Origin: Planctomycetaceae bacterium
GTDB lineage: Bacteria > Planctomycetota > Planctomycetia > Pirellulales > UBA7805
Assembly (NCBI GenBank): GCA_902630355.1
Contig: CACOUL010000002.1
Coordinates: 59,605 to 123,604, forward strand
Length of the DNA stretch: 64,000 nucleotides
Reading direction: 5' to 3'
The notes beneath the pieces were generated by a model. That model searched no databases and was not told where the DNA came from. It was given only the letters and a program-made list of their open reading frames with translations. Below, piece after piece: positions 1 through 64,000 of the stretch (position 1 is the stretch's first letter; each line of letters opens with the position of its first letter). The position numbers and the translations under genes are program-made.

Positions 1-402
1 ACCACCGAAAGCCGCATTGAAGCGGTATTTATTCAGCGCCTGCTTGAGCGCATCGGTTTTCATGATTTCCGTGTGCTTGTCGCTATCTTCGAGCGGATGT
101 ATCCCGTGCTTGCGGCCCTCCTGGTTGATGTAAGTGATCACATCGAGCCCCAACTCCTTCTTGGCATATTCCTCGCGGAAGGCAATCATTTCCTTGAATT
201 TCCACGTCGTATCGACGTGCAGCAGAGGAAATGGGGGCTTCGCCGGATGAAACGCCTTGAGTGCCAAATGCACCATCACCGAGGAGTCTTTACCGATCGA
301 ATAGAGCATGACAGGATTGTCAAACTCGGCAACCACTTCGCGAATGACATGGATGCTTTCGGCTTCGAGTTGCTTGAGATGTGTGAGGCTGTAGGACGTC
401 AT
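1..402 (-). CDS. cysD: Sulfate adenylyltransferase subunit 2 (CysD), N-terminal 134 codons; the gene runs off the left edge
   Basis: My own minus-strand translation from the ATG at 402..400 reads [82 protein letters not shown]... This shows the PP-loop SIGKDS and a collinear CysD N-terminus. It is absent from the ORF track because there is no stop in the window. The 73..588(+) ORF is its antisense shadow. Confidence 0.85.
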
Positions 403-466
403 GGGGCGAGTCGTCGGGATTGGCAAAGCGGCAATATAAAGGAAAGTCCATACGGACTCAATCCAC

Positions 467-1156
467 TCAATCTGTGGGACATTGGAGAGAAGGCCGAGAC
501 GAAGGATGCCGCACGCGTAAAACCACGCATTCGGCACCCGAATTTGCTGGCGAATAACGAGCAAGCAGCCGAAGTTCCAGATCTTTGAGTAAACCTGCCT
601 CGCGAGCCTCGAGCCGCTCCTCGACCCACGCTGGCCCCTTCACCAATAAAAGCTGTCCTATCGCCGACCAGTGTGGGCCAAACCATGTGAGCACTTTTTG
701 CAATCTTGCCACGGCACGCACGGTCAGCACATCAAAAGACTCTGTCGCCAGGATGTCCTCGGCCCGGGCATGGATTGTCCGGGATGATACACCCACCCTC
801 GCCACAATCTTTTCCAACACGTTCGCTCGCTTCGCAACCGATTCGGAAAGCGAAATCTGCAGATCGGGACGCAGGATCGACAGGAGAACCCCCGGGACAC
901 CTCCTCCCGTTCCGACATCGAGAATGCGGCCGCGCGGTTCTAAAAATTGATTAAGCATCATGGTGTCCCGCACATCGCGATCGACGAATTGCTCGATTGT
1001 GAGATGTCGCGTCAGATTAATCTTTTTGTTCCACTCCAATAATTCACGACGGTAACAGTCGAGTTGCAGAATCTGATCTTCCGAACATGCGAGTCCCAGT
1101 TCTGCAATTGCTGTCCGCAGAGAGTCAATTTCACTATTTGATTCGGCCATACACAA
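467..1156 (-). CDS. rsmG: 16S rRNA (guanine527-N7)-methyltransferase RsmG/GidB
   Basis: 229-aa ORF with the SAM-binding motif [17 protein letters not shown], an RsmG-like N-terminus ([11 protein letters not shown]) and typical length. The likely true start is MAESN at 1150. Confidence 0.85.
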
Positions 1157-1239
1157 TCTGAAAAACGATTCAAACTATTTTTATATTTCGTCGGTCAACC
1201 AAATTGGCATCGCGGCACGCGGCTGCTCGGAGGATTCAC

Positions 1240-1704
1240 TTAATTGGTTTCCATATCCTCTGGATAGATGCCCAACTCAAGGCAATTCCCATCGGGATCC
1301 TGGAAAAAAATTTGCTGAAAACCTGCGGCATTGATTTGCCGCTCATAAGGAATCTTGTGCTGCTTGAGTCGTTCTTCGATCACATCCAAATCGGCCACCC
1401 TCATTGCAAGGTGGGGGGCCAGCGTATCGATCGCCCCCCGCTCGCCACGGGCTGAGGGATGCTCGATCAAATGGATTTGGATTTGTGCAGATGGATGATA
1501 AAGCCACGCCCCCGCAAAAGAAAATGCGGGGCGGGCAATACGCTTTAAGCCGAATACACGAACGTAAAAATCGCAAGTAACTTCTGGATCGCGCGTCGGC
1601 AGAGCAATGTGATGGAGTGCGTGGGGGGCAAGCGGTTCAGCCATGAATCGTAAATCGCTCTCGGTTGAACAATGGAAATCGAGCAGTCGAATGAGAATCC
1701 GCAC
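1240..1704 (-). CDS. VOC/glyoxalase-bleomycin resistance family protein
   Basis: Contains HHIALPTRDPEVTCDFYVRVFGLK ... HLAMRVADLDVIEERLKQ ... FFQDPDGNCLEL, the paired beta-alpha-beta-beta-beta VOC modules. An alternative start, MAEPLAP, lies at 1644. Confidence 0.7.
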   Translation of the reverse strand: MRILIRLLDFHCSTESDLRFMAEPLAPHALHHIALPTRDPEVTCDFYVRVFGLKRIARPAFSFAGAWLYHPSAQIQIHLIEHPSARGERGAIDTLAPHLAMRVADLDVIEERLKQHKIPYERQINAAGFQQIFFQDPDGNCLELGIYPEDMETN

Positions 1705-1961
1705 TATAGCTGCATGCTAGCGTGCCGGAAACAGGCAGGCTTCGCGGTGGCGAGTTTAGCGACTGGGGGAAAATGAGAATTTATAACGATTTTCTCGATT
1801 TTGCCGATTTTATGTCCGATAGAAGAAAGCGGGTGGGCTCGATAGGACTCCTGGCTTCTTTGCGCCAAAGACTTCGGCGCGCACCCCTGCTATTTCGATT
1901 AGTCGTGTTTTGGATCGGCCTCCCATGTGAAAACCGGGGGGTGGGGGAAAGGGATTCTGAG

Positions 1962-2378
1962 ATGCAGCGCACACTACTTATTTTAAGCCTCGCTTTCGTT
2001 GCCGTATCGATACATTCGGGATGCTGCGGGTCTCATTGGCGCGTCGGGTTTTACCGCGAAGCGGGTACCGGGGCCGTTCCGATGGCATGCAACGCCTGCG
2101 GACAAACTTCCTGCCAAGGCGATTGCATGACGTGCGGTGGGGCAACCTGGTATCCTGGCAAACATATCGTCCGCGGCTTCCACCACGTCTGTAGCCTATT
2201 TACCTGTTACGGTTGTGGAGGCACATGTTACGGTTGTGGAGGATACGCTGGTGAGGGCTGGAGTCCCTCCACCGAAATCCTCGGTGGTGAGAATCAATTG
2301 GAACCGATTCCCACACCCACAAACGCGATAAGCCCGACTCCGAGTGCTCCTGCCACTCCCACAGAGTCCGGCAAATAA
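1962..2378 (+). CDS. Small secreted cysteine-rich protein (12 Cys in about 75 aa) with a Pro/Thr-rich tail; function unknown
   Basis: Internal ATG at 1962, preceded by the purine-rich ggggaaaggg, within the 1722..2378 ORF. The signal-like N-terminus MQRTLLILSLAFVAVSIHSGCC is followed by CNAC, CQGDC and a repeated TCYGCGG motif. The C-terminus reads PIPTPTNAISPTPSAPATPTESGK. Confidence 0.5.
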   Translation: MQRTLLILSLAFVAVSIHSGCCGSHWRVGFYREAGTGAVPMACNACGQTSCQGDCMTCGGATWYPGKHIVRGFHHVCSLFTCYGCGGTCYGCGGYAGEGWSPSTEILGGENQLEPIPTPTNAISPTPSAPATPTESGK

Positions 2379-2412
2379 AGATCGCTGTATCGCAAGCAAG
2401 CGCAAGCAAGCG

Positions 2413-3126
2413 TTAGGTGGGCTCGATTTCCGCAATTTGCCAATTGCGGGAATCGCCTGCCTGGTTCGCTTGCCAGTACTCGCCACTCTCCACATCGAGA
2501 CAGGTGAGCCAACCATCTTCGAGATAAACCCCGGTATCCAAACATATCGCATGGCCATGATTTGCCGGCAAGCCATCTTCTTGAGGGGTGTGCCCGCAAA
2601 TCATCGTTTTGCCCGAGCAATGTGGTGCGTGTGCCACGACACGATCCCAGAACAACACCTGGTCGTACTGCCGTGCGAGGGGCAAATTCGGATGAAGACC
2701 GGCGTGCACAAAGATATGTTTTTCAGTTTCGTGCCAGGAAACGCAGTTCTCATCGATGAATTTCCAGTCTTCCTGCGGAATCGCATCGAGGCTCAATTCA
2801 TCTTCCGGTGATGTGTAAGCCTCTAATGTTTCCCGGCCACCAAAACTCAACCAGTCGCGAAAAACATCTTCATTTGTTCTACTTGCCTGCAACATCTTTT
2901 CATGGTTGCCGAGCAAAGGAACCAAGCGGCCCATCCGATACCGATCGCGGAGCCACGACAACACTCGAGGAACCTCGGGACCACGATCCACGTAATCGCC
3001 GAGCGTGACCAACTGATCGTCAACAGAGATTTGTGCTGCCGACACCACGGTTTCCAACGCTCTGAAGCACCCGTGGATATCTCCAATCGCCAGGGTTCGC
3101 ATAGCCCTTCCCCAGGAGTTATTCAC
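2413..3126 (-). CDS. PPP-family metallophosphoesterase (Ser/Thr, possibly dual-specificity, protein phosphatase, PrpA/ApaH-like)
   Basis: All PPP motifs are present: IGDIHGC, GDYVDRGP, GNHE, VHAG and GHT. The likely start is MRTLAIGDIHG at 3102. It lies 21 bp downstream of the TPR gene on the same strand. Confidence 0.8.
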   Translation of the reverse strand: MNNSWGRAMRTLAIGDIHGCFRALETVVSAAQISVDDQLVTLGDYVDRGPEVPRVLSWLRDRYRMGRLVPLLGNHEKMLQASRTNEDVFRDWLSFGGRETLEAYTSPEDELSLDAIPQEDWKFIDENCVSWHETEKHIFVHAGLHPNLPLARQYDQVLFWDRVVAHAPHCSGKTMICGHTPQEDGLPANHGHAICLDTGVYLEDGWLTCLDVESGEYWQANQAGDSRNWQIAEIEPT

Positions 3127-3147
3127 ACCGATTCACCGACCTGCCGC

Positions 3148-6100
3148 TTAAAGCCGCAGCCACCTTTTGAGTTTTAGGTATTTTTCGCGGTCGATGCCAT
3201 CGATCTTTTCCCCGGTGAATTTCAACTCCTCCGCTTTTTCCAGTGCCGCGAGGGCCGCATCCCGGTCATCTTTGCCTTGATGTGCGAGGGCAAGGTGGAA
3301 GTAATAGACACCGGAACTCACATCAAAAAGGGTTGCCTCGTTGAGATCTTCGATCGCCTGATCATACTCACCTTCTTCGATATGGATAATCGCGCGCGTA
3401 TCGAGCAATTCGATGCGAGGCCCGAGCAGTTTGAAGGCCAGGTCGATATTCTCACGTGCAACGTCAGAATCACCTCCCGTTTTTACCGTCATGTAGGCGA
3501 GATTGTTTGCCAGCAGGCCTCGTTGATTTTCATTCATTCTTTCTGTGGGAACTGCTTGAATTAACTTCAAAGCCTGTAGGTAACTATTCTTGGAATCTTC
3601 TGCGTTGCGCGTCGAAGCGATAGCCGAGAACAGAGCAGCCTGCTGCGTGACTAAGTCAATCGAATTCGGATACTCTTTTTTTGCAAGAGCAATCCATCGT
3701 TTAACCTGTTTTATCTCTTCATCGGTCACGGTATTGGCATGCCGCACTGCACCCCCGATACCGATCGCACAAATTTCGAGTAATATTTCCTTGTTTTCAA
3801 TTGCGTCACAAATGCGATACGCTTCATCGAGTTCTCCTTGCCTTGAGAGAAATGCGGCCAGATTGATTCGGTATTTAAAATCTCGATCGGCCACGGCACG
3901 GTAGGCCGCCTCGGCCTGCTCTTGCAGACCGATTTCCTCGTAAAGGGCTGCCGCTGCTAATACTTTTTCTTCGTCTGCCCTCTCGACACCATCCGGGATA
4001 AAACTCTCGATGGCCGTGATTGCGGGGCGATCTTTTCCGCGACCCTTCGCATCCTTGGCAGTGAGTCGAATGGTCTCCCGCCCTTTCGGGTCACGTCTCT
4101 GTAACTGCCGCATCCACGGCCCGAGGGTTCTCCATTCCTGCTTATCGATAAGCATCTCCACATACTTGATGAGGAAACGTGTATCTTCCGGATAATCGAC
4201 CAACAATGACTGCATTGTTTCTCGACACTCGGGCCACTGATCCGAGATATAGTAAAGCTGACCAAGCGCCAATCGCTCTTCAGGTTTAAGATCCTCGCGC
4301 GGGATATCTTGTAGAATCTCGATTGCCTTCTGCCGGTAGATCGGTTCGGGACGCACTGCCAGAATCAAGCCCTTGAGATTCAGGTCTGGTGATTTCAAAT
4401 CCCCTTCCTGGCGATTTCCTTCGACTAGTGCCAACGCCTGCTCAAAAAAGCGATGCGTTCGCATCGATGCGAAAACGCGAGCGAGGGAACGCCGAGCCCA
4501 AAGAGAAATCTCACTGGGAGCCCCTTCCGATTCCAAGCTATTTTCAAGAATCGTGTTAAGGTGAGGAATTGCCCGCCGCAAGCGATTGTTGATCATATGA
4601 TATTTTGCCATGGCGCGTTCACGCTCCATGTCTGCTGGATTGTTCGCAATCGCCGCAGCCAGATAGTGTTCCGCCATCATTCGATTTCCCAACCACGCGT
4701 AGCACTGTCCCATCACCTGGGCAGCCACGTCTTGCGAAAGTCGATTTTCAATATTCCGAATTTCTATTTCCGCTTCCTTGGTCCGCTGCGTCTTCAAAAG
4801 GTACTCCACGAGTGCCAACGACGGTTGCGGGAGTTGCGGCGCCAATTGAACAGCCCGACGGAAGGCGGTTTCTGCCTCACCTATTTTTTCGAGTCTAAGA
4901 AGGACTCGTCCGCGACGCACCCAATCTTCGGCATTTTTCGAATCGACTGGTGCTGCCTGATTTAGCGAGGTCAGCGCGGCCTCGCGATTGCCGGTCAATA
5001 AGTCCAGCGTAAGTTGTTCTTTTTTTAGCGATTGGGGAACGTTATTGAGTCGAAGCAAAACTTTTCTCGCTTCATCGTATTGCCCTTGTTGTACGAGCAG
5101 TTCCACAAGGTGTCGAACCGTCATCGCATCCAGAGGGCCTGCATCGATCGACTCTTGGTAAAAATCAATTGCCGCATTAAAGTCACCCTGCAATTCTTGG
5201 ATAGATCCCTTCAATTCCAACAATCGCTGCCACTTCGGTCGCTTCTTGGCAATTTGATCGGCAAGTCGGTCGGCCGTTTGCACCAGTCGCATCCGCTTTC
5301 CCTTCTCGGGATCTTGCTGATATTTCCAAAGTAAGTATCGCGCTTCGAGAAACTGTGGAACCGGTGTATTTTTTCCAAAGCGGTTCGACGCCTCGTCTAC
5401 CTGCGCCTGCATCTCAAGCTCGTTGCCGGATTCTCTCGCTAATTCAAATAGTGCGACGGGGTAGAGCTGATCGGCATCTTTCTCCCCGGCAGTCCGCAAG
5501 CAGCGCATTGCGTCTTCGCGCCGTGACGGCGTGAGTTGGTAATAAATACGGGCAATCTTTTTCCACAGTTTTCCCTGCTCATTCTCTTTGTAATTTAAAA
5601 TTTCCTTCTCGATCGCTTTAATTTTCTCTCCTTGCTCGGGTCCCCCGACGAGTACAATGAGTTCCGCTTGGCGAAGAAACAGTTCCGGTCGGTCGGTCCA
5701 GGGATTCTCATCCCGCGTCGTGGCAGTTTTCAGATATTCGAGCGCCGCTTCTGCACCCTGCTCACGGACCATGAGCGCTAAATAGGTGTTTTGCAGACGG
5801 GCCGCATCAGGAAATTCAATGAGTGCTTCGTTAAGGCGGTTAAATGCCTCTTCGATGCGTTCGCCGCGAATCAGACTTTCTACTTCAACAACCGCCTTGT
5901 CCGAACCTGCAACATCTTCGCGCGTTACATATTCCTGCTTTACCCCCTCCAGTCGATTGCGATATTCGCTATTTTTTTGTGAGAGAGAAGCCAGTGTGGC
6001 CAGATAGAGCGAACGAAGTCCCTCGTCGCTATCGAAATCTTCCGCGCCCATCACACTTTTGAGTTGAGTCAATTTTTCGAGCGCCTCGGGCATCCGCTTG

Positions 6101-7542
6101 AGTGCCACGAGCGCCTCTGCTTGGCCTGCCAAGGCAATCCTCGACTCGGGTCGCTCAGCCAAGGTTCTGCCATACGCTTCAATCTGCCGATCAGGCTGAC
6201 CCAAGGCCTTGTAGCAGCGTCCAAGCAAGTGATCGAGAGAGTAAATCACGTTCGTAGAAAACGACATGCGCGGTCGTAAGGCCTCAAGCTTGGTACTCGC
6301 CTCAAGCCACTGCTCTTCGATGCAGAGGACTTTCGCTTCCGAAAAAGCAATCCACTCCGGTCGGAAGTTGAGTTCCTTCATCCTCTCGATGGTTTGCTTT
6401 GCTTCTTCCGATTGCTTGTCTTCTAACTGGGCATTGAATAGCAAATTAACCAAGGTACCGTTGCTCGGAATGGCCTCTAAACCTTGCTTAATGGCTGCCA
6501 GTTCCTCCTCGCGGTTTTCCAATTGCCGTGCAAGTCGCGACTCGCGAACGTAGATTCGAAAATCCTTGGGGTCAATCTCACGAGCGGAGGCGAGGTCATT
6601 TCGCGACCGCGCCGCGTAGTCTTCTCGCTTTGAGTCGTCAACTTTGTCCATCCAGTAAATGTATTCGTCGACCACATTAATCAGCGTGTCCATGTTGTTC
6701 GGATCGAGTTCTCTTGCACGAAGAAAGTCATTGAGTGCTTGGTGACGGTCCGATTTATTTGAAGATTCACTCTGTGCTAAACGGCGGATGTAGATGCCAC
6801 GACTGACGAACGCCTCTGCATTCTCCGGATTCAACGCAACCATTCGATCGATCATGCGGTCGGCAATTTTTTCGTCATCTCGCCCTCCGGTTCCCCTCCG
6901 CCTGAAAATATCCGCCAGCAGCGTATACGCCTTAATCATGTGGGGAGCTTTTGCGTTTTCGTCATCAAAATTTTGCAACTTCGGGTCGTAGCCGACTAAC
7001 CCACTTAATTTTTCAATCGCAGTATTGTGTCTCTCCAGTTTTTCGGCACATTGCGCATAGAGATAGTCGACTTCCGGATCTTCCTTCTGTTGGGAACTGA
7101 GTTTCTTCAACTCTTTTTCCGCCTCGATGAAGAATGACCGCTCGACCTCCGATCCGGAGCTCAACTCGCCCAAAGCGACAAGCCCATCCACGTAATTTCG
7201 CCGGATATCACTTCTTCCGGGAGAACCTCGCAGCGCCCGGGCCATGAGCATGTACGCGGCCCGCTTCTTTTTCGAATCCTCAATATGCTCCTCATCCAAA
7301 CAGTGACTACCGACTATTGCCGCCTCACAAATGATCTCCTGGTCGGTTGTATTTTGGGCAAGGTAACGCTGGTAATTCTCTACCGCCTTATCGTAATCTC
7401 CCTGCTTATCCGCCTCTCTCGCTGCCGCAAGGTACTCTGATGATTTATCTGATTTCACATAGAGCACAGCCCCAATGCCCGCCCCGACAATGAGCAATGT
7501 GCCAAGAAAGATAATGAGAACCTTGACGTTCAGCTTACGCAT
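3148..7542 (-). CDS. Giant membrane-anchored TPR-repeat protein (1464 aa), paralog A; PrsT-like (PEP-CTERM system TPR protein) but much longer
   Basis: One N-terminal TM segment (VLIIFLGTLLIVGAGIGAVLYV) is followed by continuous TPR-like helical repeats. It is collinear with the upstream paralog at both ends. Confidence 0.85.
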   Translation of the reverse strand: MRKLNVKVLIIFLGTLLIVGAGIGAVLYVKSDKSSEYLAAAREADKQGDYDKAVENYQRYLAQNTTDQEIICEAAIVGSHCLDEEHIEDSKKKRAAYMLMARALRGSPGRSDIRRNYVDGLVALGELSSGSEVERSFFIEAEKELKKLSSQQKEDPEVDYLYAQCAEKLERHNTAIEKLSGLVGYDPKLQNFDDENAKAPHMIKAYTLLADIFRRRGTGGRDDEKIADRMIDRMVALNPENAEAFVSRGIYIRRLAQSESSNKSDRHQALNDFLRARELDPNNMDTLINVVDEYIYWMDKVDDSKREDYAARSRNDLASAREIDPKDFRIYVRESRLARQLENREEELAAIKQGLEAIPSNGTLVNLLFNAQLEDKQSEEAKQTIERMKELNFRPEWIAFSEAKVLCIEEQWLEASTKLEALRPRMSFSTNVIYSLDHLLGRCYKALGQPDRQIEAYGRTLAERPESRIALAGQAEALVALKRMPEALEKLTQLKSVMGAEDFDSDEGLRSLYLATLASLSQKNSEYRNRLEGVKQEYVTREDVAGSDKAVVEVESLIRGERIEEAFNRLNEALIEFPDAARLQNTYLALMVREQGAEAALEYLKTATTRDENPWTDRPELFLRQAELIVLVGGPEQGEKIKAIEKEILNYKENEQGKLWKKIARIYYQLTPSRREDAMRCLRTAGEKDADQLYPVALFELARESGNELEMQAQVDEASNRFGKNTPVPQFLEARYLLWKYQQDPEKGKRMRLVQTADRLADQIAKKRPKWQRLLELKGSIQELQGDFNAAIDFYQESIDAGPLDAMTVRHLVELLVQQGQYDEARKVLLRLNNVPQSLKKEQLTLDLLTGNREAALTSLNQAAPVDSKNAEDWVRRGRVLLRLEKIGEAETAFRRAVQLAPQLPQPSLALVEYLLKTQRTKEAEIEIRNIENRLSQDVAAQVMGQCYAWLGNRMMAEHYLAAAIANNPADMERERAMAKYHMINNRLRRAIPHLNTILENSLESEGAPSEISLWARRSLARVFASMRTHRFFEQALALVEGNRQEGDLKSPDLNLKGLILAVRPEPIYRQKAIEILQDIPREDLKPEERLALGQLYYISDQWPECRETMQSLLVDYPEDTRFLIKYVEMLIDKQEWRTLGPWMRQLQRRDPKGRETIRLTAKDAKGRGKDRPAITAIESFIPDGVERADEEKVLAAAALYEEIGLQEQAEAAYRAVADRDFKYRINLAAFLSRQGELDEAYRICDAIENKEILLEICAIGIGGAVRHANTVTDEEIKQVKRWIALAKKEYPNSIDLVTQQAALFSAIASTRNAEDSKNSYLQALKLIQAVPTERMNENQRGLLANNLAYMTVKTGGDSDVARENIDLAFKLLGPRIELLDTRAIIHIEEGEYDQAIEDLNEATLFDVSSGVYYFHLALAHQGKDDRDAALAALEKAEELKFTGEKIDGIDREKYLKLKRWLRL

Positions 7543-7640
7543 TTTCTTAATTCCAAATAGAAACAGGGAAAATCAATGGATAATGATGGAAACTCGGCCG
7601 CTGTGAATCTCTCATAAAAACCGTGTGACAGGTGGAAAAA

Positions 7641-10600
7641 CTAGTTTTTCAGCCAGGCCTGCAATGACTCATACTTCGAATTTTCATCGGGATTTAAATG
7701 CTCGGGAAGCAGTCCGATCGATTGGGCAAAATCGAGCGCTTCACGTGCGGACGACTGATCATCGCGACCCTGATGGGCCAAAGCGAGATGGAAATGATAG
7801 CGTCCCGTACGTGGCTGGAAGAGGGTTGCCTGTTGTAAATCGCGAATTGCCTCATCGAATTGACGATTTCCCATGAGGGCCATCGCCCGCGTGTCGAGCA
7901 ATTCGATTTTCGGTCCGAGCTTTTTAAATGCCAGTTTCAAATCCTCCTCTACCAAGTCGTCACTTTGGCCGAGCTTGATATTAAAGTAGGCTCGATTGTT
8001 GGCGACCATCCCCTGCTCATATTCCGAAAGTTTATCCCAGTCCATGGCATCGAGAAGAGCAACCGCCTCCGTTGTGTCTCCTTGCATGTCGCGTACGAAC
8101 GCCTCTTGAATCCTCACCCGCCAATCGTCCGGGTATTCTTTCTTTGCCAAATCAAGCCATTCTGAAAGCTGTGATATATGGGCGGGACTCGCATCTTGTG
8201 GCTTACTCGTCATCGCCGAAAAGAGGAGTGTGCAGATCGCTCTCACATTTTTTTCATCTACCATTTCGTTACAAATGGACATTGCCTCGTCCGGTTTTCC
8301 ATGCCGCAAGTGATACGATGCCTGCTGGAATCGCAACGGCGGACGCTGTTTCGCGGCAAGCTCATACTGCTTTTCACTCGCTTCCAACAAGCCTGCCGTC
8401 TCAAGGACCTTTCCAATTCGAACTCGTTGGTTGGCCGGCACTGGGTCACCATACTGTGCCAAGGAATCCAGCATCTTTTTCTCAAATTTCCTGAGTTCAA
8501 CCGGGCCTCCGAGTTTCGCCTCAAGCGCCATCATCTGCATCGTCGGAAGGCTCGTTGGGGCCACGCGCTTCAGCTTTCGCAACCAGTTGCGACCCGAATT
8601 GGATTCCCGCTGTTCGAATAACATTTCGCAATATCGGGCGAGTAAATCGATATCGTCCGGATATTGAATATTGAGTTGCTCCATCAGATTCTTGCACTCC
8701 CTCCAGCGATCACTCATGTAATAGAGTTCCGCAAGCGCCAGCATCTCCCGCCGCTTCAGGGCACGATCCGGCAACATTTCAAGCAGGCGGATGCCATGCT
8801 GTCGATAAATCGGTTCGTCCCGCTGCGCCAGCAAAAATCCCTTGAGCCGCGTATCGTACTGCGACAACTGTCCTCCCACGCGATTTGCTTCAATCAACCC
8901 GAGGGCTTGCTGAAAGGACTGGTGGTTCGGTTGCGACGAAAGTACGCGAGCTAATGTTTGCCTCGCCCATACAGCGAGTGGTTCATTCTGTTTTTCTTCT
9001 GTTTTGTTTTCCTCCAGGATGCTGCTCAAATGCGCAATTGCCGCATCGAGCCGCTGGTTGTCCACACAAAAATTCACGTACTTGGTTTGAACGTTCACAT
9101 TTTCCGGGTCCGCCTCGACCGCCCGATAAAGATAGTGTTCATTAAGGAGTCTAGGAGTATATCTGGTGAACCGACTGTAAATATCGGCCAACAGGGTTTG
9201 CGCCTCAGGGGATTCGGAAAGCCTATTTTCCGCAAACTGCAAATGCCGAAAGGTCGAAAGTGGGGGGCGATTTTTTGCAAAAAAGTCGATCAACGCTCGG
9301 GCCGAATTCACATTATTTTCATCGAGTTGTACCGCTCGCTCCAGCGATTTTTGCGCGGCGGCTTGGTCTCCCATGAACGAGAGAATACGTCCACGCCAAA
9401 TCCAATTTGAGACGTTCTCCACCTCGTCCCAATTGATTTTTTTCATCCACTCGCGGGCCGTTGCATTGTCTCCGGACAACGCATGTAAAAGAATCTGCGT
9501 TTGAATCATACTTGCCGGCACGACGTCGAGCCGATCCATCACATCCTGGGTTTCTGATACACGCCCCTCGCTGATTAACAAATTGGTTAGCGTTTTCGCA
9601 ATCTCCATATCCATTGGGCCGAACTCTAGTGATCGCTGATAGTGTTCGATCGCTTCCTCTGTTTTTCCCTTCAAGTCCGCGATCAGCCCCTTGAGTTGGT
9701 GTAACCGGTGCCACCGTGGCCGAATGTCCTCGATGGTTGCCGCCAAGGCTTCAACCTCCTGAAGCCAATCCAATTCTTCTGTTTCAAGGCTATTGGACCA
9801 GATGAGATAACGAGCCCGCTGATGAGTCCAAAGGTCGCTGCCACGACCAAACGTCTTTTCCGTTTGATCAAGCGCTTGGAGTAGCGCGTTTTCCGAATTC
9901 TTAAGTAAAGCCGACTCGAAACGAAGTTCCGCAATCTCTCGGCTGACGGGGCTCAACTTCTGAGCCTCCGCTAAACAATGGTCGACTTCCTGCATTCCGC
10001 GGGCAAGCGCAAAATGTGCGCGAGACAGACTCAACCAAAGTGAGATTTGATCCTCCGCTTCATAATTCCGAATCAAGGGCTCAAGCGATTTTATCTTCTT
10101 CACCGCATCGAAGCCTCCCAAAGCAGAAATCCACTCCATCCGGGCCGCGAGAAAACGAGGCCGGTCTTTCCATGGATTCTCTGGCCTTGTCGTTACCTGC
10201 TCCAAATACTCGAGGGCTTCACCAGGTCCCGATATTTTCGTGACACTCGCAAGATAAAGGTCCTGGATATCCTCGCTGTCTGGATACTCCACCAGATAGC
10301 TTTCAAGTTTTGCCAGGGCTTCATCATTCTTGTCCTCTGCAATCAATGCGCGAACCTCGACCATCGCTTTATCGATCGCCTCGATATTCTCCGATTCATA
10401 AATACCGCGTTGCAGGCGGCGCAACTGCTCGTTGTACCTCGGAGACTCCTTGCCGAGTTCGAAGAGCAATTCCATATAGGTATCGCGTAATCCCGTATCA
10501 GCAAAGAATTCTTCACGACCGATCAGTTGCTGAAGTCGGTTGAACACGTCCATCGCTTCGTCGTACTTTTGCATTGCCATGAGCGACTGGCCTTGGGTGC

Positions 10601-11981
10601 GAAGGCCTGCGGGGGATCGCGGAAAATTACTCAAAAGACGTCGCGATGTAGCCAATTGCCTATCCCACTGACCCAGATTCTGATAACAGAGAGCCATCAG
10701 GGCATCGATTTCGCCAACCGAATTTTCAGAAATTGCTAACATCCGTGGCCGAAGATCTCCGAGACGCATCAATGCCAGGGTCCATTTCCCTTCGTGCATC
10801 AGCAGTCGGGCTTCTGCCATATCGATCGATTCGCGATTGATGTTCAATTCTTCCATGACCTCAATCAGGTCGCGAGCCTTCTCGGGTTGATCTGCCACGA
10901 GATGCGCTAAGAACAACTCCACAATTAACTCGGGATCGTCCGGAAGTGCCTCCAACCCCTTCTCTATATAGGCAATACCATTTTCTCCAGCACCACTATT
11001 GCGGGAGATCCGCGCCTGATCGATATAGAGTTGTCTATTCTTCGGTTCGATTTTCTGAGCCCGCTCAAGATATTCGAGCGCCTTGTCGTACTGTTTCTCC
11101 CGACTTTCCAAAACGGCGATGCTCCGGAGACACTCGATATGCTCGGGGTCAATGTCCAGGCATTTTTCAAAGCTTGACCGCACCTTCTCGTAGTGTTTTC
11201 GTCGATGCTCAACCGAACCCTCTTCGTAGTATCTTCCCCGGATATGAAAAGCCTCTGCGGAATCGGGGTTGAACTCAACCATTTTTTCAATCCCTTGATC
11301 GGCAATCTCCTCATCCTTGCGGCCCTCACCCCGCTCCCGGTAGGCCATCGCAAAAAGCAAATAGGCCTTGGGCATATCCGAGACCAGCGCTTGCCGAGGA
11401 TTGAATACTGCGGGAATGTCATCCTTGACCTTGATGTAGCCTATCAGGTCGTTTGCCTTATCGATTGCCTTATCATACTGACCGAGCGCGCCAAAACTAT
11501 TCGCGTAGATGTACTGTAGTTCCGGATCGACAACATCGCGGGCATACAGGGCCTCCACCTGCTTTTGCACCAGGGCATAGGAACCCTGTGCAATCAGCAC
11601 ATGGATCAAACGACGGCGAAGATCGTCACGTTCCGGTTGACTTCGAAGCAACCGCGACAACTGACGGAATGCCCGCCGCTTCTCTGTGAAGGTGGCGTCG
11701 TCCAATTCGGCAATATCGGCGGCCAGCACGGCAACGTGCTCGCGAGTCTCCTGGTCGGACGGCCTGAGCGCAAGATACTGGTTGAATATGGGCAAGGCTT
11801 TTCGCAACTCACCCTTGGCCTCTTTCTTCTCCGCACGCTCGCGGATTAACGATGCGGAGCGTCCCGAGTTCAGGTACCAAAAACCGTATCCGGCGCCGCC
11901 CGCGATCACAAGGCTGATAGCAAAAATAACTAAAAACTTGAGATTGATTCGCCGCATCTCTTTTCCTTCATTCCCGTTCAT
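7641..11981 (-). CDS. Giant membrane-anchored TPR-repeat protein (1446 aa), paralog B
   Basis: N-terminal TM segment FLVIFAISLVIAGGAGYGFWYL. It shares blocks with paralog A, for example EEIADQGIEKMVEFNPDSAEAF vs EKIADRMIDRMVALNPENAEAF, and LLDTRAMALMGNRQFDEAIRDLQQATLF...YHFHLALAHQGRDD vs LLDTRAIIHIEEGEYDQAIEDLNEATLF...YYFHLALAHQGKDD. The likely start is MRRINLK at 11957. Confidence 0.85.
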   Translation of the reverse strand: MNGNEGKEMRRINLKFLVIFAISLVIAGGAGYGFWYLNSGRSASLIRERAEKKEAKGELRKALPIFNQYLALRPSDQETREHVAVLAADIAELDDATFTEKRRAFRQLSRLLRSQPERDDLRRRLIHVLIAQGSYALVQKQVEALYARDVVDPELQYIYANSFGALGQYDKAIDKANDLIGYIKVKDDIPAVFNPRQALVSDMPKAYLLFAMAYRERGEGRKDEEIADQGIEKMVEFNPDSAEAFHIRGRYYEEGSVEHRRKHYEKVRSSFEKCLDIDPEHIECLRSIAVLESREKQYDKALEYLERAQKIEPKNRQLYIDQARISRNSGAGENGIAYIEKGLEALPDDPELIVELFLAHLVADQPEKARDLIEVMEELNINRESIDMAEARLLMHEGKWTLALMRLGDLRPRMLAISENSVGEIDALMALCYQNLGQWDRQLATSRRLLSNFPRSPAGLRTQGQSLMAMQKYDEAMDVFNRLQQLIGREEFFADTGLRDTYMELLFELGKESPRYNEQLRRLQRGIYESENIEAIDKAMVEVRALIAEDKNDEALAKLESYLVEYPDSEDIQDLYLASVTKISGPGEALEYLEQVTTRPENPWKDRPRFLAARMEWISALGGFDAVKKIKSLEPLIRNYEAEDQISLWLSLSRAHFALARGMQEVDHCLAEAQKLSPVSREIAELRFESALLKNSENALLQALDQTEKTFGRGSDLWTHQRARYLIWSNSLETEELDWLQEVEALAATIEDIRPRWHRLHQLKGLIADLKGKTEEAIEHYQRSLEFGPMDMEIAKTLTNLLISEGRVSETQDVMDRLDVVPASMIQTQILLHALSGDNATAREWMKKINWDEVENVSNWIWRGRILSFMGDQAAAQKSLERAVQLDENNVNSARALIDFFAKNRPPLSTFRHLQFAENRLSESPEAQTLLADIYSRFTRYTPRLLNEHYLYRAVEADPENVNVQTKYVNFCVDNQRLDAAIAHLSSILEENKTEEKQNEPLAVWARQTLARVLSSQPNHQSFQQALGLIEANRVGGQLSQYDTRLKGFLLAQRDEPIYRQHGIRLLEMLPDRALKRREMLALAELYYMSDRWRECKNLMEQLNIQYPDDIDLLARYCEMLFEQRESNSGRNWLRKLKRVAPTSLPTMQMMALEAKLGGPVELRKFEKKMLDSLAQYGDPVPANQRVRIGKVLETAGLLEASEKQYELAAKQRPPLRFQQASYHLRHGKPDEAMSICNEMVDEKNVRAICTLLFSAMTSKPQDASPAHISQLSEWLDLAKKEYPDDWRVRIQEAFVRDMQGDTTEAVALLDAMDWDKLSEYEQGMVANNRAYFNIKLGQSDDLVEEDLKLAFKKLGPKIELLDTRAMALMGNRQFDEAIRDLQQATLFQPRTGRYHFHLALAHQGRDDQSSAREALDFAQSIGLLPEHLNPDENSKYESLQAWLKN

Positions 11982-12579
11982 GGTGTGCCTTGGGCATCCC
12001 GAAATCTTCGCTCATTACAATCATCTCTCTCCATGCGTCTCCGGTCTACTAGGCACTGACCCGTAACCGCATGGCATGGGTGAACGGTTCGTTTCAGCGT
12101 TTCTCAATTACCCGCCGTCCCACCGGTACCGGGCAACAAACCGACCGACCTGCTAGGAATAAGGGGCAAAAAGGACGGAAATTTACTAGGCCGCGTGTTA
12201 CGAGGGCGAATGCATGACGCCAGCACACCCAGCGTCGGTGCCCACCCTGCTCAGTGGCAAGAGGGGCAGGTCGTTGACACCAGTGAAACATCAAAGCCAC
12301 CACCCCCAAAAACCGGGCGAAAACGCGAAAACTAAGTGAAACACCCACTTTTCCAATGGTAACCACCACTCGATGGGTGTCAAATAATCGGTTCTCATCC
12401 ACGCAAGCATTCAGTGCGTGCAGTGCGTGCGTTGCGCAAAAAAGGTAAAACCGGTCCTAATTACGCTCGATGTTCACGATAAGTTCTGCCGATAACAACG
12501 ATCGTAACGAGTACGGCGAGTTCTAGGGGGGAATCGCCGGACCACGGGTGTACCGCAGGAAGGACATGGCATTCCCCCG

Positions 12580-14244
12580 ATGTGTAACTCTCTAATTCTA
12601 AATAAGTTAAAGGATCCGCGCGTCCACCGCTCTCGCGGTGAGGGACGGTCCAGCCGGGTGAGAGTCCCCGGAACCTTTGTCTGCCTTACCCTGCTGCTCG
12701 CATCTCTTGCCCCGTCGCTTGTAGAGGCCGGGATGCCGCACCGTCGTGTCGTGCAACCAAGAATTGAAGGCCCCGTGGTCCCGGCACCGAAAAATTGGGG
12801 GTATCGTCCCACACGTTGGATTCGCTGGGAAACCGACATCATCCATCCCTCGCTCGGCCCAATTCCTGCGGATGCGAAGAAGGAAAGCAAACAGGCCGAG
12901 GAATCCGGAGACGCGTCTGGCGAAGATCAGCCGGGTACTGCTCCAAAAGCGGACGATACAAAACAATCGAACGGTGATTCGCCGATCAGCGACTCAGTTT
13001 TGCCGCCGCTTCCGGGTGATGATTCCACCCTCCCGCCTCTGCCGAATCTCGATGAAGATTTACCACCCTTACCCGGGGAAGACTTCAACAAAAAGCCCTC
13101 CGGCTCCTCTCAAAAAACGGGGCCTGACACCGCGCCACCGCCGTCGCCACCGCAAGGGCCGCAGGGGCCTGCGTTCCGCGATCCGGACACCAGCTTCGCT
13201 CCACCGTCAACCACCGACAAACCGGGTGACAACGCCAGACCAGTGCCCTCACAGAAGCAAGGCGGCTCGATAAAGCCGGAAACAAAAAAACCGGCAGCGA
13301 CTCCGGGTCCGCCTGCCGGTCAGCCTGCCCCACCTGCGAGTGAGTCGCCGAAGAACAAGCCTGATGTCCCATTGCCTGAACCAAAAAAAGATGATGGGTC
13401 ATCCGGCGACACCCGTTGGGAGAAGCGGACTCGAGAGAAACCGGTACCAGCAGAGATCAAAAAAGAGACTCCGGATAAAAAGCCCGGAGAACCCTTTTAC
13501 GATCCTGATTCGATTTTTGATGAGCGAGCCGCGAGGATGCAGCACAATTCAAACCGGTGGCAAAAAGCGGGTACGGCACGAGAAGAACCGCAATCAACAC
13601 AGCAAATCGAGCGAACCGCACAACGGATGCCGGAGGACGATGGTATATTCAGTCCCATCACTCTCTCGGCGCCAGCCCACCACAGAACGGGCGGTAACAA
13701 TCAGAAGGCGGCAGAAGTGTTACAGCCAGCACAAGAGAAGAACTTCCCCGAGCAGGATTGGGCACGAGAGCACGGCAGTCGCAAATCCAATGCCAGCGGA
13801 TCGTGGAAGCCGGCAGGCCGAGGATCTGTCGCACCGCGGACGCCGCGGATCGATCACGCCGTGCGGCCTGCCAGCTTTGAGATCCCGATCACTCCCACAT
13901 CTAGCGCCGGTGCCAAACCGGTCGCGCAGAACGATCGGCCAGAGGCTGATCGCCCACCGGGTACGGCACCTGTAGCCGTAACCGCTGAGGGGCATCCCAC
14001 TGGACTGTTGCCACAAAGGGCTCCCACAGATTCTCACGCCGAGCTGCAGAAAAGCGAGGCAACGACGATCGTACCCAAGGCTCCTCTCGCAACCCAAAAC
14101 CCGAGGGTCGTTCGAAATCCGATGCGCGATCCCCCGGCCGGAGATACCGAAGACCGAGTCTCGGGGAAAAACCCTTTGCGAGCCCGTCGGCATCAAGAAA
14201 CTGCCGCGGATCTCGAGCACAAACGTTCCAATCCGCTCCGTTAG
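12580..14244 (+). CDS. Proline-rich, probably secreted, intrinsically disordered protein; function unknown
   Basis: 554-aa ORF with the signal-like VPGTFVCLTLLLASLAPSLVEA; an in-frame GTG at 12658 would give MRVPGTF.... It has a triple LPPLP motif (VLPPLPGDDSTLPPLPNLDEDLPPLPGEDF) and long P/K/E/G/S-rich stretches. The region is GC-rich and several frames are open, so the coding call is only moderate. Confidence 0.45.
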   Translation: MCNSLILNKLKDPRVHRSRGEGRSSRVRVPGTFVCLTLLLASLAPSLVEAGMPHRRVVQPRIEGPVVPAPKNWGYRPTRWIRWETDIIHPSLGPIPADAKKESKQAEESGDASGEDQPGTAPKADDTKQSNGDSPISDSVLPPLPGDDSTLPPLPNLDEDLPPLPGEDFNKKPSGSSQKTGPDTAPPPSPPQGPQGPAFRDPDTSFAPPSTTDKPGDNARPVPSQKQGGSIKPETKKPAATPGPPAGQPAPPASESPKNKPDVPLPEPKKDDGSSGDTRWEKRTREKPVPAEIKKETPDKKPGEPFYDPDSIFDERAARMQHNSNRWQKAGTAREEPQSTQQIERTAQRMPEDDGIFSPITLSAPAHHRTGGNNQKAAEVLQPAQEKNFPEQDWAREHGSRKSNASGSWKPAGRGSVAPRTPRIDHAVRPASFEIPITPTSSAGAKPVAQNDRPEADRPPGTAPVAVTAEGHPTGLLPQRAPTDSHAELQKSEATTIVPKAPLATQNPRVVRNPMRDPPAGDTEDRVSGKNPLRARRHQETAADLEHKRSNPLR

Positions 14245-14309
14245 CAGCAAGCGATGCAATACACACCGCCCCCTTCCCGTCGCTTGCGACGCCTGCTGTA
14301 CTGAGGTGC

Positions 14310-14804
14310 ATGTTCCTCTCTCCCGATGCACCTGAAGAAGAAGCGGCCCACGCGCAGTACATGCAGCTTGCCCTCCATGAGGCAGAGCAAGCTGCAAAAT
14401 CGGGGGAAGTCCCGGTCGGAGCGGTGATTGTTCGCCGTAGCCAGGTGATCGCCAGCGCGCACAACCAGCGCGAAACTCTCGCCGACCCGACGGCCCACGC
14501 GGAAATGATTGCCATCACGCAGGCTGCAGGCGCAATCGGAGATTGGCGGCTTACCGACTGCGTCCTCTTCGTCACACTCGAACCATGTCCCATGTGTGCC
14601 GGGGCCATCTTGCAGGCACGCATCCCCAAAGTTGTCTTTGGAGCACTCGATCCCAAGGCCGGTGCGGTCACTTCACTTTATCAACTGCTGGAAGATCGGC
14701 GATTGAATCACACGGTGAGCGTTACTGACGGAGTCCTTGGTGAAGCGTGCGGACAGATCCTCAGCGACTTTTTTGCAGCCCAGCGACAACTGGGAAAAAA
14801 ATAA
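14310..14804 (+). CDS. tadA: tRNA-specific adenosine deaminase TadA
   Basis: Shows the CDA zinc motifs HAEMIAI and PCPMCAGAI, the TadA-like VPVGAVIV, and a typical length of about 150-164 aa. Confidence 0.9.
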   Translation: MFLSPDAPEEEAAHAQYMQLALHEAEQAAKSGEVPVGAVIVRRSQVIASAHNQRETLADPTAHAEMIAITQAAGAIGDWRLTDCVLFVTLEPCPMCAGAILQARIPKVVFGALDPKAGAVTSLYQLLEDRRLNHTVSVTDGVLGEACGQILSDFFAAQRQLGKK

Positions 14805-14835
14805 ACCGCCGCCCACACAGGCTTACGGCGAGTGG

Positions 14836-15696
14836 CTACTGCGTCGCGTCGATCCCGTTGGCGGCACCCGCCGGGGTCATCATATTGCCGTACAACATCG
14901 ACATCCTGTCCAAATCTGCTTGGTCGACAAAAAAGAATTCGACACTCCCGTCGCAGTAGGCAACATTAAAGCCTTCCTGATGAAAACTACTCGGCCGACC
15001 CGTGGCCGAAGCATCGGAACCGGTCACATCGTTGAGCGTATTGGTTCCGCCCAGTTCGGCGACCAGCCCCTGACTCGTCTCGCCCGACGTATTCCAATTG
15101 GTGAGACTGGCACTCTCCGAGAGCAACATGGTCTGACGTTTCCCGTCCCGGATATCCTCCAGTCCGACCGAAGGAGCACCGGTTTGGCTTCGATCATGAA
15201 AAACGGCCGTCCAACGTTGATCCGTGGTATTTCCCGACGCGGTCGTCGGCTCTGATCCACCAGAATCTGCTTGTCCCGCGTTCACGGCATAACCGAGTTT
15301 CGCCTCGGTGCCCGTCTCTGCCGGATTACTGGGACAAATAAACATCTCAATTTGGTCTGCGGTGGTCGTGCCGGAACCCCATTCACGGTACCGCTGCTGC
15401 ATATCGAGATACGGCATAATCTGGACAGCCCACGGTTGCGCGGTCGCTCCGGAGCCGGACCACCACCCGGCAAATCGGCCTTTTTTGATCGCGTGATTCA
15501 GGTGGGCACCTGCGAGGTCCTTCATCTGTTTGGAACATTGGGTCTGACGGGCCTGCTCCTGGCCACTCATCACGGCGGGCAGCAGCAAGGCCACGAGCAT
15601 GCCGATGATGCCGATCACAACCAGAAGTTCCACGAGCGTAAAACCGACGTCCCGCTGGGGACATCGCCGAATGGGAGTCGCTTGCTTGTGCATCAT
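14836..15696 (-). CDS. DUF1559 / H-X9-DG prepilin-type N-terminal cleavage-methylation protein (pseudopilin-like)
   Basis: Prepilin site RDVG|FTLVELLVVIGIIGMLVALLLPAV and the C-terminal H-X9-DG motif HQEGFNVAYCDG. The 286-aa size is typical of the Planctomycetes DUF1559 expansion. Confidence 0.85.
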   Translation of the reverse strand: MMHKQATPIRRCPQRDVGFTLVELLVVIGIIGMLVALLLPAVMSGQEQARQTQCSKQMKDLAGAHLNHAIKKGRFAGWWSGSGATAQPWAVQIMPYLDMQQRYREWGSGTTTADQIEMFICPSNPAETGTEAKLGYAVNAGQADSGGSEPTTASGNTTDQRWTAVFHDRSQTGAPSVGLEDIRDGKRQTMLLSESASLTNWNTSGETSQGLVAELGGTNTLNDVTGSDASATGRPSSFHQEGFNVAYCDGSVEFFFVDQADLDRMSMLYGNMMTPAGAANGIDATQ

Positions 15697-15997
15697 ATGC
15701 CTCGACTTGCTCTGATTGGTTCCGCTGCCCTTTTGCTCCGTCGGATTTACAAGGCTTGGAGGTCACCCTGTAGTGCCATTGTGACAGTTTCCGGCAAATC
15801 ACGCCAGTCTTTGCCCGATATACCCCAAAAAAGGTTCGTTTTCTCCCCCGCGCGGAATGTTATACCGCGGGCAACCCTGCGGATAAATCTCTGCGGCGAC
15901 GGAATTGCTTGACCGGTTCGGCCCCCGATTGCTAGGCTAAGAAAGGTCGGTCCGCAGAGGGTGTGATTATCCTTTCTGCGAAAATCCCCAGGGCAGT

Positions 15998-16789
15998 TTG
16001 GACAGAGGCGTGTCGATGCAAACCGATACCCGCTCGCACCCCCACACACGGGGCCTACCCTCCGCTCGCACCCGCACCGGTTTCACGCTCGTGGAACTTC
16101 TGGTGGTGATGATGATCATCGCGATGCTTGCGTCGATGATCAGCTTCGCCATGTTTCGCTCGATGCAGGCGGCCCGCGAGGCGAAGACGCAAGCGCTGAT
16201 CTCCAAACTGCACAATGTCGTCTCTCGCCAGTGGGATACCTACGTCACCCGGCAGGTAGCGGAAGGTACGCCGGAAGAGCAATTGGCGGCAATTCGAGAA
16301 CTGATTCAATGGGAAATGCCCGATGCGGCGGGCGATTTGGTCGACGCGCCCGCATCGCTGATCAATCAAAATATTACGGGGACTGTCAACGGTGCATCGG
16401 GGTATGTCGATGCCCAATGCCTCTATCAGTTGGTCCTGCAAATTGCGGATGATGACCTCGATCGGATCAACTTTTTTTCTGACGATGAAGTGAAAGATCT
16501 CGACGGCAACGGCAGTCCGGATGTCTTTATCGACGGGTGGGGTGAGCCAATCAGCTTCATCCGCCGACCGACCGGTTTTCCCGCGACGCTCTCCGATCTG
16601 AACGATCCCGACAGCCCCGATCCATTTGATCTCACCGATTCGCCGGCAAACGGAGTTTATTTCCCCCTCATATTCTCCGGTGGTCCCGATAAGACGGGCG
16701 GACTCGCCGCGTCGAGCGGAACGCCCAATGCGGGAAACGCCCACCTCGATAACATCCACAATCATCGGATCGACGCGCGTTTGCGTTGA
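15998..16789 (+). CDS. Type II secretion GspG-like pseudopilin (prepilin-type N-terminal domain)
   Basis: Prepilin site RTG|FTLVELLVVMMIIAMLASMI, with the GspG-like elements DGWGEPISF and SGGPDKTGG. The start is uncertain: the track start at 15998 or MQTDTR at 16016. Confidence 0.75.
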   Translation: MDRGVSMQTDTRSHPHTRGLPSARTRTGFTLVELLVVMMIIAMLASMISFAMFRSMQAAREAKTQALISKLHNVVSRQWDTYVTRQVAEGTPEEQLAAIRELIQWEMPDAAGDLVDAPASLINQNITGTVNGASGYVDAQCLYQLVLQIADDDLDRINFFSDDEVKDLDGNGSPDVFIDGWGEPISFIRRPTGFPATLSDLNDPDSPDPFDLTDSPANGVYFPLIFSGGPDKTGGLAASSGTPNAGNAHLDNIHNHRIDARLR

Positions 16790-16922
16790 GCGCAGAATCG
16801 ACTGCTCCCGGCAATAAGTCCCCACTGGAAATTCGGGAATCGGGGGGAGCCGCGGCCTCTCCCGGCCGTTAGCTGATGGTAGAGGTGGCAACGCGAGCTA
16901 AAGGTCACGTGTTGCGATCGGG

Positions 16923-17456
16923 CTAGCGATCGCTCGTTCGCGGCACGCGTCCGATCACTTGCGTATCGTTGACCCGCCGGCGATGTCCCGTGGGCCGCGT
17001 GTTGTAAGAATGCCCTTTGAGCCGATTGGCACTGTAGCCACCGTGCGCGCTCCGTCGGACCGGTCCGCCGACACGAGGGTCTTCCAGGCCTCTACCACTG
17101 CCACCGGCACTCTGGCGACCTTGCGGAGATCCCTGCCGCGCCTGCCGCTCTTGCTCCAGTTCCTTTTGCTGCTGTTCGAGCTGGTACTGTTGTTCCTGCA
17201 GCTTGGCTCGATCGGCCGTAATGCCCGCTCGGGTTTCTTGCTCCTGCTTGACAAAGTTGTAACGCATGAAGGCAGGGCCGAGCAACGGATTCACCATATT
17301 GACGTAGGGACTCACCTTCGGGCGCGTGTAGAAGTCAGGCTGGCTAGGGTTGTACCGATCCTGCGCGTCTGCCGGGCCGTTGATTCCAAGCACCAGTAAA
17401 CCGAGACCACCCCAAAGAATAAAATCGCCCAGCCAACCACGTCGATGAGTACGCAT
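16923..17456 (-). CDS. Secreted hypothetical protein with a Gln/Glu-rich coiled-coil segment
   Basis: Signal-like N-terminus GWLGDFILWGGLGLLVLGINGPADA, the coiled-coil segment KLQEQQYQLEQQQKELEQERQARQ, and a basic Gly/Arg-rich tail. It lies 73 bp downstream of the wza-like gene on the same strand. Confidence 0.5.
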   Translation of the reverse strand: MRTHRRGWLGDFILWGGLGLLVLGINGPADAQDRYNPSQPDFYTRPKVSPYVNMVNPLLGPAFMRYNFVKQEQETRAGITADRAKLQEQQYQLEQQQKELEQERQARQGSPQGRQSAGGSGRGLEDPRVGGPVRRSAHGGYSANRLKGHSYNTRPTGHRRRVNDTQVIGRVPRTSDR

Positions 17457-17529
17457 CGAATTCCTCCGTTTAAATCGGAAACGCCCGTTCCGCTAGGTGA
17501 ATTGTACCTTCGCTTTCCCCTGAGGACAA

Positions 17530-18888
17530 TTAATTTCTACTCTTGGCCTCGACGGTTGCCGCAGCCGGTAGCGTAACACCTCGCCGCAGACGGTTTTCCG
17601 CCGCCACCTCAGCCGGTGTGAGTTCGCGGAATTCAACATCGAGCAATCCGTAGTTGACCATCAGATAACCGTTGTCCGCCCGGACCACCGCAGCGGACCG
17701 GTTGGCAAGCAGGTCTTGGGCAATCACACCGCGATACCACTGCATCTGACCGCGATAGCGGAAGTGATAGACTGGGATTCCCGAGGGACTCGTGGCAACC
17801 TGCCGGATGTCGGTTTTGAGGCGGCGATCACTGAAGAAGTTACCGAAGTTGTTGTTGCCACTGTCGCGGAACGAACCTCCGAGGTTACGTATCGTGGCCG
17901 TTGCCAGGAACATGGTTCCAGCAATCCGCTCGACCGGGGCAGTGACTCGTGCAATCGTGGCGTCCAGTCGGTTCAATTCGCTGGCGCGGATGTAGATGCG
18001 ATCACCCGGAAAAACCTGGTAGTTTGTCGCCGTGATCCCCTGCTTGCAGATTGCATCCCAATTGACCGGGAGCCGCTGCTCGTAGCCACCGTGATCCGGA
18101 CTCGGTCGGGCAATCCAGATATCTTTGGTCGCCTGGCCACCGAGGCCGCCGATTTCACTGATGGCATCCAAGACCGTTTCGCCACCATTGATCGGTAAGC
18201 GCACCACCTGATCACCCAATCCCGCACCGTCGGAAATGACGTAATAAAATTTACTGTTGTAGGCCGACACATCGACGATCACTTCGGGCGCTTCGAGATA
18301 CTCGTCGAGTTTCTTCTCGATCGCATCTTTGACCTGTTCGAGGGTCAGGCCGGCGACATAGACCTGCCCGTAGGACCCTAAATTGACCATCCCGTCCGGG
18401 GCCACCTGATGTTCTCCGGCAATCTGTTGGCTGCCGGCCGTCTCTAGCAGATTGACCGTGGTAACCGGATTGACCAGAAGTTCGAGCAGTTTGTCCTGAA
18501 TGGCCGTTTCGGCTTCGTCGATTGTCTTGCCTGATATCGTCACTTTTCCATATTGGCTGCCCAAATTGACGCGACCACTCGCATCGATTTGGTATTCCCC
18601 TGTGATCGGATAATCGGGAAGCACGTTCTCCGATTCGATCTGGACGATATCGAGCGGCTCGAGACGATAAGGCGCTTTGGGAATCACCCTCAACGCATCG
18701 ATCAGCAAAATGTCGGGCGGTTCGACCACATACAACGGAAGCGTTGTTTTAAACTCTTCGTTGGGAATGCGAGCCTCGGGTGGAATATGCTGTTCGAGTT
18801 TGAAATTGCGCGTACCGAGCGTATGGCAACCGGTCGCAAAAGCGACGAGAACAGAAAGAGCCAGCAGAAAGGCCGGTTTTGCTCGCAT
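17530..18888 (-). CDS. Outer-membrane polysaccharide export lipoprotein (Wza/OPX-like, SLBB repeats) fused to a C-terminal Peptidase-S74 intramolecular chaperone domain
   Basis: Lipobox LVAFATG|C and the Poly_export-like YRLEPLDIVQIES. SLBB-like repeats appear as GRVNLGSQYGKVTISGKTIDEAETAI and GMVNLGSYGQVYVAGLTLEQVKDAI. The C-terminal segment SDRRLKTDIRQVATSPSGIPVYHFRYRGQMQWYRGVIAQDLL...YLMVNYGLL is the S74 signature. Confidence 0.85.
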   Translation of the reverse strand: MRAKPAFLLALSVLVAFATGCHTLGTRNFKLEQHIPPEARIPNEEFKTTLPLYVVEPPDILLIDALRVIPKAPYRLEPLDIVQIESENVLPDYPITGEYQIDASGRVNLGSQYGKVTISGKTIDEAETAIQDKLLELLVNPVTTVNLLETAGSQQIAGEHQVAPDGMVNLGSYGQVYVAGLTLEQVKDAIEKKLDEYLEAPEVIVDVSAYNSKFYYVISDGAGLGDQVVRLPINGGETVLDAISEIGGLGGQATKDIWIARPSPDHGGYEQRLPVNWDAICKQGITATNYQVFPGDRIYIRASELNRLDATIARVTAPVERIAGTMFLATATIRNLGGSFRDSGNNNFGNFFSDRRLKTDIRQVATSPSGIPVYHFRYRGQMQWYRGVIAQDLLANRSAAVVRADNGYLMVNYGLLDVEFRELTPAEVAAENRLRRGVTLPAAATVEAKSRN

Positions 18889-19371
18889 GGGGGCTGCTCG
18901 GTTGAGTTCCAGTTAAGACAATCACTAGCGTGGCTAGCATTTGCCCAGCGCCGCCCCCCGGAGACGCTGATAATCCTCACAGCACCCCCTATCGTCATTA
19001 TCAGGATGATTCTTTGACGAAAAATAATTTTTGCGACTCCCATGCAAGTCTAGGGAAGTCGGGTGTTTTGGGGCCATTGCGCGCATTGCTGCCGTAAGGC
19101 TTTAACTCCATCTAACCCCTTGGCCGTGCGGGTTTACTGCATTGCCGCAGGGGAAGGCCCGATGAACGCGACGAACCCGCACTTTTGCAGAATTTCCCCG
19201 GCGTTTGCGGCTGTGGTAAGGTAGACCTGAGAAGGCGTTTTGGCGCATTTTGTGCCCGGTGGGCACCGAACGATCCAATCTGAACCCGAATACGTATATA
19301 CCCGCAGCAGGGCCTCCCGAACCGGCAAACGCGGAAGGCTGTTTGCTGGGGTCGATAGCACGGCTTGCACT

Positions 19372-20286
19372 ATGAACACTGCTTCCGAAAGCACACTTGG
19401 GCCAACCAAGCCAATCCCCACCGTCTCGCTTGCCATCTTGATCGGCTTGTTGGGGATTCTCTGCTATTCCTTTTACAACTCACTCTCGCGACTCTGGCTC
19501 GTCTTCTGGAATACCGATGAGTATTCACACGGTTACATCGTGCCGGTGATCGCGGCCGTACTCCTCTACATGCGGTGGAAACCAGAATATCTGGAGAGTC
19601 TCCGGAATATCGCACCCTCCGCAAAAATCTGGGGAATCCTTCTGCTCTCACTCGGGCTGGTATTGCGTTTGTTGGCCACCCGCATGGGCATGGAAACACC
19701 CGATATGATTGCCTTTCTTCCATGCCTGGCAGGCGTCGTTTTGATGGCCGGAGGCTGGACCCTTTTTCGCTGGGCCGGCCCGATCATTCTCTTTTCTGTA
19801 TTTATGTTTCCGCTTCCGCACCGCATTCAGCAGGCGATCCTCGTTCCCATGAAAGAGGTTGCCACGACGTGCAGTTTCTATCTTTTACAGATTATGAACT
19901 TCGATACCTCGAGGGAGGGCAATATTCTCTTCATTTCGGGAATTCCTATGGGGGTGGTCGACGCTTGCAGTGGCCTGCGGATGCTCACTGTCTTTCTTGC
20001 GCTTTGCGGAGCGGTTGCCATGACGATCAACAAACCGCTTTGGGAGCGGACTCTGATCTTTCTGAGTGCCATCCCGATCGCAATCGCGGTCAACGTACTG
20101 CGCATTACATCGACTGGCATCGCGTACTCGATTGCCGGTGAAGATAGCGACTGGGTGCACTATGTGTTCCACGACAATGCAGGGTTGATGATGATGCCGC
20201 TGGCCATGGTGATGCTCTATCTGGAAATCGCCCTGTTGGGCATGCTGTTTATTGACGAAGACCTTCCGGCAACAAGTAGCGAATGA
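19372..20286 (+). CDS. Exosortase (EpsH/Xrt family transpeptidase)
   Basis: Polytopic membrane protein with the family catalytic signature: Cys in VVDACSGLRML, Arg in AVNVLRITS and His in FHDNAGLMMM. The ATG at 19372 (MNTASES) is preferred over the track start at 19240. Confidence 0.85.
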   Translation: MNTASESTLGPTKPIPTVSLAILIGLLGILCYSFYNSLSRLWLVFWNTDEYSHGYIVPVIAAVLLYMRWKPEYLESLRNIAPSAKIWGILLLSLGLVLRLLATRMGMETPDMIAFLPCLAGVVLMAGGWTLFRWAGPIILFSVFMFPLPHRIQQAILVPMKEVATTCSFYLLQIMNFDTSREGNILFISGIPMGVVDACSGLRMLTVFLALCGAVAMTINKPLWERTLIFLSAIPIAIAVNVLRITSTGIAYSIAGEDSDWVHYVFHDNAGLMMMPLAMVMLYLEIALLGMLFIDEDLPATSSE

Positions 20287-20606
20287 GAGGGAGAAAAGCG
20301 GGAATTGTCTGGCGAGCCGGTCGTCATGCTGATCCGACAGATCCCAGATCACCAGAAAGAGGGGGAACCGACATTCCCAGGGCCGAGTCCGGATTTTTCC
20401 GATTCTGACGATCCAGAGGGTGAGTGTGAAAATCATGCTCCGAGGAAAAGAGCAAAACAGACAGAAACGCCCGACTGGGGGCCAATTCGTTGCCCCGGGG
20501 GGGAAATCTAACCTAGACTACCAGGAACCGGGGCGCAATCACTTTCCATACGATTGCAACAGAGACTCGCGTCAATTTGGTGATTTTGACTAACTGAGGA
20601 AGCACT

Positions 20607-22958
20607 ATGGCACCTCCAGAAGACGATCATTCGGGCGAAAGCCAAGAAGGACAACCGAACTCGAGCAAGGGTGAACTCGGTCCAGTTCGCGAGGATGCGA
20701 CCGGTACGGCACTGCAGACTGCGGAAATGCCGGGCGGTCCACTGGTCCCGTTGAGTACCCGGCCGAAGATTCTCACCGTGCCTCCGAATGTCACCGAAAT
20801 TTTGAATTCATTCCGTAGGCAATGGCGTCTGGCGGTCATTCTGGGGATTTCCTTCGCCATTCCCGTGGGATTGGCAACATGGTTTTTGGTGCCCATTCAA
20901 TACACCGCACAGTCGCTGATGCAGTCGAGAAGCAACACGCTTATTTTCGACGATTTACAGAATGCCGAAGAGAGTGGTTGGGAAGCGCAGGAACAACTGA
21001 TCCGCGGCTTCCAGGTTCTCAATACGGCGCTGAACGATGGCTTGATGGACCTTGAGTACATCAAGGAAGCTCAAAAAGATGGGATCGATCCGGTCGATTA
21101 TCTGGCGAAGACCCTGCTTATCACCGTACCGGATGATGAGAAAGAGCGTAAAGGATATGGTGGACAAATTCTCCGCATCGCGATGCAAGGGGATGATCCA
21201 CAGCAGCTGAAAAAGATTTTAGAGGCCGTTACCGATGCCTATCTCTCGCAAGTTGTCAATGAAGAGCGTCTGGAGTGGTTGAAGCAAAGAGACGAGTTGA
21301 AATCGCAATACGATCGCTCATCGGATATTTTGCGGATCAAACGTGAAGATTTACAGGTCTTGGCCAAGCAGGTCGGCACTTCCGACCCCGATACGGCAAG
21401 TGCGACTCAGCAACTGCTGATCGATCAGGTTCTTTATCTCCGTCGGCAGATCAGCGAAGCGCGGGAGCAAGTGGTCCAAAAAGACCGCGAGCTGAAAACC
21501 TACGAGCAGCAGGTCGGCTGGGTTGCTCACACAGGGAGCATCTTACCGGAAGATATCGAGGTAGAAATCGCACAGAATGAAGACCTGGCAGCGTATAACG
21601 AAAGGCTTGCCGAACTTGAGGAAGATCTGGAGACCTATAGGCAAATCTATCGGGATCCGAAAGCTGAGCCGATCCAGGCGCGCGAAAAGGTAATCGCCCA
21701 ATTGCAGGATGAACAGGCGGCTTTTGCCCAACAGCTGAGAAATGAGATCTTGGCATCCTTCCGTCGCGGCGAAAGGAAAAGCGATGTTGAATTGGAACAT
21801 GAACGACTCGCCGCAGAAGCGAATGAGTCGAAAGCGTATCTTGAAACATTGACGGCAGAGTACAAAGAATTGGCAGATGATGTCGAAGAATTGGCCAATT
21901 ATTCCGCTGAGCTTGAGACGAAGCGAGATGAACTCACCTTTCTTACCGAGGTCACCGGCGAGTTGGGTTACAAGCTGGAAAAACTCGAATTGGAACTCAA
22001 TGCGAATCAAGGGCGTGTGCGAAGAATTCCGGGCGGTATCCGCCAACCGAAAACGGGCGATACCAGCAAGCGAGACCAAATGACATTCGCTGCAACACTT
22101 GTGGCCCTGGCTCTGGGAATCGCTGTGCCGACGGGTCTCGACGTGATCAAAAGGAAGGTCTCAACGGTCGAACAAATGTCCGAGGGACTCGGGATCCGTG
22201 TCCTGGGCAATCTCCCGCTGCTCGATAAGCCCAAGCGAAAATGGGGTTTTCGAGCGCCCACTCCCGAAGCGATCGAGGAACTGCAGGTGGCGATGGAAGA
22301 GTCGATTGATGGACTCCGAGCCATGCTCTTACATCTCCCTGCGGCAAAGGATGTCCGCACCCTGATGGTCACTAGTGCGATTGAAAACGAAGGCAAGACA
22401 ACGCTCGCCTCCACGCTGGCAATGAGCATGGGACGGAGCGGTCGACGCACGCTGCTTATCGACGGAGATCTCCGACGACCATCCGCACATCGATTTTTGG
22501 AAATGCCGCTCGAGGAGGGCCTCGCCGAGGTATTGCGGGGTGACGTGGCGATCGAAAGGGCCATACGCCCCAGTCCGATGCCGGGTCTGCGGTTTCTCTC
22601 CGCCGGACACTGCGACCCCACGAGTCTGCAGGCGCTTACCAAAGATAATCTTGAAGAGGTTTTCGAGAAGGTAAGAGAAGAATTTGATTTTATTGTCGTC
22701 GACTCAGCACCCGTGCTTGCAGTCGTCGACGCCCTGCTTATCGGTAAACAGTGTGATGCGGCGATACTCAGCGTAACACGCGACAAGAGCCGCGTGGCGC
22801 CCATCTACGAAACCAGCGAAAGGTTGCGGGCGACGCGGATTCCCGTACTCGGTTGTATCTTTAACGGAAAGCAATCCAGCGTATTTGCACCCGATTACTA
22901 CGCGTATGGGTACAGTCCGGCAGCGGTTGCGACAGAGGACACCTCCGATGAAGCATAG
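20607..22958 (+). CDS. Polysaccharide co-polymerase / BY-tyrosine autokinase (Wzc/GumC/EpsG-like)
   Basis: Wzz-like N-terminal domain with a TM segment and a long coiled coil. The second TM segment (FAATLVALALGIAV) precedes a kinase domain with Walker A ENEGKTT, A-prime LLIDGDLRRP and Walker B DFIVVDSAPVL. The C-terminal Tyr cluster reads APDYYAYGYS. Confidence 0.9.
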   Translation: MAPPEDDHSGESQEGQPNSSKGELGPVREDATGTALQTAEMPGGPLVPLSTRPKILTVPPNVTEILNSFRRQWRLAVILGISFAIPVGLATWFLVPIQYTAQSLMQSRSNTLIFDDLQNAEESGWEAQEQLIRGFQVLNTALNDGLMDLEYIKEAQKDGIDPVDYLAKTLLITVPDDEKERKGYGGQILRIAMQGDDPQQLKKILEAVTDAYLSQVVNEERLEWLKQRDELKSQYDRSSDILRIKREDLQVLAKQVGTSDPDTASATQQLLIDQVLYLRRQISEAREQVVQKDRELKTYEQQVGWVAHTGSILPEDIEVEIAQNEDLAAYNERLAELEEDLETYRQIYRDPKAEPIQAREKVIAQLQDEQAAFAQQLRNEILASFRRGERKSDVELEHERLAAEANESKAYLETLTAEYKELADDVEELANYSAELETKRDELTFLTEVTGELGYKLEKLELELNANQGRVRRIPGGIRQPKTGDTSKRDQMTFAATLVALALGIAVPTGLDVIKRKVSTVEQMSEGLGIRVLGNLPLLDKPKRKWGFRAPTPEAIEELQVAMEESIDGLRAMLLHLPAAKDVRTLMVTSAIENEGKTTLASTLAMSMGRSGRRTLLIDGDLRRPSAHRFLEMPLEEGLAEVLRGDVAIERAIRPSPMPGLRFLSAGHCDPTSLQALTKDNLEEVFEKVREEFDFIVVDSAPVLAVVDALLIGKQCDAAILSVTRDKSRVAPIYETSERLRATRIPVLGCIFNGKQSSVFAPDYYAYGYSPAAVATEDTSDEA

Positions 22959-23055
22959 TGGCCACGAGTCTTTTTTACTGCGGCAGTATGCGATGACAGG
23001 TGATTTTTGTACGCTGTCTCTTCAGTACGCTTGAAAAAATGATGGGGGGGGTTTT

Positions 23056-23760
23056 GTGTCTCGCTGGATACCACTACTGGTCGCAATTCCTTTGATAGGC
23101 TTGAGCACCTATCTCCAAGGATCGTGGACCGATCGCTGGTCTGATGAAAGCGATCTCCAAATGGCGAAGACCTCCAAGCGGTACGCCGACATTCCTCTCA
23201 CAATCGGTGACGGTTGGGTGGGTGAAGAGATGCCCTACTCCAAGAAAGAACTCGAGGCTGCTGGAGCACACGCACACCTGTCGCGCGTTTATCGCCATCG
23301 AAAAACGGGCGAGCGAATCACCGTATTCATGATCTGTGGATATGCGCGGGATGTTGCGGTTCATACGCCAAATTATTGTTATGTGGGTGCCGGGTTCGAG
23401 GTGGAGAATCCTCCAGTGACGTTTGCCGTCGAGATGGACGAAGGCGAGAACCCAATGACGTTTCAGACCACGACGTTTCTCAAGGAACGTCCTCTCGGCA
23501 CGATTCATCAGCGTATCCTTTGGGGCTGGACCGGAGGGGAACCGTGGAATGCACCCGACTACCCGCGTTGGAAGTATCCCGGCAACTCAACACTCAACAA
23601 AGTCTATCTCATCCACGACATTCCGCCCGGAATCGAACGCAAGCCGGACACCCTCACGCAGGAGCATCCGGCGGTCGAGTTCGGACGCGAATTTCTGCCC
23701 ATCGTTCGCGACGTACTCTATGCCCCGCAAGCTTCCAATAATAGCCTCAGCCAGGAATGA
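23056..23760 (+). CDS. Exosortase-associated EpsI family protein
   Basis: N-terminal anchor MSRWIPLLVAIPLIGL, the EpsI-type PLTIGDGWVGEEMP, and the conserved VHTPNYCYVGAGFE block. Confidence 0.8.
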   Translation: MSRWIPLLVAIPLIGLSTYLQGSWTDRWSDESDLQMAKTSKRYADIPLTIGDGWVGEEMPYSKKELEAAGAHAHLSRVYRHRKTGERITVFMICGYARDVAVHTPNYCYVGAGFEVENPPVTFAVEMDEGENPMTFQTTTFLKERPLGTIHQRILWGWTGGEPWNAPDYPRWKYPGNSTLNKVYLIHDIPPGIERKPDTLTQEHPAVEFGREFLPIVRDVLYAPQASNNSLSQE

Positions 23761-23839
23761 GTCGCGGCGTTAAAATCTCAGTCTTTGTTTGGCATTTTGA
23801 CCGCAGACTTGCAACAGATTGCTATTTTTGAGATGATGA

Positions 23840-25750
23840 ATGTGGTCCGGCAAGGGGCAATTCTCGTTTGGACAGAGGGAGTGTTTCGTGCGCTCTAATC
23901 GCTTGCGTCGATCAGTTCTACGTCGCGTTCCACAGGGTTTCACGCTTGTGGAACTCATGGTGGTCATCGCAATCATTGCCATTCTGACCGCCCTGCTGAT
24001 CCCTGCGGTCTCCATGGTACGCAGCTCCTCCCGCCAGACAGAGTGCGCGTCGAACTTGCATCAAATCGGCATGGCAGTGATCAACGCAACCACGGCGGGA
24101 AAACGGCTGCAGCCGGGCAAATTAGTTCAGGCATCAGATCAAGAAAACCCGATCAATCTCGGCATGCCGCGCTTGCTTGAAGACCATATGGATAAAAATT
24201 ATTCGATCTTCAAGTGTCCCTCGGTCACCGGGGAAGAAGTCGGCTATGAGACAACGGTTCACTTTGGATTCAACGGTCGTCTGGGGCGGCTCACCAGCAA
24301 CGATGCGGGCAAAGTGATTGCGATGGACTACGGAAAGGAGATCATCGACTGGACCGATGACGCCGAGTGGGACAAGTACGACTCGGAATGGACCGGCAGT
24401 GGCATAGCGCCCCTCAGGCGTCATTTCGATGGCTGTAATGTGGTCTTCTTTGATGGACATGTGGAAAGGATGGATCCGGATACGATAAGGCACGGTAAAT
24501 CTCACGATACGGCCTACGAAAATGCAACCGAATACTGGGCTCCCGAACTCGATGAGAAACGTTATGTGCAACCGGTAAACGGGTCAGGAGGTGACGGCAA
24601 CTCCGAACCGGGCGGGGCCTGGGATGGTCCTCCGGTACCGATCCCCAACATCGTGGGGGCAAGCAGCAGTTCGGGCGGAGAAGCCGATACGGGCGGGCAG
24701 GGTTCCAAATACCACCCGGAGGTTGACCCCAATGATCCCGGGAGAAAATACACTGGTGACACCAACACGTACGGCGCGAGTGTGGGTCAACCGGAGCCTT
24801 GTGAGTTTCTTCTCGTGATCGACAACGAGGATCCGGGATTCTCGAAGACCACCAACAAACTCGCGAACAAAAATGACGACACGGCAATGAATGGTAGCCA
24901 TTTTCGCGCCTACGCAAAGTTTTTCACCAGTGGAGAAGCGCGCTGGAGTGCGGCCGATCTACGGGCGGGAACTTATAAGGTCAGTGCCTCGTGGGGCACG
25001 ACGGAGAAACCGCGATTTAATGCGGTGGCCTATCTGTTGACTTCAGACACGGAAACGCAGTCGATCACAATCAATCAGAATTTAGATTTTGAATGGACCG
25101 ATGACGAAGGACGTGGGTGGACCGATTTGGGTCAAGTGGTCGTTGGCGAGGGTGGCACCCTGGATGTGCAGATGCCCGCGGTGAACACAACAGTTGGACA
25201 TCGCGTATGTGCTGACGCCATGCGGTTCGAAATTATTGAATGTGCCGACAGTGGTGGAGGCGGGGGTGGCAACGATGCTCCCGCCGAGGAGGAGCCTGAG
25301 GAACCGGTGGATGAGTATGTCGCAACAATGGACAATGAGGACGCCGCGTTTTCGCGAACTTCTTCCGTCTTCAAGAAAAAGCTCGACGCGACGGCAATCA
25401 ACGGCCATCAATGGATGGCTTATGCCAAGAATTTTACTCACGGAGAAGCGCGGTGGAGCTTTACTGATGTCCCTGAAGGCAGCTACCGGGTCAGCGCCAC
25501 ATGGGGCACTACCGATAAGCCTCGCTACAACGCAGTCGCCTACAATCTCGTTTCGGATATCGATAGTCAAACAGGAACGATCAATCAAAATATCGCCTTC
25601 GAGTGGAACGGCGATGACGGAGTGGGTTGGACCGATGTGGGACAAGTGAACGTGGGTGCGGGAGGGACGCTGGATGTGGTGATTCCGCCGGTCAATTTCA
25701 GTAAATACCACCGCATCATGGCCGATGGCATCCGGATCGAAAAGCAGTAG
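23840..25750 (+). CDS. DUF1559/H-X9-DG pseudopilin-like protein with two tandem C-terminal Golvesin/Xly-like carbohydrate-binding modules
   Basis: Prepilin site PQG|[24 protein letters not shown] and H-X9-DG motif [16 protein letters not shown] linker leads into two ~145-aa homologous modules ending ...CADAMRFEI and ...[10 protein letters not shown]. Confidence 0.8.
24800..25747 (+). repeat. Intragenic tandem duplication of a ~145-aa module (24800..25243 and 25316..25747) separated by a Gly6/acidic linker
   Basis: The copies align residue by residue. [12 protein letters not shown]...[36 protein letters not shown]...[35 protein letters not shown] matches [12 protein letters not shown]...[36 protein letters not shown]...[35 protein letters not shown]. 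Confidence 0.85.
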
Positions 25751-25885
25751 GGCCGAGGCAACACAGATTGAGCCCACAGATCAGGTCAGGGCGGTCAGAG
25801 CGAAGGGGCGGAGAGAACGGGAACTGCGTGCCGTACGTTCATCGAGAGACGTGAACCGATTTCTCGCTGCGGACTCCGCAAAGAA

Positions 25886-27835
25886 ATGCCCGTTTGTAAT
25901 CGGAGAGTACTGAATATGAAGATTGCATCCCGCTTTGTGATCCCCTCGTCTGAAAAAAATGCGCACAAAGTCCAATGCGGCAACATGCGCGGGTTCACCC
26001 TCGTTGAGCTCCTGGTCACCATGTGCGTTTCTCTGATGCTGCTCGGGGGCGTGGTCTCCCTCTTTGGATCGCTCGGTGAAAGCGTCAACGACAGCAAATC
26101 GGATACGGAAATGCTGCAGACCATGCGACATGCGGGACAGAAACTCGCCAGCGATCTGGGCAACATGTCGCTCACACCCGATCCGGCCCAGACGATTGTC
26201 GACCCACAAGGTTTTTTTGAATATGTGGAAGGACCGGCAAGTGACGCGATGCCGATTATTTCCAGCGGAGATGAACAACAACAACAAGTAGACCCAGATA
26301 GCCCCTGGTTCGTCGATGACGAGGACACCAACTACACCGAGGATCGACCTGAGGGAGTGACAAAAAACATTGGCCTCTCCAAAGCGGGCGGACCGCAAAA
26401 CAAAGCCTCATACAACAATAAAGCACGCAGAGCCTATTCAAAATACATGCACGGATACGGTCAGTGGAAGAAAACGGGGCTGAAGCCGGGGGTGTATCGC
26501 GTCAGTATCCATTGGCCTACTGGCTGGAGCAGTAACTGGGCGAGCAAGCATGAATCCAATGTTCCGGTCACCATCACGTCGGGCAGCAATACCGAAAGTG
26601 TGACGATCAACCAAACTCAGGTGCCGAGTGATTACGAGGATCCGGAAAAGGTCGATGGCAATGGAAATCCGATTGATTGGCATCACCTGGCGGAGATCGA
26701 GGTAGGAGCAGACGGTGAAATTGTGGTGCAGATTGGCCCCTGCGGTCAGGGTTACCCCAGCGGTAAATTCGTTTTTGTGGACGCCATCCGCATCGAATGT
26801 CTGGAGTTGACCGGTGGAGGAGGCGACGGTGGGCAAAAACTTGAGTTGATGGGCGACTGCGATGATGTACTCCACTTCACCACCAAGACCGACAATGGGG
26901 CCCATGAAGTGGTCTGGTTCTGTACGCCGATGGCTCCTTACAAGCCTGGTGACAAGCCCACTGAAGAAACGCGTTATCGTTTGCACCGCATACAACTGAA
27001 TGTCAATCCTGAAGAGACAGACATGGGCGCAGAGGATCTATCCAAAGGAGTTGTGTTAGATTCGAAAACGCTACTGCCATTAAACGGCACCGTGACACCT
27101 AAGGCGAATTCTTTACGAGATCTAGCAATACGTGCCAATCGTTGGGGCCATATTAACGGTGCGAGTGGAGAATTTTCGCAATTCCAACCTATTCCTGTGG
27201 AAGATTACACCGATCCAACCAACCTTTTCACTTATATGAAAGCGATGGGGGATGACTGTGGTCTGGGCGACGCACAGATGGACCACGAAGGCTGGCCCCT
27301 GGATCAAAATGTGTATGAAACATGGCTCAAAGAAAGCGGAAAAACCGTGATCCTTGAAAACGTGATCGCCTTCGACGTTCGCAGATACGATCCCCAAGCG
27401 GCACTCTACCAGGCAAGCGTTCTCTCGAACGATGCATACCAGAGGAGTTTGGCTGAAGGAGCAACCACGCCTACACCGAGAACCATTGCGCTGGGCCCGA
27501 GTGATCCCGGGTATGCAGCCGCACAAAGCACAGGAACCCTCGTTGGCCGCGGTGCGTTTATCGATTTAAATCCCGGCACCGATCCGAGTTCGCCGCTGCA
27601 GCCCGATGCGGCAGGCAACAAAACGTACGACTCCTGGTCCGGACAATACGTCACTTCGGGCGAAGTCGGTTTCGATAACGATGACGATGGAGTGATCGAT
27701 ACGGCGGAAGACCTGAGGCAACCTCCGCCCTACGCTGACGCGACCAGAGCGATTCAGGTGGAAATACGTGTGATCGAGCCCAAAAGTGGAAGCGTACGGA
27801 CCATGAAGATTCACAAGTACCTGGGAGAGAAATAA
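25886..27835 (+). CDS. Prepilin-type (PilW/GspJ-like minor pseudopilin) protein with one Golvesin/Xly-like module and a large C-terminal domain
   Basis: Prepilin site NMRG|FTLVELLVTMCVSLMLLGGVVSLF. A third copy of the module lies at about 26303..26803 (FVDDEDTNYTE...PGVYRVSIHW...VTINQ...WHHLAEIEVGADGEIVV...FVDAIRIEC). The start is uncertain: 25886, 25916 or 25985. Confidence 0.7.
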   Translation: MPVCNRRVLNMKIASRFVIPSSEKNAHKVQCGNMRGFTLVELLVTMCVSLMLLGGVVSLFGSLGESVNDSKSDTEMLQTMRHAGQKLASDLGNMSLTPDPAQTIVDPQGFFEYVEGPASDAMPIISSGDEQQQQVDPDSPWFVDDEDTNYTEDRPEGVTKNIGLSKAGGPQNKASYNNKARRAYSKYMHGYGQWKKTGLKPGVYRVSIHWPTGWSSNWASKHESNVPVTITSGSNTESVTINQTQVPSDYEDPEKVDGNGNPIDWHHLAEIEVGADGEIVVQIGPCGQGYPSGKFVFVDAIRIECLELTGGGGDGGQKLELMGDCDDVLHFTTKTDNGAHEVVWFCTPMAPYKPGDKPTEETRYRLHRIQLNVNPEETDMGAEDLSKGVVLDSKTLLPLNGTVTPKANSLRDLAIRANRWGHINGASGEFSQFQPIPVEDYTDPTNLFTYMKAMGDDCGLGDAQMDHEGWPLDQNVYETWLKESGKTVILENVIAFDVRRYDPQAALYQASVLSNDAYQRSLAEGATTPTPRTIALGPSDPGYAAAQSTGTLVGRGAFIDLNPGTDPSSPLQPDAAGNKTYDSWSGQYVTSGEVGFDNDDDGVIDTAEDLRQPPPYADATRAIQVEIRVIEPKSGSVRTMKIHKYLGEK

Positions 27836-27877
27836 CGGTTCTCTTCCCGCCGTCGACGATTCTCGGGTTCGCAAGCG

Positions 27878-28678
27878 TTAATCTGTCGCCGCAGGCTCGG
27901 CGGTGATTTTTTCAATTTGCGCCGGCACGCGCTGCTTCCAATACTCGTAAAGCCGCGTATCGTACCGGTTGTCTGCCGCGAGACGCGATTCAAGTTCGGG
28001 AGTCAAATCCAACCTTCTGGAAAAATTGCGGCCCGTCGCATTGCGCTTCTCGACCTCGCCTTCGATCCCGATCCGCCGGGCAATAATTGGCATATCTGCA
28101 CTCAGTGATTCGGTGCAGCCGACAAACCAGAAATCTTTGAGCGCTTTTTGAACCTGACTGAAAACCCATCCCCCAGATCCAAGGTGGAGCGGGTAGCGTG
28201 CAAATCGTTGTCCTTGCGCTAAGGCAATACCGAGGCGATGGCTGATGACCCGCTTGGCAAGAAACTTGGTCATCACGTCCCGCTCCTGATATCGGTACCA
28301 CGTCTCAAAAGGCGTTTGCTCATCCCACCGCGTAAAGGGCGCCGCATCGGACGTTTCATAATTAAATGCCGAGACGATCCGACTCGCCGGACTGCGAAGA
28401 AATGTGATCCGGCGGGCGATGCGATCCGGAAACAATCGCTCGGTCCGCATGAACACATCGTGACCGGTGATCACCCGGACTTTTGCCCGTTCCTCGCGCG
28501 ATCGTTTTTCAATCGACAAGCGGCCATGCTCCGCGTCGTCTTCCTGACCCGCGAGGCCCAGATCAATAAAATCGATCCCTCGCGAGAGCTTTTCATTCAA
28601 TAAATGGTTGATGCTGATGCCACCAGTCTTGGGCACGTGAAAAAAAATAAAGACTTCGCGCGAAGGAGACTCGACCAT
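27878..28678 (-). CDS. PAPS-dependent sulfotransferase (Sulfotransfer_2-like family)
   Basis: Shows the 5-prime-PSB motif FFHVPKTGGISI, the 3-prime-PB motif FLRSPASRIVSAFNY and the terminal DTRLYEYW. It is the last gene of the long minus-strand operon. Confidence 0.8.
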   Translation of the reverse strand: MVESPSREVFIFFHVPKTGGISINHLLNEKLSRGIDFIDLGLAGQEDDAEHGRLSIEKRSREERAKVRVITGHDVFMRTERLFPDRIARRITFLRSPASRIVSAFNYETSDAAPFTRWDEQTPFETWYRYQERDVMTKFLAKRVISHRLGIALAQGQRFARYPLHLGSGGWVFSQVQKALKDFWFVGCTESLSADMPIIARRIGIEGEVEKRNATGRNFSRRLDLTPELESRLAADNRYDTRLYEYWKQRVPAQIEKITAEPAATD

Positions 28679-28714
28679 GTGTTTCGACCTAGCAGTAAAT
28701 CTGTTCTCTCGTGC

Positions 28715-29881
28715 TTATTCGACCTTCCGCCATGCTGCGGACTGGGCTCCGGCGAGAAAGGCAAAAAACCCGAAAATCGAACCCAGGTTGGCAGTGACAA
28801 AATAAAAGGGAATGGCCGTGAGCGGTAGGTACCAGTGCATGCGATCGGCCAAAAGCCCGAGGAGCGCCGTAAAATAGAATGCGATTTGTATCCAAAGTGT
28901 CCAAAAATAGAACGGGGCATCGCCCCCCAGACTCACGAGCAGGATATTCGCTGCCAGGGCCAACAAAAGAAACCAGGGTACGAGTACTGGCATCACCGAG
29001 TGAGAAAAATAGATCCAAAATCGTGCGATCGGCCAAGGAAAAAGCATCCGTGGAAAACGGAAAAAGTTCTGATACTTTCCCGATTGACTGCGAACCTTCT
29101 GCCTGAAAAAACGTCGCGTTTGCTGCAGCACATCACCACGGGCTACCGCTTCAGGTTCAAAGATCACGCGCTTGCCCTGCTGAATAATGCCCAGCGGTAC
29201 CGCCACATCGTCGTTGATCGTATTGTTCACCGGCGGCACAAACCACTCTCGCCTCGCTGCGTAAATCGTACCGTCGCACATGCAAATGGTAGAAAGACGA
29301 CTTTCAATCGACTGCAGCAAGCGTTGAAAGCGCCAGTAAAAGCGTGTCCCGACACCCATGCCCGACTTTTCTTCATTGTAAATGTGATTCCCGGTGACCG
29401 CCCCAATCTGTGGATCGGCAAAGTGGCGGGTAAGTTTAAGGATCACATCGCGGTCAAAAAGTTCGGAGATGTCAGAAAAAACACACACTTCGCCGGTCGC
29501 TTCTGCCACTAACCGATTTACCACCGACATTTTGCCTCCCCGCTCGGTGTAGGGAAACAAGCGTACTCCCTGTGATACGAAGGTCTCTGCAATTTCGTTG
29601 GTGCGATCCTCCGAAGCATCTGAGCCGACGAGTATTTCTACCTTTTCCGATGGATAGTCGAGGGCGAGACAGTTTTCGAGTTTTTCGCGAATACAATCTT
29701 CTTCATTGTACGCCGCCAGAATGATGGAAACCGTTGGCTGAAAGCTGTCGACGGATTGACTTGCCGGTCGCAAAAGCAACGGCCGAATCAGCAGCAGTAG
29801 TATGGGGTAGATAATGTAGGGATAAATAATTGCTACTGCGGCAACCCAGAAACTCCAAAACCAGAAATCAGTCACGCCCAT
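28715..29881 (-). CDS. Membrane-integrated family-2 glycosyltransferase (synthase-like topology)
   Basis: An N-terminal TM segment is followed by the GT2 core VSIILAAYNEE...VGSDASEDRT...NDDVAV. A degenerate Q/RxxRW-region (RQKVRSQSG) precedes about four C-terminal TM helices. Confidence 0.85.
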   Translation of the reverse strand: MGVTDFWFWSFWVAAVAIIYPYIIYPILLLLIRPLLLRPASQSVDSFQPTVSIILAAYNEEDCIREKLENCLALDYPSEKVEILVGSDASEDRTNEIAETFVSQGVRLFPYTERGGKMSVVNRLVAEATGEVCVFSDISELFDRDVILKLTRHFADPQIGAVTGNHIYNEEKSGMGVGTRFYWRFQRLLQSIESRLSTICMCDGTIYAARREWFVPPVNNTINDDVAVPLGIIQQGKRVIFEPEAVARGDVLQQTRRFFRQKVRSQSGKYQNFFRFPRMLFPWPIARFWIYFSHSVMPVLVPWFLLLALAANILLVSLGGDAPFYFWTLWIQIAFYFTALLGLLADRMHWYLPLTAIPFYFVTANLGSIFGFFAFLAGAQSAAWRKVE

Positions 29882-29904
29882 CCCCTTACGTCTCGTAATA
29901 AATT

Positions 29905-31569
29905 TTATTCAATTTTTTTCGGTGGCACGCCTTGCTCTACGCCATCGGTCCATGACCGCAAAAGTTCGAGATCAATCCCTGGAGGCGTGCCGTCGGAGCC
30001 CAGTAATTTTTGTCCTGGCGATGTACTCATCAGGCGAAAATCTCCAACGGAAGGATCGACAAAACCGACGTCAGTCGCACGGGGAACAACAATATTTTCA
30101 GGTGGGTAGCTTTGTCCATGCACATCACCCACCAAAATATTATCTCGAAATGTCCACTGTTGCAGATATTTTTCAATGCTTGTTATGCCTGGTGTACTAT
30201 CTCTGCCATGAAATCCCACCTTACCGAGGGAAAAAATATTTTTTTCAAAAACAAATCCTTTAATAACCTTTCCAGACGACCCAATCAGCGTCAGTGCTTT
30301 ACCATGCCCCGGCACAAACAAGCCTACATTGTGAATGATTTTTACGTTCTGAGCCGGCTTCCGATCAGCACTTCCATCCAATTCAAAAAACGCTCGCAAT
30401 CCTCTGGAATTATTTTCCGCCACCTGAAGGATCAAATTATTGCGGATAAGAATATTTTTGACACTTTTACTCGGTTTATCTTGTTCGCCATCCGAGGAAA
30501 TGATTTGCAAAAAACCATTGATGTTCCGCAAAACATTATTCTCAAACACAATATCTTCCACCGTGACCCAGGGAGCCTTGCCATTCTGGTTACGCGGCGT
30601 GAAAAGGATTGCTTTGCCGGTTTGACCTGCCGGCCAACAATTTTCAAAAACGTTTCCGCGGACGATCGCCCTTTTTGCACATTTAAATTCGAGAAGATTT
30701 TTTATAATCCATCGCTTTGTGTAGTCCGGATGCCCTTTTTGCCAGCGGAGAGGTTTAAAAATATGATTCCGTTCGATCAGAATGTCGGCAGGAACCATTT
30801 GGTCGATTTTGGGATCGGCGCCACCAAAAGCGATATTTTCTCCCGCGCCTTCGAGAAAATTATTCACTATTTTGAAGGGCCCGGGCCCGTTGATGCCAAG
30901 GAGTGCCTGGGCCTCTGAACCCTTGTCGTGGAATTCGGAAAAATAGCTGTCAAATACCGCAATCTCCCGCGTATTCATTGTGATACCGGTGCGGACGGAC
31001 CCCGTCGGATTGCCGTGGATGTAGCATCGCTCGAAAACGAGCTTAAATGGTAATTCATCCACCGCCATTGCATGTGCTCTGCCCTTTAATTTGTCGAATC
31101 CCAACCTCACAAGATCGTAACACATATCCGTCTTGGTCGTAATTTCAATGCCGACAAAGTGGTAATGGTGCGCACCAAGTTCGGCTGTCACTGCCGGGTT
31201 GGTATTTTCTGTGTAAACTTTCGGCATGTGGACTGCGTCTTCAGGTCGCACTCGGTATCCTACGGGTGGCAAATCCTTGAGATCGGAAGACCTAATCGTG
31301 ATCCACGGACTTTGCCCCTCGGCCAATTGCCCTGTTTTGTTCGGCAAGATCACAGGCCCTCTAAACTCGGCGCCCGCCTGGAGCACCAGATGGTCACCCG
31401 GTTGGGCATCACGCAGTGCCGCATTGAGGTCATCATCTCCCGTGAGATTGATTACCCTACTCGGTGGCGGCGCTGCGACGGATTCGCACCGTGACTGAAG
31501 CGCGAAACAGAGAGCACTCCAGAATAGAATCCGCATCGCAATCATCGGAAACAGAAATTGGTAGTTCAT
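29905..31569 (-). CDS. Secreted right-handed parallel beta-helix repeat protein (candidate polysaccharide lyase/epimerase/hydrolase)
   Basis: Signal-like N-terminus MRILFWSALCFALQSRCESVAA. Asn-ladder rungs recur: VNNFLEGAG, IERNHIF, VRGNVFENC, FENNVLRNI, IRNNLILQV, IIHNVGLF, FEKNIFSL and FRDNILVGD. GC is markedly lower than in the neighbouring genes. Confidence 0.7.
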   Translation of the reverse strand: MNYQFLFPMIAMRILFWSALCFALQSRCESVAAPPPSRVINLTGDDDLNAALRDAQPGDHLVLQAGAEFRGPVILPNKTGQLAEGQSPWITIRSSDLKDLPPVGYRVRPEDAVHMPKVYTENTNPAVTAELGAHHYHFVGIEITTKTDMCYDLVRLGFDKLKGRAHAMAVDELPFKLVFERCYIHGNPTGSVRTGITMNTREIAVFDSYFSEFHDKGSEAQALLGINGPGPFKIVNNFLEGAGENIAFGGADPKIDQMVPADILIERNHIFKPLRWQKGHPDYTKRWIIKNLLEFKCAKRAIVRGNVFENCWPAGQTGKAILFTPRNQNGKAPWVTVEDIVFENNVLRNINGFLQIISSDGEQDKPSKSVKNILIRNNLILQVAENNSRGLRAFFELDGSADRKPAQNVKIIHNVGLFVPGHGKALTLIGSSGKVIKGFVFEKNIFSLGKVGFHGRDSTPGITSIEKYLQQWTFRDNILVGDVHGQSYPPENIVVPRATDVGFVDPSVGDFRLMSTSPGQKLLGSDGTPPGIDLELLRSWTDGVEQGVPPKKIE

Positions 31570-31593
31570 ACAGCGATGGTGTGTGTACTTGCG

Positions 31594-32700
31594 TTAAGGA
31601 ATACCGCGCACAATCGGGGGACCAATCCGGCGAGTGAGCCAAACCGGAAGTCTCTGCCACGTCTTGATCATCAGGCGATACTTTCCACTCTCGGGTCGCA
31701 TCTCCGAAATGCCACCCTTGCGATCATAATATTGCCAAACTGCTGGTTGGCTCTCGGCGCCCCATTGTTTTTTGAAGCGAAAAGTATTGCTCTGCTGGCT
31801 GCTGCGGCCAAAATCAAACGTATGCTGCCCACGTTCAATTGCCCGGCATAGCAATTGCCAATACATCAACATATTCGGATTTTGAGAGTTAAACTCTCGA
31901 AGCGCACTCGCGCTCGGTACCTGGGTCATCCCAGGGGCATGAATCAATAGCGCGCCGGCGATGGGCCTGCCCGCTGTCATCAGCGTACAAAATTCCGCTT
32001 GCTCTGGATACTCTTCAAGGATCGCCGCAAACAAATGAGGGCTGAAAACAGGCGTACCAAGATCGCGCATATTACGACTAAAAACTTGATAGAAAGTATC
32101 GAGTCGCTCTAAACCACCCCACTCGATTTCAAAGTTCTGCTTCTCACCCTTACGTACTTGATTGCGAACCTTGGGGCTCAGTCCTTTCCACAATTCTTCC
32201 GAAGAGGATGGAAGCGGGAGCCGCATGTGGACTTTATCCGTTCGCTGCTGGTTTAACTGCGGGTGCGAGACGGGCATCTCATGACGCAACTCGAGATAGC
32301 GCACATCCAACTCATCGGCCAAATCAACGGCCCTCGCGACAAGCGCCGAGGTCGCTTCGTTATCTGATGAAATGACTCCGGCCGTGTTCACATAGGGTAG
32401 CGAGACAAGAAATTTTCCAAAATAAATCGAGCGAATAAACGAAAGTGGCAAGACACCGACCCAGCGATCACCCCGCTTCGCGACGAGTCCGTAAGGCACA
32501 TGCTTCAGGCCTCGACTCGTTGCCCACAGCCATCCGAGATCACTACAAAAACCTTCAAGTTCGCCCGCGAATGCGCTCCACGATTCGGAAAATTTCTTGT
32601 CATTCAGGGCATCGCCCGAGACCAATTCGATGTGCAGCGCGTCGATTGAAGTCATAACTGCTGGCTCGGGACTGCAAGGTGGTCTCGAATCATCCCGCAC
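31594..32700 (-). CDS. FemAB-family (GNAT-fold) protein of the PEP-CTERM/exosortase-associated type
   Basis: Length is about 368 aa. The C-terminal block NPNMLMYWQLLCRAIERGQHTFDFGRSSQQSNTFRFKKQWGA is typical of the FemAB-related EPS-locus family. Confidence 0.75.
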   Translation of the reverse strand: MRDDSRPPCSPEPAVMTSIDALHIELVSGDALNDKKFSESWSAFAGELEGFCSDLGWLWATSRGLKHVPYGLVAKRGDRWVGVLPLSFIRSIYFGKFLVSLPYVNTAGVISSDNEATSALVARAVDLADELDVRYLELRHEMPVSHPQLNQQRTDKVHMRLPLPSSSEELWKGLSPKVRNQVRKGEKQNFEIEWGGLERLDTFYQVFSRNMRDLGTPVFSPHLFAAILEEYPEQAEFCTLMTAGRPIAGALLIHAPGMTQVPSASALREFNSQNPNMLMYWQLLCRAIERGQHTFDFGRSSQQSNTFRFKKQWGAESQPAVWQYYDRKGGISEMRPESGKYRLMIKTWQRLPVWLTRRIGPPIVRGIP

Positions 32701-32709
32701 ATGCTTTTG

Positions 32710-34008
32710 CTATGCGTTGACTCGCTCGTGATCGGGGGTCACCAGGCATCGCCTCAGATCGACAATCTCGTCTTCACTGCGCGCCTTGAGGTCAACGTCA
32801 TCTGCAATATCGTTACCGAGAACCAGCAATTCACCGTGCGAAAGCAATTGATCCAATTCTTCTACCAACAGAGCCGCCAGGTGGGGTAATCGCTGATCGA
32901 TATAAGCCAGATTGCGACCCTTTAGGCGACTGATTGAAATGCCGGGGTCGAAAATTTTAACGTCGTATCCACGACCGATCAACGTTTCGACCAAAGTAAC
33001 AAACGGACTTTCCCGCAGATCATCAGTGCCTGCCTTAAAGCTGAGCCCAATCAGCCCAATCTTCTTTTTACCCCGATCTTCAATTAAGCGAATTGCGCGG
33101 TCCAAGTGTTCCTGATTGGACGGTAAGATCGATCGCAATAAGCTCACTTTCATGGCGGCCTCTTCCGCATGTCGCGTCAGCGCGCGTAAATCCTTTGGCA
33201 AGCAGGATCCGCCAAAAGCAAATCCCGGTCGCAAGTAAGCTCGCGATACATTGAGCTTCGTATCGCGACAAACCAAATCCATCACCTGCTGTCCATCGGC
33301 ATCGAAAGAACGTGCGAGGGCACCAATTTCATTGGCAAAGCCGATCTTAGCGGCATGGTACGCGTTGCAAGCATACTTAAGCATCGCTGCGGTGGCAGTG
33401 TCGGTAACCACTTTCTCAGCATCAATACTACGATAGAGATTCAACACTTCTTCTCCGGCTGCCGGGTTTGAGGCTCCGGCAATCACAAACGGCGGAGCAT
33501 CGTAATCCCGAATTGCCACACTTTCACGAAGAAACTCGGGGTTGTTGCAAATCTGAATACGGTCACCCAGTACGGAGTCTGCGGACTCCGCCAAAAGTGG
33601 CGTCAAGCGATTTTCCAGGATTCCTGGCAACAACGTCGAACGAACGACGACGTTGTAGGATTGATCAGTCCCACGCAACGACTGTCCGATCGATTCAATT
33701 ACCTTTTCAACTGCTATTGTTGAAACCGCTCCCGTTCGATCGGATGGAGTTCCCACGGCAATCATCGCAATATCCGTTTCGGCAATCGCCTCACGAAAAT
33801 CCTCTGTTGCTCGCAATCTGCCCGCAGCAACTTGCTCGGCCACCAACTCGGCAAGACCCGGTTCGGCAACAGGCGAATCGCCCGCATTCAAAGCAGCGAC
33901 TTTCTCGGCGTCGATGTCGACGCCGATTGTCTGAAAGCCATCACGACTCAAACAGGCAGCCGTGACACATCCCACATAACCGGTTCCAAATACAGCAATG
34001 CGACTCAT
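32710..34008 (-). CDS. Nucleotide-sugar 6-dehydrogenase, AlgD-like (probable GDP-mannose 6-dehydrogenase)
   Basis: Contains FGTGYVGCV (NAD), NPEFLRESVAIRDYDAPP, KLNVSRAYLRPGFAFGGSCLPKDLRALT and GLIGLSFKAGTDDLRESPFVTLVETLIGRGYDVKIFD. These blocks are collinear with the AlgD blocks as I recall them: NPEFLRESTAIKDYD, GGSCLPKDVRAL and SFKAGTDDLRESP. Confidence 0.8.
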   Translation of the reverse strand: MSRIAVFGTGYVGCVTAACLSRDGFQTIGVDIDAEKVAALNAGDSPVAEPGLAELVAEQVAAGRLRATEDFREAIAETDIAMIAVGTPSDRTGAVSTIAVEKVIESIGQSLRGTDQSYNVVVRSTLLPGILENRLTPLLAESADSVLGDRIQICNNPEFLRESVAIRDYDAPPFVIAGASNPAAGEEVLNLYRSIDAEKVVTDTATAAMLKYACNAYHAAKIGFANEIGALARSFDADGQQVMDLVCRDTKLNVSRAYLRPGFAFGGSCLPKDLRALTRHAEEAAMKVSLLRSILPSNQEHLDRAIRLIEDRGKKKIGLIGLSFKAGTDDLRESPFVTLVETLIGRGYDVKIFDPGISISRLKGRNLAYIDQRLPHLAALLVEELDQLLSHGELLVLGNDIADDVDLKARSEDEIVDLRRCLVTPDHERVNA

Positions 34009-34085
34009 TTAATTTGCTTCCTCATTCCGACCCGAAGGTTCTTCAAAAATGAAAAGTAAGTATCCTCTCCATCCCACTCTCTATC

Positions 34086-35282
34086 CTATCGCACCACAGC
34101 TTCCTGACATACCGCGTCAAACTGGCGGGCGACCGGCTCTGCGGCAAATTCCCGGCAAACCAACTCCCGAGCAGTTTTCCCCATCTGTTCCCGCTCTTCC
34201 TGGTGGCTTAAAAGTCGATTGACGGCATCTGCGAAGTCCACAACCGAATCAGCTAATAGTATGTGCTTTTGGTCGTCAACTTTCAAACCTTCGGCTCCGA
34301 TCGAGGTACTCACGACAGCTTTTTCCATCGCCATCGCCTCAAAAATTTTGATGCGCGTCCCCCCACCGACCAGCAGCGGAGTCACTACCACCGCCGCTTG
34401 ATCCAAATAGGGCCTCACATCGGGGACCGTCCCCAGCACCTCGACCCCCGCTTCATTAGTGAGTGTTTCCACCTGACGCGATGGATTTCGGCCCACAATC
34501 TTAAATTGGGCATCGGGATGCGCCTGCCTTACTCTCGGCCAAACCTGTTTTACAAACCATTCAACACCTTCTTGATTCGGCAACCAATCCATCGAGCCTA
34601 CGAACGTAACTTGGTTTGGTAATGCCTCCGCGCGAGGCTGAAAAAATTCGGTGTCCACCGCCGTATCGATCACGTGGACGTGTTTCCAACCGTAGTCGCG
34701 CTCAAATTGCTCACGATCCTGATCGCTAACGGCGATTACGGCATCAAAATATTGGCCCGACTCTTTTTCAAATCGCACCATTTTTTTCCATTGCAAATAC
34801 ATCACGAGGCGCCGCACCCAATGAGATGCGGTTTCGATATAACGCCTGAAAATTTGTGCCTCGACATTGTGCTGAAATAAAAGGCGGCCGCGACAAGGCA
34901 ATCCTCGGGCGATCGGCACCATCTGACAAAAATCGCAGACAATCAAGTCGTAATGCTCTTGAGATGCAAGTTGCTCAGCTCTGGCGCGCAATGCAGGATT
35001 ATTATCCTTCGCTACACTGAACGGTAGCTTCGAAAACATATTTAAAGCCAGGCCAAAATAAAACTTCCATTCACCCAGCGCGGGGCTTCGCCAGGGGATC
35101 GTTTCTAGCTGCACACCGATCTCCCGCATCGCATCACAATGCGACTCTTCGCCCGCCTCGAGATTACACAGGTACGTCACATCGTGCCACTTTGCCAAAT
35201 ATCGCAACACATTAAGCGTACGGATTCTTCCTCCGGTATTGGTGGGGAAAAGAATTCGGTTCTGGATAAATAGGATTTTCAT
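34086..35282 (-). CDS. GT4-family glycosyltransferase of the PEP-CTERM/EpsH1-associated sugar transferase type
   Basis: The N-terminus MKILFIQNRILFPTNTGGRIRTLNVLRYLAKWHDVTYL is typical of that subfamily. The E-x7-E region reads FEAMAMEKAVVSTSIGAEG. Confidence 0.85.
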   Translation of the reverse strand: MKILFIQNRILFPTNTGGRIRTLNVLRYLAKWHDVTYLCNLEAGEESHCDAMREIGVQLETIPWRSPALGEWKFYFGLALNMFSKLPFSVAKDNNPALRARAEQLASQEHYDLIVCDFCQMVPIARGLPCRGRLLFQHNVEAQIFRRYIETASHWVRRLVMYLQWKKMVRFEKESGQYFDAVIAVSDQDREQFERDYGWKHVHVIDTAVDTEFFQPRAEALPNQVTFVGSMDWLPNQEGVEWFVKQVWPRVRQAHPDAQFKIVGRNPSRQVETLTNEAGVEVLGTVPDVRPYLDQAAVVVTPLLVGGGTRIKIFEAMAMEKAVVSTSIGAEGLKVDDQKHILLADSVVDFADAVNRLLSHQEEREQMGKTARELVCREFAAEPVARQFDAVCQEAVVR

Positions 35283-35304
35283 TTGACGACTGGTTGGCCC
35301 ACTT

Positions 35305-37395
35305 TCATTTTAAATCTCGAAATACAAACCCAAAACCGCGCGGCAGCACCATTTCGCCCCAAATGCGGATCACCGGGGCCCGTTGCCGAAAGCCGTACCC
35401 GGTACCGATCCAACCACGATCAGGACCTTCTCCACCCTCGATCACCTCAATCTGGGAATCGGGCCAATCCAAGATCTCAAACTCGACTTGGAGCCCATCC
35501 TCGGTTCGAATCAAAAGCCCTGATTCACCGGTGCCACGACTTACGGACGATGGTGCCAGATGGAAAAAGACTTCGATCTGTCGCGTACCGCTTCCCTCCA
35601 AGTGATCCAGAATCAACCAAGTCCCCTGGCGATCGTAATAAATTCCACGGCGGTGCGTTACCGGGGGCGACACACCAAAAAATCCCGCGTGCGAAGACTC
35701 GCAGTAATCAAACAGAGTGCCGGAATGCGAACGCAATGGTCCGGGAACAGCCACTGAGGACCATGCGTTGGATCGATGATAGTTGGCATGCGATGCCCCA
35801 TCGACCAACACCGTGTTGTGGGCAGACGCTTCCCGAAAGTAACGATGCCATGCTGGATCTTCATCGTACGTGTAAAAACCACCGTCCACGAGAAGTGGCT
35901 TTCCGCCGATTGTGAGCGTTAAGGATAAAAGATCGCTATGCCCGTGGGCAGAAGAAGGAATGGCCGAGGTATGCAGGCCAGCAGCCAACGGACCACAATC
36001 GAATGCCAGATGGCTATCGTTTTCGTTCCAACCGCTACGCATCACGTAATAACCACTTGCCGGGAACACCGCTGTTTTCTCCTGCGGTGTACGGGACGCA
36101 AGATTTTTGAACTTGGCATAACCCTCGGCCCCGAGTAACCACAGTGCGTCCTCGTAAAACTCTCCGGCCACAAATTTCATGTCTGGCCGTTCGAAAAGCA
36201 CACTTCCAATCGCGAGTAGATTTCTGAAATCCCACAAAGGCAGTTCGCCAAAACAAAACGCACGGGCATTGTCCGCGTCGCCGATCCTTGGAACCGTACC
36301 ATCACCCCTGGTCATCCAAAGGGTAAAGTCGAGCCCTCGCTCGATGGCTTGCTTCAATCCTTCCGGAACTTGCTCGCCCCGCGCCTGCCGTACGAGTAGT
36401 GCCAAAATCAAAAACCCGAGACAGTAATTGTGGTAGAACGTGGCCTGCTCGGTGCTCCCGCCATCCTCGTAGTACTGCTGCCCATAGAAATCTTCAATCA
36501 CTTTCCATCCATGGAGTCGCCACGCTTCCGATTCGTCAAATTCGGGAAAAAAGCAACCTAGGATAAAGAGCCCTGTTGCTTCGGCAATGATATGGTTGTT
36601 GGGACTGTAGTAATACGAGATGTGCCGATGCAGGTAGGCGCCATGGTGATAGAACGCTTTGATCCAATCTAAATGGTCGTCTGGCGAAAGGCACTCTTGA
36701 TCGCGGCATAACTGGTACACCCAAATCCAATTCAGGGCCCGCACAGCCACCTCAATGGCACTGCTCCAGTGAATGCCCTCCAAATAAGGATTGCCGGCAA
36801 TCCAACTCTGGACGAGTTGATTCACTCTGATCGGGTAGCGTTGATCGCTTGTGAGTCGGTATGCAATGGCACACTCGATCAAAAAATCATGCCGCGAGAG
36901 CTCCCAAACATATTTGACATCGCCCCCTCCTTCTCGACAAAAAGAAAAATCGAGATCGCCGTGGAATTGCGGTTCCCAGCGATAGCCCATTTTAGGGTCC
37001 GTATGCCAATCAATCGGATCCTCCAGCGCCACATCGAGCCCGAGAAAAGAAAATTTGCCGTCGCAGACTTTATCCGCGTTTTCCGTAACTTCTTGCACTT
37101 TGTCGGGAAAGATCTCGTGATACAGCACACTTGCGCTCGCGACTGTGCCGCTTGCCAGAAGCATGGGTGGCTCGTCGCGGGTTTGCATGTGACGCTCCCA
37201 CCACGCAGCCAACGTGTGGGAGTCGGGCACCACCGGACTGGCACCACAGAGTTTCTTCGCCCACTCCGCATGAGACCAGCCGAACGCACCCATACGAAAT
37301 TTCCTGCGCTCCGCGACAGTCGCAGCTCGGTGCTTGAGACGAAAAAGAATTTCCCCTCCCGACATGCCCATCAATTTGCGAAGACGGAGGTTCAT
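35305..37395 (-). CDS. Heparinase II/III-like protein (alpha/alpha toroid plus beta-sandwich); no signal peptide
   Basis: Shows the toroid-domain block NNHIIAEATGLFILGCFFPEF and the Hepar_II_III block HGHSDLLSLTLTIGGKPLLVDGG. The N-terminus MNLRLRKLMGMSGGEILFRLKHRA is not signal-like. Its start overlaps the upstream stop as ATGA (37392..37395). Confidence 0.8.
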   Translation of the reverse strand: MNLRLRKLMGMSGGEILFRLKHRAATVAERRKFRMGAFGWSHAEWAKKLCGASPVVPDSHTLAAWWERHMQTRDEPPMLLASGTVASASVLYHEIFPDKVQEVTENADKVCDGKFSFLGLDVALEDPIDWHTDPKMGYRWEPQFHGDLDFSFCREGGGDVKYVWELSRHDFLIECAIAYRLTSDQRYPIRVNQLVQSWIAGNPYLEGIHWSSAIEVAVRALNWIWVYQLCRDQECLSPDDHLDWIKAFYHHGAYLHRHISYYYSPNNHIIAEATGLFILGCFFPEFDESEAWRLHGWKVIEDFYGQQYYEDGGSTEQATFYHNYCLGFLILALLVRQARGEQVPEGLKQAIERGLDFTLWMTRGDGTVPRIGDADNARAFCFGELPLWDFRNLLAIGSVLFERPDMKFVAGEFYEDALWLLGAEGYAKFKNLASRTPQEKTAVFPASGYYVMRSGWNENDSHLAFDCGPLAAGLHTSAIPSSAHGHSDLLSLTLTIGGKPLLVDGGFYTYDEDPAWHRYFREASAHNTVLVDGASHANYHRSNAWSSVAVPGPLRSHSGTLFDYCESSHAGFFGVSPPVTHRRGIYYDRQGTWLILDHLEGSGTRQIEVFFHLAPSSVSRGTGESGLLIRTEDGLQVEFEILDWPDSQIEVIEGGEGPDRGWIGTGYGFRQRAPVIRIWGEMVLPRGFGFVFRDLK

Positions 37396-39395
37396 TTCGT
37401 TGAACCCACTCCTCCCGCTTCAACTGCCGCACCGCTTTGTTCGCAGCCCGCCATGATCTCCGCAGAGACATCGTCGTAACTCCCACTGTCCAGAAACACA
37501 CGTGCCCAAATCTCAAAATTCATCAACGTCCAAAGGGCATCTGTATGGTCTCTCCGGCCCCGTTGGTTTTCACTCAGAAGACGATTGAGAAAATCCACAT
37601 TAAAAATGTTACGCTGTCGAGTTTTCTCGCTTGCCAGTACGCTCGCAAACAACCCCCCGTAACTTTCATGCAGCCACTGCCTGAGCGGAACGGGAAATCC
37701 CATTTTCTCCCGCGTCAAAATAGACTCGGGCACGATCTTCGATACCGCTTTTTTGACCAGATACTTTTCGCATTTTCCATTGAGTTTCAATCGATTCGGC
37801 ACTCGCGCGGCAAACTCGACCATTTCGTGGTCGAGGAATGGCACGCGACTTTCGATCGATGCTGCCATACTCATGCGATCTTGCTTCATCAAAAGTTCGA
37901 CGAGATACGTTTTCTGGTCGACGTATAACAGTCGATCTAAATCATTTTTGCCACCACGACCCTCATAAAGATTCATCACGTCACGATACGGATTCTCATC
38001 CTTTACCTCCGCATAAAAATCGGCGCTGAAGAGCGATTCGTGTATCCGCTGGGGGAAGATCGCATGAAAATTATCAAACACTAATTCCTCGGGCCGCATC
38101 GCGTGATTCAAAAATGTATGTGAAATCTTCTTTTTCACGTTCAGCGGTAGAGGCCACTTCCAGAGCAACGGTCGCAGACACTTCTCGCGCAACCAGTGTG
38201 GAACCAGCTTCTCGTAGAGCGATCCCCATTTTAAATTAAAAAGCGTTGCCCAATAGCGAGAATACCCCGCATAAAGCTCATCGCTTCCTTCCCCCGTCAG
38301 CACCACCTTGACCCGCTCACGCGCCAATTCCGCCACATGATAGAGTGCTACGCTGGAGGGATTTCGAATCGGTTTATCTTCGTGCCAGACCAATTTTGGT
38401 ATCGATGCGATCAGATTCTCTGCGCTCAGTACAACCTCGTGATGTTCTGCGCCGATCGATTTGGCGACCTCACGCGCGAACGAAAACTCACTATAGTATT
38501 GTGAATCGAAGCCTACCGAAAACGTCATCAACGGATCGGCCATCTGTTTGGCCATCGTCGCTGCAATCGCACTTGAATCGAGACCGCCACTTAAAAATAC
38601 TCCTAGCGGTACATCGCTCATCAGCCGCAAGCGAACCGTCTCCTCAAACAAAGCGGTAAACTCGTCGACCCACTCTGATTCTTGCTGTTCGGTCACCTTG
38701 TCTTCCGGTGGCGGAACATCCCAATATTGTTCGATTTCCAACGTTCCGGATCGCCACAGCATGCGGTGACCGGGCGGGAGCACATCAATGCCTCGAAATA
38801 GCGTTTCTTGACCCGAAATGTACCCAAACGTGAGCAACTCTGGCAGACGCTGTTCATTGAGTTCGGCCGGGCAGAGTCCGGAAGCGACGATTGACTTCAT
38901 CTCCGAGGCACAAAGCAGACGATCTTTTGCAACGGCGTAGTACAACGGCTTGATGCCCAGCTTATCCCGCGCAGCAAACAGCGTCTGCCTCTTTTCATCC
39001 CAGATAACAAAGGCAAACATGCCTCGAAAACGGTGAACGCAATCGGGTCCCCATTCTTCGTACGCGTGAACGATCGTTTCTGTATCGCTCTGCGTCTGAT
39101 AGCGATGTCCCCGCTGGATCAATTCGTTCCGCAATTCGAGATGATTATAAATCTCCCCATTGTAAGTGACCCAAACAGTTTGATCCTCGTTCGACATCGG
39201 CTGGATGCCGCCTGCCAGGTCGATGATGCTCAGTCGTCGATGACCGAGCCCAACGTGCAAATCACCGCGGGAGAAAACTTGTTGCCCCTCAGCATCTGGG
39301 CCACGGTGTGTTTGGATATCGGTCATCGCGCGCAGCTTCGATTGAAGCTGCGGTGGCGTCGATGAGCTCAATAAAATAGAGGCAATTCCACACAT
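37392..39395 (-). CDS. Asparagine synthase-family glutamine amidotransferase (AsnB-like), paralog 1
   Basis: N-terminal nucleophile MCGIASIL, PP-loop FLSGGLDSS, 667 aa. Confidence 0.9.
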   Translation of the reverse strand: MCGIASILLSSSTPPQLQSKLRAMTDIQTHRGPDAEGQQVFSRGDLHVGLGHRRLSIIDLAGGIQPMSNEDQTVWVTYNGEIYNHLELRNELIQRGHRYQTQSDTETIVHAYEEWGPDCVHRFRGMFAFVIWDEKRQTLFAARDKLGIKPLYYAVAKDRLLCASEMKSIVASGLCPAELNEQRLPELLTFGYISGQETLFRGIDVLPPGHRMLWRSGTLEIEQYWDVPPPEDKVTEQQESEWVDEFTALFEETVRLRLMSDVPLGVFLSGGLDSSAIAATMAKQMADPLMTFSVGFDSQYYSEFSFAREVAKSIGAEHHEVVLSAENLIASIPKLVWHEDKPIRNPSSVALYHVAELARERVKVVLTGEGSDELYAGYSRYWATLFNLKWGSLYEKLVPHWLREKCLRPLLWKWPLPLNVKKKISHTFLNHAMRPEELVFDNFHAIFPQRIHESLFSADFYAEVKDENPYRDVMNLYEGRGGKNDLDRLLYVDQKTYLVELLMKQDRMSMAASIESRVPFLDHEMVEFAARVPNRLKLNGKCEKYLVKKAVSKIVPESILTREKMGFPVPLRQWLHESYGGLFASVLASEKTRQRNIFNVDFLNRLLSENQRGRRDHTDALWTLMNFEIWARVFLDSGSYDDVSAEIMAGCEQSGAAVEAGGVGSTK

Positions 39396-39494
39396 GATCT
39401 TGGTAAAAAGCTATAAGCTTCCCTTAGGACTCTTTTTCTTTCCCTGTTGCTCGGCAACGCACTCGATTAAAGAAATTCTCTCTAAACGCGCAGC

Positions 39495-41360
39495 TTACTG
39501 CGAGTTGATATTTTTATGCCACCATCTTCTAAAAAAAAGATACCTCCAAAGCACCTCTGTGCGATCACGCGTACCCGCCCAATGCTCTTGGGCTAACGCC
39601 TTGAGGTCCTCGGTGGAAAAAATTCCCGCCTCTCGCATGCAAGGATCGTTTAAAGCCTCCTCCAAAGCGGGCCGAAGTTCCTTCCGCAACCAATGTTCCA
39701 TTGGCAATGCAAATCCCCACTTCCGTTGTTTCATCACTTTTGCCGGCAACTGCCGTCCAAAAAGATCCTTGAGTATTACCTTGGTCACCCGATTGTCAAT
39801 TTTCCAGCTTGCGGGCAGGCGAAAAGCAAATTCAACGATACGATAGTCCAGAAAAGGAGCCCTCAATTCGAGTGAATGTGCCATGCTCATGCGATCCACT
39901 TTGACATTGATGTCGTCCGGGAGGTAATACTCCAAATCAAAACTCGTGTACGGTCGTAGACAATCCCCATGATCGACCATTTTGAGGTCTCGACCGATTG
40001 CATCGTAGGTGGAAAATCGGTGCGTTGATTCAACGAATTCGCGGGACAAAATTTCTCGCGTCTCAAATTCATCGGTACCCACAATAAAATGCTGGTGGTG
40101 ATCGAGACCAAGGGAGCGAAAATACCGACGCCCGGGAGCGCTGCGGGGAAGGCAGTGGTGTACCGCTTTGCCAAAGCGTCCGATGATCGATCGAACCAAA
40201 CCGGGCCACGATGGCCGATTGAGAATTCGAAGGTAGCGTTCGTATCCACCAAAACTCTCATCTCCTCCGTCGCCCGCAAGGGCCACGGTAACGTGCTTTC
40301 GCGTCATCTCCGAGACGTACCAGGTGGGAACTGCCGAGGAATCCCCGAACGGTTCGTCAAAAGCATCAACCAAATCGTCGAGAACATCGACTGCCGAGGG
40401 ATTGACCACCAGTTCATGATGATCGGTTCCAAACTTTTCGGCGACCGCCCGGGCATATTGTTTTTCGCTATATTCGGACTCAGAAAAATCGATGTGAAAC
40501 GTCTTCACGGGCCCACTGCTGTGGCGGGCCATCTGAGCAACAATGATGCTCGAGTCGAGACCGCCACTTAAAAATGCCCCCAGAGGCACATCGCTGATCA
40601 TCCGCAACTTGACGGAATCCTCGATGAGCTGAAAAAGCTCTTCGCTGGCATCTTCACGCGATCGCGAAAAATCAATTTCTCCCTCCAACTGCCAATAGCG
40701 ATCAATATCTATCTTCTGTGAATTTCCATCAGCGACCAGTCGCCCAGCGGGGGGAAGTTGGCGTACGCCCTTATAAATGCTCCAAGGATGCGGGATATAA
40801 CCGAGCGTGAAGAAGTGGTGAACCGATTCCGGATCCATTTCGCGAGGAACGGCATCACAAACCATCAGACACTTTAATTCAGACCCGAAATAAAGACCAT
40901 CTTTCGTTGAAGCGTAGTAAAGCGGCTTTTGGCCGAGCCGGTCGCGAACGATGGTAAGCTTCTTTTTTGGTGCATCCCAGACCGCAATGGCAAACATGCC
41001 ATTGAGTTTTTTGGCAAAGTCGACTCCATACTCTTCGTAAAGATGCACGATGACTTCCGTGTCTCCCTGAGTGGAAAACTTATGCCCGCGCTTGATTAAA
41101 TCGCTCCGCAGGCTTTGGAAGTTATAGATCTCACCGTTAAATACGGTGCAAATTGTCCGATCTTCATTGAATATCGGCTGCGATCCAGTGACCAGATCAA
41201 TAATACTTAGTCGCCGCATCCCCAGACCAACAGGCCCGGAAACGAACATCCCCTGGTCATCAGGGCCGCGATGCACAATTCTCTTGCACATGGCATCGAC
41301 TAGTCCCTCAGGAACCGGGTCGGATGAAAACAGTCGGTAAGCGCCCGTAATACCACACAT
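39495..41360 (-). CDS. Asparagine synthase-family glutamine amidotransferase (AsnB-like), paralog 2
   Basis: N-terminal nucleophile MCGITGAY, PP-loop FLSGGLDSS, 621 aa. Confidence 0.9.
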   Translation of the reverse strand: MCGITGAYRLFSSDPVPEGLVDAMCKRIVHRGPDDQGMFVSGPVGLGMRRLSIIDLVTGSQPIFNEDRTICTVFNGEIYNFQSLRSDLIKRGHKFSTQGDTEVIVHLYEEYGVDFAKKLNGMFAIAVWDAPKKKLTIVRDRLGQKPLYYASTKDGLYFGSELKCLMVCDAVPREMDPESVHHFFTLGYIPHPWSIYKGVRQLPPAGRLVADGNSQKIDIDRYWQLEGEIDFSRSREDASEELFQLIEDSVKLRMISDVPLGAFLSGGLDSSIIVAQMARHSSGPVKTFHIDFSESEYSEKQYARAVAEKFGTDHHELVVNPSAVDVLDDLVDAFDEPFGDSSAVPTWYVSEMTRKHVTVALAGDGGDESFGGYERYLRILNRPSWPGLVRSIIGRFGKAVHHCLPRSAPGRRYFRSLGLDHHQHFIVGTDEFETREILSREFVESTHRFSTYDAIGRDLKMVDHGDCLRPYTSFDLEYYLPDDINVKVDRMSMAHSLELRAPFLDYRIVEFAFRLPASWKIDNRVTKVILKDLFGRQLPAKVMKQRKWGFALPMEHWLRKELRPALEEALNDPCMREAGIFSTEDLKALAQEHWAGTRDRTEVLWRYLFFRRWWHKNINSQ

Positions 41361-41384
41361 AAAACTAGAGATTTCTTTCCTGGC

Positions 41385-42776
41385 TTAAGCCCTACCTAGG
41401 GCAAGTTCTCGCAGCAAATCCTGATCGCCCTCTTCTGCCTGTTGTTGCGTTACTTTTGTATCGGAAAGAACGCCATAATTCGCTTGACCAAAAATTTTGG
41501 TGTAACACACTGATAAAATAACAAGCCAAAATCCCCACTCGAGATAAAAGAAGTCCCCTACCAGACACCCCATCAACCACGCTGCGAATCCACCTATCAG
41601 GCATGGGCCATAAAAGGCACTGGCAAGGTCACCAATTTTTTTACGGAACTGCATTGTTTTAAAAACAGACCACATTGCAGAGAAAACGAAACCGAGATGA
41701 ATAACGAGTCCCTGCACGCCCCAGTCGAGCGCTTCGTTGATATAACCCTGATGTACCGAGTTATTATAGAAAGACGAGCCTCTACTTTTCATGATCTGCC
41801 GTGCTCTCTTGGTGTCGAAGGCATCTCCTCCGGAACCGAAGGGGGTCTGTTGAATCATGGTCAAACCAACGCCCCAGAAAAATTCTCGCGATTCAAAGGA
41901 ATTTTGATCTCTTTTGCCTTCGTATGTACTTTTGTCACTCGTAAATGTGCGCATGAAACGAGCCATGATCTCCGGGTTTCCGGCAAGAATGACAAAGCCG
42001 AGGACGCCCAAAGCAACACCCTGCAGGGCACGTTTACGCACGCGACCGGAAGATACGAGTAGAATCGCGACGCCGGCGGAAATGAGGCCTACAAAACCAC
42101 CGCGACTCTGCGTCATCATCATCAATTCGATGGCGAGAAGAACAGCTCCCGTCACGATAATTTTTTCTTTCCATTTAACGAATGCCATGAAGCCTACATA
42201 GACGGGCATCAACGATACGCAGATGTTCGACAATTCATTCGACTTCGCACAGCCCGGTCCACCGAAATTCTCAAGACGCCCCTGCACCATCGTGAAATGA
42301 CCAAGGACCCTCGCTTCGAAACCCCAATAAAATAGACCCAACGCAAAAAACCAATTTAAGAGCATAAAGTCTTTTCGCGATTGAACGGCCTTTTGCATCA
42401 CAAAGTAAAGGACCACAAATTTGGCCATTTCGACAAAAATAGGCCAGCTTTTCTGGAAGTTCATCGCAAAGACATATTGGACGATTAAGCCGTTGACGGC
42501 TAACAAGATTGCAAACATCGAAACTCGTTTGATATTGCGATCTTCACGAAACTCTGCCTCTTGCCCATTAAGATAAACACTGCCTAACATCAGCCAGGCG
42601 GAAATGAGGCTCCACCGTATGCCGCCCGGCAATACATTACCCCAAGCCCAATATTGCGGCTGCATAAAGAAATTGAGCAGGTAATACCCTACACCCCAAA
42701 TGGATCGGTTGAGCGCCTTGTAGAGCATAAACCCGGAAAGGACGAAATAGAGAGCGAGTGTGAGCAGAGGAATCAC
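41385..42776 (-). CDS. O-antigen ligase/polymerase-like (Wzy_C/WaaL family) polytopic membrane protein
   Basis: About 10-12 predicted TM helices. A Wzy_C-type loop begins MMMTQSRGGFVGLISAG, followed by a large periplasmic loop (TSDKSTYEGKRDQNSFESREFFWG). The gene is AT-rich, like many wzy genes. Confidence 0.8.
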   Translation of the reverse strand: MIPLLTLALYFVLSGFMLYKALNRSIWGVGYYLLNFFMQPQYWAWGNVLPGGIRWSLISAWLMLGSVYLNGQEAEFREDRNIKRVSMFAILLAVNGLIVQYVFAMNFQKSWPIFVEMAKFVVLYFVMQKAVQSRKDFMLLNWFFALGLFYWGFEARVLGHFTMVQGRLENFGGPGCAKSNELSNICVSLMPVYVGFMAFVKWKEKIIVTGAVLLAIELMMMTQSRGGFVGLISAGVAILLVSSGRVRKRALQGVALGVLGFVILAGNPEIMARFMRTFTSDKSTYEGKRDQNSFESREFFWGVGLTMIQQTPFGSGGDAFDTKRARQIMKSRGSSFYNNSVHQGYINEALDWGVQGLVIHLGFVFSAMWSVFKTMQFRKKIGDLASAFYGPCLIGGFAAWLMGCLVGDFFYLEWGFWLVILSVCYTKIFGQANYGVLSDTKVTQQQAEEGDQDLLRELALGRA

Positions 42777-42790
42777 TGCGGATCTCTTTG

Positions 42791-44221
42791 TTAATTTGTG
42801 ATCTGATTCATCACATCCACCAGCTGGGAAGTGAGATTCCTACTGTCGAAGGCATGGATTGCGCGATCCCAATCACCTCGAAACGATTCGGCCTTCATTT
42901 GCAAATCAAGTTCTCGGATCGCATCGGCAATCTTCACCGGATCTGCTGGATCGGCGATTAAGCCGATTTTATATTCTTTAATCACGTCTGCCGTCGCTCC
43001 ATCCTTCGTAATCACAAGAATTGGCTTCCTAAATGTTAGCATCTCGTACAATTTAGCCGGAACCTGCAATGTCGACATAGGTTGAATCACGACCAAAACA
43101 TCGGATTTCGCCATTTGCATGAGTGTTTCCTCGTGACTCAGACGGCCGCGAAGATGAACTTCCGGTAGCTCCCACTCCACCAATCGTTCAGCAAGGTCTG
43201 GCGGGTGATCGACCAAGCCAATTTGCTCAAATTGCACCTGTCCTCCCGATTGTTTCAGGTGCTGTATCGCCTCGATCATCGGCATCAGACTACGATGCCA
43301 GTAGATGCTACCCGGGTGGCACAGCGTGAGCGGAGAACCTTCGCTCCGTTGATCTGCATCGCGCAAATAGCCTCGCACCGGTTCCACAATGTAATCGTCG
43401 ACTCCGTTTGGAATAGCTATAAATTTATGGTGCCATCGCTGCGGATACGCGTTTACAAAATTCTGCCTCAGTCGCTCTGTATTCAATATGACCCGATCTG
43501 CAAAACGCACACACAGTCGCTCAAGCTTTTTTTGGAGCCACATTCGAAAGCGATAGTCTTCTTGGTTGAGCCATTCATCGCTCGCCCACGGATCACGCAA
43601 ATCGATTATTAGCGGAATACGCGTCAAGAAGTGGATACCGAGGCCTGCCAGATGTGCGCTATGGGGAGGCCCGGAGGAAAGGATCACTTGCGGACAATGT
43701 CGACGTGCCAACCGACATCCGGCAATCACGGCCGGGCCGACCCAGTTGACGCAATTATCCGGGGTGTAAAAGAGCGTCTCTTTCACAGCAAATAGAAAAT
43801 CACGCATTCGTGACATAAGGCTTCGACCGGTCACTGCGAAATTTTGCTCCGAAACGGATTCGTCGGAACCTCCGGCCGGGCGATCTGCTGGTGTCTTTGG
43901 CTTAATTTTCGTTATCAATCGCTTGACCCATTTAATCAAGCGATCAAGGGGACGCCAAACGCCAGTACGCTCGACGACGGCACCCTGAGGAATGCGGTCG
44001 CACAAACTGTGGTCGACTGGATGGCCGATAACGGCATCCTCTTTCATTGCCACTACAATCCCTTCCCAGCCGAAGGAAGGCATGTGATGCATAAATCTCA
44101 AGGTGCGATAAATTCCCACCGCTGCAATCGGCGGAAACGTATGACACACAAACAAGCATTTGCTTGGCAGTTTGTCTCGCGATTCGCACTTCGTTTCATC
44201 CATCGCTTCACATTCAATCAT
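42791..44221 (-). CDS. GT4/GT-B-fold glycosyltransferase
   Basis: 476 aa with GT-B C-terminal features (VVIQPMSTLQVPAKLYEMLTFRKPILVI). Confidence 0.7.
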   Translation of the reverse strand: MIECEAMDETKCESRDKLPSKCLFVCHTFPPIAAVGIYRTLRFMHHMPSFGWEGIVVAMKEDAVIGHPVDHSLCDRIPQGAVVERTGVWRPLDRLIKWVKRLITKIKPKTPADRPAGGSDESVSEQNFAVTGRSLMSRMRDFLFAVKETLFYTPDNCVNWVGPAVIAGCRLARRHCPQVILSSGPPHSAHLAGLGIHFLTRIPLIIDLRDPWASDEWLNQEDYRFRMWLQKKLERLCVRFADRVILNTERLRQNFVNAYPQRWHHKFIAIPNGVDDYIVEPVRGYLRDADQRSEGSPLTLCHPGSIYWHRSLMPMIEAIQHLKQSGGQVQFEQIGLVDHPPDLAERLVEWELPEVHLRGRLSHEETLMQMAKSDVLVVIQPMSTLQVPAKLYEMLTFRKPILVITKDGATADVIKEYKIGLIADPADPVKIADAIRELDLQMKAESFRGDWDRAIHAFDSRNLTSQLVDVMNQITN

Positions 44222-44342
44222 GGGACGCGGTATTTTTTGGGGAACAAAGCGTTTGGAGAGGCAGGACTCTCCTGCCCCTCCGACACGCAGAGCAGCAACT
44301 GGACAGGCACCCCACGCCCTTCTGCGTATCCTCGCGGCTCCC

Positions 44343-45626
44343 TTAGACTGGGGTCACTGACCACTCGGATTCCAGAAAGATTTTTTGCGCTTTTTTGGGA
44401 TGCTTTCCCGTCCCAAATACATCGGCAGGAATGATCTCAAAATCGACCGCACGCTCGACATGATCTACAGCCTTCAGGTTATAACCGCTCCGGATTTCAA
44501 TCGATACGGCATAAATGCCCGGATGTAAATTCAAACGAGGCAAACGACAATCAACCGTTTGCCTCTTACCCGGCACCAAATCAAACGTGGTATCCCCTTG
44601 ATCACTTCCATGAATAATCGTGATCAAATCACCTCGCGAATCGGAAATAATGAAATTGATAAATGCGCCCCGAATCTCTTGATCAGCGTTTACCACGGTA
44701 TGGAAATGTATCCCGTCGCCCATGCCTAGCTTTCCGGCCGAAGCGCCGGCGAGATTTTTCAACTCGATATGCTCAAACTTTGCTTTACCGGTGCCACCCC
44801 GCGCAATGGTCGGATCGGTCAGATCTCGCTGCCCGGTCGTGGTTCCAAGTCTCGAAAGATACGTTGAGACCACGTCTCGACTGGTGGAATCCATCAGGAG
44901 ACGTCCGTGATCAAGCAGGATCGCACGCGGACAAAGATTTTCGACTGCAGCCATATTGTGACTTACGAATAAGACCGTGCGACCCGATTGGGCAACTTGG
45001 TCCATCTTACCCAGACACTTGCGCTGAAATTCCGCATCACCCACTGCCAGTACTTCGTCGATTAATAGAATTTCCAAATCGAGGTGAGCAGCAACCGCAA
45101 AACCGAGTCGCACTTTCATGCCACTCGAATACCGCTTCACGGGTGTCTCAATAAATTTTTCGATCCCCGCGAAATCTACAATTTCATCAAACTGGGATTT
45201 GATCTCCGAACGTGTCATCCCCAAGATCGAGCCGTTAAGAAAAATATTCTCGCGTCCCGTCAACTCGGGATGAAAACCTGTGCCCACTTCCAGCAAGCTT
45301 CCGACTCGGCCTTTTAAATCGGCGTGGCCTTTGGTCGGCGTTGTTATTTGGGTAAGAATTTTGAGCAACGTCGACTTACCAGCTCCATTGGCGCCCACAA
45401 TTGCCAAAGCATCGCCTTCGTTAACCTCAAAGCTTACATCACTGAGCGACCAGAATTCTTCCACCCGACCCAGCGCGGCACCACTGCGCAGATTGCGTAT
45501 TGGGGCCTTGATTGCATCCATCAGGACATCGCGCAGCATTCGATAACGAGGGTCATTCCCGCTCGCGGACTTCTGGCCAATGCGGTAACACTTCGAGATG
45601 TTTTCTACTTTGATGCGAGGAGCCAT
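44343..45626 (-). CDS. Polysaccharide/O-antigen ABC exporter ATP-binding protein (Wzt/TagH-like) with a C-terminal glycan-binding-type extension
   Basis: Walker A GANGAGKSTLLK, signature YSSGMKVRLGFA and Walker B ILLIDEVLAVGD, plus a ~170-aa beta-rich C-terminal domain. Confidence 0.9.
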   Translation of the reverse strand: MAPRIKVENISKCYRIGQKSASGNDPRYRMLRDVLMDAIKAPIRNLRSGAALGRVEEFWSLSDVSFEVNEGDALAIVGANGAGKSTLLKILTQITTPTKGHADLKGRVGSLLEVGTGFHPELTGRENIFLNGSILGMTRSEIKSQFDEIVDFAGIEKFIETPVKRYSSGMKVRLGFAVAAHLDLEILLIDEVLAVGDAEFQRKCLGKMDQVAQSGRTVLFVSHNMAAVENLCPRAILLDHGRLLMDSTSRDVVSTYLSRLGTTTGQRDLTDPTIARGGTGKAKFEHIELKNLAGASAGKLGMGDGIHFHTVVNADQEIRGAFINFIISDSRGDLITIIHGSDQGDTTFDLVPGKRQTVDCRLPRLNLHPGIYAVSIEIRSGYNLKAVDHVERAVDFEIIPADVFGTGKHPKKAQKIFLESEWSVTPV

Positions 45627-45652
45627 GGGACACTTTTATAGTGAACGTGGTA

Positions 45653-46714
45653 TCAGATGATATCCGCAAATTTTGGCTCAAGCCGATAGAAGTACATGCA
45701 GCCAAAAATAAAACCGAGAATCACCATCAGAGTGGAATAACCGAGTTCCTTCCACGGCAACGGGTGCCCGAGCAGTGCCGCCCGGAAACTTGCGATAAGG
45801 CCGTTCATTGGATTGAGCTGCAATGTTTTTTTCACATAGGCCCAAATCCCCAACTCCGCATCAGCCGCACCACCAGCTTCGTTCTGAACGACTGGATTTT
45901 CCGCCTTGACTTCAGTTTCAGTTTTGGCGGCGTTTGCATCTTGCTGAGTGACGGATGGGGTGGATGCCTCGGCAGACGGCTCATTAACCGACATGTAAAT
46001 CGCCGGCGTGGAGAACATCCAGAGCTGAACCAAGAATGGAATCGTGTGCTTGAAGTCGCGATAGGCAACGTTTAAAGCGGCAAGCATTGTGCCCACTCCG
46101 AGCGCCAACAAGATGGTCAGAAAGAGTATCGGAAACACCATCAACATGATCGGCCCGACTATGACTCCTGAAGTATCGGCCGACGAAAAATTGATGTAAA
46201 ACACCATCACCAGCAGGAGCACCGAAAATGCCACGAAAAAATCGAAAAGTGCAGAGCCTACCGATGCAAACGGGATTGTGAGTCTGGGCACATAAACCTT
46301 GGTAACCAGCGGTGACGACATCAACAAACTATTGCCTGCCTGCGCAATACCGACCGCATAAAAATTCCAAAGAATCAGCGCCGAAAACGAGAACAACGGA
46401 TAGGGTATTCCATCGGTCGGCACCTTGGCCATTTTTCCGAAAATGATAGTGAATACGACCATGTACAAGGTGGGCTGAATGACGGCCCAAGTGATCCCCA
46501 ACAGGGATTGCTTGTAACGAATCTTCACATCGCGCCAGGTGAGAAAAAACAGCAATTCCCGGTAGCGCCACAGCTCGCCGACGTTAATGAACGCCCAACC
46601 GGAGCGTGGCCGAATGACGGTGCCACGATTTGCTTGAGGGGGCTTTGCCAGCGCGGCATCGGCCTGCGCAGCGTTCGTTTCCGCATCTTCCATCAACATG
46701 TCGCCCATCAGCAA
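45653..46714 (-). CDS. ABC-2 type polysaccharide exporter permease (Wzm-like) with a low-complexity loop insertion
   Basis: Contains LWRYRELLFFLTWRDVKIRYKQSLLGITWAVIQP, the classic ABC-2 entry motif, six TM segments and LNPMNGLIASFR. A ~45-aa insert lies at 45851..45988. Confidence 0.85.
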   Translation of the reverse strand: MLMGDMLMEDAETNAAQADAALAKPPQANRGTVIRPRSGWAFINVGELWRYRELLFFLTWRDVKIRYKQSLLGITWAVIQPTLYMVVFTIIFGKMAKVPTDGIPYPLFSFSALILWNFYAVGIAQAGNSLLMSSPLVTKVYVPRLTIPFASVGSALFDFFVAFSVLLLVMVFYINFSSADTSGVIVGPIMLMVFPILFLTILLALGVGTMLAALNVAYRDFKHTIPFLVQLWMFSTPAIYMSVNEPSAEASTPSVTQQDANAAKTETEVKAENPVVQNEAGGAADAELGIWAYVKKTLQLNPMNGLIASFRAALLGHPLPWKELGYSTLMVILGFIFGCMYFYRLEPKFADII

Positions 46715-47586
46715 GCACTCCCGGTCACGCTCGTGTATTCAGACACAATGTGATCGACGCGATCGAATTCGAACTCTTGGAGTAACATCTGAAGCTTGGT
46801 TTCGGTACGGTGGAGGTTCACGTAATGACGCATTCTCGACATTGCCGAAGGACCCGACAAGCGGGGCTGCTGCGGATCGACTTCCCATGGATGAATATAG
46901 AACATAAACGGGTGGTTTGTGCGTTTATTTACTTGGGATAGGCAATATCGCGTGAGTGCAAATGGATAAAGACGAAAGTATCCGCCTCCCGATACGGGCA
47001 AATTCCACCAACCGAGCTTAAAGACGGAAGGAGGAAATTCTGCCAGTTGGCCGCAGGTCGTCTTTTGAAAATGAATATCGGGGCGTGCACCCGCAATACC
47101 GTAACGATCGTGATAAACGGGAAAGACCGATGAATCGATTTGAAAGCCCTCTTCGGCCAAAATATCGAGAGCCCAAAGCGACTTCTGTGTGATCGAAAAA
47201 CTGGGCGCTCGATAAGAGATGACCGGCTCTCCCAGAATGTCCTGCAGCACGTCCCTCGATCGCTTCACATCGTCTCGAAATTCTTCCGGTGACTGAGAAT
47301 AGATCAGACGATGCCAATAACTGTGAGATCCAATTTCATGGCCCCGGGATCGCAGTTCTTGTACCAGGGCTGGAAATCTTTCGGCAACCCAACCCAAGAT
47401 AAAAAAAGTGCCGCTTACGTTTGCACTTTCCAGAAGATCGGCGATCCGCAAGGTGTTGGCTTCGACGCGACTTTCGAATTCAGGCCAACGCTCCCTCTGC
47501 ACGCACGACTCGAAAGCCGATACCTGGAAGTAGTCCTCTACATCAACCGTAAAGGCATTGCGGATAGGCAACGATGACGATTCCAT
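46708..47586 (-). CDS. Polysaccharide deacetylase (CE4), PEP-CTERM-locus subfamily
   Basis: The N-terminus FTVDVEDYFQVSAFE is diagnostic for that subfamily. Also present are GHEIGSHSYWH and YRAPSFSI. Confidence 0.85.
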   Translation of the reverse strand: MESSSLPIRNAFTVDVEDYFQVSAFESCVQRERWPEFESRVEANTLRIADLLESANVSGTFFILGWVAERFPALVQELRSRGHEIGSHSYWHRLIYSQSPEEFRDDVKRSRDVLQDILGEPVISYRAPSFSITQKSLWALDILAEEGFQIDSSVFPVYHDRYGIAGARPDIHFQKTTCGQLAEFPPSVFKLGWWNLPVSGGGYFRLYPFALTRYCLSQVNKRTNHPFMFYIHPWEVDPQQPRLSGPSAMSRMRHYVNLHRTETKLQMLLQEFEFDRVDHIVSEYTSVTGSAC

Positions 47587-47598
47587 GGGCAGCCACCA

Positions 47599-48585
47599 TC
47601 AAGTGGACAGAGATCCCAGAGAATCCGAATCGGCATCATCCACTTCGCCGAGTCTTCCCGGTTCAGATAAGGGCTCTGCAACAAGGTCCTCGTTGGCAGA
47701 GTCATCCAAGATATCGTCACTCACTGCCACGACCTCCCGCTCGGCTTCCACTACTCGACTCTTTTCCGAGTTTCCCTCCACCAATTCGTCAAGCGAAATA
47801 CTGCGTCGCTCTGTTTTCTCCACATCGTCCATGGCGCAATCCGTTTTCAGAGGAGAAAAATCGTTGACTACGATCGGTGAGCCATTGAGATTCTTCGCAA
47901 AACTGGTGTGTTTCATCACACCCATCCAATGCGCCGCATCATTCGAGCGGAGGCCTACCATCTTGATGGCCGTGCAAAGGGCGATTTTGGCGTCCAAAAT
48001 CAGGGTGCCTGCCTGGACGTATTCCAGGTCCAACGCAAGTTTTTTACGGACACTCTCCAGGTCACTATCGGCCGGCAAAATGATCTGCGCAAGACCGGTA
48101 ATCCCCGGCTTCACGCTGAGCCGCCCAACATATCCGGGAATTTCCCGTGCAAGAAACTGGGTAAATTCGGGCCGCTCCGGCCGCGGTCCAATCAACGCCA
48201 TCTCCCCCTTCAGAACATTGAAAAGTTGGGGCAATTCGTCGAGGTGAGAAGCCCGCATGAACTTACCCAACGCTGTGACACGAGGGTCCGAAATGCCTGC
48301 GGTCCAGACGGGCCCACTTTTCGATTCGGCGTCGTTTGCCATCGTGCGGATTTTGTAAACCGTGAAAACCTCACCTTTCAGGCCAACGCGGGTCTGGCGG
48401 TAGATGCCCGGGCCTCGAGAGGTAATCTTCGTGAGAAGCACCAGACCGATAATAAAGGGCAAGGCAAAAATCAACATCAGGACCGCAAGCGGCAGCGCCA
48501 ACCAACTGAAGCGGGCAAAATAGGCCGCCGGATTCGGCAGATTGCTCGTGGTATCTACGGATTGCTCAGACAACGCAGCCTCCAC
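47599..48585 (-). CDS. Polyprenyl-phosphate glycosyl-1-phosphate transferase (bacterial sugar transferase, PglC/WbaP-C-like) with an acidic C-terminal tail
   Basis: A re-entrant helix (LPLAVLMLIFALPFIIGLVLLTKI) is followed by YKIRTM and DELPQLFNVLKGEMALIGPRP. It is the first gene of the 15-gene minus-strand operon. Confidence 0.85.
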   Translation of the reverse strand: MEAALSEQSVDTTSNLPNPAAYFARFSWLALPLAVLMLIFALPFIIGLVLLTKITSRGPGIYRQTRVGLKGEVFTVYKIRTMANDAESKSGPVWTAGISDPRVTALGKFMRASHLDELPQLFNVLKGEMALIGPRPERPEFTQFLAREIPGYVGRLSVKPGITGLAQIILPADSDLESVRKKLALDLEYVQAGTLILDAKIALCTAIKMVGLRSNDAAHWMGVMKHTSFAKNLNGSPIVVNDFSPLKTDCAMDDVEKTERRSISLDELVEGNSEKSRVVEAEREVVAVSDDILDDSANEDLVAEPLSEPGRLGEVDDADSDSLGSLST

Positions 48586-49037
48586 AGCCTAAGTCTGTCG
48601 AAAAATCGAGTGAGGAGAAATGAAAGGAAAAGAGACAAATTCAAAACCACGAGTGCCTAGGACTCACTCCCTTACGAAAGGCGACGATCGTCAGTTCTCC
48701 TAGACTACTCTCAGGATAGCTATCTCAACCCGCTAGTTCAAATATTTTGCACGAAATCGCGGGTAAACCGGCCGACAAAATCGGAAAAATTTGTTTTATA
48801 GGAATCCCAAGCAGAGTGCCGGGCATACTCGTTCTTGCAGCCGGAAAACAAGCCGCGCCGGCAGAAGCGGCAATCGCCTCTCCACCATGAGTGCCGAAAA
48901 TCAAGTCCTATCGAGAAATAAAGAAAACGTGACCGAGGCGAGCGACTTTCCCCTTACCTCCGTGGGGGGAGGCCCCTGTTTGAAAATAGGCTGTTTTTCC
49001 GATATCCTGAATCGCCAGTGGAGGCCTAGGCGGCGTA

Positions 49038-49073
49038 GAAAATGAGAAAACAGTGTTTGAAATTCTCGTTTTC
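49038..49073. promoter_or_regulatory. 11-nt inverted repeat (10/11 complementary) 64-99 bp upstream of the RiPP precursor start; candidate operator or RNA hairpin
   Basis: GAAAATGAGAA (49038..49048), a 14-nt spacer, then TTCTCGTTTTC (49063..49073). The single mismatch would be a G-U pair in RNA. Confidence 0.3.
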
Positions 49074-49136
49074 TGACCCGGGCCATTTCGCGTACTTGGT
49101 CAGTTCCTTGGTTCCCCCAGAGAAGGAGACACTGTT

Positions 49137-49559
49137 GTGAAGTTGAATAATCTCAATCGACGTGAATTTGCAAAACTCACCGCCGCTGCCGTCGGTGGTG
49201 TTGTGGCAGGGACCGCAGTGAGCGGTGTCGTGGAAGGCTCGATCGTGGACGAGAGTCCTTTGCTCTCCGGAAAGAATGTGTGCCGGGGGCTGAATCCAAA
49301 ATGCGGTGGCCACAAAGGTGGCAACAACGCATGTGCAGGACAGGGTGCATGCTACACGGCGAATAAGCATACATGCCACGGATCCAACGACTGTAAGGGT
49401 CAGGGTGGTTGCGGGGCACGTCCCGGAGAGAACGCGTGCAAAGGAAAGGGCGAATGTGGCGTTCCGTTGAGCGACTCCGCCTGGAAAAGGGCCCGTGCCA
49501 ACTTTGAAACTGCTATGAAAGCAGCGGGCAAAAAATTTGGTCCTGCTCCGGCAAAATAG
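49137..49559 (+). CDS. Cys-rich RiPP precursor candidate (bufferin-like) with a twin-arginine signal peptide
   Basis: A GTG start at 49137 sits 7 nt after the strong SD GAAGGAGA (49122..49129). The Tat motif is NRREFAK plus the hydrophobic LTAAAVGGVVAGTAVSGVV. The core holds 9 Cys in Gly-rich C-x-G contexts: CRG, CGG, CAGQGAC, HTCHGSNDCKGQGGCG and CKGKGECG. It lies immediately upstream of DUF692 and DUF2063. Confidence 0.7.
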   Translation: MKLNNLNRREFAKLTAAAVGGVVAGTAVSGVVEGSIVDESPLLSGKNVCRGLNPKCGGHKGGNNACAGQGACYTANKHTCHGSNDCKGQGGCGARPGENACKGKGECGVPLSDSAWKRARANFETAMKAAGKKFGPAPAK

Positions 49560-49581
49560 GCGGGTCGGGAAACAAGCTCAT

Positions 49582-49620
49582 ACTGTGCCGTGCGGCGATT
49601 TAGACGTTGCACGGCACAGT
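49582..49620 (+). terminator. Perfect 12-bp stem hairpin between the precursor and MNIO genes (candidate attenuator / partial intrinsic terminator)
   Basis: ACTGTGCCGTGC (49582..49593), a 15-nt loop, then GCACGGCACAGT (49609..49620), followed by GTGTTTTCG. It lies 23 nt after the precursor stop and 33 nt before the MNIO ATG. Confidence 0.45.
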
Positions 49621-49652
49621 GTGTTTTCGCGTAATCAGAAGGTGGTCGCTCT

Positions 49653-50573
49653 ATGGTCGAACCACGTCTCGGGCATCCTAATTTGGGCCTCGGAGTGGGC
49701 CTGCGTACGGTCCACTTCCCCTACATTCTGGAAAAGCATCCCCCCGTCGATTGGTTTGAGATCATCTCTGAAAACTTTATCGACTCCCAAGGGCGGCCGC
49801 GTCATACGCTGGATCAAATCGCCGAGCGGTATCCGATCGTTATGCATGGCGTATCGCTTTCGATCGGTAGTACCGATCCGCTCGATTTTCAATATTTGGA
49901 AAAACTTAAGAAACTCGCAAGCGAAACTGATGCTCGCTGGATCTCCGACCATCTCTGCTGGACCGGTGTGGCAGGTCGCAATACGCACGATTTGCTCCCT
50001 GTGCCTCTCAATGAGGACACGCTTCGGCACGTCTGTTCACGTATCGAGACCGTGCAGGATTATCTACAGCGACCTTTGATCCTGGAAAATCCAAGCAGCT
50101 ACGTCACGTTCGCCGAATCGACAATGTCGGAATGGGAATTTCTGACTTCAATGACCGAGGCAACGGAGTGTGGTCTTCTGCTCGATGTGAATAATGTTTA
50201 TGTGTCGAGCGTCAATCACGATTTTGATCCTTACGAATATCTGGGACACATTCCCTACGACCGCGTGGTCCAGTGCCATCTTGCAGGGCATACTCACTGT
50301 GGCACCCATTTAATTGACACTCACGACGGAAAAGTAATTGATCCGGTGTGGCAACTCTATCGAGAGGTCCATCGCGGCACCGGGGGAATCTCAACACTCT
50401 TGGAATGGGATGCACAAATTCCACCGTTTGAGGTAGTGCACGCGGAGGTGCTCAAGGCAAAACTTTACATGGAGGAAAATCTCCCGACCGATGGTCCTCA
50501 GACACAAGGCGAATCGACCGGCGAAGCTGTCCTGCCCCACCCGCTTCATTTTGTCGCACCGGAAGTGCAATGA
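49653..50573 (+). CDS. DUF692-family multinuclear non-heme iron oxidase (MNIO; MbnB/BufB-like)
   Basis: TIM-barrel DUF692 blocks are present: [48 protein letters not shown] and CHLAGH. The SD GAAGGTGG lies upstream. Confidence 0.9.
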
Positions 50574-50622
50574 GTGGTCGCCCTGAAGAAAACGTCACTG
50601 GACTTTCAACCCCCATGAACTG

Positions 50623-51534
50623 ATGCAAGAAAACGAAGATTTTGATCTGGGAAAGTTGCAAACGTGGATGCAGACGGTCATTTCTCACGCAGGGGGGATT
50701 GAAGCGGGAATTGCTTCAGAGGAAGCGCAGCGGGAATTCAAAATAGCTCCCGATACCTTAGAGAAGATTATTTGTCGATCGAACAATCTGACCAGCACAG
50801 AGCGACTGGGAATTTACGGCAACGCCTATTTCGCAAGACTCTTGGAATGTTTGCGAGAGAGTTTTCCTGCCCTCGCCTACGCACTAGGCGACGAATTATT
50901 TGACGAATTCTCCCTGGAGTATCTACAGAGATATCCATCTCAAAGTTACTCGCTCTGTGAACTGGGCGGGCACTTTGCCGCGCATCTTCAGGAAACACGC
51001 CCCGATGCGGAACAACGGGCGGCGGGACAAATTGATTGGCCCGATTTCCTCATCGACCTCGCCACACTCGAATGGAACATTGAGCAAGTCTTCGATGGGC
51101 CTGGAACCGAGGGAAAACCGTCCCTGGCGATTGCGCAAATTGAATCGATCTCGCCAGAGCAATGGTCGCAAATAATCTTGCAGCCTGGTCCCAGTTTGAG
51201 GATTCTGGAGTTTCAATTTCCGGTCAACGATTACTACACGGAATTCCGCCAGGAAAAAAAACCGGAAATGCCAGCGCCAAGACCTCAATACATTGCGCTG
51301 AACCGACGCGAGTATGTGGTTCGTCGGTTGGAAATCGAACCCTTGGAGTATCGATTGCTTGAGCGGATACTTTGTGGCGATTCTCTGGGCGATGTCATTC
51401 AAAGAGTTGCCGCTGAGGCGGAAGTTCCCCTCGAACAATTCGCCGAATTATTACAGCAGTGGTTTCAGAAATGGACAACAGCCCAGTTCTTTTCCTCCAT
51501 CAGCTCGCCACAAGCAGAGACACCGATCGACTAG
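50623..51534 (+). CDS. DUF2063 protein (MNIO partner, BufC/MbnC-like)
   Basis: Contains TSTERLGIYGNAYFARLLECLRESFPAL, the hallmark DUF2063 N-terminal block. The 303-aa size and the position directly after DUF692 both fit. Confidence 0.85.
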   Translation: MQENEDFDLGKLQTWMQTVISHAGGIEAGIASEEAQREFKIAPDTLEKIICRSNNLTSTERLGIYGNAYFARLLECLRESFPALAYALGDELFDEFSLEYLQRYPSQSYSLCELGGHFAAHLQETRPDAEQRAAGQIDWPDFLIDLATLEWNIEQVFDGPGTEGKPSLAIAQIESISPEQWSQIILQPGPSLRILEFQFPVNDYYTEFRQEKKPEMPAPRPQYIALNRREYVVRRLEIEPLEYRLLERILCGDSLGDVIQRVAAEAEVPLEQFAELLQQWFQKWTTAQFFSSISSPQAETPID

Positions 51535-51541
51535 TGGTCGA

Positions 51542-52429
51542 TCACGCGGCCAATCGCGCCCTGGAGCCATCTCCCAGGCGGTCCTCAAGGAGTTCGGCCG
51601 CCATCTGCCGATAGTCTACGGCACCATTCGATTCCGGTGCGTAATTAAAGATGGAACGTCCAAAACTGGGAGCCTCCGCCAAGCGTATATTGCGGCGAAT
51701 CCGCGAAGCGAACACTTTTGCTTCTGCCCAGGGTACCTGCTGACCGCGCGATTGATCAAAAAACTGCTCGACATCACGACTTACTTCAGCAGCCAGTCGC
51801 GTTCCCGAATCGAACATACAAAAAGCGACGCCCATCAATTGGAGACTTGGATTCAACTGTTGTGCCACCAGGTGAATTGTTTGCAGAAGCTTGCTCAGTC
51901 CATGCAGCGCAAGAAAATGTGGTTGCATCGGCAAAATAACTTCATCAACCGCTGCTAGTGCATTGATGGTCAGAACGCCAAGGGAAGGAGGACAATCGAT
52001 AATCACGAAATCGTATTCGTCGGCAACCTCTTGCAGGCGATTTCTGAGAATCAGATCCCGCCCTTCGACATTTGAAAGCTCCATTTCGGCGGCCGCCAGG
52101 TCAATGTGGCTCCCGGCGCACGATAAATGTTCCTCCACCTTGCGGGTGGCCTCTACAAGAGACATTTTTCCGCAGAGGACTTCATAAATCGAAGCCTCGC
52201 CTGGCGCAAGTTCAATTCCCATGTGCAACGTTGCGTGCGCTTGGGGATCCATATCGATGACTAGCACCCGTTGGCCACTCTCAGCCAAGGCAGCCGCCAC
52301 ATTGACTGTGGTGGTCGTTTTACCAACACCACCTTTTTGGTTGATCACGGCAATCGATCGCATCGACTTCTCCGGTTGCAGTCCGCTGAGTGATAACTTG
52401 AACCTGGCGCCGCGGGATTGTAGAGACAC
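51542..52429 (-). CDS. parA: ParA/Soj-family ATPase
   Basis: Deviant Walker A in IAVINQKGGVGKTTTTVNVAAAL, plus VLVIDMDPQ and IIDCPPSLG. The likely start is MRSIAV at 52363. No parB gene is adjacent. Confidence 0.9.
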   Translation of the reverse strand: MSLQSRGARFKLSLSGLQPEKSMRSIAVINQKGGVGKTTTTVNVAAALAESGQRVLVIDMDPQAHATLHMGIELAPGEASIYEVLCGKMSLVEATRKVEEHLSCAGSHIDLAAAEMELSNVEGRDLILRNRLQEVADEYDFVIIDCPPSLGVLTINALAAVDEVILPMQPHFLALHGLSKLLQTIHLVAQQLNPSLQLMGVAFCMFDSGTRLAAEVSRDVEQFFDQSRGQQVPWAEAKVFASRIRRNIRLAEAPSFGRSIFNYAPESNGAVDYRQMAAELLEDRLGDGSRARLAA

Positions 52430-52534
52430 CGCTGCAGAGAAGATAGGCCAATTGCGGCATCCTTCTGCAGGGAGTCAAGAGGGCGAAGCGACGCGGTTGC
52501 TTGCATTGCCAGCAAAAAAGTCCTGCGCGCTTTT

Positions 52535-53644
52535 CTAACTTGCAAAAAGCGAATCGTACGGAAGGTCAAAAGTCTCAGCGACTGCCCGATTGGTGACGAC
52601 TCCATCTGCAACATTGATGGCGCTCGCAATTTCTGGATATCGATTGGCAAGCCTCTGAAGATTGCCCTCCGCCAATCGCAGGATCCAGGGCAAGGTCACA
52701 TTGCATAGCGCAAACGTACTAGTCCTACCCACCGCCCCCGGCATATTCGTGACACAATAGTGCAAGACTTGATCGATGAGAAAAGTCGGCTCGCGATGGC
52801 TCGTGGGCCGGCTCGTTTCCACGCAACCACCCTGATCGATCGCCACGTCGATCAACACACTCCCTGGCTTCATCAACCGAAGTTGCTCCCGCTCAATCAG
52901 GCGCGGCGCCTTGGCACCCGGAATCAAAACGGCACCGACAACGAGATCTGCCCGCTGCAATTGTTCGCGGATTGTATGTCTATCGCTAAAAAGGACATTC
53001 ACATTGGCCGGCATAATGTCATCGAGGTAGCGCAGTCGATCCATATTAATGTCGAGAATGTTGACATCCGCACCGAACCCTGCGGCGATCTTGGCTGCGC
53101 TCGCACCGACCACCCCGCCGCCCAGAATAGTGATGTGGGCCGGTGCCACTCCGGGAACCCCTCCAAGGAGAATACCCCGGCCCATCTGAGGTTTTTCGAG
53201 ATACTTTGCACCTTCCTGAATACTCATTCGCCCGGCAACTTCGCTCATCGGGGTCAGCAACGGCAGTCGCCCCCGATCATCTGTAAGCGTTTCGTACGCG
53301 AGCGCCGTGCAGCCTGAACTGATCACTGCCTCGGTGAGGGCCCGACTCGCAGCAAAGTGAAAAAAGGTGAAAACCCATTGTCCCTTTCGCAGCAGTGGCC
53401 ACTCCGGTTCAAGGGGTTCTTTCACCTTAACCACCAAGTCGGCCCGCGCGAAAACCTCCTGTGCCGTCGGTACAATTTCAGCACCGTGCGTGAGATATTC
53501 GTGATCGGGCAAACCTGAACCCAATCCTGCTCCCGCTTCCACTACCACCTGATGACCTGCCCGCACCAACTCTTCTACCCCGACTGGCAGCAGGGCGACT
53601 CGATACTCGTCCTGTTTAATTTCTCGGGGAAGACCTACAATCAT
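52535..53644 (-). CDS. ald: Alanine dehydrogenase
   Basis: N-terminus MIVGLPREIKQDEYRVALLP, NAD motif ILGGGVVGASAA, and AVLIPGAKAP; 369 aa. Confidence 0.9.
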   Translation of the reverse strand: MIVGLPREIKQDEYRVALLPVGVEELVRAGHQVVVEAGAGLGSGLPDHEYLTHGAEIVPTAQEVFARADLVVKVKEPLEPEWPLLRKGQWVFTFFHFAASRALTEAVISSGCTALAYETLTDDRGRLPLLTPMSEVAGRMSIQEGAKYLEKPQMGRGILLGGVPGVAPAHITILGGGVVGASAAKIAAGFGADVNILDINMDRLRYLDDIMPANVNVLFSDRHTIREQLQRADLVVGAVLIPGAKAPRLIEREQLRLMKPGSVLIDVAIDQGGCVETSRPTSHREPTFLIDQVLHYCVTNMPGAVGRTSTFALCNVTLPWILRLAEGNLQRLANRYPEIASAINVADGVVTNRAVAETFDLPYDSLFAS

Positions 53645-53658
53645 CGCTTCCGTTTACT

Positions 53659-55041
53659 CTATTCGGAGGAAACGCCTCGGCTAGAAGATTTATTAATTTC
53701 ATCTCGCGAATCTTCTCGATCACGACTGCGAAGATAAAGCTTTATCGGCACCTCACCACATTCGAGGTTGTCGCGCATTGCCCGGAGAAGATAGCGACGA
53801 TACGTTGCAGAAAACGATTTGGGATCCTTGCAGAACATGACAATCGTCGGAGGGCAGGTACTCACCTGTGTCGCGTAGTAAATTTTTGCTTGGTGGTGAT
53901 GGTCGAGCGGTGGAGGGTTATATTCCAGTGCACTGCGAACAACCCGATTGAGCATCGCCGTCGGTGCCCGCGACTGAGACTGTTTGAAGAGCATCTGTGC
54001 ATGATTCATCAGCGTCTTTACGTTCCGTCCGGTTTGTGCCGTAATGAAGGCAATCGGAACATATGGCATGGTGCGGAAGGTGTCGTGCAGGTAGCGCACC
54101 CATTTCTCGGTCGGCATACTCGAGGCAGTCAAATCCCACTTATTGACAACAAAAATACACGGCTTGTATTGCCCGGCGATGGTTTCGCAGAGTTGTTTGT
54201 CAACTTTACTAATGCGCTGAGTCGCATCAAAAAACATTAAGACGACATCGGCACGTCGAATGCTGCGCTGCGCTCTGTGCAGGCCGTAGAAATCGATATC
54301 GGTCTTGACACTTTTTCTTCGTCGCAGCCCCGGAGTATCGATTGCGGTAAAGACCTTGCCATCCATCTCAAAACGGACATCGACACTATCGCGGGTTGTG
54401 CCGGGCACTTCGCTCACGATCATCCGCTCTGCTCCGGCAAGCCAATTGATAAAAGTACTTTTCCCGACGTTTCTTCGCCCGACAATGGCAATTTTTGCGT
54501 TTTCCTCAAGCACCGGCGCGATTTCGTCATCTTCCGTGGTCTCTGGCAACCGCTCGACGATCAAGTCGAGAAGTGCTTGCCTGCCACGATTTTGTTTGGT
54601 GCTGGTTCTTATCAGACGACCGCGCCCCAACTTGTAAAACCCGTCCGCACTGGGGTCGAGTGCTTCGTTATCAGTTTTATTTGCCACGCAAAGGACCGGA
54701 GTATCGACCACGTGACGCAACCGCTTCGCTACTTCGTCATCGAGTGGCATGGCCCCCGTTTGAGTGTCGACGACAAACAAGATCAAATCGGCCGAGTCAA
54801 TTGCCGCCTGAATCTGTTCCTCTACCTGCTCCGTCAAGTTGTCGACATCTTCACAACCGATGCCCCCGGTATCAACCAACTCAAAATAGCGGCCGCCATG
54901 ACACATGAGGTACGAAACCCGATCACGAGTTACGCCGGCCTGGTCGTCGACTATCGCCAACCGTTTTTGTGCGAGCCAATTAAAAATGCTCGATTTGCCC
55001 ACATTCGGGCGACCCACGATAGCTACTTGCGGAAGTCCCAT
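53659..55041 (-). CDS. der: Ribosome-associated GTPase Der (EngA)
   Basis: Two tandem G domains (GRPNVGKSS...DTGG; GRRNVGKST...DTPG) plus a KH-like C-terminus. Confidence 0.9.
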   Translation of the reverse strand: MGLPQVAIVGRPNVGKSSIFNWLAQKRLAIVDDQAGVTRDRVSYLMCHGGRYFELVDTGGIGCEDVDNLTEQVEEQIQAAIDSADLILFVVDTQTGAMPLDDEVAKRLRHVVDTPVLCVANKTDNEALDPSADGFYKLGRGRLIRTSTKQNRGRQALLDLIVERLPETTEDDEIAPVLEENAKIAIVGRRNVGKSTFINWLAGAERMIVSEVPGTTRDSVDVRFEMDGKVFTAIDTPGLRRRKSVKTDIDFYGLHRAQRSIRRADVVLMFFDATQRISKVDKQLCETIAGQYKPCIFVVNKWDLTASSMPTEKWVRYLHDTFRTMPYVPIAFITAQTGRNVKTLMNHAQMLFKQSQSRAPTAMLNRVVRSALEYNPPPLDHHHQAKIYYATQVSTCPPTIVMFCKDPKSFSATYRRYLLRAMRDNLECGEVPIKLYLRSRDREDSRDEINKSSSRGVSSE

Positions 55042-55233
55042 GGCTCTCTATCGATTAAAAATTTCAGCGGGTGCGTAACGTTTATATGAAATCTTCTGCA
55101 CACTCTCGACTTGCGACCGGACCAAAGCAGACAGAAACGAACAACGTCAGCAATCCTCATGTACTCTGTGTGACCACCAAGCCGGTCAAGGTATTCCTTC
55201 AGGAACCGTCATGATACCCCATGAGGAAACAAA

Positions 55234-56292
55234 GTGCCAACGACGGCGGCTGGGCGCAACACTTCGTTAACCCGTATAATTTGCCAAACCAACAACAGTT
55301 TATCGCCTCGAGGAGTAGAGTCGTTTAACGTGGATACAACTCAGAAAATCCGGCGATCGTTGCTCAATCAATTGGCCAGCTTAAAGATGGCTGGAGTACA
55401 ACACATTCCAACCAAAGGGATCGAAGCAGAGGTGCCTTCCTCAGATGGTGTATCCAATGAGAAACAAAACGTGTTTACAGACACAGGTGCGGATCCCAAA
55501 GACGGTCACGATTCCAACCGTAACAAGGTGAGCGAACGACAGAATGCGACACGATCTGACCGGGGCAATCAGGCGGAAGATGAGACCGCTCACCCTCCAA
55601 AAGCTGTCACCGCCGGTCGCAATATACAGATTGAGACGAGTTGGAAAACCCGACTCGCCGATCCTTTCAACGCATCCTACATGACGGCCCTCAGTGAATT
55701 TTTACGAAAAGAAAAATCAGAGGGGAAGCGAATCTACCCCCCTGGCAATGAGATTTTTAGAGCGTTTGAACTCACTCCATTTGATGACGTGAAGGTCGTC
55801 ATCCTTGGACAAGACCCTTACCACGGTCCGGGTCAGGCACACGGACTGAGCTTTTCAGTGGCGGTGGGGGTGCAGCCTCCGCCATCCCTGCGCAATATCT
55901 ATCGAGAGTTGGAGGCGGACCTTGGGATCAGTCACCCGGGCCATGGAAACCTGGAGGGGTGGGCACGGCAAGGCGTGCTGCTTTTGAATTCCTGTCTCAC
56001 GGTTCAGGAAGGCCAAGCAGGATCACATCAGGGTAAGGGCTGGGAACTATTCACCGATGAAGTGATTCGCTGTTTGAATGATGATCGTCAAAATCTTGTT
56101 TTTATTCTTTGGGGGCGTAAAGCACAGGATAAAGGCACAGAGATTGATCGTTCTCGGCATTGTGTGCTCAGTAGTGTTCACCCATCACCATTGTCCGCAT
56201 CGAATGGATTTTTCGGCAGCAAACCTTTTTCTCAAGCAAATGCATATCTCGAGGAGACCGGCCAGAAACCCGTCGACTGGAATCCTGGGTGA
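55234..56292 (+). CDS. ung: Uracil-DNA glycosylase (family 1) with a long low-complexity N-terminal extension; start uncertain
   Basis: Shows the UDG core motifs GQDPYHGPGQAHGLSFSV and HPSPLSA. The core begins around residue 136 (SWKTRLADPF). Confidence 0.85.
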   Translation: MPTTAAGRNTSLTRIICQTNNSLSPRGVESFNVDTTQKIRRSLLNQLASLKMAGVQHIPTKGIEAEVPSSDGVSNEKQNVFTDTGADPKDGHDSNRNKVSERQNATRSDRGNQAEDETAHPPKAVTAGRNIQIETSWKTRLADPFNASYMTALSEFLRKEKSEGKRIYPPGNEIFRAFELTPFDDVKVVILGQDPYHGPGQAHGLSFSVAVGVQPPPSLRNIYRELEADLGISHPGHGNLEGWARQGVLLLNSCLTVQEGQAGSHQGKGWELFTDEVIRCLNDDRQNLVFILWGRKAQDKGTEIDRSRHCVLSSVHPSPLSASNGFFGSKPFSQANAYLEETGQKPVDWNPG

Positions 56293-56388
56293 TCCAACGC
56301 ATGCTGCGTTGCAGGGAAAAATTGCGGACTTCGTGCACGTGGTCCACATCGAAACCTCAGAGGGACTAGCAATCCCATTGCATTGAGC

Positions 56389-57906
56389 TTAGGCGATCGC
56401 GTGGGGCACGAGTCGATCGAGCACTTCGCGCAGTTTGCCTACCGTGATCGGCATCTGCAGGACGACGTGGTGCTCGCGACCGTCCGTTCGATTCATCCAC
56501 GCAGAGTGCTCCTTCCCGAGCAGAAGGACGCTCGGAATCCCCATCGTGGCGGGATTTGTCGTGAATGACTCATATGCCTCCACGGCACGCTCGCCGAGTT
56601 CCACCGCACTGAAGACAAGACACTGGGCCGGCAATTCGTCGCCACCGAATCGACTCAACGCGCGGCGTGGATCCTCCGTCATCAGCACGCGAAACCCACG
56701 ACCCTTCAGATGCGAACGTATCATTTTCTGCATCATCGCGTCCGCTTCGATAAGCATGACTGATCGCTGTGGTTTTGTCCGCCTCGCCGTTCGGGACTCT
56801 TCCTCCTCGATCACAGTATCATCGTCTTGGTATGACCACTGATTGGGGTCCGGTTCGCTCAGCGTTCGTTGTGCCGATTCGAGATCGATGAGAAATTCCT
56901 TGGGCGATTGGTAGCGACGCTCCGGATCGTATTCCATTGCACGCTCAACGACCGAAAGCACTGGTCGGGGCAACTTGGGCATCAATCGGTGGAGCGGCTT
57001 CACTCCCTCGAAACGCTGTTTGTTGAGTCGATTGATACGGTTTTTTGTGTCCGATAGTGGCGGTTCTCCACTCAGCAAGTGGTAAAGCATGCACCCGGTA
57101 AAATAAATATCGCTGCGCGGATCGTTTCGACGCACACCCGTGGACCTTTCGAGGGCCGCATAATCGATCGTCCGTGGGTTGGCGTGTTCCGACATGTTGT
57201 CGACTCCCTCCACGCCGCCTGCCAATCCGAAATCGGCCAATTTTGCAATCCCGCGACCCGACACCAACACGTTGCTCAGCTTGATATCTCGGTGGGTTAC
57301 ACCTTTACGATGTGCATAATCGAGCGCTGCAGCCACATCCTTCATCAGCCGAATTGCTTCGTCCGGTTCGCAACGCTCGCGAATCTTGATGAATTCCCGC
57401 AAGTTGCGGCCTTCGATAAACTCCATGACGAGAAAGTACGGTTTCTCGTGAGTGGCAACTTCAAAAATGGAAACGATATTCGGATGACGAAGCGTCATTC
57501 CGGTGGAACCCTCTCGACGAAAATCTTCAACTTTATTTTCGTCTTTGGCACAACTTCGGCGCATTACTTTAAGCGCTACAATTTCTCCCGTCACATGATG
57601 GACCGCTCGGTAGACGCGTGCAAAAGAACCGCGGCCGACAAGGTAGAGAATTTTGTAATCTCCGCAGAAGTAGCCTTTCTTCTCACCGCGAAGAACCCGG
57701 TTGAGTTGGTAACCGGTTAGCAACTCTCGGCCGACCAGTGCTTCAGAGAACTCATCCAGCGATACGACCCGACTGCCAAGCAAGCCCCACACATCCTGCA
57801 GTTGCCGCTCATTGATCAAGCTAAGATCAAAAATCGCTTGCGCAAGCTTTTCCGCCGTATCAATCGACATAGGCCAAACACCAGGGAGTGAACTTACCAC
57901 GGACAA
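56389..57906 (-). CDS. Ser/Thr protein kinase with a C-terminal receiver-like (pseudo-receiver) domain
   Basis: Hanks motifs are present: GRGSFARVY, VALKVM, HRDIKLSNVLV, DFGLA and ALE. The C-terminal ~120 aa has a CheY-like pattern: VMLIEADAMM...VFSAVEL...LQMPITVGKL. Confidence 0.85.
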   Translation of the reverse strand: MSVVSSLPGVWPMSIDTAEKLAQAIFDLSLINERQLQDVWGLLGSRVVSLDEFSEALVGRELLTGYQLNRVLRGEKKGYFCGDYKILYLVGRGSFARVYRAVHHVTGEIVALKVMRRSCAKDENKVEDFRREGSTGMTLRHPNIVSIFEVATHEKPYFLVMEFIEGRNLREFIKIRERCEPDEAIRLMKDVAAALDYAHRKGVTHRDIKLSNVLVSGRGIAKLADFGLAGGVEGVDNMSEHANPRTIDYAALERSTGVRRNDPRSDIYFTGCMLYHLLSGEPPLSDTKNRINRLNKQRFEGVKPLHRLMPKLPRPVLSVVERAMEYDPERRYQSPKEFLIDLESAQRTLSEPDPNQWSYQDDDTVIEEEESRTARRTKPQRSVMLIEADAMMQKMIRSHLKGRGFRVLMTEDPRRALSRFGGDELPAQCLVFSAVELGERAVEAYESFTTNPATMGIPSVLLLGKEHSAWMNRTDGREHHVVLQMPITVGKLREVLDRLVPHAIA

Positions 57907-58413
57907 TCGCGGTGCCCCTAATATGCGATTGCAGAGAAGGGCCGCGGTCGCACCACCCTACTGCCATGATAGGCAGTGGCAGTGCCCAGAGCAATGCAGC
58001 AGCATTTTTTGCCCACATGGCATCGCTCAAAGCGACTTTATCGCGGGGGAAAAAAGTGTTTCGATGGCGTTTTTTTCGCATCGTTATCACCCTCTTTTTT
58101 GATCCCAGCGGTAAACCATCGGATGCAATAAGGCGATGACCACCACGATGATCGGCCCGCCTATTGCCTCGAATGCCTCGAAATCGAAACAACATGCTCG
58201 GATCAATGCAAATGCAAGGAGCTACTCATCACCTTGCGTTACACAAATTCTCAACAGTCATCCGGTACCCAGAAAAGACCCACGAAGGGCAGAGTACCGA
58301 ATCGTAGCGGCAGATCCACAAAGCGGTGGAGTCCCCTGCCGAAAGAAACCGACCACCATTATCGCCACACCGGCACTTGCAAGACACACATGCCGGCAGT
58401 CACCAAGTTTGCT

Positions 58414-58698
58414 TTAATAATGCTCTTCCAATTGCTCGCGATAGGTATCGCGCTCGCGTCGCGTTGCCTCAAGATCAAACATCAAATACTTCATATCCAA
58501 ACGAAGTTGGCTCAATGCATCCTGCACGAGAGAAAGAATCCGACGTCGTCGCTTGGTACTCGCGGCAACGCGCATCAAGGCGGGCTCTAACTGCTCCCTG
58601 TAAGGCGCGGGCAGCGCGGCCACAGCCGACATGAGTTGGCGAACGTCGGCTGGTAGTTCGGAAGATTTTTCAACAACAAGAGGCTGTGTCTCACTCAT
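58414..58698 (-). CDS. Small hypothetical protein (94 aa), helical/charged
   Basis: An ORF with protein-like composition and no competing gene. The C-terminal half looks like a coiled coil (LDMKYLMFDLEATRRERDTYREQLEEHY). I recognise no family. Confidence 0.4.
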   Translation of the reverse strand: MSETQPLVVEKSSELPADVRQLMSAVAALPAPYREQLEPALMRVAASTKRRRRILSLVQDALSQLRLDMKYLMFDLEATRRERDTYREQLEEHY

Positions 58699-58970
58699 CT
58701 TAGGTCGTTCTCCAGGATTGCGGTGATGCCATTTGCTACCGCAGCGCGTGTGCCAGTCGCTCTGGCTCTAACTCTATCCTAATGCCGTAACACTAGGCTT
58801 GGCAAGCATTTTGTCAAATTTTGACCTGCTGTCACGAGATGGCGGGCGGGGGCGAATTTGGACTGGCAGATTGTCGCAAATCCTGATACAAGCGCACCTT
58901 AGCTATCCCTTGGTGTCTGTGGAGCCGATGTGGCGTTTTTGCCACACCGTTACCGCTTTGTTAAACGCGC

Positions 58971-61532
58971 ATGTCGCTATCTTGCAACAAAACCGACCGA
59001 TCGGCTGAGTTGACACCTCCTCTGGGGGTCATGCATCTCGCTCCCCTTCGGTTGGCCTCATTTTTTGTACTGTTCGTGGCCGGTCTGGCGGCGGACACAC
59101 AGGCAAGTACGACCGTCGTTGATTCGCTCGAGGGGCCTGAAACCAGTTGGGAACTGGGGGATTCTGATACCGAGATCGAAATCCAACACCACGCGCGGGT
59201 TCGCCATCCCGTTCACAGCGGATCGTGGTCGGAGGAATTCCGCCTTTTCTGTGCCGGTGGATCGTTTGCCTACGCGGAAACAAAAATCGATCCTGCCGCC
59301 GTGATCGACGAGCTAACCTACTCGGTTTGGATTCGCGGAAATCGTCCCGGCTTCCAACTCTCCGCCCGCGTGGTATTGCCCCGATCGATTGATCCCGAAA
59401 GCGGCAACGCACTCACCCTGAAAATTTACGGGGATTCGTACCAGGATGTGGGACGATGGCAACAAGTCTTCATCCATCGCGTCATGAAACAGGTTCGGAG
59501 GCAAGCGCGGGTTTTGCAAAGCGGACAGTTAGCGCGGATTGATACGCGAGAGGCATACATTGATCGAATTATGATCAATCTTCACGGTGGACCGGGTGAA
59601 ACCAATGTCTGGATCGATGACCTGACGACCGAGGGGTTTATCGTCAGCCAATCCGCCTCTCGGGAACTCGCGCTGCAAACTCGGCAACACGAGCGGCAGG
59701 CACCCCGCCTACCGCTCGCCGACGGGAGCGCCGTGGGACCCCGCGTCGCGAAAATTATCGAATACCAGGGCGAACCTCTCTCCTTACTCAAAGCAATCGG
59801 TTTCAATGCGGTGTTTCTCAGAAAGCAGCCTACAGACCAACAGCGCATCGAGGCAAACAAGCACCAACTTTGGTTGCTCGGACCAGTCGCGGAGGGAGCG
59901 ACTCGGGCCTCGACCGCGACGAGGAGCGGGAGACGCTACTTATGGTACAAACCGCACCGATTCGATGGCGCAATGAGTCGCCAGCCCCTGGAAATTGATC
60001 CACTGATATTTCAGCACCCACTCTCCTCCGTACCCTACTCAAATCCGCGGAGCATAAAAATACAGACACAAAGTCTGTCTTCTGCGGATCGGCCCCTCGC
60101 CCTGGCAGACGTCTTCGCTGACGTGACATCTGCGAGGAATGATCTTTCGTATGCCGAAATACGGAGCCAACTATTGCAGAAGTTGGGCCAGGGAAAGCGC
60201 CACTTTCTATTTTGTTCCCGAATGCCGCTGAACCATCCGGATGCGGCAAACGAGAGAAGGTGCAAGGCAATCGAACTGATTTTGCTGGAACTCCAATTAC
60301 TGACACCCTTCTTAACCGAAGAATTCACGACCCACGCATTTTCGAGTCGTGATTCTCAAAATCACTCGTCGATGCTTTCGCACGAAAAATTTTCGCTCGT
60401 AATCCCGACGCCATCCAATATCGCAGGGACGTGGATGGTGAAGCCGAATGAGCCGTTGCCCCGAATCGTACCTGGCGTTTCAATGACTGCGAGGGCCTTC
60501 GCCATCGATCTGCTTCAACTGCGACCAATTCAAAGCAAACGTGTTGGCGGGGGCATTCAATTGGAGCCATCGCTTCACGATTGCGATACTATTTTTTTGT
60601 TGACAGAGGATCCCCAAACGACCCGCCGCACCGCAAAGTCTATCGCGGCAAACGGAGAGAGAGCCCAAAGCCTTTTTCACTGGCTCGTTGCCGCGGAAGT
60701 GGATGTTTATTACAACACCTGTCGGCAGATCGCCCAATCGCAGCCGAAGCGGGCAACCATGCTTTACGCGTCCGATTTACCGCCGGCAGGACACGCAGAT
60801 CGCAAACAAATCGCTTCGCATCGCGACCGACACAGTCAGTGGACGTCGGATGTGGCGACCCACCACAAGTTACGGTCGAAGCAGTGGAATCTTTGGCAGC
60901 AAATCAGTCGCCGCTTGGGGTTTCCGTCTCGCGCCATCGCTCTTACGCGCTTCGACGACATTCCTGAAGCGTTGGCATGGGAGCAATTCGTGGGCACTGC
61001 AACGCGCGGCCCCAACCTTTTGCATGGGGGCCTCTCTTCAGCAGCAGTGGCAAAAGCGACCGGATGGCACGGGATCCCTACATCCGCGGAGGACGCCACA
61101 TTTGAATTCGCTGGAGGGGATGCCAAAACGGACTGTATGGTGCGAGTGAAAACGCTGGGGCAGCCGGAACGCACCCTGCTGCTGGAAAGCCCTGCGGTCA
61201 ACATTCCAGCCGGAGAGATTTACACGGTGGAAGCAGAAATTCTTGCCCGATCGGCCGCTGCCGAGCGGCTCGAGCCGCTCCTCATTTTCGATTCGTGCCG
61301 TGGCGTCGATCTGGCACGTCGCGTGCCAAAGGCCACCGATTGGCAACGCATCTGTCTCTACCGCCGAAGCCCTGCCAATGGACAAATTACCGTATCACTG
61401 GCAATTCGTGGCGATGCCGACATATCGATCCGCAATCTTGCCATCCACAGACTTGTGGGCGAGAACGCCGGCAATCCCGATCGTTCCGATTCTATTTTCG
61501 CAAACTCGCAGGGCCGCACCACGGCCCGCTGA
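58971..61532 (+). CDS. Large secreted hypothetical protein (about 830-853 aa)
   Basis: A long uninterrupted ORF. The probable start is MHLAPLRLASFFVLFVAGLAADTQA (59031), which has signal-peptide character. I recognise no family. Confidence 0.6.
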   Translation: MSLSCNKTDRSAELTPPLGVMHLAPLRLASFFVLFVAGLAADTQASTTVVDSLEGPETSWELGDSDTEIEIQHHARVRHPVHSGSWSEEFRLFCAGGSFAYAETKIDPAAVIDELTYSVWIRGNRPGFQLSARVVLPRSIDPESGNALTLKIYGDSYQDVGRWQQVFIHRVMKQVRRQARVLQSGQLARIDTREAYIDRIMINLHGGPGETNVWIDDLTTEGFIVSQSASRELALQTRQHERQAPRLPLADGSAVGPRVAKIIEYQGEPLSLLKAIGFNAVFLRKQPTDQQRIEANKHQLWLLGPVAEGATRASTATRSGRRYLWYKPHRFDGAMSRQPLEIDPLIFQHPLSSVPYSNPRSIKIQTQSLSSADRPLALADVFADVTSARNDLSYAEIRSQLLQKLGQGKRHFLFCSRMPLNHPDAANERRCKAIELILLELQLLTPFLTEEFTTHAFSSRDSQNHSSMLSHEKFSLVIPTPSNIAGTWMVKPNEPLPRIVPGVSMTARAFAIDLLQLRPIQSKRVGGGIQLEPSLHDCDTIFLLTEDPQTTRRTAKSIAANGERAQSLFHWLVAAEVDVYYNTCRQIAQSQPKRATMLYASDLPPAGHADRKQIASHRDRHSQWTSDVATHHKLRSKQWNLWQQISRRLGFPSRAIALTRFDDIPEALAWEQFVGTATRGPNLLHGGLSSAAVAKATGWHGIPTSAEDATFEFAGGDAKTDCMVRVKTLGQPERTLLLESPAVNIPAGEIYTVEAEILARSAAAERLEPLLIFDSCRGVDLARRVPKATDWQRICLYRRSPANGQITVSLAIRGDADISIRNLAIHRLVGENAGNPDRSDSIFANSQGRTTAR

Positions 61533-61553
61533 CGCCCCTCGGCCTGCTGCTTT

Positions 61554-61587
61554 TCAAAGCAGCACAGTGGTCAAAGCAGCACAGTGG
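61554..61587. repeat. Perfect tandem duplication of a 17-bp unit in a convergent intergenic spacer
   Basis: TCAAAGCAGCACAGTGG occurs at 61554..61570 and again at 61571..61587. The preceding GCTGCTTT can pair with AAAGCAGC of either copy. Confidence 0.85.
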
Positions 61588-61595
61588 ACGGGCAC

Positions 61596-62111
61596 TCACG
61601 GTTCCTTTTTGGTGATTTGTTCCGGCGAATTCTCCACCACATAGCTGTCGATCACCACATCCCGGCCGAACGTTTCACCGGTTTGTTTGCTTGTTGAACT
61701 CGAACCGAAATCGTCAGGCAAGCCGAACGACACGGCAATCTTTTTGCGAATTCGCTTCTTCACCCAGGTCCTGAAGGTCGGCACCAACAGGCCAAAGCCA
61801 ACCACGTCAGTGAGCACTCCGGGTGTCACCAACAGTGCTCCGGCGAGAAAGATCAACAGTCCGTCAAAAATACCATCCGCGGGCATTTCTCCACGCTGCA
61901 ACTGACGTGCCATCGTTTCCCGCCACCGCATCCCTTGATTGCGAGCAAGAAACGCACCCACAATCCCTGTACCGATCACGATGAGGATTGTGATTTCCAG
62001 TGAGGTCAATTTCCATAAAATTGCCAGTTCGATCAATGGAATGAGGGTGAAGAGACAAATCAATCGAAGCAGCATGACTTCAACCTCGCCGCGCGAAATG
62101 CGGGAAAACAA
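61596..62111 (-). CDS. fxsA: FxsA-family inner-membrane protein
   Basis: Contains LIPLIELAILWKL...GTGIVGAFLAR...LLIFLAGALLVTPGVLTDVVGFGLLVP, the FxsA/UPF0716 pattern. The likely start is MLLRLI. Confidence 0.8.
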   Translation of the reverse strand: MFSRISRGEVEVMLLRLICLFTLIPLIELAILWKLTSLEITILIVIGTGIVGAFLARNQGMRWRETMARQLQRGEMPADGIFDGLLIFLAGALLVTPGVLTDVVGFGLLVPTFRTWVKKRIRKKIAVSFGLPDDFGSSSTSKQTGETFGRDVVIDSYVVENSPEQITKKEP

Positions 62112-62203
62112 ATGGAACGCACCATTCTAACCGGAGTTCGCAAACCGAATAGAGCGGACGGCACAGTCTCAAGCCACCACACGGGCGGCTGAAAGCTTTA
62201 GCG

Positions 62204-62773
62204 TCACGTGTAACAGACGGTGCGGCGCGGTTTTGATTTTCCGGGTTCCCCGGATTCCTCAGATTCCTCCGACGACTCCTTGTCGGTCGGTGCGGACACC
62301 AGCACCACTTCCCAATTGACTCCGGAAAGAGGGCCGCGTTGACGGTAGGTAACGCGCCGCAGATGGTCATCGGTGATCACCAGACTGGGAATTTCGGGTG
62401 TCCTGAATTTCTGTGCCAGATCGCGGCCCGTCTCCGCTGTGCCATCGACTCGACAGAGAACATAGTGTTCCCCCAGCCCTGAAACTGCTTCGACCCCACG
62501 AAGCAAAGAGGACTTAGATCCCGGCCGCTCAAAGACGACGAGCAGCGGTTTGCTCAACTTCTCCGCCTGGCGGTAGGCCGTGCCGTAATCGGTAACCCAG
62601 TGTTGCTCGCCCGGCTGATCGGCAAGCAAACCGGTTTGAAGTGTGCAAAGCACCGCCAGGAGAACCATAAGCCTTTTGACTGTTAGGCTGAGCATCAGAA
62701 ACATCCCTCGGGTGAGCAGAAACGGAATGACTACCGAATACCGGACGCCCTGTGTTACCAAGCAACGCAACAC
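62204..62773 (-). CDS. Secreted hypothetical protein, possibly thioredoxin-like fold without a CxxC motif
   Basis: The probable start is MLSLTVKRLMVLLAVLCTLQTGLLA (62692). WVTDYGTAYRQAEKLSKPLLVVFERPG resembles thioredoxin_7-type proteins but lacks the active-site cysteines. The tail is acidic and Ser-rich. Confidence 0.45.
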   Translation of the reverse strand: MLRCLVTQGVRYSVVIPFLLTRGMFLMLSLTVKRLMVLLAVLCTLQTGLLADQPGEQHWVTDYGTAYRQAEKLSKPLLVVFERPGSKSSLLRGVEAVSGLGEHYVLCRVDGTAETGRDLAQKFRTPEIPSLVITDDHLRRVTYRQRGPLSGVNWEVVLVSAPTDKESSEESEESGEPGKSKPRRTVCYT

Positions 62774-62863
62774 AGGACAAGTAGGAAAAGTGGGGGCTCT
62801 TTGTGGTACCCGAAAGATATAAAAAACAGGCTGTTTTACGCACCTTTATAAATCAATGGCTGC

Positions 62864-64000
62864 TTATGTGTTTTGGCTGCATCTTCGGTGGCCGAGCAGT
62901 TCGACTTTCAACAGGTCCGCTGCGCGTTCCCCCTCGCCAGCATGAAGTTCCCGCTGGGCCTGCCTGAGAAGTTTCGCTTGAGCATCGGTAAAGGGAACAG
63001 CCTCTTGGGATTGTGGCGTGAAATCGATCATGCGTGATACAATCTGCCGGCAGAGCCGGTCCACACCGCTTGAGGTCGTGGCAATGGTTTCCACTCCCTC
63101 GGGCCGCTCTGTGGAAACCGCATCTGCCAGATCCCATTTGTTGTGGACGATGAGGGTCCGGGGAAATTGCCGCTGCCACCGCTTCTCCTGATCCGTCCAT
63201 CGGCGGGAAGCATCGGAGACGAGTAGGACGAGATCGGCATCAGTGGCTTCGTGGATTGCCAGTCGCATACCCGCCTCCTCCACCGCCTCCGCCTCGGCCC
63301 GCACTCCTGCCGTGTCGACGAGTTCCACCGGCCACCCATCGAGTGCGGTCGTGGCAGCGACCATATCGCGCGTGGTGCCAGGACCGGAGAGAACAATCGA
63401 TCGCTCGTATCCCAATACGGCATTGAGCAGGCTGCTCTTACCCACATTGGGATGACCTACCAGTACCACCCGCCAGCCCGATATCAAATGCGATCCAAAG
63501 CGGGCCTTGGCGAGCAAATGGTCGAGAGATTCTTCCGCTTCGCGATTTTCTCCCTTACCGACATGATCCACGATCCGAACTACCGCTTCGCGAAATGCTC
63601 CCCGCAACTGGTCGTGAAGCACCATCGCCACCTTTGTGGTTTTTGCCCGAGTCAACGCGTTGGTCGCTGCCGCTTCGATCGGATCCGCAGCATGCTCCAT
63701 GATCCAATCTTCCCAGTTCATCAATTGGCATCCTGTCGCAAGCAAAGATTCGATCAACTGCTCGCGGGAAACCAACCCGCCGTGACAATGAATCTCAACC
63801 GCATCACCCGTCAAACGGCTGGCGACGACTTCCTCGCCATCCTCTGCACCCCAGTGGCCAAAGACCAGATCACCGACTTGGCAACGACTCCAGGAAAGGG
63901 AACCGGAAGGCCGTAGAAATTCTCCGACTCGTGCGACCGCACCGTTGCCCTCGAGTCGTAAAGAGGCGAGGGCCGCGTAGCCGCCACCCGAGAGCGGAAT
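62864..64000 (-). CDS. mnmE: tRNA modification GTPase MnmE (TrmE); the N-terminus runs off the right edge
   Basis: My own translation continues in frame upstream of the track start (TTG at 63814): ...GGGYAALASLRLEGNGAVARV...LTGDAVEIHCHGG. The G domain shows GHPNVGKSSLLNA, GTTRD and DTAGVR. Confidence 0.85.
   Translation of the reverse strand: MPLSGGGYAALASLRLEGNGAVARVGEFLRPSGSLSWSRCQVGDLVFGHWGAEDGEEVVASRLTGDAVEIHCHGGLVSREQLIESLLATGCQLMNWEDWIMEHAADPIEAAATNALTRAKTTKVAMVLHDQLRGAFREAVVRIVDHVGKGENREAEESLDHLLAKARFGSHLISGWRVVLVGHPNVGKSSLLNAVLGYERSIVLSGPGTTRDMVAATTALDGWPVELVDTAGVRAEAEAVEEAGMRLAIHEATDADLVLLVSDASRRWTDQEKRWQRQFPRTLIVHNKWDLADAVSTERPEGVETIATTSSGVDRLCRQIVSRMIDFTPQSQEAVPFTDAQAKLLRQAQRELHAGEGERAADLLKVELLGHRRCSQNT

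What the first reader, a model, noticed from the sequence alone, without database searches (positions are those of the whole stretch)
17530..18888. Wza-type export lipoprotein fused to a phage tail-spike Peptidase-S74 intramolecular chaperone domain
Residues 1-330 form a standard OPX protein, with lipobox LVAFATG|C, a Poly_export motif and SLBB repeats. Residues 353-420 (nt 17629..17832) read SDRRLKTDIRQVATSPSGIPVYHFRYRGQMQWYRGVIAQDLLANRSAAVVRADNGYLMVNYGLLDVEF. This matches the self-cleaving intramolecular chaperone (Peptidase S74) known from endosialidase and tail-spike proteins. The matching landmarks are the S-D-(R/K)-x-x-K start (where the Ser is the cleavage nucleophile), Y.F.Y, G(V/F)IAQ(D/E) and the terminal Y..L. 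In phage proteins this domain nucleates trimer folding and then removes itself. Wza-like translocons are not trimers, so the domain may impose a different oligomeric state. Alternatively it may be released as a separate periplasmic fragment, or it may mark phage-derived domain capture by an EPS export gene.
Basis: partly seen in the sequence, partly recalled or inferred. Interest (0 to 1): 0.72.

Follow-up and report, generated by a model that had tools for sequence, protein, structure and literature searches.

The report
Polysaccharide export pore with self-cleaving tail
A marine-type planctomycete sugar-polymer export pore carries at its very end a small phage-family "self-cutting chaperone" domain. 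The domain is real and conserved, most likely cuts itself off, and has not been reported on this kind of protein in the papers I could search.

Summary
ORF 17530..18888 (-) encodes a 452-aa Wza-like OPX lipoprotein. It scores Poly_export 6.6e-24 and its model matches Wza by Foldseek.

Residues 353-~422 are a genuine Peptidase_S74/ICA domain:
- Pfam 29.4 bits against a cut-off of 22.
- PHROG 2.4e-17.
- Fold match to viral ICA models at about 1 Å.
- A subfamily profile reaches solved ICA structures.

The fusion is not an artefact. Eleven 90%-identity clusters and four GTDB Planctomycetota/Pirellulales MAGs carry it in the same exosortase/EPS locus. The tail is under purifying selection (dN/dS about 0.15).

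The S-D-x-R-x-K Ser/Lys dyad is invariant. The domain is joined exactly where tail-less relatives end (68 of 82 end in Phe). Cleavage at F352|S353 would therefore leave a native-like C-terminus.

- This is a short "mini-ICA" subtype without the long coiled coil.
- It sits closest to phage virion/DNA-ejection proteins and to another Pirellulales chromosomal protein, not to tail-spikes.
- SLBB "repeats" are not supported.

Best reading: a self-removing C-terminal pro-domain. Cleavage, oligomeric state and location are untested. This is a new variant of a known kind, of moderate interest.

The parts
17530..18888 (-). Whole gene: 452-aa OPX lipoprotein with a C-terminal mini-ICA (Peptidase S74) domain.
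   Evidence: The ORF is listed. Pfam finds Poly_export plus Peptidase_S74. The AF2 model has mean pLDDT 83.2. Foldseek matches Wza 2j58, 2w8h and 9r60 at about E 1e-9 to 1e-10.
18826..18888 (-). Signal peptide and lipobox (residues 1-21, ...AFATG|C21).
   Evidence: This is read directly from the sequence. G20 and C21 are at least 90% conserved among 94 homologues. AF2 predicts an N-terminal helix at residues 5-18.
17983..18825 (-). OPX body (residues 22-302): two Poly_export-type segments followed by one SLBB-like domain.
   Evidence: Poly_export scores 84.3 bits with two stretches; SLBB scores only 15.5 bits, below its cut-off. phmmer hits Wza 2j58 at 3e-12 over residues 160-304. dN/dS is 0.014-0.016.
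17878..17979 (-). Long C-terminal alpha-helix (residues 304-337) at the position of the Wza_C outer-membrane helix.
   Evidence: AF2 predicts helix H304-337, with pLDDT falling from 86 to 43 along it. Foldseek aligns 338 columns end to end with 2j58_A. No Pfam Wza_C hit appears at E<=1.
17833..17877 (-). Flexible Gly/Asn-rich linker (residues 338-352, GSFRDSGNNNFGNFF) ending in the P1 residue Phe352.
   Evidence: pLDDT is below 50 for residues 331-349. Tail-less relatives end 34-42 residues after the TAPxER anchor, and 68 of 82 end in Phe. Here there are 37 residues after the anchor and then Ser353.
17830..17835 (-). Predicted scissile bond Phe352|Ser353. Ser353 is the nucleophile and Lys358 (nt 17815..17817) is the general base.
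   Evidence: The region translates to FGNFF-SDRRLK. S, D, R and K of S-D-x-R-x-K are invariant in 8 OPX tails. S, D and K are invariant, and R is at least 90% conserved, in 34 subfamily members. Ser aligns with residue 1 of the released GA-1 chaperone fragment 3gud. The dyad role comes from MyRF S587/K592 and endoNF S911/K916 (PMC8326128).
17623..17832 (-). Mini-ICA / Peptidase_S74 core (residues 353-422).
   Evidence: Pfam scores 29.4 bits against a cut-off of 22. phrog_6121 hits at 2.4e-17. pLDDT is 82-94. BFVD fold matches to ICA proteins are. dN/dS is 0.14-0.17.
17530..17622 (-). Short helix (residues 425-438) and a disordered basic C-terminal end, plus the stop codon. This stretch is weakly constrained.
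   Evidence: AF2 predicts H425-438 and pLDDT below 50 for residues 442-452. dN/dS is 0.45-0.75. Many subfamily members end right after the IDV(E/D)F motif.
19240..20286 (+). Divergently transcribed exosortase (EpsH family). This is conserved context.
   Evidence: Pfam Exosortase_EpsH scores 1.1e-52. The same arrangement is seen in L001-L004.
20607..22958 (+). Wzc-like polysaccharide co-polymerase with a P-loop ATPase or kinase-like domain. This is conserved context.
   Evidence: Pfam finds AAA_31, CbiA and ParA. Synteny is conserved in L001-L004.
23056..23760 (+). EpsI-family (DUF3485) exosortase-associated protein. This is conserved context.
   Evidence: Pfam DUF3485 scores 1.9e-11. EpsI is called at the same position in L001-L004.
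16923..17456 (-). Small secreted coiled-coil protein immediately downstream. It is a conserved neighbour of this OPX family whether or not the OPX carries the tail.
   Evidence: It is 42% identical to the L001 neighbour (E 1e-27). It is 26% identical (E 1e-5) to the neighbour of the tail-less P0016. It has no Pfam or NCBIfam family.

Best explanation
**What the gene is.** It encodes the outer-membrane polysaccharide export (OPX, Wza-like) lipoprotein of a Pirellulales exosortase-linked Wzx/Wzy-type EPS locus.

**Architecture (shown).**
- After the periplasmic Poly_export/SLBB body comes a roughly 34-residue helix at the Wza_C position.
- A flexible Gly/Asn-rich linker ending in Phe-Phe follows.
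- A compact 'mini' intramolecular-chaperone auto-processing (Peptidase S74) domain closes the protein. It has an intact Ser353/Lys358 dyad.

**Most likely mechanism (inferred).**
- When several subunits come together, the mini-ICA domains associate. In every characterised ICA this association is a trimer.
- That association activates the Ser-Lys dyad, and the Phe352|Ser353 bond is cut.
- A roughly 11-kDa fragment (100 residues) is released.
- The mature OPX is left with the C-terminus ...GNNNFGNFF. This matches the length and the terminal Phe of tail-less relatives.
- The tail therefore acts as a self-removing pro-domain. It masks or holds the pore-forming C-terminus until subunits are assembled, and then leaves.

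**Shown versus inferred.** The architecture, family membership, conservation, junction position and genomic context are shown. Oligomerisation, cleavage, the compartment where cleavage happens and the assembly-control role are inferred.
For: **Domain identity**
- Pfam S74 scores above its gathering cut-off.
- phrog_6121 hits at 2.4e-17.
- BFVD fold matches to ICA proteins reach about 1 Å RMSD.
- The subfamily profile reaches solved ICA proteins: 6f45 at 2.4e-4, 3gud at 5e-3, 8jov at 5.5e-3 and MyRF 7dc3 at 9e-3. Ser aligns to residue 1 of the released 3gud fragment.

**Catalytic motif**
- S, D, R and K of S-D-x-R-x-K are invariant in the OPX tails, and G-V-I-A-Q is kept.
- S, D and K are invariant across 34 subfamily members.
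- These correspond to MyRF S587, R590, K592, I637 and Q639, whose mutation blocks or derails cleavage (PMC8326128).
- A bacterial S74 domain with an SDxxxK motif self-cleaves, and an S-to-A mutation blocks it (Bd3182, PMC10769870).

**Real and selected**
- Eleven clusters at 90% identity carry the tail.
- Four GTDB MAGs carry the gene.
- The locus is the same in L001-L004.
- dN/dS is 0.14-0.17 in the core against 0.45-0.75 in the last 30 residues.

**Junction**
- All 82 tail-less relatives stop 32-42 residues after the TAPxER anchor, and 68 of 82 end with Phe.
- The fusion has 37 residues after the anchor, ending in FF, and then Ser353.
- A disordered linker lies between the helix and the domain.

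**Context**
- The neighbours are exosortase, a Wzc-like protein, EpsI, Wzy_C, glycosyltransferases and two AsnB genes. No phage genes are present.
Against: - No experiment or multimer model exists. Cleavage and trimerisation are extrapolated from other family members.
- The domain lacks two features of characterised ICA domains. One is the long C-terminal coiled coil, which PMC8326128 calls the main driver of MyRF ICA trimerisation. The other is an upstream triple beta-helix. Only a 14-residue, poorly conserved helix follows the core.
- The tail model has no significant match to solved ICA chains by Foldseek.
- Wza-type OPX proteins are octamers (8 chains in 2j58). A three-fold module does not fit an eight-fold ring.
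- Phe at P1 with a Gly-rich lead-in (GxFF|SD) is common throughout the mini-ICA subfamily, including phage proteins. The 'native-like C-terminus' may therefore partly be a property of the module itself rather than of the OPX.
- There is no Pfam Wza_C hit, so the membrane-spanning role of helix 304-337, and hence the topology, is not established.
Confidence: 0.55

Rival explanations
1. The mini-ICA domain is a permanent, non-cleaving appendage. It stays attached and forms an oligomeric cap, gate or docking platform at the exit of the export channel, or on its periplasmic side. It might bind polymer, or tether the complex to a surface layer.
For: - The subtype lacks the coiled coil that drives trimer-dependent activation in MyRF (PMC8326128).
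- In phage relatives L017 and L018 the domain is internal and is followed by about 480 residues, so it is not always a disposable end piece.
- If helix 304-337 spans the outer membrane as Wza_C does, the tail would sit at the channel mouth.
Against: - The Ser, Asp, Arg and Lys of the processing motif are invariant in all OPX tails. Ser, Asp and Lys are invariant across 34 diverse subfamily members. Such conservation is hard to explain without catalysis.
- The junction falls exactly at the native C-terminus and follows a disordered linker.
- Every S74 domain tested so far self-cleaves (PMC8326128, PMC10769870).
Confidence: 0.2
2. Cleavage happens, but the point is the released roughly 11-kDa fragment. 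It would act as a separate periplasmic or extracellular factor that reports or regulates export-complex assembly, or that binds another envelope component. It would not act as a chaperone for the OPX.
For: - The core of the fragment is under purifying selection.
- A second Pirellulales protein, P0125, carries a 61-68% identical domain behind a similar Gly/Phe linker. The organisms would therefore make more than one such fragment.
Against: - The last 30 residues are poorly constrained.
- No partner gene is specific to tail-bearing loci. The small downstream gene also accompanies tail-less OPX genes.
- Close tail-less OPX relatives in a similar neighbourhood manage without the tail.
Confidence: 0.1
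3. The tail is a neutral or recently captured passenger, or an assembly or frameshift artefact, with no function in export.
For: - The fusion is confined to one narrow clade. All tail-bearing OPX proteins fall in a single 50%-identity cluster among the top 150 tail relatives.
- The same C-terminal junction has accepted other add-ons: the CWVAREVYG module in 24 of 120 homologues and a third kind of tail in 3 of 120.
Against: - The tail is in frame and conserved in 11 clusters from ENA, JGI and NCBI assemblies and in 4 GTDB genomes.
- pN is far below pS in the core (0.12-0.18 against 0.54-0.64). dN/dS is 0.14-0.17 against the close relatives L005-L007 and 0.24 against the more distant L001. Synonymous sites are near saturation.
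- Catalytic residues are invariant.
- The two OPX subclades have kept the tail through about 25% divergence of the body.
Confidence: 0.07
4. The ICA domain re-templates the pore. This OPX would assemble in multiples of three (for example 9 or 12 subunits) instead of the Wza octamer.
For: - Characterised ICA domains act only as trimers (PMC8326128).
- The eight-fold versus three-fold mismatch needs some resolution.
Against: - The OPX body and helix are very similar to those of tail-less relatives (56-63% identity), and there is no obvious change at the junction.
- A 15-20-residue flexible linker would allow transient three-fold contacts on any ring.
- There is no direct evidence.
Confidence: 0.08

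Closest known systems
Wza / Class-1 OPX proteins (E. coli Wza, PDB 2J58; classification of Saïdi et al. 2022, PMC9603273)
   Same: - It is a lipoprotein with a Poly_export domain and an SLBB-like fold.
- It has a long C-terminal helix at the Wza_C position.
- It is encoded with a Wzc-like co-polymerase, a Wzy-type polymerase and glycosyltransferases.
   Different: - It carries two Poly_export-type segments.
- It gives no sequence hit to Pfam Wza_C.
- It belongs to an exosortase-linked planctomycete locus.
- About 100 extra residues follow the helix and form an S74/ICA domain. The OPX architecture survey does not mention S74 at all (0 occurrences).
Intramolecular chaperone auto-processing (ICA / CIMCD, Peptidase S74) domains of phage endosialidase K1F, GA-1/phi29 gp12 and T5 pb1
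   Same: - It belongs to the same Pfam family.
- It has the S-D-x-x-x-K Ser/Lys dyad at the very start of the domain and the G-x-I-A-Q motif.
- It sits at the C-terminal end of the carrier protein.
   Different: - The classical domains are 130-160 residues with a long coiled coil. They follow a triple beta-helix fibre that they help to fold.
- This one is about 70 residues plus a short helix, and it follows an alpha-helix and a disordered linker on a non-fibre protein.
- No significant Foldseek match to solved ICA chains was found.
Mini-ICA domains of uncultured-phage 'virion structural / DNA ejection' proteins (phrog_6121, phrog_4287; IMG/VR loci L017-L096)
   Same: - These are the best-scoring relatives in phages. 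Identity is 36-50% over about 70-90 residues.
- They have the same short form ending in IDV(D/E)(F/M).
- They have the same Gly/Phe-rich lead-in, for example GFFGNLF|SDERLK.
   Different: - The carriers are coiled-coil, low-complexity virion proteins.
- The domain can be internal or duplicated, and it can be followed by large C-terminal parts that in some cases include an SLT lysozyme.
- None of them is an export protein.
Cellular S74 users: Bdellovibrio MAT fibres (Bd3182, PMC10769870) and eukaryotic MYRF (PMC8326128, PMC3742443)
   Same: - These are non-phage proteins that use the domain for oligomerisation-dependent self-cleavage at the SDxxxK serine.
- MYRF shows that the domain can serve as a release switch rather than as a fibre chaperone.
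   Different: - Both have a trimeric beta-helical stalk upstream and the full-length ICA.
- Neither is an outer-membrane pore.
P0125/P0271, a 286-aa hypothetical protein of Pirellulales MAGs
   Same: - It is the closest non-OPX domain, 61% identical to the window tail and 68% identical to the P0009 tail.
- It has the same Gly/Phe linker (GGFGGGF|SDERLK).
- It comes from the same bacterial order and sits in a chromosomal housekeeping context.
   Different: - The carrier is a signal-anchored, Gln/Lys-rich coiled-coil protein with no OPX domain.
- It is not in an EPS locus.

Membership tests
OPX (outer-membrane polysaccharide export, Wza-like) | Poly_export (PES) domain, Pfam PF02563. | tested here: met
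   The domain scores 84.3 bits against a cut-off of 28, E 6.6e-24, with two stretches. phmmer hits Wza 2j58 at 3e-12.
OPX (outer-membrane polysaccharide export, Wza-like) | One or more SLBB domains after the PES domain. | tested here: inconclusive
   SLBB scores 15.5 bits against a cut-off of 27. The model nevertheless superposes on Wza and on the class-3 OPX WzaB by Foldseek at E 1e-8 to 1e-10.
OPX (outer-membrane polysaccharide export, Wza-like) | N-terminal lipoprotein signal (about 78% of class-1 OPX proteins, PMC9603273). | tested here: met
   A hydrophobic leader is followed by ATG|C21, and G20 and C21 are at least 90% conserved. No dedicated lipoprotein predictor was available.
OPX Class 1 (Wza_C outer-membrane helix) | C-terminal amphipathic helix homologous to Wza_C (2J58 residues 326-359). 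| tested here: inconclusive
   AF2 predicts a 34-residue helix at 304-337. An insignificant HMMER segment pairs query residues 284-319 with Wza residues 306-341, which places the helix at the Wza_C position. Foldseek aligns 338 columns with 2j58_A. No Pfam Wza_C hit appears at E<=1.
OPX (outer-membrane polysaccharide export, Wza-like) | Encoded with a PCP/Wzc-type partner and polysaccharide assembly genes. | tested here: met
   A Wzc-like P-loop protein lies at 20607-22958. The window also holds Wzy_C, GT2, GT4 and UGDH genes. Synteny is conserved.
OPX (outer-membrane polysaccharide export, Wza-like) | Octameric ring. | not testable with these tools
   No multimer prediction was available.
XrtA/PEP-CTERM EPS export protein (TIGR03027 equivalog) | Score above the curated equivalog cut-off. 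| tested here: not met
   The score is 67.7 bits against a cut-off of 180. Exosortase and EpsI neighbours are present, so the protein is related but not an equivalog.
Peptidase S74 / ICA domain | Match to the family HMM above the gathering threshold. | tested here: met
   PF13884 scores 29.4 bits, or 32.4 for the tail alone, against a cut-off of 22. The more divergent P0009 and P0010 tails score 18.7 and 21.8 bits, just below the cut-off.
Peptidase S74 / ICA domain | Ser-Lys catalytic dyad in an S-D-x-x-x-K motif at the domain start. | tested here: met
   The motif reads S353-D-R-R-L-K358. S, D, R and K are invariant in 8 OPX tails, and S, D and K are invariant in 34 subfamily members. The motif aligns to the first residues of the released 3gud fragment.
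Peptidase S74 / ICA domain | Fold of solved ICA domains (3GW6, 3GUD, 4UW8, MyRF). | tested here: inconclusive
   Foldseek against the PDB gives nothing at E<=0.3. The solved domains are intertwined trimers, whereas the query is a monomer model. Against predicted viral ICA proteins there are 22 hits at E<=1e-3 with RMSD of about 1 Å.
Peptidase S74 / ICA domain | C-terminal trimeric alpha-helical coiled coil, the main trimerisation force in MyRF ICA (PMC8326128). | tested here: not met
   Only a 14-residue helix (425-438) follows the core. It is weakly constrained, with dN/dS of 0.45-0.75. Many subfamily members end right after the beta core.
Peptidase S74 / ICA domain | Placed after a trimeric beta-helical fibre that it helps to fold. 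| tested here: not met
   The upstream elements are an alpha-helix and a disordered Gly/Asn linker on a Wza-like body.
Peptidase S74 / ICA domain | Trimerisation-dependent autoproteolysis. | not testable with these tools
   This needs expression with S353A and K358A controls, or a multimer model.

The most novel reading that the evidence does not exclude
A phage-family intramolecular chaperone/protease has been recruited as an oligomerisation-gated, self-removing cap on an alpha-helical outer-membrane pore protein. It would hide the pore helix and its terminal Phe until subunits meet, and then cut itself off. This would be the first S74 domain controlling assembly of a non-fibre, non-trimeric membrane channel. 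Related mini-ICA domains sit on coiled-coil, caspase-domain and phage ejection proteins. Together these would make ICA a general 'cleave-on-assembly' switch in bacteria rather than a beta-helix chaperone.
Probability: 0.3. Interest if true: 0.75.

Novelty: new variant of a known kind. Interest (0 to 1): 0.55.

Why it matters
**For OPX biology.** How Wza-type helices are kept soluble in the periplasm and inserted into the outer membrane is poorly understood. A natural OPX with a built-in, self-cleaving C-terminal module gives a handle on that step, through the S353A mutant, a tail deletion, and tracking of the released fragment.

**For S74 biology.** The domain would be shown working outside trimeric beta-helical fibres and in a minimal roughly 70-residue form. 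This is relevant to how the same domain was co-opted in MYRF and in Bdellovibrio fibres.

**For planctomycete OPX proteins.** The same C-terminal junction carries at least three alternative add-ons. It therefore looks like a modular hot spot.

**Limits.** The fusion is confined to a narrow clade of uncultured Pirellulales, and nothing about its activity has been tested.

Tried and rejected
1. **Single-sequence phmmer of the tail against the PDB.** It returned only chance ERB1 hits. The 8-sequence profile gave 3gud at only E 1.4. The broader 34-sequence profile was needed to reach solved ICA proteins.
2. **Word-indexed homologue search with the tail alone.** It scored only 20 candidates and returned two fragments. 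This wasted one of three searches. The exhaustive profile search replaced it.
3. **Foldseek of the tail model against the PDB.** There was no ICA hit. I treat this as inconclusive because solved ICAs are intertwined trimers.
4. **Looking for other OPX-S74 fusions among the 150 best tail relatives.** An OPX HMM built from A2 matched only P0122, a fragment of this same family, and P0004 is the only OPX representative in the list. More distant fusions beyond the top 150 of 9451 hits cannot be excluded.
5. **Idea that the small downstream gene is a tail-specific partner.** Rejected, because a homologue also follows tail-less OPX genes.
6. **Idea that the alternative CWVAREVYG tail is a CFI-box-CTERM domain.** The match is only E 0.1, and only 2 of 23 members match. 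Not supported.
7. **Search for a second S74 gene in the window.** None was found.
8. **Promoter and terminator scan around the gene.** Nothing exceeded the shuffled expectation.
9. **Literature searches for OPX combined with S74 or intramolecular chaperone.** Nothing was found.
Full report
**1.

- The minus-strand ORF 17530..18888 encodes 452 residues.
- The quoted peptide and its nucleotide range are exact. The region window:17815-17847(-) reads FGNFFSDRRLK.
- Pfam finds Poly_export (84.3 bits, two stretches). It also finds Peptidase_S74 at residues 353-395, above its gathering cut-off (29.4 bits against 22). The tail alone scores 32.4 bits.
- SLBB is only a weak single hit (15.5 bits against 27).
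- NCBIfam places the body nearest to PEP-CTERM-type and Wza-type export proteins, but below the equivalog cut-offs.

**2. Anatomy**

An AlphaFold2 model built on 94 homologues has mean pLDDT 83.2. It shows these elements in order:
- a signal helix;
- a beta/alpha body;
- a continuous helix at residues 304-337;
- a disordered stretch (pLDDT below 50 for residues 331-349);
- a compact beta-rich domain at 353-~422 with pLDDT 82-94;
- a short helix at 425-438;
- a disordered end.

Two results place the helix relative to Wza.
- The whole model matches Wza structures (2j58, 2w8h, 9r60) and a class-3 OPX at Foldseek E 1e-8 to 1e-10. The 2j58_A alignment runs over 338 columns.
- A weak HMMER segment pairs query 284-319 with Wza 306-341. 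This places helix 304-337 where Wza_C lies (2J58 residues 326-359 in PMC9603273).

No Pfam Wza_C hit was obtained, so class-1 membership is likely but not established. In E. coli Wza the end of that helix is exposed on the cell surface (my recollection of the Wza structure paper, not checked here). If the same holds in this protein, the tail would emerge outside the cell unless it is removed before insertion.

**3. The tail is a true ICA/S74 domain, of a short subtype**

Evidence that it belongs to the family:
- Modelled alone, the tail has pLDDT 83.7.
- It matches predicted structures of viral proteins annotated 'intramolecular chaperone auto-processing domain'. E-values reach 2.5e-7, RMSD is 0.7-1.2 Å over 65-76 residues, and identity is 34-46%.
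- Against solved structures Foldseek finds nothing. I treat this as inconclusive, because solved ICA domains are intertwined trimers.
- By sequence, a 34-member subfamily profile reaches four solved S74 proteins: 6f45 at 2.4e-4, 3gud at 5e-3, 8jov at 5.5e-3 and MyRF 7dc3 at 9e-3. The Ser-Asp start aligns to residue 1 of the released GA-1 fragment 3gud.

Evidence on the catalytic residues:
- S, D, R and K of S-D-x-R-x-K are invariant in the OPX tails, and G-V-I-A-Q is kept.
- S, D and K are invariant across the wider subfamily.
- In MyRF the equivalent S587 and K592 form the catalytic dyad. R590, I637 and Q639 mutants mis-cleave, and cleavage occurs only in the trimer (PMC8326128).

Differences from the classical domain:
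- It is about 70 residues rather than 130-160.
- Only a 14-residue, weakly constrained helix replaces the long coiled coil. PMC8326128 calls that coiled coil the main trimerisation force in MyRF.
- No beta-helix precedes it.

Closest families in PHROGs:
- 'virion structural protein' (phrog_6121) at 2.4e-17;
- 'DNA ejection protein' (phrog_4287) at 1.2e-8;
- tail-fibre families at only 2.5e-4.

**4. Not an artefact, and under selection**

- Eleven 90%-identity clusters (P0001-P0011) from ENA, JGI and NCBI carry the tail in frame.
- Four GTDB species representatives hold the gene, all Planctomycetota or Pirellulales MAGs. One is 99% identical over the part that is present.
- The locus is conserved in L001-L004: a divergent exosortase, a Wzc-like gene, EpsI and a small downstream gene.
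- Nei-Gojobori estimates of dN/dS against L005-L007:

| Region | dN/dS |
|---|---|
| OPX body | 0.014-0.016 |
| S74 core | 0.14-0.17 |
| Last 30 residues | 0.45-0.75 |

- Synonymous sites are near saturation, so these ratios are rough. In the core, however, pN (0.12-0.18) is far below pS (0.54-0.64).

**5. The junction is informative**

Among the 120 best OPX homologues the C-termini fall into four groups:

| C-terminal type | Number of 120 |
|---|---|
| Tail-less | 82 |
| S74 tail | 11 |
| Unrelated ~75-residue module starting C-WVAREVYG | 24 |
| Third kind of tail | 3 |

- Tail-less proteins stop 32-42 residues after the conserved TAPxER anchor, with a Gly/Asn-rich segment. Sixty-eight of the 82 end in Phe.
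- The fusion has 37 residues after the anchor, ending ...FGNFF, and then Ser353.
- Cleavage at the canonical position would therefore regenerate a C-terminus of native length with a native-type terminal Phe.
- The CWVAREVYG module is attached at the same junction as the S74 tail.
- Caveat: Phe at P1 with a Gly-rich lead-in is also typical of the mini-ICA subfamily elsewhere, for example GFFGNLF|SDERLK in phage proteins. The last few residues may belong to the module rather than to the OPX.

**6. Where the domain came from**

- An exhaustive profile search finds 9451 relatives at E<=1e-3.
- Among the best 150 representatives, the only OPX is this family's own representative, P0004.
- Other carriers include:
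  - short basic or Gln-rich proteins;
  - proteins with two tandem copies;
  - 1300-1800-residue proteins, one of which (P0134) carries an SLT lysozyme;
  - a caspase-domain protein.
- At least 80 IMG/VR viral contigs carry relatives with 36-50% identity.
- The closest non-OPX relative is P0125/P0271, a 286-residue secreted coiled-coil protein of Pirellulales MAGs.
  - It has the same Gly/Phe linker and sits among housekeeping genes.
  - Its domain is 61% identical to the window tail and 68% identical to the P0009 tail. The two OPX tail subclades are only 62% identical to each other.
- So the phage link is real at the family level. The immediate donor or recipient is as likely a resident Pirellulales gene as a phage.

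**7. Context**

The window is a large EPS locus with no phage genes. It contains:
- exosortase EpsH, a Wzc-like protein and EpsI;
- a sulfotransferase, GT2 and GT4 glycosyltransferases, and UDP-glucose dehydrogenase;
- a heparinase II/III-like protein and two asparagine synthases;
- a FemAB-like acyltransferase and a Wzy_C polymerase.

**8. Mechanism and rivals**

- Best reading (confidence 0.55): the tail is a self-removing pro-domain. It associates when subunits meet, cuts F352|S353, and leaves a mature OPX with a native-type C-terminus.
- Whether cleavage precedes membrane insertion (periplasmic release) or follows it (surface shedding) is open.
- The eight-fold versus three-fold mismatch is unresolved. 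The 15-20-residue disordered linker would allow transient three-fold contacts.
- Four rival readings are scored in the Rival explanations section:
  - a permanent cap or gate (0.2);
  - a functional released fragment (0.1);
  - re-templated stoichiometry (0.08);
  - a neutral passenger (0.07).

**9. Novelty**

- In the searchable literature, S74 domains outside phages are described for Bdellovibrio MAT fibres, eCIS fibres and MYRF.
- The OPX architecture survey does not mention S74.
- No paper combined S74 with polysaccharide export.
- I therefore rate this as a new variant of known kinds, restricted to a narrow uncultured clade and untested experimentally. Interest is 0.55.

Noticed in passing
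Homologues P0049, P0060, P0076, P0089 and others (24 of the 120 best OPX relatives); not in the window.: A different, highly conserved module of about 75 residues starts with an invariant Cys (FGFNPNFG-x-CWVAREVYG...FRAWLL...HGE.FA.WI). It is attached at exactly the same C-terminal junction as the S74 tail. Like the S74 tail, it begins with a potential nucleophile. It has no Pfam family. Its resemblance to NCBIfam CFI-box-CTERM is only weak (E 0.1, 2 of 23 members).
   Followed up: partly
window 16923..17456 (-): A small secreted protein of 177 aa carries PKVSPY and RPTGH motifs and a Gln-rich coiled coil. It lies immediately downstream of the OPX gene. It is conserved next to both tail-bearing OPX genes (L001, 42% identity) and tail-less ones (L098, 26% identity, E 1e-5). 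It has no known family. It may be an unrecognised partner of planctomycete OPX proteins.
   Followed up: partly
P0125/P0271; loci L013-L016: A Pirellulales chromosomal gene encodes a signal-anchored Gln/Lys-rich coiled-coil protein. It ends in GGFGWGGFGGGF|SDERLK plus a mini-ICA domain that is 61-68% identical to the OPX tails. Its neighbours are housekeeping genes (PDZ protein, DJ-1/PfpI, glutamate synthase).
   Followed up: partly
L017 4143..6686 and L018 4089..6620 (IMG/VR contigs); P0130-P0134, P0164: The same short ICA subtype occurs in several other settings. It is internal in phage proteins of about 845 aa, between a coiled-coil N-part and a C-part of about 480 aa. It is tandemly duplicated in 1300-1800-aa proteins, one of which (P0134) carries an SLT lysozyme. 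It also sits at the end of a caspase-domain (Peptidase_C14) protein. PHROGs annotates the family as virion structural or DNA-ejection proteins.
   Followed up: partly
window 12001..18000: G+C is 0.58-0.59 in this stretch against 0.49-0.55 on either side. The stretch includes the OPX gene, the pilin-like genes and the low-complexity ORF. The cause was not examined.
   Followed up: no
window 12580..14244 (+): A 554-aa ORF is extremely rich in Pro, Lys, Glu, Ser and Gly, with a possible signal sequence. It matches no Pfam or NCBIfam family. A family-less gene of 480 aa occupies the equivalent position in L001.
   Followed up: no
window 3148..7542 (-) and 7641..11981 (-): Two adjacent giant ORFs of 1464 and 1446 aa lie here. 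The second is a multi-TPR protein. A TPR protein of about 1467 aa sits at the same relative position in L001. The first was not analysed.
   Followed up: no
window 27878..42776 (-): The EPS cluster includes a sulfotransferase, a heparinase II/III-like protein, two asparagine synthase paralogues, UDP-glucose dehydrogenase, a FemAB-like acyltransferase and a Wzy_C polymerase. This combination suggests a sulfated, uronic-acid-containing polymer.
   Followed up: no
window 14836..16789 and 23840..27835: Several prepilin-type N-methylation-motif proteins lie around the export genes. One has a DUF1559 domain, and one (23840..25750) has two Golvesin_C stretches. The same pilin-like neighbours recur beside tail-less OPX genes.
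   Followed up: no

Follow-up and report, generated by a model that had tools for sequence, protein, structure and literature searches.

The window analysed here, a stretch of 64 kb from an uncultured marine planctomycete, contains an exosortase/Wzc/EpsI operon that ends in two pilin-like genes, referred to below as pilin 1 and pilin 2 (Table 1). Both open reading frames exist as the earlier note had described them, and the gaps that it gave, 79 bp between EpsI and pilin 1 (23760 to 23840) and 135 bp between pilin 1 and pilin 2 (25750 to 25886), are correct. Its reading of the neighbours as an exosortase, a Wzc-like kinase and EpsI is borne out by matches to PF09721, TIGR01007 and PF11984, respectively. 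The exosortase is not XrtA, as its score with the XrtA-specific model is 117.4 against a cutoff of 208. The Wza-like protein matches TIGR03027 with an E-value of 1e-18, which is under the model cutoff. Profile searches also recover the convergent minus-strand operon of 15 genes claimed previously, which encodes a sulfotransferase, glycosyltransferases, a UDP-sugar dehydrogenase, FemAB-like and heparinase II/III-like proteins, two amidotransferases, a Wzy-like protein, Wzm/Wzt, a deacetylase and a priming transferase, and which includes two XrtA-system equivalogs (TIGR03006, 377 against a cutoff of 276; TIGR03019, 341 against a cutoff of 260). With Wzc/Wza (plus Wzm/Wzt), a full export route for which no pilus is needed is already present in the locus, and this weighs against a fibre. 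No PEP-CTERM substrate was found within the 64-kb window, nor was a type-4-filament ATPase, platform protein, secretin or prepilin peptidase. A consensus scan found no plus-strand terminator-like site from 20300 to 27835, and the sole strong one downstream of the operon is the hairpin that follows pilin 2. Judging from the sequence, Xrt-Wzc-EpsI and both pilin genes are probably a single transcription unit.

Table 1. Features of the pilin-exosortase locus; scores are in bits unless given as E-values, and coordinates are those of the window.
Feature	Coordinates	Strand	Length and evidence
Full-length DUF1559/H-X9-DG prepilin	14836..15696	-	PF07596 E 1.7e-22; TIGR04294 32 bits; GFTLVELLVV site
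Second upstream prepilin-type gene	15998..16789	+	N_methyl 28.8; TIGR02532 27.6
Conserved protein between pilin genes and Wza	16923..17456	-	177 aa; 74% identical in L001, 37% in L010, same position
Wza-like outer-membrane polysaccharide export protein	17530..18888	-	Poly_export E 6.6e-24; C-terminal Peptidase_S74 domain; divergent from exosortase operon
Exosortase, EpsH family, unclassified subtype	19372..20286	+	PF09721 E 6.8e-53; TIGR02602 119.8 (cutoff 105.55)
Wzc-like chain-length determinant / tyrosine autokinase	20607..22958	+	TIGR01007 129.8 (cutoff 108); AAA_31
EpsI (DUF3485), exosortase-associated	23056..23760	+	PF11984 44.5 (cutoff 26.1)
Pilin 1: divergent DUF1559/H-X9-DG prepilin, G/S/P-rich linker, two tandem Golvesin_C modules	23840..25750	+	636 aa
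Pilin 1 class III signal peptide and N-methylation motif, residues 32-53	23933..23998	+	PF07963 32.6; TIGR02532 30.2
Pilin 1 H-X9-DG motif, residues 194-209	24419..24466	+	TIGR04294 21.3 (cutoff 19)
Module 1, Golvesin_C / CBM6-35-36-like_2 beta-sandwich	24800..25243	+	PF25275 42.0; pLDDT about 75-86
Module 2, tandem duplicate of module 1	25316..25747	+	PF25275 32.7; pLDDT 80-90
Pilin 2: large planctomycetal minor-pilin-type scaffold, one inserted Golvesin_C-type module	25886..27835	+	649 aa
Module 3, divergent long subtype	26303..26803	+	blastp to module 1 E 3e-13; Golvesin_C top match, 16.4
Convergent EPS biosynthesis/export operon	27878..48585	-	15 genes; profile matches of its genes
Terminator-like hairpin, then T-run	27884..27905	+	just 3' of pilin 2 stop codon; consensus scan only

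Both pilin-like proteins carry the prepilin sites proposed earlier, PQG/FTLVELMVV in pilin 1 and MRG/FTLVELLV in pilin 2, each with G at -1, F at +1 and E at +5. The cutoffs of the two prepilin models are 21.2 for N_methyl (PF07963) and 16.3 for TIGR02532; pilin 1 exceeds both and pilin 2 lies marginally below them (20.7 and 16.2), N_methyl being matched by 15 of the 16 pilin 2 orthologs. Pilin 1 orthologs have their start where this gene has a GTG at codon 17, and the database start of pilin 2 is 10 codons later, at 25916 (P0044, 639 aa). The H-X9-DG motif of pilin 1 was recovered above the model cutoff, and the DUF1559 core attributed to this protein, although below the Pfam cutoff (19.5 against 23.3), is supported by a profile-profile match of 99.9% probability (E-value 1e-31) that covers the N-terminal half with its F-x-CPS motif. 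The linker of pilin 1 comprises about 75 residues. The PilW/GspJ-like N-terminus ascribed to pilin 2 is not supported, as the protein gives generic prepilin matches only, far under any equivalog cutoff; its module is an insertion that follows the N-terminal helix region and precedes the conserved GDCDDVLHFTTKTD core. The heads of both pilins are modelled at pLDDT below 50, so that their pilin fold is putative.

Two further prepilin-type genes lie upstream. The product of 14836..15696 is the best GspG-like match of the locus (43 bits to the GspG N-terminus), is kept in L001 (52% identity) and L012 (35%), and is a possible partner subunit, while homologues of the 15998..16789 pilin are found in L001 (47%), L010, L012 (28%) and a Rosistilla pilin operon, L013 (26%). 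The protein encoded at 16923..17456 had no match in Pfam or NCBIfam. The full class III signal and E at +5, which are typically maintained for filament assembly, are conserved in each of the four pilin-like genes found here, and multi-pilin operons of the kind seen for minor-pilin sets contain homologues of pilin 2 and the 15998 pilin. Both observations argue against an alternative that we regard as unlikely, in which the two proteins are not fibre subunits and the prepilin N-terminus is an inner-membrane anchor only, so that they would act as periplasmic tethered factors that pass the polymer from the Wzy/ABC route to Wzc/Wza, or sense it. Such an anchor would be in keeping with the absence of filament machinery from the window, with the position of the genes directly 3' of the periplasmic/inner-membrane components Wzc and EpsI, and with the long flexible linkers, which suit a periplasm-spanning tether; furthermore, the 68 DUF1559/H-X9-DG paralogs of P. 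limnophila are hard to square with a pilus-subunit role for every one of them (PMC10632474). Planctomycete genomes encode dozens of DUF1559 proteins of unknown function (PMC10632474), for which filament assembly is not to be assumed.

The three modules are genuine homologues, as had been proposed. Modules 1 and 2 share 57% amino acid identity (E-value 1e-60) and 67% nucleotide identity, and module 3 is 29% identical to module 1 (E-value 3e-13) and 30% to module 2 (E-value 6e-9). Their assignment to the Golvesin/Xly family is supported by HMM and by fold. Modules 1 and 2 exceed the Pfam cutoff of 31.6 for Golvesin_C (PF25275); module 3, taken alone, fails this cutoff, its top match being Golvesin_C with an E-value of 0.0096. 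Golvesin_C is matched by half of the pilin 2 orthologs (8 of 16). All three modules model confidently as beta-sandwiches, and the structure prediction and Foldseek check that the earlier note had called for places them among carbohydrate-binding folds. The best PDB match for both pilins is the xanthan lyase of Paenibacillus (6f2p), with an E-value of 1.6e-12 for module 1 and of 2.8e-4 for module 3 (RMSD of 3.7 Å over 173 columns), other matches being to CBM6, CBM22, CBM35 and CBM51, and the best single-domain structural match is MiXBM (7ehg). Both xanthan lyases, PXL (6F2P) and the one from which MiXBM (7EHG) derives, have xanthan-binding modules (PMC10881899; PMC10049358), and glycan-array binding has been reported for two Bacteroides proteins with the domain family of our modules (PMC9166713). 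The modules are acidic (pI 4.3-5.6), like the predicted polymer, so that Ca2+ bridges or neutral epitopes would be required for binding.

That the modules bind no carbohydrate, and instead serve protein-protein or cell-cell adhesion or act as structural spacers, the proximity to EPS genes being without functional meaning, appears distinctly improbable to us, given that all significant structural neighbours are of CBM or lectin type with the closest binding xanthan, that 17 module copies share invariant Trp, Tyr, Gln, Asp, Arg and Glu positions, and that synteny with the EPS system is kept in seven loci. Binding has, however, been experimentally shown for few members of the domain family (PMC9166713), module 3 is under the Pfam cutoff, and most of the 1,503 clusters with the module are giant, multi-copy proteins of surface type whose function is unknown.

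The gene order, Wza followed by Xrt-Wzc-EpsI-pilin1-pilin2 and then by sulfotransferase-GT2 and further genes, recurs in the seven loci, which are independent and metagenomic. It is kept in L001, L002, L003, L008, L009 and L010/L011, at exosortase identities down to 66% and pilin 1 identities down to 34%. Wherever a related locus extends far enough to judge, the pilin pair stands behind exosortase-Wzc-EpsI, and relatives of pilin 1 were found only in loci of this type. In three planctomycetal Xrt-Wzc-EpsI cassettes with 43-49% exosortase identity, EpsI is followed not by pilins but by sugar-nucleotide and EPS genes. Pilin-exosortase coupling is clade-restricted, and to read pilin-lectins as a general component of exosortase loci would overstate it.

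The pilins diverge faster than the neighbouring genes (in L008, the neighbours are 96-99% identical and pilin 2 just 75%), and mean identity is 83-92% for the pilin cores versus 46-47% for the modules. In several genomes, pilin 1 and pilin 2 carry modules that are mutual closest relatives, and module subtype co-varies within the genome. For example, the modules of pilin 1 and pilin 2 are 84% identical in L010, where they are at most 35% identical to those of any other genome, and 64% identical in L001, with at most 52% elsewhere; in L010 the module also has a different insertion point in the pilin 2 scaffold. This co-variation and the shifted insertion indicate that the modules were acquired or exchanged repeatedly, under selection for a shared ligand.

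A module on a pilin is as unusual as had been supposed, since a prepilin N-terminus is present in two of the 148 top module-bearing cluster representatives, both being fragments of pilin 2 orthologs. The pilin 2 scaffold, with or without the module, also occurs in pilin clusters without an exosortase, and a module-bearing relative of pilin 2 (P0063, in L012) and two N_methyl and Golvesin_C proteins (P0017 and P0022) lie away from any exosortase. Neighbours of such exosortase-free proteins include a GH32, a TonB-dependent receptor and sulfotransferases, and these surroundings fit general glycan capture. They lend weight to a further explanation, which we consider rather unlikely for the present locus, that the proteins form adhesion or capture pili that bind surfaces or foreign glycans from the environment, such as algal or particle-associated ones; their association with the EPS locus would then reflect a co-regulated attachment/biofilm programme. 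The place of the pilin 2 scaffold in ordinary planctomycetal pilin operons points the same way, as does the binding of host glycans by PilC of S. sanguinis, the sole lectin pilin to have been characterised (PMC9934059), and fast module evolution would also suit changing external ligands. However, pilin 1 was found solely in exosortase loci, in an arrangement that outlasts deep divergence, the genes probably share one transcription unit with Xrt-Wzc-EpsI, and the nearest structural relatives bind bacterial EPS (PMC10881899).

We favour, with a probability of about 0.5, the reading of both proteins as modular minor (pseudo)pilins that bind glycans and have a functional tie to the EPS of the locus; we infer their assembly, sugar binding and ligand. 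The rare, clade-restricted arrangement suggests a pilus-like fibre that handles the cell's own exopolysaccharide. Upon cleavage by a prepilin peptidase presumably encoded elsewhere, the N-terminal helices would anchor the pilins in the inner membrane, and pilins 1 and 2 may then enter a short type-4-filament as minor subunits, probably near its tip, with the two upstream prepilins as putative partner subunits. The linker of pilin 1 would hold two Golvesin_C/CBM6-like beta-sandwich modules and the pilin 2 scaffold would display the third. The likeliest glycan ligand would be the acidic, probably sulfated/amidated heteropolysaccharide predicted for the convergent operon and exported through Wzc/Wza, and the fibre would perhaps tether, organise or guide this EPS at the envelope.

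By TIGRFAM/NCBIfam system definitions, the locus resembles XrtA/PEP-CTERM EPS loci in its exosortase, EpsI, Wzc- and Wza-like proteins, XrtA-system deacetylase and FemAB-like protein (at equivalog level), amidotransferases, Wzy-like ligase, priming transferase and large TPR proteins. It differs from them in an exosortase that is not XrtA by the curated cutoff, in the want of a PEP-CTERM substrate in the window, and in its pilin genes, which are foreign to the described system and absent from the three related planctomycetal cassettes. Pilin 1 shares the N-terminal helix and the F-x-CPS and H-X9-DG motifs with DUF1559/H-X9-DG prepilins (PF07596, TIGR04294), of which 14836..15696 is a regular member, but its head is shortened, divergent and under the Pfam cutoff, and it has about 390 extra residues (linker and two modules); the ordinary members retrieved are 350-430 aa long and all but one have N_methyl and DUF1559 only. 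The modules share a domain family by HMM (Golvesin/Xly CBD-like, IPR033803) with the xanthan-binding modules of xanthan lyases (PXL; MiXBM), which are also their best structural match, though at a sequence identity of just 16-17%. The xanthan-lyase modules, which bind a bacterial acidic exopolysaccharide (PMC10881899, PMC10049358), sit on secreted degradative enzymes, whereas those described here sit on pilin-like proteins without a catalytic domain.

Conceptual precedents for the arrangement exist in the cyanobacterial Hps pseudopilins (PMC12475490) and in PilC of S. sanguinis (PMC9934059). The cyanobacterial hps genes (HpsB, HpsC, HpsD, HpsH) are likewise prepilin-type genes within a locus for exopolysaccharide synthesis and secretion, and their arrangement prompted the idea of a pseudopilus acting on polysaccharide cargo (PMC12475490). 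Each locus has four pilin-like genes, but homology is confined to the signal (17.1 bits with the HpsC model against a cutoff of 200), and the hps locus is without exosortase, EpsI, Wzc and Wza, all of which are present here. We know of no carbohydrate-binding modules on the Hps pseudopilins. The modular pilins PilC and PilB of S. sanguinis combine, as here, a pilin moiety having a class III signal peptide with a grafted beta-sandwich module, a lectin in PilC (PMC9934059), and sequence homology between PilC and the present pilins is limited to the N-terminal helix. The lectin family is concanavalin A-like in PilC and Golvesin_C/CBM6-like here, and PilC has one module as opposed to the tandem pair of pilin 1 and the single insertion in pilin 2. 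PilC, which binds host glycans, is encoded by a monoderm within a complete pil locus, whereas the planctomycete genes lie in an exosortase/EPS operon with no motor genes nearby. In both systems, a pair of modular pilins is encoded by adjacent genes, together with other minor pilins, and the bulky modules argue for a location at the tip (PMC9934059).

We put at about one half the probability that pilin 1 and pilin 2 are glycan-binding modular minor (pseudo)pilins, co-expressed with the exosortase (Xrt)-Wzc-EpsI cassette. We infer every functional step of this reading: three CBM-type modules (m1 and m2 on pilin 1, m3 on pilin 2) would be displayed on a type-4 filament or its tip complex, their most probable ligand would be the acidic, modified EPS from the neighbouring operon, and the pilins would tether, organise or guide that EPS. 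Both open reading frames were found where the earlier note had placed them, co-oriented with the genes of the exosortase, the Wzc-like kinase and EpsI at gaps of 79 and 135 bp, and its naming of these three neighbours also held (Exosortase_EpsH, E 7e-53; TIGR01007, 129.8 against a cutoff of 108; DUF3485/EpsI PF11984, 44.5 against 26.1). The coordinates of the locus are collected in the table.

Coordinates of the pilin, exosortase and EPS features of the window and of their neighbours
Feature	Position	Strand	Remark
Giant TPR paralogue	3148..7542	-	1464 aa
Giant TPR paralogue	7641..11981	-	1446 aa
Protein without Pfam or NCBIfam match	12580..14244	+	554 aa
Regular DUF1559/H-X9-DG prepilin	14836..15696	-	just beyond Wza-like gene
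N_methyl prepilin	15998..16789	+	just beyond Wza-like gene
Wza-like exporter	17530..18888	-	divergent, upstream of exosortase
Exosortase	19372..20286	+	
Wzc-like kinase	20607..22958	+	
EpsI	23056..23760	+	
Pilin 1	23840..25750	+	636 aa
Module m1	24800..25243	+	on pilin 1
Module m2	25316..25747	+	on pilin 1
Pilin 2	25886..27835	+	649 aa
Module m3	26303..26803	+	on pilin 2
Convergent EPS operon	27878..48585	-	15 genes
Hairpin and T-run	27884-27905	+	directly after pilin 2
Protein without Pfam or NCBIfam match	29905..31569	-	554 aa
Wzy-like polymerase/ligase	41385..42776		in EPS operon
Wzm/Wzt ABC exporter with Wzt_C	44343..46714		in EPS operon

The prepilin-peptidase sites are present in both proteins, after PQG in pilin 1 and after MRG, followed by FTLVELLVTMCVSLMLLGGVVSLF, in pilin 2, as part of a class III signal (G/FTLVE and a hydrophobic stretch) whose short basic leader has Gly as its last residue and is followed by Phe at +1, Glu at +5 and about 20 hydrophobic residues. 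Pilin 1 scores above the cutoffs of the N-methylation models (N_methyl PF07963, 32.6 against 21.2; TIGR02532, 30.2 against 16.3), and pilin 2 lies less than 1 bit under both (20.7 against 21.2 and 16.2 against 16.3), with N_methyl matched by 15 of its 16 orthologs. AlphaFold models from ortholog alignments have a long N-terminal helix and head regions with pLDDT below 50, confidence being low for the pilin heads and for the C-terminal scaffold of pilin 2. A profile search of PDB sequences initiated with the pilin-1 ortholog alignment gave matches to the N-terminal pilin helix only, and the same search with the pilin-2 alignment gave none. The H-X9-DG motif claimed for pilin 1 was recovered (TIGR04294, 21.3 against a cutoff of 19), in an internal rather than C-terminal position because the linker and modules follow it. 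The claimed DUF1559 core did not reach the cutoff of PF07596 (19.5 against 23.3 bits, residues 60-82 only) and was recovered by profile-profile comparison: hhalign of pilin 1 with 23 DUF1559 proteins gave a probability of 99.9% (E 1e-31) over DUF1559 positions 6-142 of 316, an alignment limited to the N-terminal half that includes the F-x-CPS motif. Taken together, these scores identify pilin 1, at the level of sequence, as a shortened, divergent DUF1559/H-X9-DG prepilin. The description of the pilin-2 N-terminus as PilW/GspJ-like found no support and is rejected, as NCBIfam and Pfam gave generic prepilin matches only, far under any cutoff. Matches to the Gsp pseudopilin G/H/I/J/K equivalogs were confined to the N-terminal helix and missed the cutoffs (GspG, 27.4 against 88.85; GspH, 27.5 against 80), and the Hps-type pseudopilin model NF038304 (HpsC) matched the N-terminus only, with 17.1 bits against a cutoff of 200; judged by these models, the pilins are outside the Hps and Gsp families. 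No record of the exact pilin-1 sequence was found in public assemblies.

The three modules are homologous, as had been proposed: m1 and m2 are 57% identical (E 1e-60; 67% at the DNA level), and m3 shares 29% identity with m1 (E 3e-13) and 30% with m2 (E 6e-9; blastp). Their assignment to the Golvesin/Xly family stood by direct score for the first two only. When scanned singly against Golvesin_C (PF25275; gathering threshold 31.6 bits), m1 and m2 reached 42.0 and 32.7 bits and m3 16.4 bits (E 0.0096), Golvesin_C being its top match despite this score; m3 is tied to the family by its blastp match to m1 and by its orthologs, 8 of the 16 pilin-2 orthologs matching PF25275. AlphaFold predicts beta-sandwiches for all three (pLDDT about 75-90 in pilin 1 and 65-88 in pilin 2), and the top Foldseek match in the PDB is the Paenibacillus xanthan lyase (6f2p) for both pilin 1 (E 1.6e-12) and pilin 2 (E 2.8e-4; RMSD of 3.7 Å over 173 columns). 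It is followed by CBMs of GH101, tandem CBM22, CBM51, malectin-like domains, CBM6, CBM35 and MiXBM, with TM values of 0.63 for the single-domain MiXBM (7ehg) and 0.58 for CBM6 (2cdo). Across 17 module copies D328, G377, Y379, V381, W385, Q413, V435, G439, D459, R462 and E464 are invariant, and the modules are acidic (pI 4.3-5.6). Xanthan-binding modules are listed in both xanthan lyases, PXL (6F2P) and MXL (MiXBM, 7EHG) (PMC10881899), xanthan binding by related modules has been measured by SPR (PMC10049358), and two Bacteroides proteins with InterPro domain IPR033803 bound a defined N-glycan motif on arrays (PMC9166713). Since HMM, fold and literature evidence agree, the assignment of the modules as carbohydrate-binding-type stands, with binding putative here. 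That they are modules without glycan binding is, next to this agreement, very improbable in our estimate. In the PDB profile searches with both ortholog alignments, no solved relative of the module was detectable by sequence. CBM84-type modules are also listed in xanthan lyases, and the characterised PspCBM84 belongs in the literature to the xanthanase PspXan9; we therefore dropped the C-terminal module of 6f2p as founding CBM84 and claim only xanthan-binding modules for this structure.

The exosortase is of a generic type, passing TIGR02602 (119.8 against 105.55) and failing the XrtA model (117.4 against 208), and two accessory equivalogs of XrtA systems passed their cutoffs, a deacetylase (TIGR03006, 377 against 276) and a FemAB-like protein (TIGR03019, 341 against 260), as did EpsI, a third accessory component of such systems. 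The EPS operon encodes a sulfotransferase, GT2 and GT4 glycosyltransferases, a UDP-sugar dehydrogenase, the FemAB-like protein, the deacetylase (DUF3473), a heparinase II/III-like protein, a pair of Asn-synthase-type amidotransferases and a priming transferase, and this content suggests a heavily modified acidic polymer, possibly with two assembly routes. Both a Wzy-like polymerase/ligase and a Wzm/Wzt ABC exporter are present in it. Of the two 554-aa proteins, the one encoded within the operon keeps its place in every related locus (49-69% identity) and belongs, uncharacterised, to the operon's core. The Wza-like exporter carries a C-terminal Peptidase_S74 domain (E 1e-6, residues 353-395), an unusual fusion for an outer-membrane exporter; Peptidase_S74 is the 'chaperone of endosialidase', an intramolecular chaperone of phage tailspikes. 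Upstream of the locus, the two giant TPR paralogues lie next to each other; each has an N-terminal membrane anchor, and both are reminiscent of PrsT-type TPR proteins from PEP-CTERM systems. When every stop-to-stop ORF of the window was scanned heuristically, no PEP-CTERM tail was found, neither pilin having one, and the pilins as exosortase substrates are thereby ruled out. On the plus strand, a consensus scan found nothing resembling a terminator from the exosortase to the end of pilin 2, and a hairpin with a T-run directly after it; this pattern speaks weakly for one transcription unit running through pilin 2. The promoter scan gave fewer sites than shuffled controls and is hence uninformative, and an Rfam scan of the whole window gave no match.

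With the two prepilin genes just beyond the Wza-like gene, the locus has four pilin-like genes. No pilus or type II secretion ATPase, platform protein, secretin or prepilin peptidase was found within the 64-kb window, and this missing motor counts against the preferred reading, as does a Wzc/Wza route that is self-sufficient. The pilins could instead be membrane-anchored periplasmic polysaccharide-binding factors that never polymerise, which, with class III signals in both proteins, we regard as distinctly unlikely. A more far-reaching proposal, that all four pilin-like proteins form a lectin-tipped pseudopilus acting as a working part of the exosortase/Wzc/Wza machine, gripping and extruding, positioning or anchoring the polysaccharide, is quite doubtful. 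Pseudopili acting on polysaccharide have long been suspected and remain unproven, having been proposed for cyanobacterial Hps and for secretin-dependent slime secretion. If true, the lectin-tipped pseudopilus would provide direct molecular evidence for polysaccharide as a cargo of pseudopili, and would give a first function to a member of the DUF1559 expansion in Planctomycetota.

Returning to the reading of modular minor pilins tied to the neighbouring EPS, its genomic basis was surveyed in relatives. In a set of 5.8 billion clustered proteins, close relatives of pilin 1 number only about 16, every one of marine metagenomic or MAG origin. Of 185,579 species-representative genomes just 2 encode it, Planctomycetaceae TMED10 and, at 92% identity, a Pirellulales MAG; the arrangement is restricted to a narrow uncultured clade. 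The synteny that the earlier note had expected is borne out, since every long-enough contig has the order Wza / Xrt-Wzc-EpsI-pilin 1-pilin 2 / sulfotransferase-GT2 (related loci L001, L002, L003, L008 and L009), as does the clearly more divergent lineage L010/L011, with identities of 66% for the exosortase, 53% for Wzc and 34% for pilin 1. The module count of pilin-1 orthologs varies: one, two in tandem, or two joined by thrombospondin-type-3 Ca-binding repeats. In the L003 proteins P0004/P0005 (321..2735) the modules are linked by about 100 residues of D-rich thrombospondin type 3 repeats and poly-Gly/Asp linkers. The called pilin-2 gene of L001 (11579..13582) encodes 475 aa, and tblastn homology to the window protein runs about 580 nt past its stop, which may reflect a frameshift, an assembly error or a pseudogene.

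The pilin pair is not a general feature of planctomycetal exosortase loci, as in three more distant Xrt-Wzc-EpsI cassettes, with 43-49% exosortase identity, the genes that come next are for sugar nucleotides and EPS and none is for a pilin. The pilin-2 scaffold, consisting of the N-terminal ~90 and C-terminal ~160 residues, also occurs in planctomycetal proteins of 440-760 aa that lack the module; a five-pilin operon of Rosistilla ulvae encodes one of them. A module-bearing pilin-2 relative (P0063, in the pilin cluster L012) adjoins homologues of both upstream window pilins with no exosortase within 10 kb, and other N_methyl plus Golvesin_C proteins of about 980 aa adjoin GH32 or a sulfotransferase. 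From the pilin-free cassettes and the pilin clusters without exosortase, the upstream pilins and pilin 2 therefore look like an independent pilin set that, in a single marine clade, came to accompany the exosortase cassette; the component specific to this association is pilin 1. A dCMP/cytidine deaminase gene lies beside the upstream pilin pair in L001 (1..342) and L012 (15526..16020) and directly after EpsI in the pilin-free cassette L016 (13108..13566); its recurrence hints at how pilin set and cassette became adjacent. Pilin-lectins outside exosortase loci weigh against the preferred reading, and so does the fact that modules and predicted polymer are alike acidic. The corresponding alternative is that the pili serve to capture foreign glycans or adhere to them and are co-regulated with EPS; beside a gene order kept on every long-enough contig, we hold it to be unlikely.

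Searched for exhaustively by profile, the module occurs in 1,503 clusters (50% identity), mostly giant proteins with up to 11 copies; by sequence this is a large family of repeat-lectin-like surface proteins, mostly uncharacterised. The giant proteins retrieved (P0076-P0223) have 1,000-7,900 aa. A prepilin N-terminus occurs in only 2 of the top 148 of these clusters, both being fragments of pilin-2 orthologs, and the pilin-module fusion is thus rare. Within the pilin families mean pairwise identity is 83-92% for the pilin cores and 46-47% for the modules. Between the window and L008, its closest relative, neighbouring proteins are 96-99% identical, pilin 1 92% and pilin 2 75%; the C-terminal scaffold of the L008 pilin 2 (7828..9666) contains an indel-rich replaced segment, and divergence or recombination seems to be locally concentrated in this region. 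The identity matrix of the modules tells the most: in L010 the module of pilin 1 shares 84% identity with that of pilin 2, against at most 35% with the modules of any other genome; the corresponding modules of L001 are 64% identical (at most 52% elsewhere) and those of L002 62%. The same pilin-2 scaffold holds its module at different sites, after the N-terminal helix in the window and after the segment following the window module in the L010 lineage, where the module of P0059 (10001..12382) lies between segments homologous to window residues 321-514 and 532-648. This within-genome likeness and the shifted site indicate that the module was exchanged or re-acquired between the two pilin genes. 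The two pilins of one genome tend to share a module subtype, as a shared lineage-specific ligand would give, with the exception of the window and L008, where pilin 1 bears tandem copies of a separate, short subtype with only 28-31% identity to the module of pilin 2. This shuffling, with the same module type in both pilins at different sites and in one to three copies, is an unusually clear evolutionary signal and lets ligand specificity be studied as a natural experiment.

In planctomycetes the largest paralog family is that of the DUF1559/H-X9-DG prepilins, of unknown function (PMC10632474), and our search of the DUF1559 literature found no functional account; pilin 1, as such a prepilin with recognisable glycan-binding modules attached and a defined genomic context, offers a testable functional foothold. 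How pseudopilins contribute to polysaccharide secretion in EPS loci is likewise an open question (PMC12475490). CBM-type pilins in an EPS export operon suggest an assayable link between filament and polymer, making it directly testable whether pseudopili act on polysaccharide. The EPS of marine Pirellulales, probably sulfated and amidated, bears on particle aggregation, and specific lectin modules could serve as probes for it.

A literature search on exosortases and pseudopilins returned archaeal reviews only, and we found no description of lectin pilins in an exosortase/EPS locus; lectin pilins and pseudopilins in EPS loci are each known. PilC of S. sanguinis is a modular pilin with a tip-located lectin module that binds glycans (PMC9934059), and the cyanobacterial hpsBCD and hpsH encode pseudopilins within an EPS locus, for which a piston-through-secretin model is speculation (PMC12475490). 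The window pilins resemble Hps in genomic logic and not in family, given the failure of the HpsC model. The window locus combines the two concepts, the modular lectin pilin of PilC and the EPS-locus pseudopilins of Hps; it belongs to a third phylum, uses a different lectin family and lies in an exosortase context.

Follow-up and report, generated by a model that had tools for sequence, protein, structure and literature searches.

What polymer is built by the proteins encoded at positions 27878-37395 of this DNA, and does it carry sulfate? The window, that is the whole stretch of 64,000 nt analysed, comes from an uncultured marine Pirellulales-like planctomycete, and a preliminary description had proposed for it a sulfated, mannuronate-containing polymer resembling glycosaminoglycans or alginate. 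All seven open reading frames of the region were recovered in place on the minus strand, and the genes and motifs named in that description are all present by ORF, motif and Pfam checks (Table 1). They make up the distal half of a tightly packed train of 15 minus-strand genes running from 48585 to 27878, which is consistent with a predicted operon because the intergenic gaps range from -7 to 121 bp; RNA runs consulted for it yielded nothing. As judged from gene content, this train and a divergent exosortase/EpsI/Wzc/Wza block constitute an exosortase-type (XrtA-like) extracellular polysaccharide (EPS) system, the context comprising an exosortase, EpsI, a FemAB-like protein, an XrtA-type deacetylase, Wzc/Wza and Wzm/Wzt with Wzt_C. 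The exosortase falls below the cut-offs of the specific models (116.8 vs 208 for XrtA, 154.9 vs 400 for XrtD), and the Wzy_C-like protein has at least 8 hydrophobic segments. The exosortase context had previously been overlooked, as had the FemAB-like and stp1-like GT4 genes.

Table 1. Predicted features of the polysaccharide locus and its surroundings, with positions in the window.
Feature	Position	Strand	Basis
CysD (sulfate adenylyltransferase subunit 2), N-terminal 134 aa	1..402	-	NF009214 185.7 bits on fragment
Wza-like polysaccharide export protein	17530..18888	-	Poly_export 84.3 bits; TIGR03027 67.7 (below cut-off, 180)
Exosortase, not clear XrtA	19240..20286	+	PF09721 179.4 bits; TIGR02602 119.1 (cut-off 105.55)
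Wzc-like chain-length determinant / tyrosine autokinase	20607..22958	+	TIGR01007 129.8 bits (cut-off 108.05)
EpsI-like exosortase-associated protein	23056..23760	+	PF11984 44.5 bits (cut-off 26.1)
Putative PAPS-dependent O-sulfotransferase (Sulfotransfer_2; HS2ST/HS6ST-like)	27878..28678	-	266 aa; final operon gene; PF03567
Membrane-anchored GT2 glycosyltransferase	28715..29881	-	388 aa; PF00535 68.4 bits
Secreted right-handed beta-helix protein, uncharacterised family	29905..31569	-	554 aa; AlphaFold/Foldseek
FemAB-family XrtA/PEP-CTERM-system-associated protein (GNAT fold)	31594..32700	-	TIGR03019 341.3 bits (cut-off 260.35); PF13480 63 bits
AlgD-type GDP-mannose 6-dehydrogenase (predicted GDP-mannuronate supply)	32710..34008	-	432 aa; PDB 1mfz/1mv8 match, FGGSCLPK
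GT4 glycosyltransferase, stp1-like	34086..35282	-	TIGR03087 251.1 bits (below cut-off, 316.65)
Cytoplasmic heparinase II/III-like (PL12-like) protein	35305..37395	-	696 aa; PF16889, PF07940
AsnB-type glutamine amidotransferase 1 (XrtA-system-amidotransferase-like)	37392..39395	-	TIGR03108 584.6 bits (below cut-off, 816.9); Asn_synthase 341.8
AsnB-type glutamine amidotransferase 2	39495..41360	-	TIGR03108 605.6 bits (below cut-off, 816.9); Asn_synthase 333.6
Wzy_C / O-antigen-ligase-like polytopic membrane protein	41385..42776	-	PF04932 64.4 bits; TIGR03097 65.7 (below cut-off, 188.1)
GT4 glycosyltransferase "GT4b"	42791..44221	-	Pfam GT4 domains
Wzt ABC-transporter ATPase with C-terminal glycan-binding domain	44343..45626	-	ABC_tran 79.8 bits; Wzt_C PF14524 54.6 (cut-off 30.4)
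Wzm ABC-2 permease	45653..46714	-	PF01061 51.3 bits; NF050109 57.7 bits
XrtA-system polysaccharide deacetylase	46708..47586	-	TIGR03006 377.2 bits (cut-off 276.2); Polysacc_deac_1 + DUF3473
Polyprenyl-phosphate glycosyl-1-phosphate transferase (initiating enzyme)	47599..48585	-	First gene of train; Bac_transf 180.9 bits; TIGR03025 227.4 and TIGR03013 191.8 bits, each below its own cut-off

The dehydrogenase matches PDB 1mfz/1mv8 over its full length (415.7 bits, E 1.7e-123), compared with 225.6 bits for its top UDP-Glc dehydrogenase match, a score that no UDP-sugar dehydrogenase in PDB exceeds. It shares 46.2% identity over 416 positions with the GDP-mannose 6-dehydrogenase of P. aeruginosa, and the dehydrogenases across all fetched loci fall into a clean bimodal split, AlgD-type at 381-488 bits and UGDH-like at 121-214 bits. 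All three UDPG_MGDP_dh domains are found by Pfam, the FGGSCLPK motif supplies the catalytic Cys, and exact matches to NPEFLRESVAIRDYD, GGSCLPKDLRAL and SFKAGTDDLRESP lie at residues 156, 266 and 323, respectively. By sequence the enzyme is thus a member of the AlgD-type GDP-mannose 6-dehydrogenase family and not of the Ugd/WecC type, the distinction on which the preliminary description had staked its reading, and GDP-mannuronate supply is predicted. Genes for GDP-mannose supply are absent from the 64-kb window. Among distant lineages in public metagenomes, the dehydrogenase adjacent to a heparinase-like gene is AlgD-type in 11 of 12 instances; the coupling is not universal, because an AlgD-type gene is seen in only 11 of 71 distant heparinase-like loci, within the DNA available. 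Homologues of the stp1-like GT4 adjoin AlgD-type genes in three distant loci (L085, L148 and L156), and from this conserved adjacency it is a candidate mannuronosyltransferase.

Sulfation would depend on the last gene of the train. Its product scores 31.2 bits against Pfam PF03567 (Sulfotransfer_2; cut-off 22), and the PAPS-binding motifs reported earlier are indeed intact, with exact matches to HVPKTGG at residue 14 and LRSPASRIVS at residue 94. Across 16 homologues H14, P16-K17-T18-G19-G20, G72-H73, R95 and S103 are invariant, and the PAPS loops and aligned catalytic His are kept. Profile comparison with PDB retrieves HS 6-O-ST (E 6e-8) and HS 2-O-ST (E 2e-3), and the top seven Foldseek matches of the structural model (pLDDT 91) are all HS 2-O/6-O-sulfotransferases (7/7). 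From motifs and model, the protein is a credible PAPS-dependent carbohydrate O-sulfotransferase. The gene order Hep-GT4-AlgD-FemAB-beta-helix-GT2-sulfotransferase is kept in at least five related marine planctomycete MAG species, in which the sulfotransferase and uronate genes are stably linked. GT4b is present in related loci with the sulfotransferase, which it directly adjoins in three (L008, L091 and L092), and is missing from sister loci without it. In three distant heparinase-like loci a gene of a different family, Sulfotransfer_3, is found, once also with an AlgD-type gene; there the same core has recruited sulfation independently. The cysD gene previously placed at the left edge of the window is there, as a fragment at 402-1 (minus strand) that covers the N-terminal 134 aa of CysD; it belongs to general sulfate activation, outside the polysaccharide locus.

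The heparinase II/III-like protein is recognised by Hepar_II_III_N (PF16889, 111.5 bits) and Hepar_II_III_C (PF07940, 125.9 bits), and matches heparinase III 5jmd with 72 bits by single sequence and 159 bits by profile. N267-H268, Y321-H322 and H484-G-H486-x-D488 are invariant in 24 homologues. As had been observed, it carries no signal peptide, nor any TM or other hydrophobic segment; the same holds for the sulfotransferase, and no signal peptide or TM segment was found in the dehydrogenase or AsnB proteins, which fits the cytoplasmic cofactors of these enzymes. The assertion that cytoplasmic members of this fold in bacterial biosynthetic loci had been shown to be epimerases is not supported: the sole precedent found is human DS-epimerase 1 (DS-epi1), a Golgi-luminal enzyme, and a literature search returned no published bacterial epimerase with the heparinase fold.

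For the membrane GT2, the synthase-like topology ascribed to it is borne out in its layout, with TM segments at the N-terminus and clustered at the C-terminus, while the synthase reading itself is not: its top PDB match (75 bits) is 6yv7 PcManGT, a non-processive GDP-Man to Dol-PP-glycan transferase, and the QxxRW motif is absent from the protein, which has QKVRS at residue 261. Probably it works as a non-processive transferase, with a lipid-linked intermediate as substrate. The 554-aa secreted protein has no match in Pfam or NCBIfam; its AlphaFold model (pLDDT 86.8, pTM 0.87) is identified by Foldseek as a right-handed beta-helix, with PL6/PL31 alginate lyases, GH136, tailspikes and chondroitinase B among the matches (E about 5e-6, TM 0.3-0.5). 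A hydrophobic signal-like segment lies at the N-terminus, and some of the more than 1,700 homologues are fused to CBM6/CBM35. Both the fold and the lack of an AlgG DPHD motif agree with what had been described; its value as evidence for uronate chemistry was overstated, because homologues are also encoded in EPS loci that have no dehydrogenase, heparinase-like or sulfotransferase gene. The protein probably processes glycan in the periplasm or outside the cell. The FemAB-family protein could pass an aminoacyl or acyl group to the glycan, and the two AsnB-type genes noted upstream are present; were the uronate a substrate of both amidotransferases, uronamide would replace free carboxylate in the polymer.

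Taken as a whole, the gene content inclines us, with some reserve, towards a sulfated, mannuronate-derived acidic heteropolysaccharide, distinct from alginate, as the product of this exosortase-type system. Synthesis would begin with priming of a polyprenyl-phosphate carrier by the Bac_transf enzyme, with GDP-mannose converted to GDP-mannuronate by the AlgD-type dehydrogenase. The stp1-like GT4, the second GT4 and the membrane GT2 would then assemble the heteropolysaccharide on the cytoplasmic face, mannuronate being at least one of its residues if the conserved adjacency is a guide. The heparinase-like enzyme may abstract the uronate C5 proton in the cytoplasm, most likely turning mannuronate into guluronate, and the HS2ST/HS6ST-like enzyme would O-sulfate the glycan there with PAPS, either on the uronate or on the residue added by the GT4 that co-occurs with the sulfotransferase. 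Tailoring may include de-N-acetylation by the deacetylase, acyl/aminoacyl transfer by the FemAB-like protein and possibly uronamide formation by the AsnB pair. The product would leave through Wzm/Wzt and Wzc/Wza, and could be trimmed or remodelled outside the cytoplasm by the secreted beta-helix enzyme.

The sulfate might instead belong elsewhere. The acceptor of the sulfotransferase could be a glycolipid, a small molecule, or a protein that is secreted or exosortase-sorted, in which case the EPS would contain mannuronate but no sulfate. The modest Pfam score, the low similarity of the model to GAG sulfotransferases (TM 0.5-0.57, 13-17% identity), an acceptor-binding region that is not readable from sequence, and a gene that is terminal and accessory, missing from sister planctomycete loci that retain Hep-GT4-AlgD-FemAB-beta-helix-GT2, all leave room for this. 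It is nonetheless improbable, given that the gene follows GT2 after 36 bp, with both read in one direction, and keeps its position within an identical gene order in marine planctomycete MAGs whose sulfotransferases share as little as 55% identity. In addition, a family member is fused to a GT2, and the top structural relatives are all polysaccharide O-sulfotransferases, with the enzymes for small molecules, peptides and tyrosine ranking lower. Slightly less probable again is a sulfate cap at the non-reducing end, which would end chain growth and be read by the Wzt C-terminal domain, leaving the bulk polymer essentially unsulfated. Methyl, phosphate and Kdo caps are known from E. coli O9a and Klebsiella O12; here Wzt has the Wzt_C domain (54.6 bits), and no further enzyme stands out as a terminator. 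Wzt also lies within 10 kb in 9 of 80 genome loci with distant sulfotransferase relatives, Wzt_C occurs in 6 of 8 Wzt proteins tested (a raw count, uncorrected for the frequency of Wzt_C near arbitrary glycan genes), and Aeromonas salmonicida has a gene with a sulfotransferase domain next to wzt although no sulfate is seen in its published O-antigen repeat. Against a cap, a bin91s-type lineage (L092) keeps the sulfotransferase but lacks Wzt and retains only some 80 aa of Wzm, the fusions seen in the family are with GT2 or tandem sulfotransferase domains and not of the WbdD terminator-like type, and the literature search found no published example.

Sulfation of the heteropolysaccharide is thus retained as the preferred reading, and the uronate chemistry has its own competing accounts. 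The heparinase-like protein is predicted to act at uronate C5, where epimerisation is favoured and lyase activity possible. A true lyase, serving like AlgL in housekeeping or chain-length control and cleaving uronate that stays mannuronate, is a tentative alternative: all solved-structure neighbours by sequence are lyases (PL12 at 159 bits, then PL15, PL17 and PL39), DS-epimerase gives no match in the sequence comparison, and its catalytic residues, N-H and Y-H, are those of lyases. Lyases and hydrolases are also common within EPS operons, AlgL, which acts in the periplasm, being an example. However, a lyase in the predicted cytoplasmic location would destroy nascent lipid-linked chains, and human DS-epi1 is an epimerase with the same fold and active-site set; the authors of the DS-epi1 work reason that a lyase can become an epimerase through minor changes in its active site. 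Epimerisation, by which mannuronate within an oligomer or polymer becomes guluronate, is therefore mildly preferred. Very unlikely is the stronger form of the preliminary description, an alginate-like homopolyuronate made by an Alg8-like processive GT2 and an AlgG-like beta-helix epimerase. The AlgD-type dehydrogenase, the GT2 topology and the alginate lyases among the beta-helix matches agree with it; the non-processive relative of GT2, its lack of QxxRW and the DPHD-less beta-helix, whose family extends to loci without uronate genes, do not, and the Pfam/NCBIfam matches include none of the families PilZ/Alg44, AlgK, AlgE, AlgX and AlgI/J/F. A lipid-linked heteropolymer is implied by the phosphoglycosyl transferase, the pair of GT4s, the Wzy_C protein and Wzm/Wzt.

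Of the polymer first proposed, the AlgD type of the dehydrogenase, the sulfotransferase and their linkage are supported; "alginate-like" is not, and "glycosaminoglycan-like" would apply by analogy only. Mannuronic acid and sulfate in one surface polymer are rarely documented in bacteria. Unlike the alginate system, with its Alg8/Alg44/AlgK/AlgE/AlgX features, which the locus lacks, the system encoded here is lipid-primed, multi-glycosyltransferase and exosortase-type.

The seven co-directional open reading frames (ORFs) which encode the proposed polymer-forming enzymes are the distal part of a train of 15 genes starting at 48585, with intergenic gaps of -7 to 121 bp. The motifs quoted for them in the preliminary description are each found at the expected position and the genes it named are all present, while a FemAB-like protein and a GT4 glycosyltransferase of the same stretch had been left unmentioned. 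The remaining genes of the train encode two AsnB-type amidotransferases, a Wzy_C-type membrane protein, a second GT4 (GT4b), Wzt, Wzm, a deacetylase and a Bac_transf initiator. Wzt carries a Wzt_C domain (PF14524, 54.6 bits against a cut-off of 30.4) and Wzm matches PF01061 at 51.3 bits. Upstream, largely on the opposite strand, lie an exosortase, a Wzc-like tyrosine autokinase, EpsI, a Wza-like exporter and two PrsT-like TPR proteins.

Coordinates of the operon's distal genes and of other features in the window
Feature	Position	Strand	Remark
CysD, N-terminal 134 residues	1-402	-	runs off the left window edge
RsmG	467-1156		
ApaH-like phosphatase	2413-3126		
Two tandem TPR proteins, ~1,450 aa each	3148-7542, 7641-11981	-	best family match PrsT, ~140 bits, below 312
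Wza-like export protein	17530-18888	-	Poly_export, 84 bits
Exosortase	19240-20286	+	
Two large proteins with prepilin-type N-terminal methylation signals	23840-25750, 25886-27835	+	one with a Golvesin_C domain
Sulfotransferase	27878-28678	-	distal operon ORF
GT2	28715-29881	-	distal operon ORF
Secreted 554-aa protein (beta-helix)	29905-31569	-	distal operon ORF
FemAB-like protein	31594-32700	-	distal operon ORF
Nucleotide-sugar dehydrogenase	32710-34008	-	distal operon ORF
GT4 (stp1-like)	34086-35282	-	distal operon ORF
Heparinase II/III-like protein	35305-37395	-	distal operon ORF

By its protein families the locus is part of an exosortase-type exopolysaccharide (EPS) system, as the FemAB-like protein passes the XrtA-system equivalog TIGR03019 (341.3 bits, above 260.35), and a kinship with XrtA/PEP-CTERM loci can be recognised in its core. 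The polysaccharide deacetylase also exceeds its XrtA-system model (TIGR03006, 377.2 bits, above 276.2). Several components, the exosortase included, fall below the curated cut-offs of that system. The exosortase reaches 119.1 with the generic model TIGR02602 (above 105.55) and 116.8 with the XrtA model TIGR03109 (below 208), while the amidotransferases (585 and 606 against 817), the GT4 (251 against 317 for the stp1 glycosyltransferase model) and the export protein (68 against 180) have XrtA-system models as their best matches, at scores below the cut-offs. The best-scoring specific exosortase model is XrtD, not XrtA (155 bits, below 400), and the tandem TPR proteins are far longer than the 899-position PrsT model. 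A regular-expression scan of window ORFs of at least 50 aa gave no PEP-CTERM-like C-terminal sorting signal; PEP-CTERM substrates may be encoded elsewhere in the genome.

Other features of the surroundings deserve mention. The Wza-like export protein also possesses a Peptidase_S74 'chaperone of endosialidase' domain (residues 353-395, 29.4 bits against 22), an intramolecular-chaperone, self-cleaving module usually found on phage tailspikes. The two proteins with prepilin-type signals sit between EpsI and the end of the EPS operon, a position kept in related MAGs (L004, L007, L008), and look like pseudopilin-like products encoded inside an exosortase EPS locus. CysD, RsmG and the ApaH-like phosphatase are housekeeping proteins unconnected to the EPS locus; cysD does lie at the left edge, as had been noted, but belongs to ordinary sulfate assimilation and adds little.

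The dehydrogenase is, by family, of the GDP-mannose 6-dehydrogenase (GMD, AlgD) type. Compared with all PDB sequences, it matches the Pseudomonas aeruginosa GMD (1mfz/1mv8) over its full length at 415.7 bits (E 1.7e-123), with 46.2% identity to AlgD over 416 positions, whereas the best UDP-sugar enzyme, a UDP-glucose dehydrogenase, reaches 225.6 bits, with WecC/Cap5O-type enzymes at ~110 and WecC- and TviB-type chains all at or below 225.6. Clustering with UDP-sugar enzymes, named beforehand as the outcome that would speak against a mannuronate polymer, was checked and came out negative. Scores of P. aeruginosa AlgD against every fetched locus fall into two separate groups, 381-488 and 121-214 bits, the window enzyme lying in the upper one. 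The catalytic-Cys motif is intact (FGGSCLPKD, residues 265-273), FGGSCLPK having been described for Cys268 of GMD (PMC10740432).

Two further proteins of the operon had been read in the light of alginate synthesis. The GT2 does have a synthase-like topology; its nearest solved relative is PcManGT (75 bits), a non-processive enzyme of minimal cellulose-synthase-like fold which transfers mannose from GDP-mannose to a lipid-linked glycan, and in place of QxxRW, which is absent, it has QKVRS. On this match and the missing motif, the reading as an Alg8-like processive synthase was rejected. The secreted 554-aa protein is a right-handed beta-helix according to its structure model and Foldseek, and contains neither DPHD, as had been observed, nor DPH. 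Its Foldseek matches are weak and mixed (PL6, PL31, GH136, tailspikes and GH28; TM 0.3-0.5, ~12% identity), with AlgG absent among the top 50, and membership of an AlgG-type or lyase family was rejected although the fold is right. Homologues of 43% identity occur in EPS loci with Wzz/Wzc, Bac_transf, Wzy_C, GT4, two FemAB-like GNATs and GT2, all of which lack a dehydrogenase, heparinase-like or sulfotransferase gene. Given these matches and these loci, the protein was set aside as evidence for uronate chemistry, so that the predicted fold stands while its value as a pointer to a polyuronate does not; it is best seen as a putative general EPS-processing enzyme. In EPS loci of unrelated metagenomic bacteria (L168, L169; 8001-16128) a trio of beta-helix protein, FemAB-like GNAT(s) and GT2 occurs in the same order as in the window, where the three are neighbours.

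The sulfotransferase scores 31.2 bits with Pfam Sulfotransfer_2 (cut-off 22), and H14, P16-K17-T18-G19-G20, G72-H73, R95 and S103 do not vary across 16 homologues, the most distant of which is 28% identical. In a profile-to-PDB alignment the invariant residues match the PAPS loops (PKT, RDP...S) and the G-H of HS2ST, in which His142 serves as the catalytic base. With the family above its cut-off and the PAPS-loop residues invariant in 16 sequences, the earlier claim of a Sulfotransfer_2-type enzyme with intact PAPS-binding motifs is borne out. The AlphaFold model (pLDDT 91, pTM 0.88) finds heparan-sulfate 2-O- and 6-O-sulfotransferases as all of its best seven Foldseek matches (E 1.4e-6 to 2.5e-5, TM 0.51-0.57). 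The wider family is common, with 16,741 cluster representatives at E <=1e-3 and 178 at <=1e-30 among 1.84 billion, and the orthologous group is small (28 sequences in a word-indexed search). Genomes were scanned with a 10-sequence sulfotransferase alignment, because the 16-sequence alignment was too diverse. Some relatives carry several sulfotransferase domains in tandem on one polypeptide (P0301 of 1250 aa, P0284 and P0377); P0301 also matches Gal-3-O-sulfotransferase at 112 bits, and in P0277 the sulfotransferase is fused to a GT2 domain. Judged from their domain content, such tandem and GT2 fusions fit glycan acceptors and point to heavily sulfated glycans in other uncultured bacteria.

The gene order heparinase-like protein (Hep), GT4, AlgD-type dehydrogenase, FemAB-like protein, beta-helix protein, GT2 and sulfotransferase does not vary among the related loci of sufficient length, with identities as low as 55% for the sulfotransferase and 77% for the dehydrogenase. 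Sister planctomycete loci (L084/L087 and L095; Hep 54-58% identical) keep the genes from Hep through GT2 but lack the sulfotransferase, the second GT4 and Wzm/Wzt, so the sulfotransferase is an accessory decoration of a conserved core. It co-occurs with GT4b, and in bin91s-type loci the two are directly adjacent. In one such locus (L092, 2100-3170) wzm survives as a ~80-aa remnant and no wzt is present; their place is taken by a second deacetylase and a fragment of a GT, and the sulfotransferase and GT4b are kept side by side.

Both Pfam domains of Hep are above threshold (111.5 and 125.9 bits). A 24-sequence family profile matches PL12 heparinase III in the PDB at 159 bits, followed by weak matches to PL15, PL17 and PL39 alginate lyases, with no match to DS-epimerase. 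Residues N267-H268, Y321-H322 and H484-G-H486-x-D488 are invariant across the family alignment, the NH and YH pairs aligning with the catalytic NH and YH of heparinase III (5jmd). No signal peptide, transmembrane or hydrophobic N-terminal segment is found in Hep, whose N-terminus is conserved in the alignment; the secreted or periplasmic location typical of catabolic lyases is accordingly not predicted for it.

A metagenome scan for Hep gave 80 further loci, 71 of which encode proteins with <54% identity to that of the window. In 12 of these 71 distant loci a dehydrogenase is visible beside Hep, AlgD-type in 11 (sharing 44-48% identity with the window enzyme and 50-56% with P. aeruginosa AlgD) and UGDH-like in one. 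Two neighbouring dehydrogenases were compared with the PDB and both are AlgD-type, from the distant locus L085 (524 bits) and the sister planctomycete locus L084 (412 bits). The AlgD-type neighbours in distant loci tie Hep functionally to GDP-mannuronate-derived residues. Furthermore, three distant loci (L086, L121, L136) have a Sulfotransfer_3-family gene beside Hep, L121 with an AlgD-type gene as well, from which it follows that sulfation joined the core more than once, through different sulfotransferase families. Several distant Hep loci (L086 at 16010-20261, L102-L105, L122, L165 and L166) also hold an adjacent pair of genes for a Pel9A-like beta-helix protein and a ~860-aa protein without a Pfam match, which may be the counterpart of the window's secreted beta-helix enzyme.

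From the family assignments and linkage observed, a route can be proposed in which each catalytic step and product is a prediction. The initiating transferase, the two GT4s and the GT2 would build a lipid-primed heteropolysaccharide in the cytoplasm, the stp1-like GT4 probably using GDP-mannuronate from the adjacent AlgD-type enzyme; this GT4-AlgD adjacency recurs in L085, L148 and L156. Hep would modify the uronate at C5, the glycan would undergo PAPS-dependent O-sulfation, and the deacetylase, the FemAB-like protein and the AsnB enzymes would tailor it further, with export via Wzm/Wzt and Wzc/Wza and then trimming by the beta-helix enzyme. As the NAD+-, PAPS- and glutamine/ATP-dependent enzymes all lack export signals, the scheme is internally consistent.

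Lyase and epimerase reactions both start with abstraction of the uronate C5 proton, and hence the conserved residues of Hep cannot tell one from the other. The preliminary description held that cytoplasmic members of this fold in biosynthetic loci had been shown to be C5-epimerases, a statement that could not be traced: full-text searches yielded no published bacterial cytoplasmic C5-epimerase of heparinase fold. The archaeal epimerase Agl32 was rejected as a precedent on account of its different fold, and the sole fitting one found is human DS-epimerase 1, which agrees with heparinase II in its fold, its catalytic residues and its metal site; its authors argue that minute active-site changes turn a lyase into an epimerase. 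Epimerisation is favoured because a lyase at work on growing lipid-linked chains in the cytoplasm would seem self-defeating. We therefore lean, with modest confidence, towards Hep as an epimerase converting mannuronate to guluronate, and consider a lyase, which the same residues would serve, somewhat unlikely.

The sulfate itself could be read differently, as a chain-terminating cap recognised by Wzt_C. That the Wzt of the window carries this domain, that some sulfotransferase/Wzt_C association exists in distant phyla and that the sulfotransferase is the only terminator candidate in the locus would agree with a cap, but in L092 the sulfotransferase persists where Wzm is reduced to a remnant and Wzt is gone, and among sulfotransferase relatives no fusion of terminator type turned up, leaving the cap a low-probability reading. 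A tblastn search with the Wzt C-domain alone gave no matches. A non-glycan acceptor for the enzyme is an alternative of low probability; Foldseek ranks small-molecule, glycopeptide and tyrosine sulfotransferases below the heparan-sulfate ones. True alginate, for which the AlgD-type dehydrogenase would supply the precursor, is an unlikely product, and the alginate-like reading offered at the outset is not supported in a locus with no Alg8/Alg44, no QxxRW and no DPHD. The product we propose, with moderate confidence, is an O-sulfated heteropolysaccharide containing C5-modified mannuronate.

The closest genomes are marine planctomycete MAGs, namely Pirellulales cluster2_bin.239 (sulfotransferase 96% identity), followed by DS_MAG18, TMED10, UBA7805 and bin91s, and near-identical DNA occurs in metagenomes of seawater, cold seep, marine sediment and sponge. 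No RNA runs with the locus were found and no contig of three cold-seep metatranscriptomes could be placed on it; promoter and terminator scans at both operon ends were uninformative.

Exosortase-type EPS loci are already well catalogued, and no paper in the collection searched connects exosortase/PEP-CTERM loci with any of the three enzyme types AlgD-type dehydrogenase, heparinase-like protein and sulfotransferase. The broader lead, more interesting than the locus itself, is the heparinase-like/AlgD-type module. The trio of Hep, AlgD-type dehydrogenase and GT4 might mark a widespread, uncharacterised, non-alginate route to mannuronate/guluronate heteropolysaccharides, used by marine, sediment and soil bacteria with EPS loci of the exosortase type. 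Hep would then be a uronyl C5-epimerase of the dermatan-sulfate-epimerase fold, the first from bacteria, and sulfotransferases would have joined independently, Sulfotransfer_2 in marine Pirellulales and Sulfotransfer_3 in a few other lineages; taken in full, this reading is tentative and rather unlikely. If true, it would give bacteria the glycosaminoglycan tailoring logic of animals, an epimerase plus an O-sulfotransferase. The AlgD-type enzymes beside a cytoplasmic heparinase-fold protein in 11 distant loci suggest that GDP-mannuronate feeds non-alginate polymers too, and Hep offers a concrete candidate with which to ask if uronyl C5-epimerases of lyase fold exist in bacteria.

Marine planctomycetes, rich in sulfatases, have chiefly been seen as degraders of sulfated glycans from algae; the locus would make them producers of a sulfated uronate polymer, which is relevant to the carbon and sulfur cycles of the sea. 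It is relevant, too, to the source of the "sulfated glycosaminoglycan-like" material that chemical work has reported from marine PVC bacteria and planctomycete-rich granules, the genes for which are unknown. In addition, chemo-enzymatic routes to sulfated glycans would profit from bacterial O-sulfotransferases that are soluble and act on polysaccharides.

Among known systems, the locus resembles the XrtA/PEP-CTERM EPS loci of floc-forming Proteobacteria such as Zoogloea, defined by Haft's TIGR03006/03019/03087/03108 gene set. Shared are the exosortase, EpsI, FemAB-family protein, XrtA-type deacetylase, AsnB amidotransferases and stp1-like GT4, together with the Bac_transf initiator, Wzc/Wza-like export and PrsT-like TPR proteins. 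It differs in that the exosortase scores below the XrtA cut-off and the amidotransferase, stp1, PrsT and export models below theirs, in that no PEP-CTERM tail was found in the window, and in the addition of Wzm/Wzt with Wzt_C, the AlgD-type dehydrogenase, Hep and the sulfotransferase. With the alginate operon of Pseudomonas and Azotobacter (algD-alg8-alg44-algK-algE-algG-algX-algL-algIJF-algA) it has in common an AlgD-type GMD predicted to supply GDP-mannuronate, a predicted C5-acting enzyme and a secreted beta-helix in the operon. The window lacks, however, the Alg8/Alg44 pair (no operon protein matches the PilZ family of Alg44), AlgK/AlgE secretion and AlgX/I/J/F acetylation, and its beta-helix lacks DPHD; its toroid-fold enzyme is PL12-like and cytoplasmic while AlgL is a periplasmic PL5 enzyme, and its assembly would be lipid-primed with several glycosyltransferases. 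Like the Wzt_C-bearing ABC-transporter glycan pathways of E. coli O9a/O8 and Klebsiella O12, the locus has a Wzm/Wzt pair whose Wzt bears a C-terminal glycan-binding domain, but no WbdD- or WbbB-type terminator is recognised in the window, Wzc/Wza and a Wzy_C protein coexist with the transporter, and the latter has decayed in one related lineage.

Cyanobacteria (synechan) already provide an example of an EPS cluster with sulfotransferase genes, and one has been proposed for Pontiella. Compared by description, the xss genes of Synechocystis and the putative sulfated-glycosaminoglycan cluster of Pontiella (Kiritimatiellae) likewise place sulfotransferases among glycosyltransferase genes. The Pontiella enzymes were found via PF13469 (Sulfotransfer_3) whereas that of the window is Sulfotransfer_2, and the legend to the Pontiella cluster lists no AlgD-type or heparinase-like partner, unlike the window. 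In the Agl N-glycan pathway of Halobacterium salinarum, the epimerase Agl32 acts before the sulfotransferases Agl30/Agl31, so that a lipid-linked uronate is epimerised at C5 in the cytoplasm and then sulfated before flipping, as proposed here. Agl32, however, has a cellobiose-2-epimerase-like fold and Hep a heparinase fold, and the archaeal pathway builds a tetrasaccharide on dolichol phosphate with GlcA as the substrate, against a polymer and ManA in the window. Animal tailoring of heparan and dermatan sulfate (DS-epimerase 1 or Glce with HS 2-O-/6-O-sulfotransferases) combines, likewise, a lyase-fold C5 enzyme with a Sulfotransfer_2-type O-sulfotransferase; the animal enzymes are Golgi-luminal and use UDP-GlcA-derived residues, while those of the window are cytoplasmic and bacterial with GDP-ManA as the predicted donor, and Hep has no sequence match to DS-epimerase. 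The likeness to animal glycosaminoglycan synthesis is one of analogy, not of homology between the pathways.
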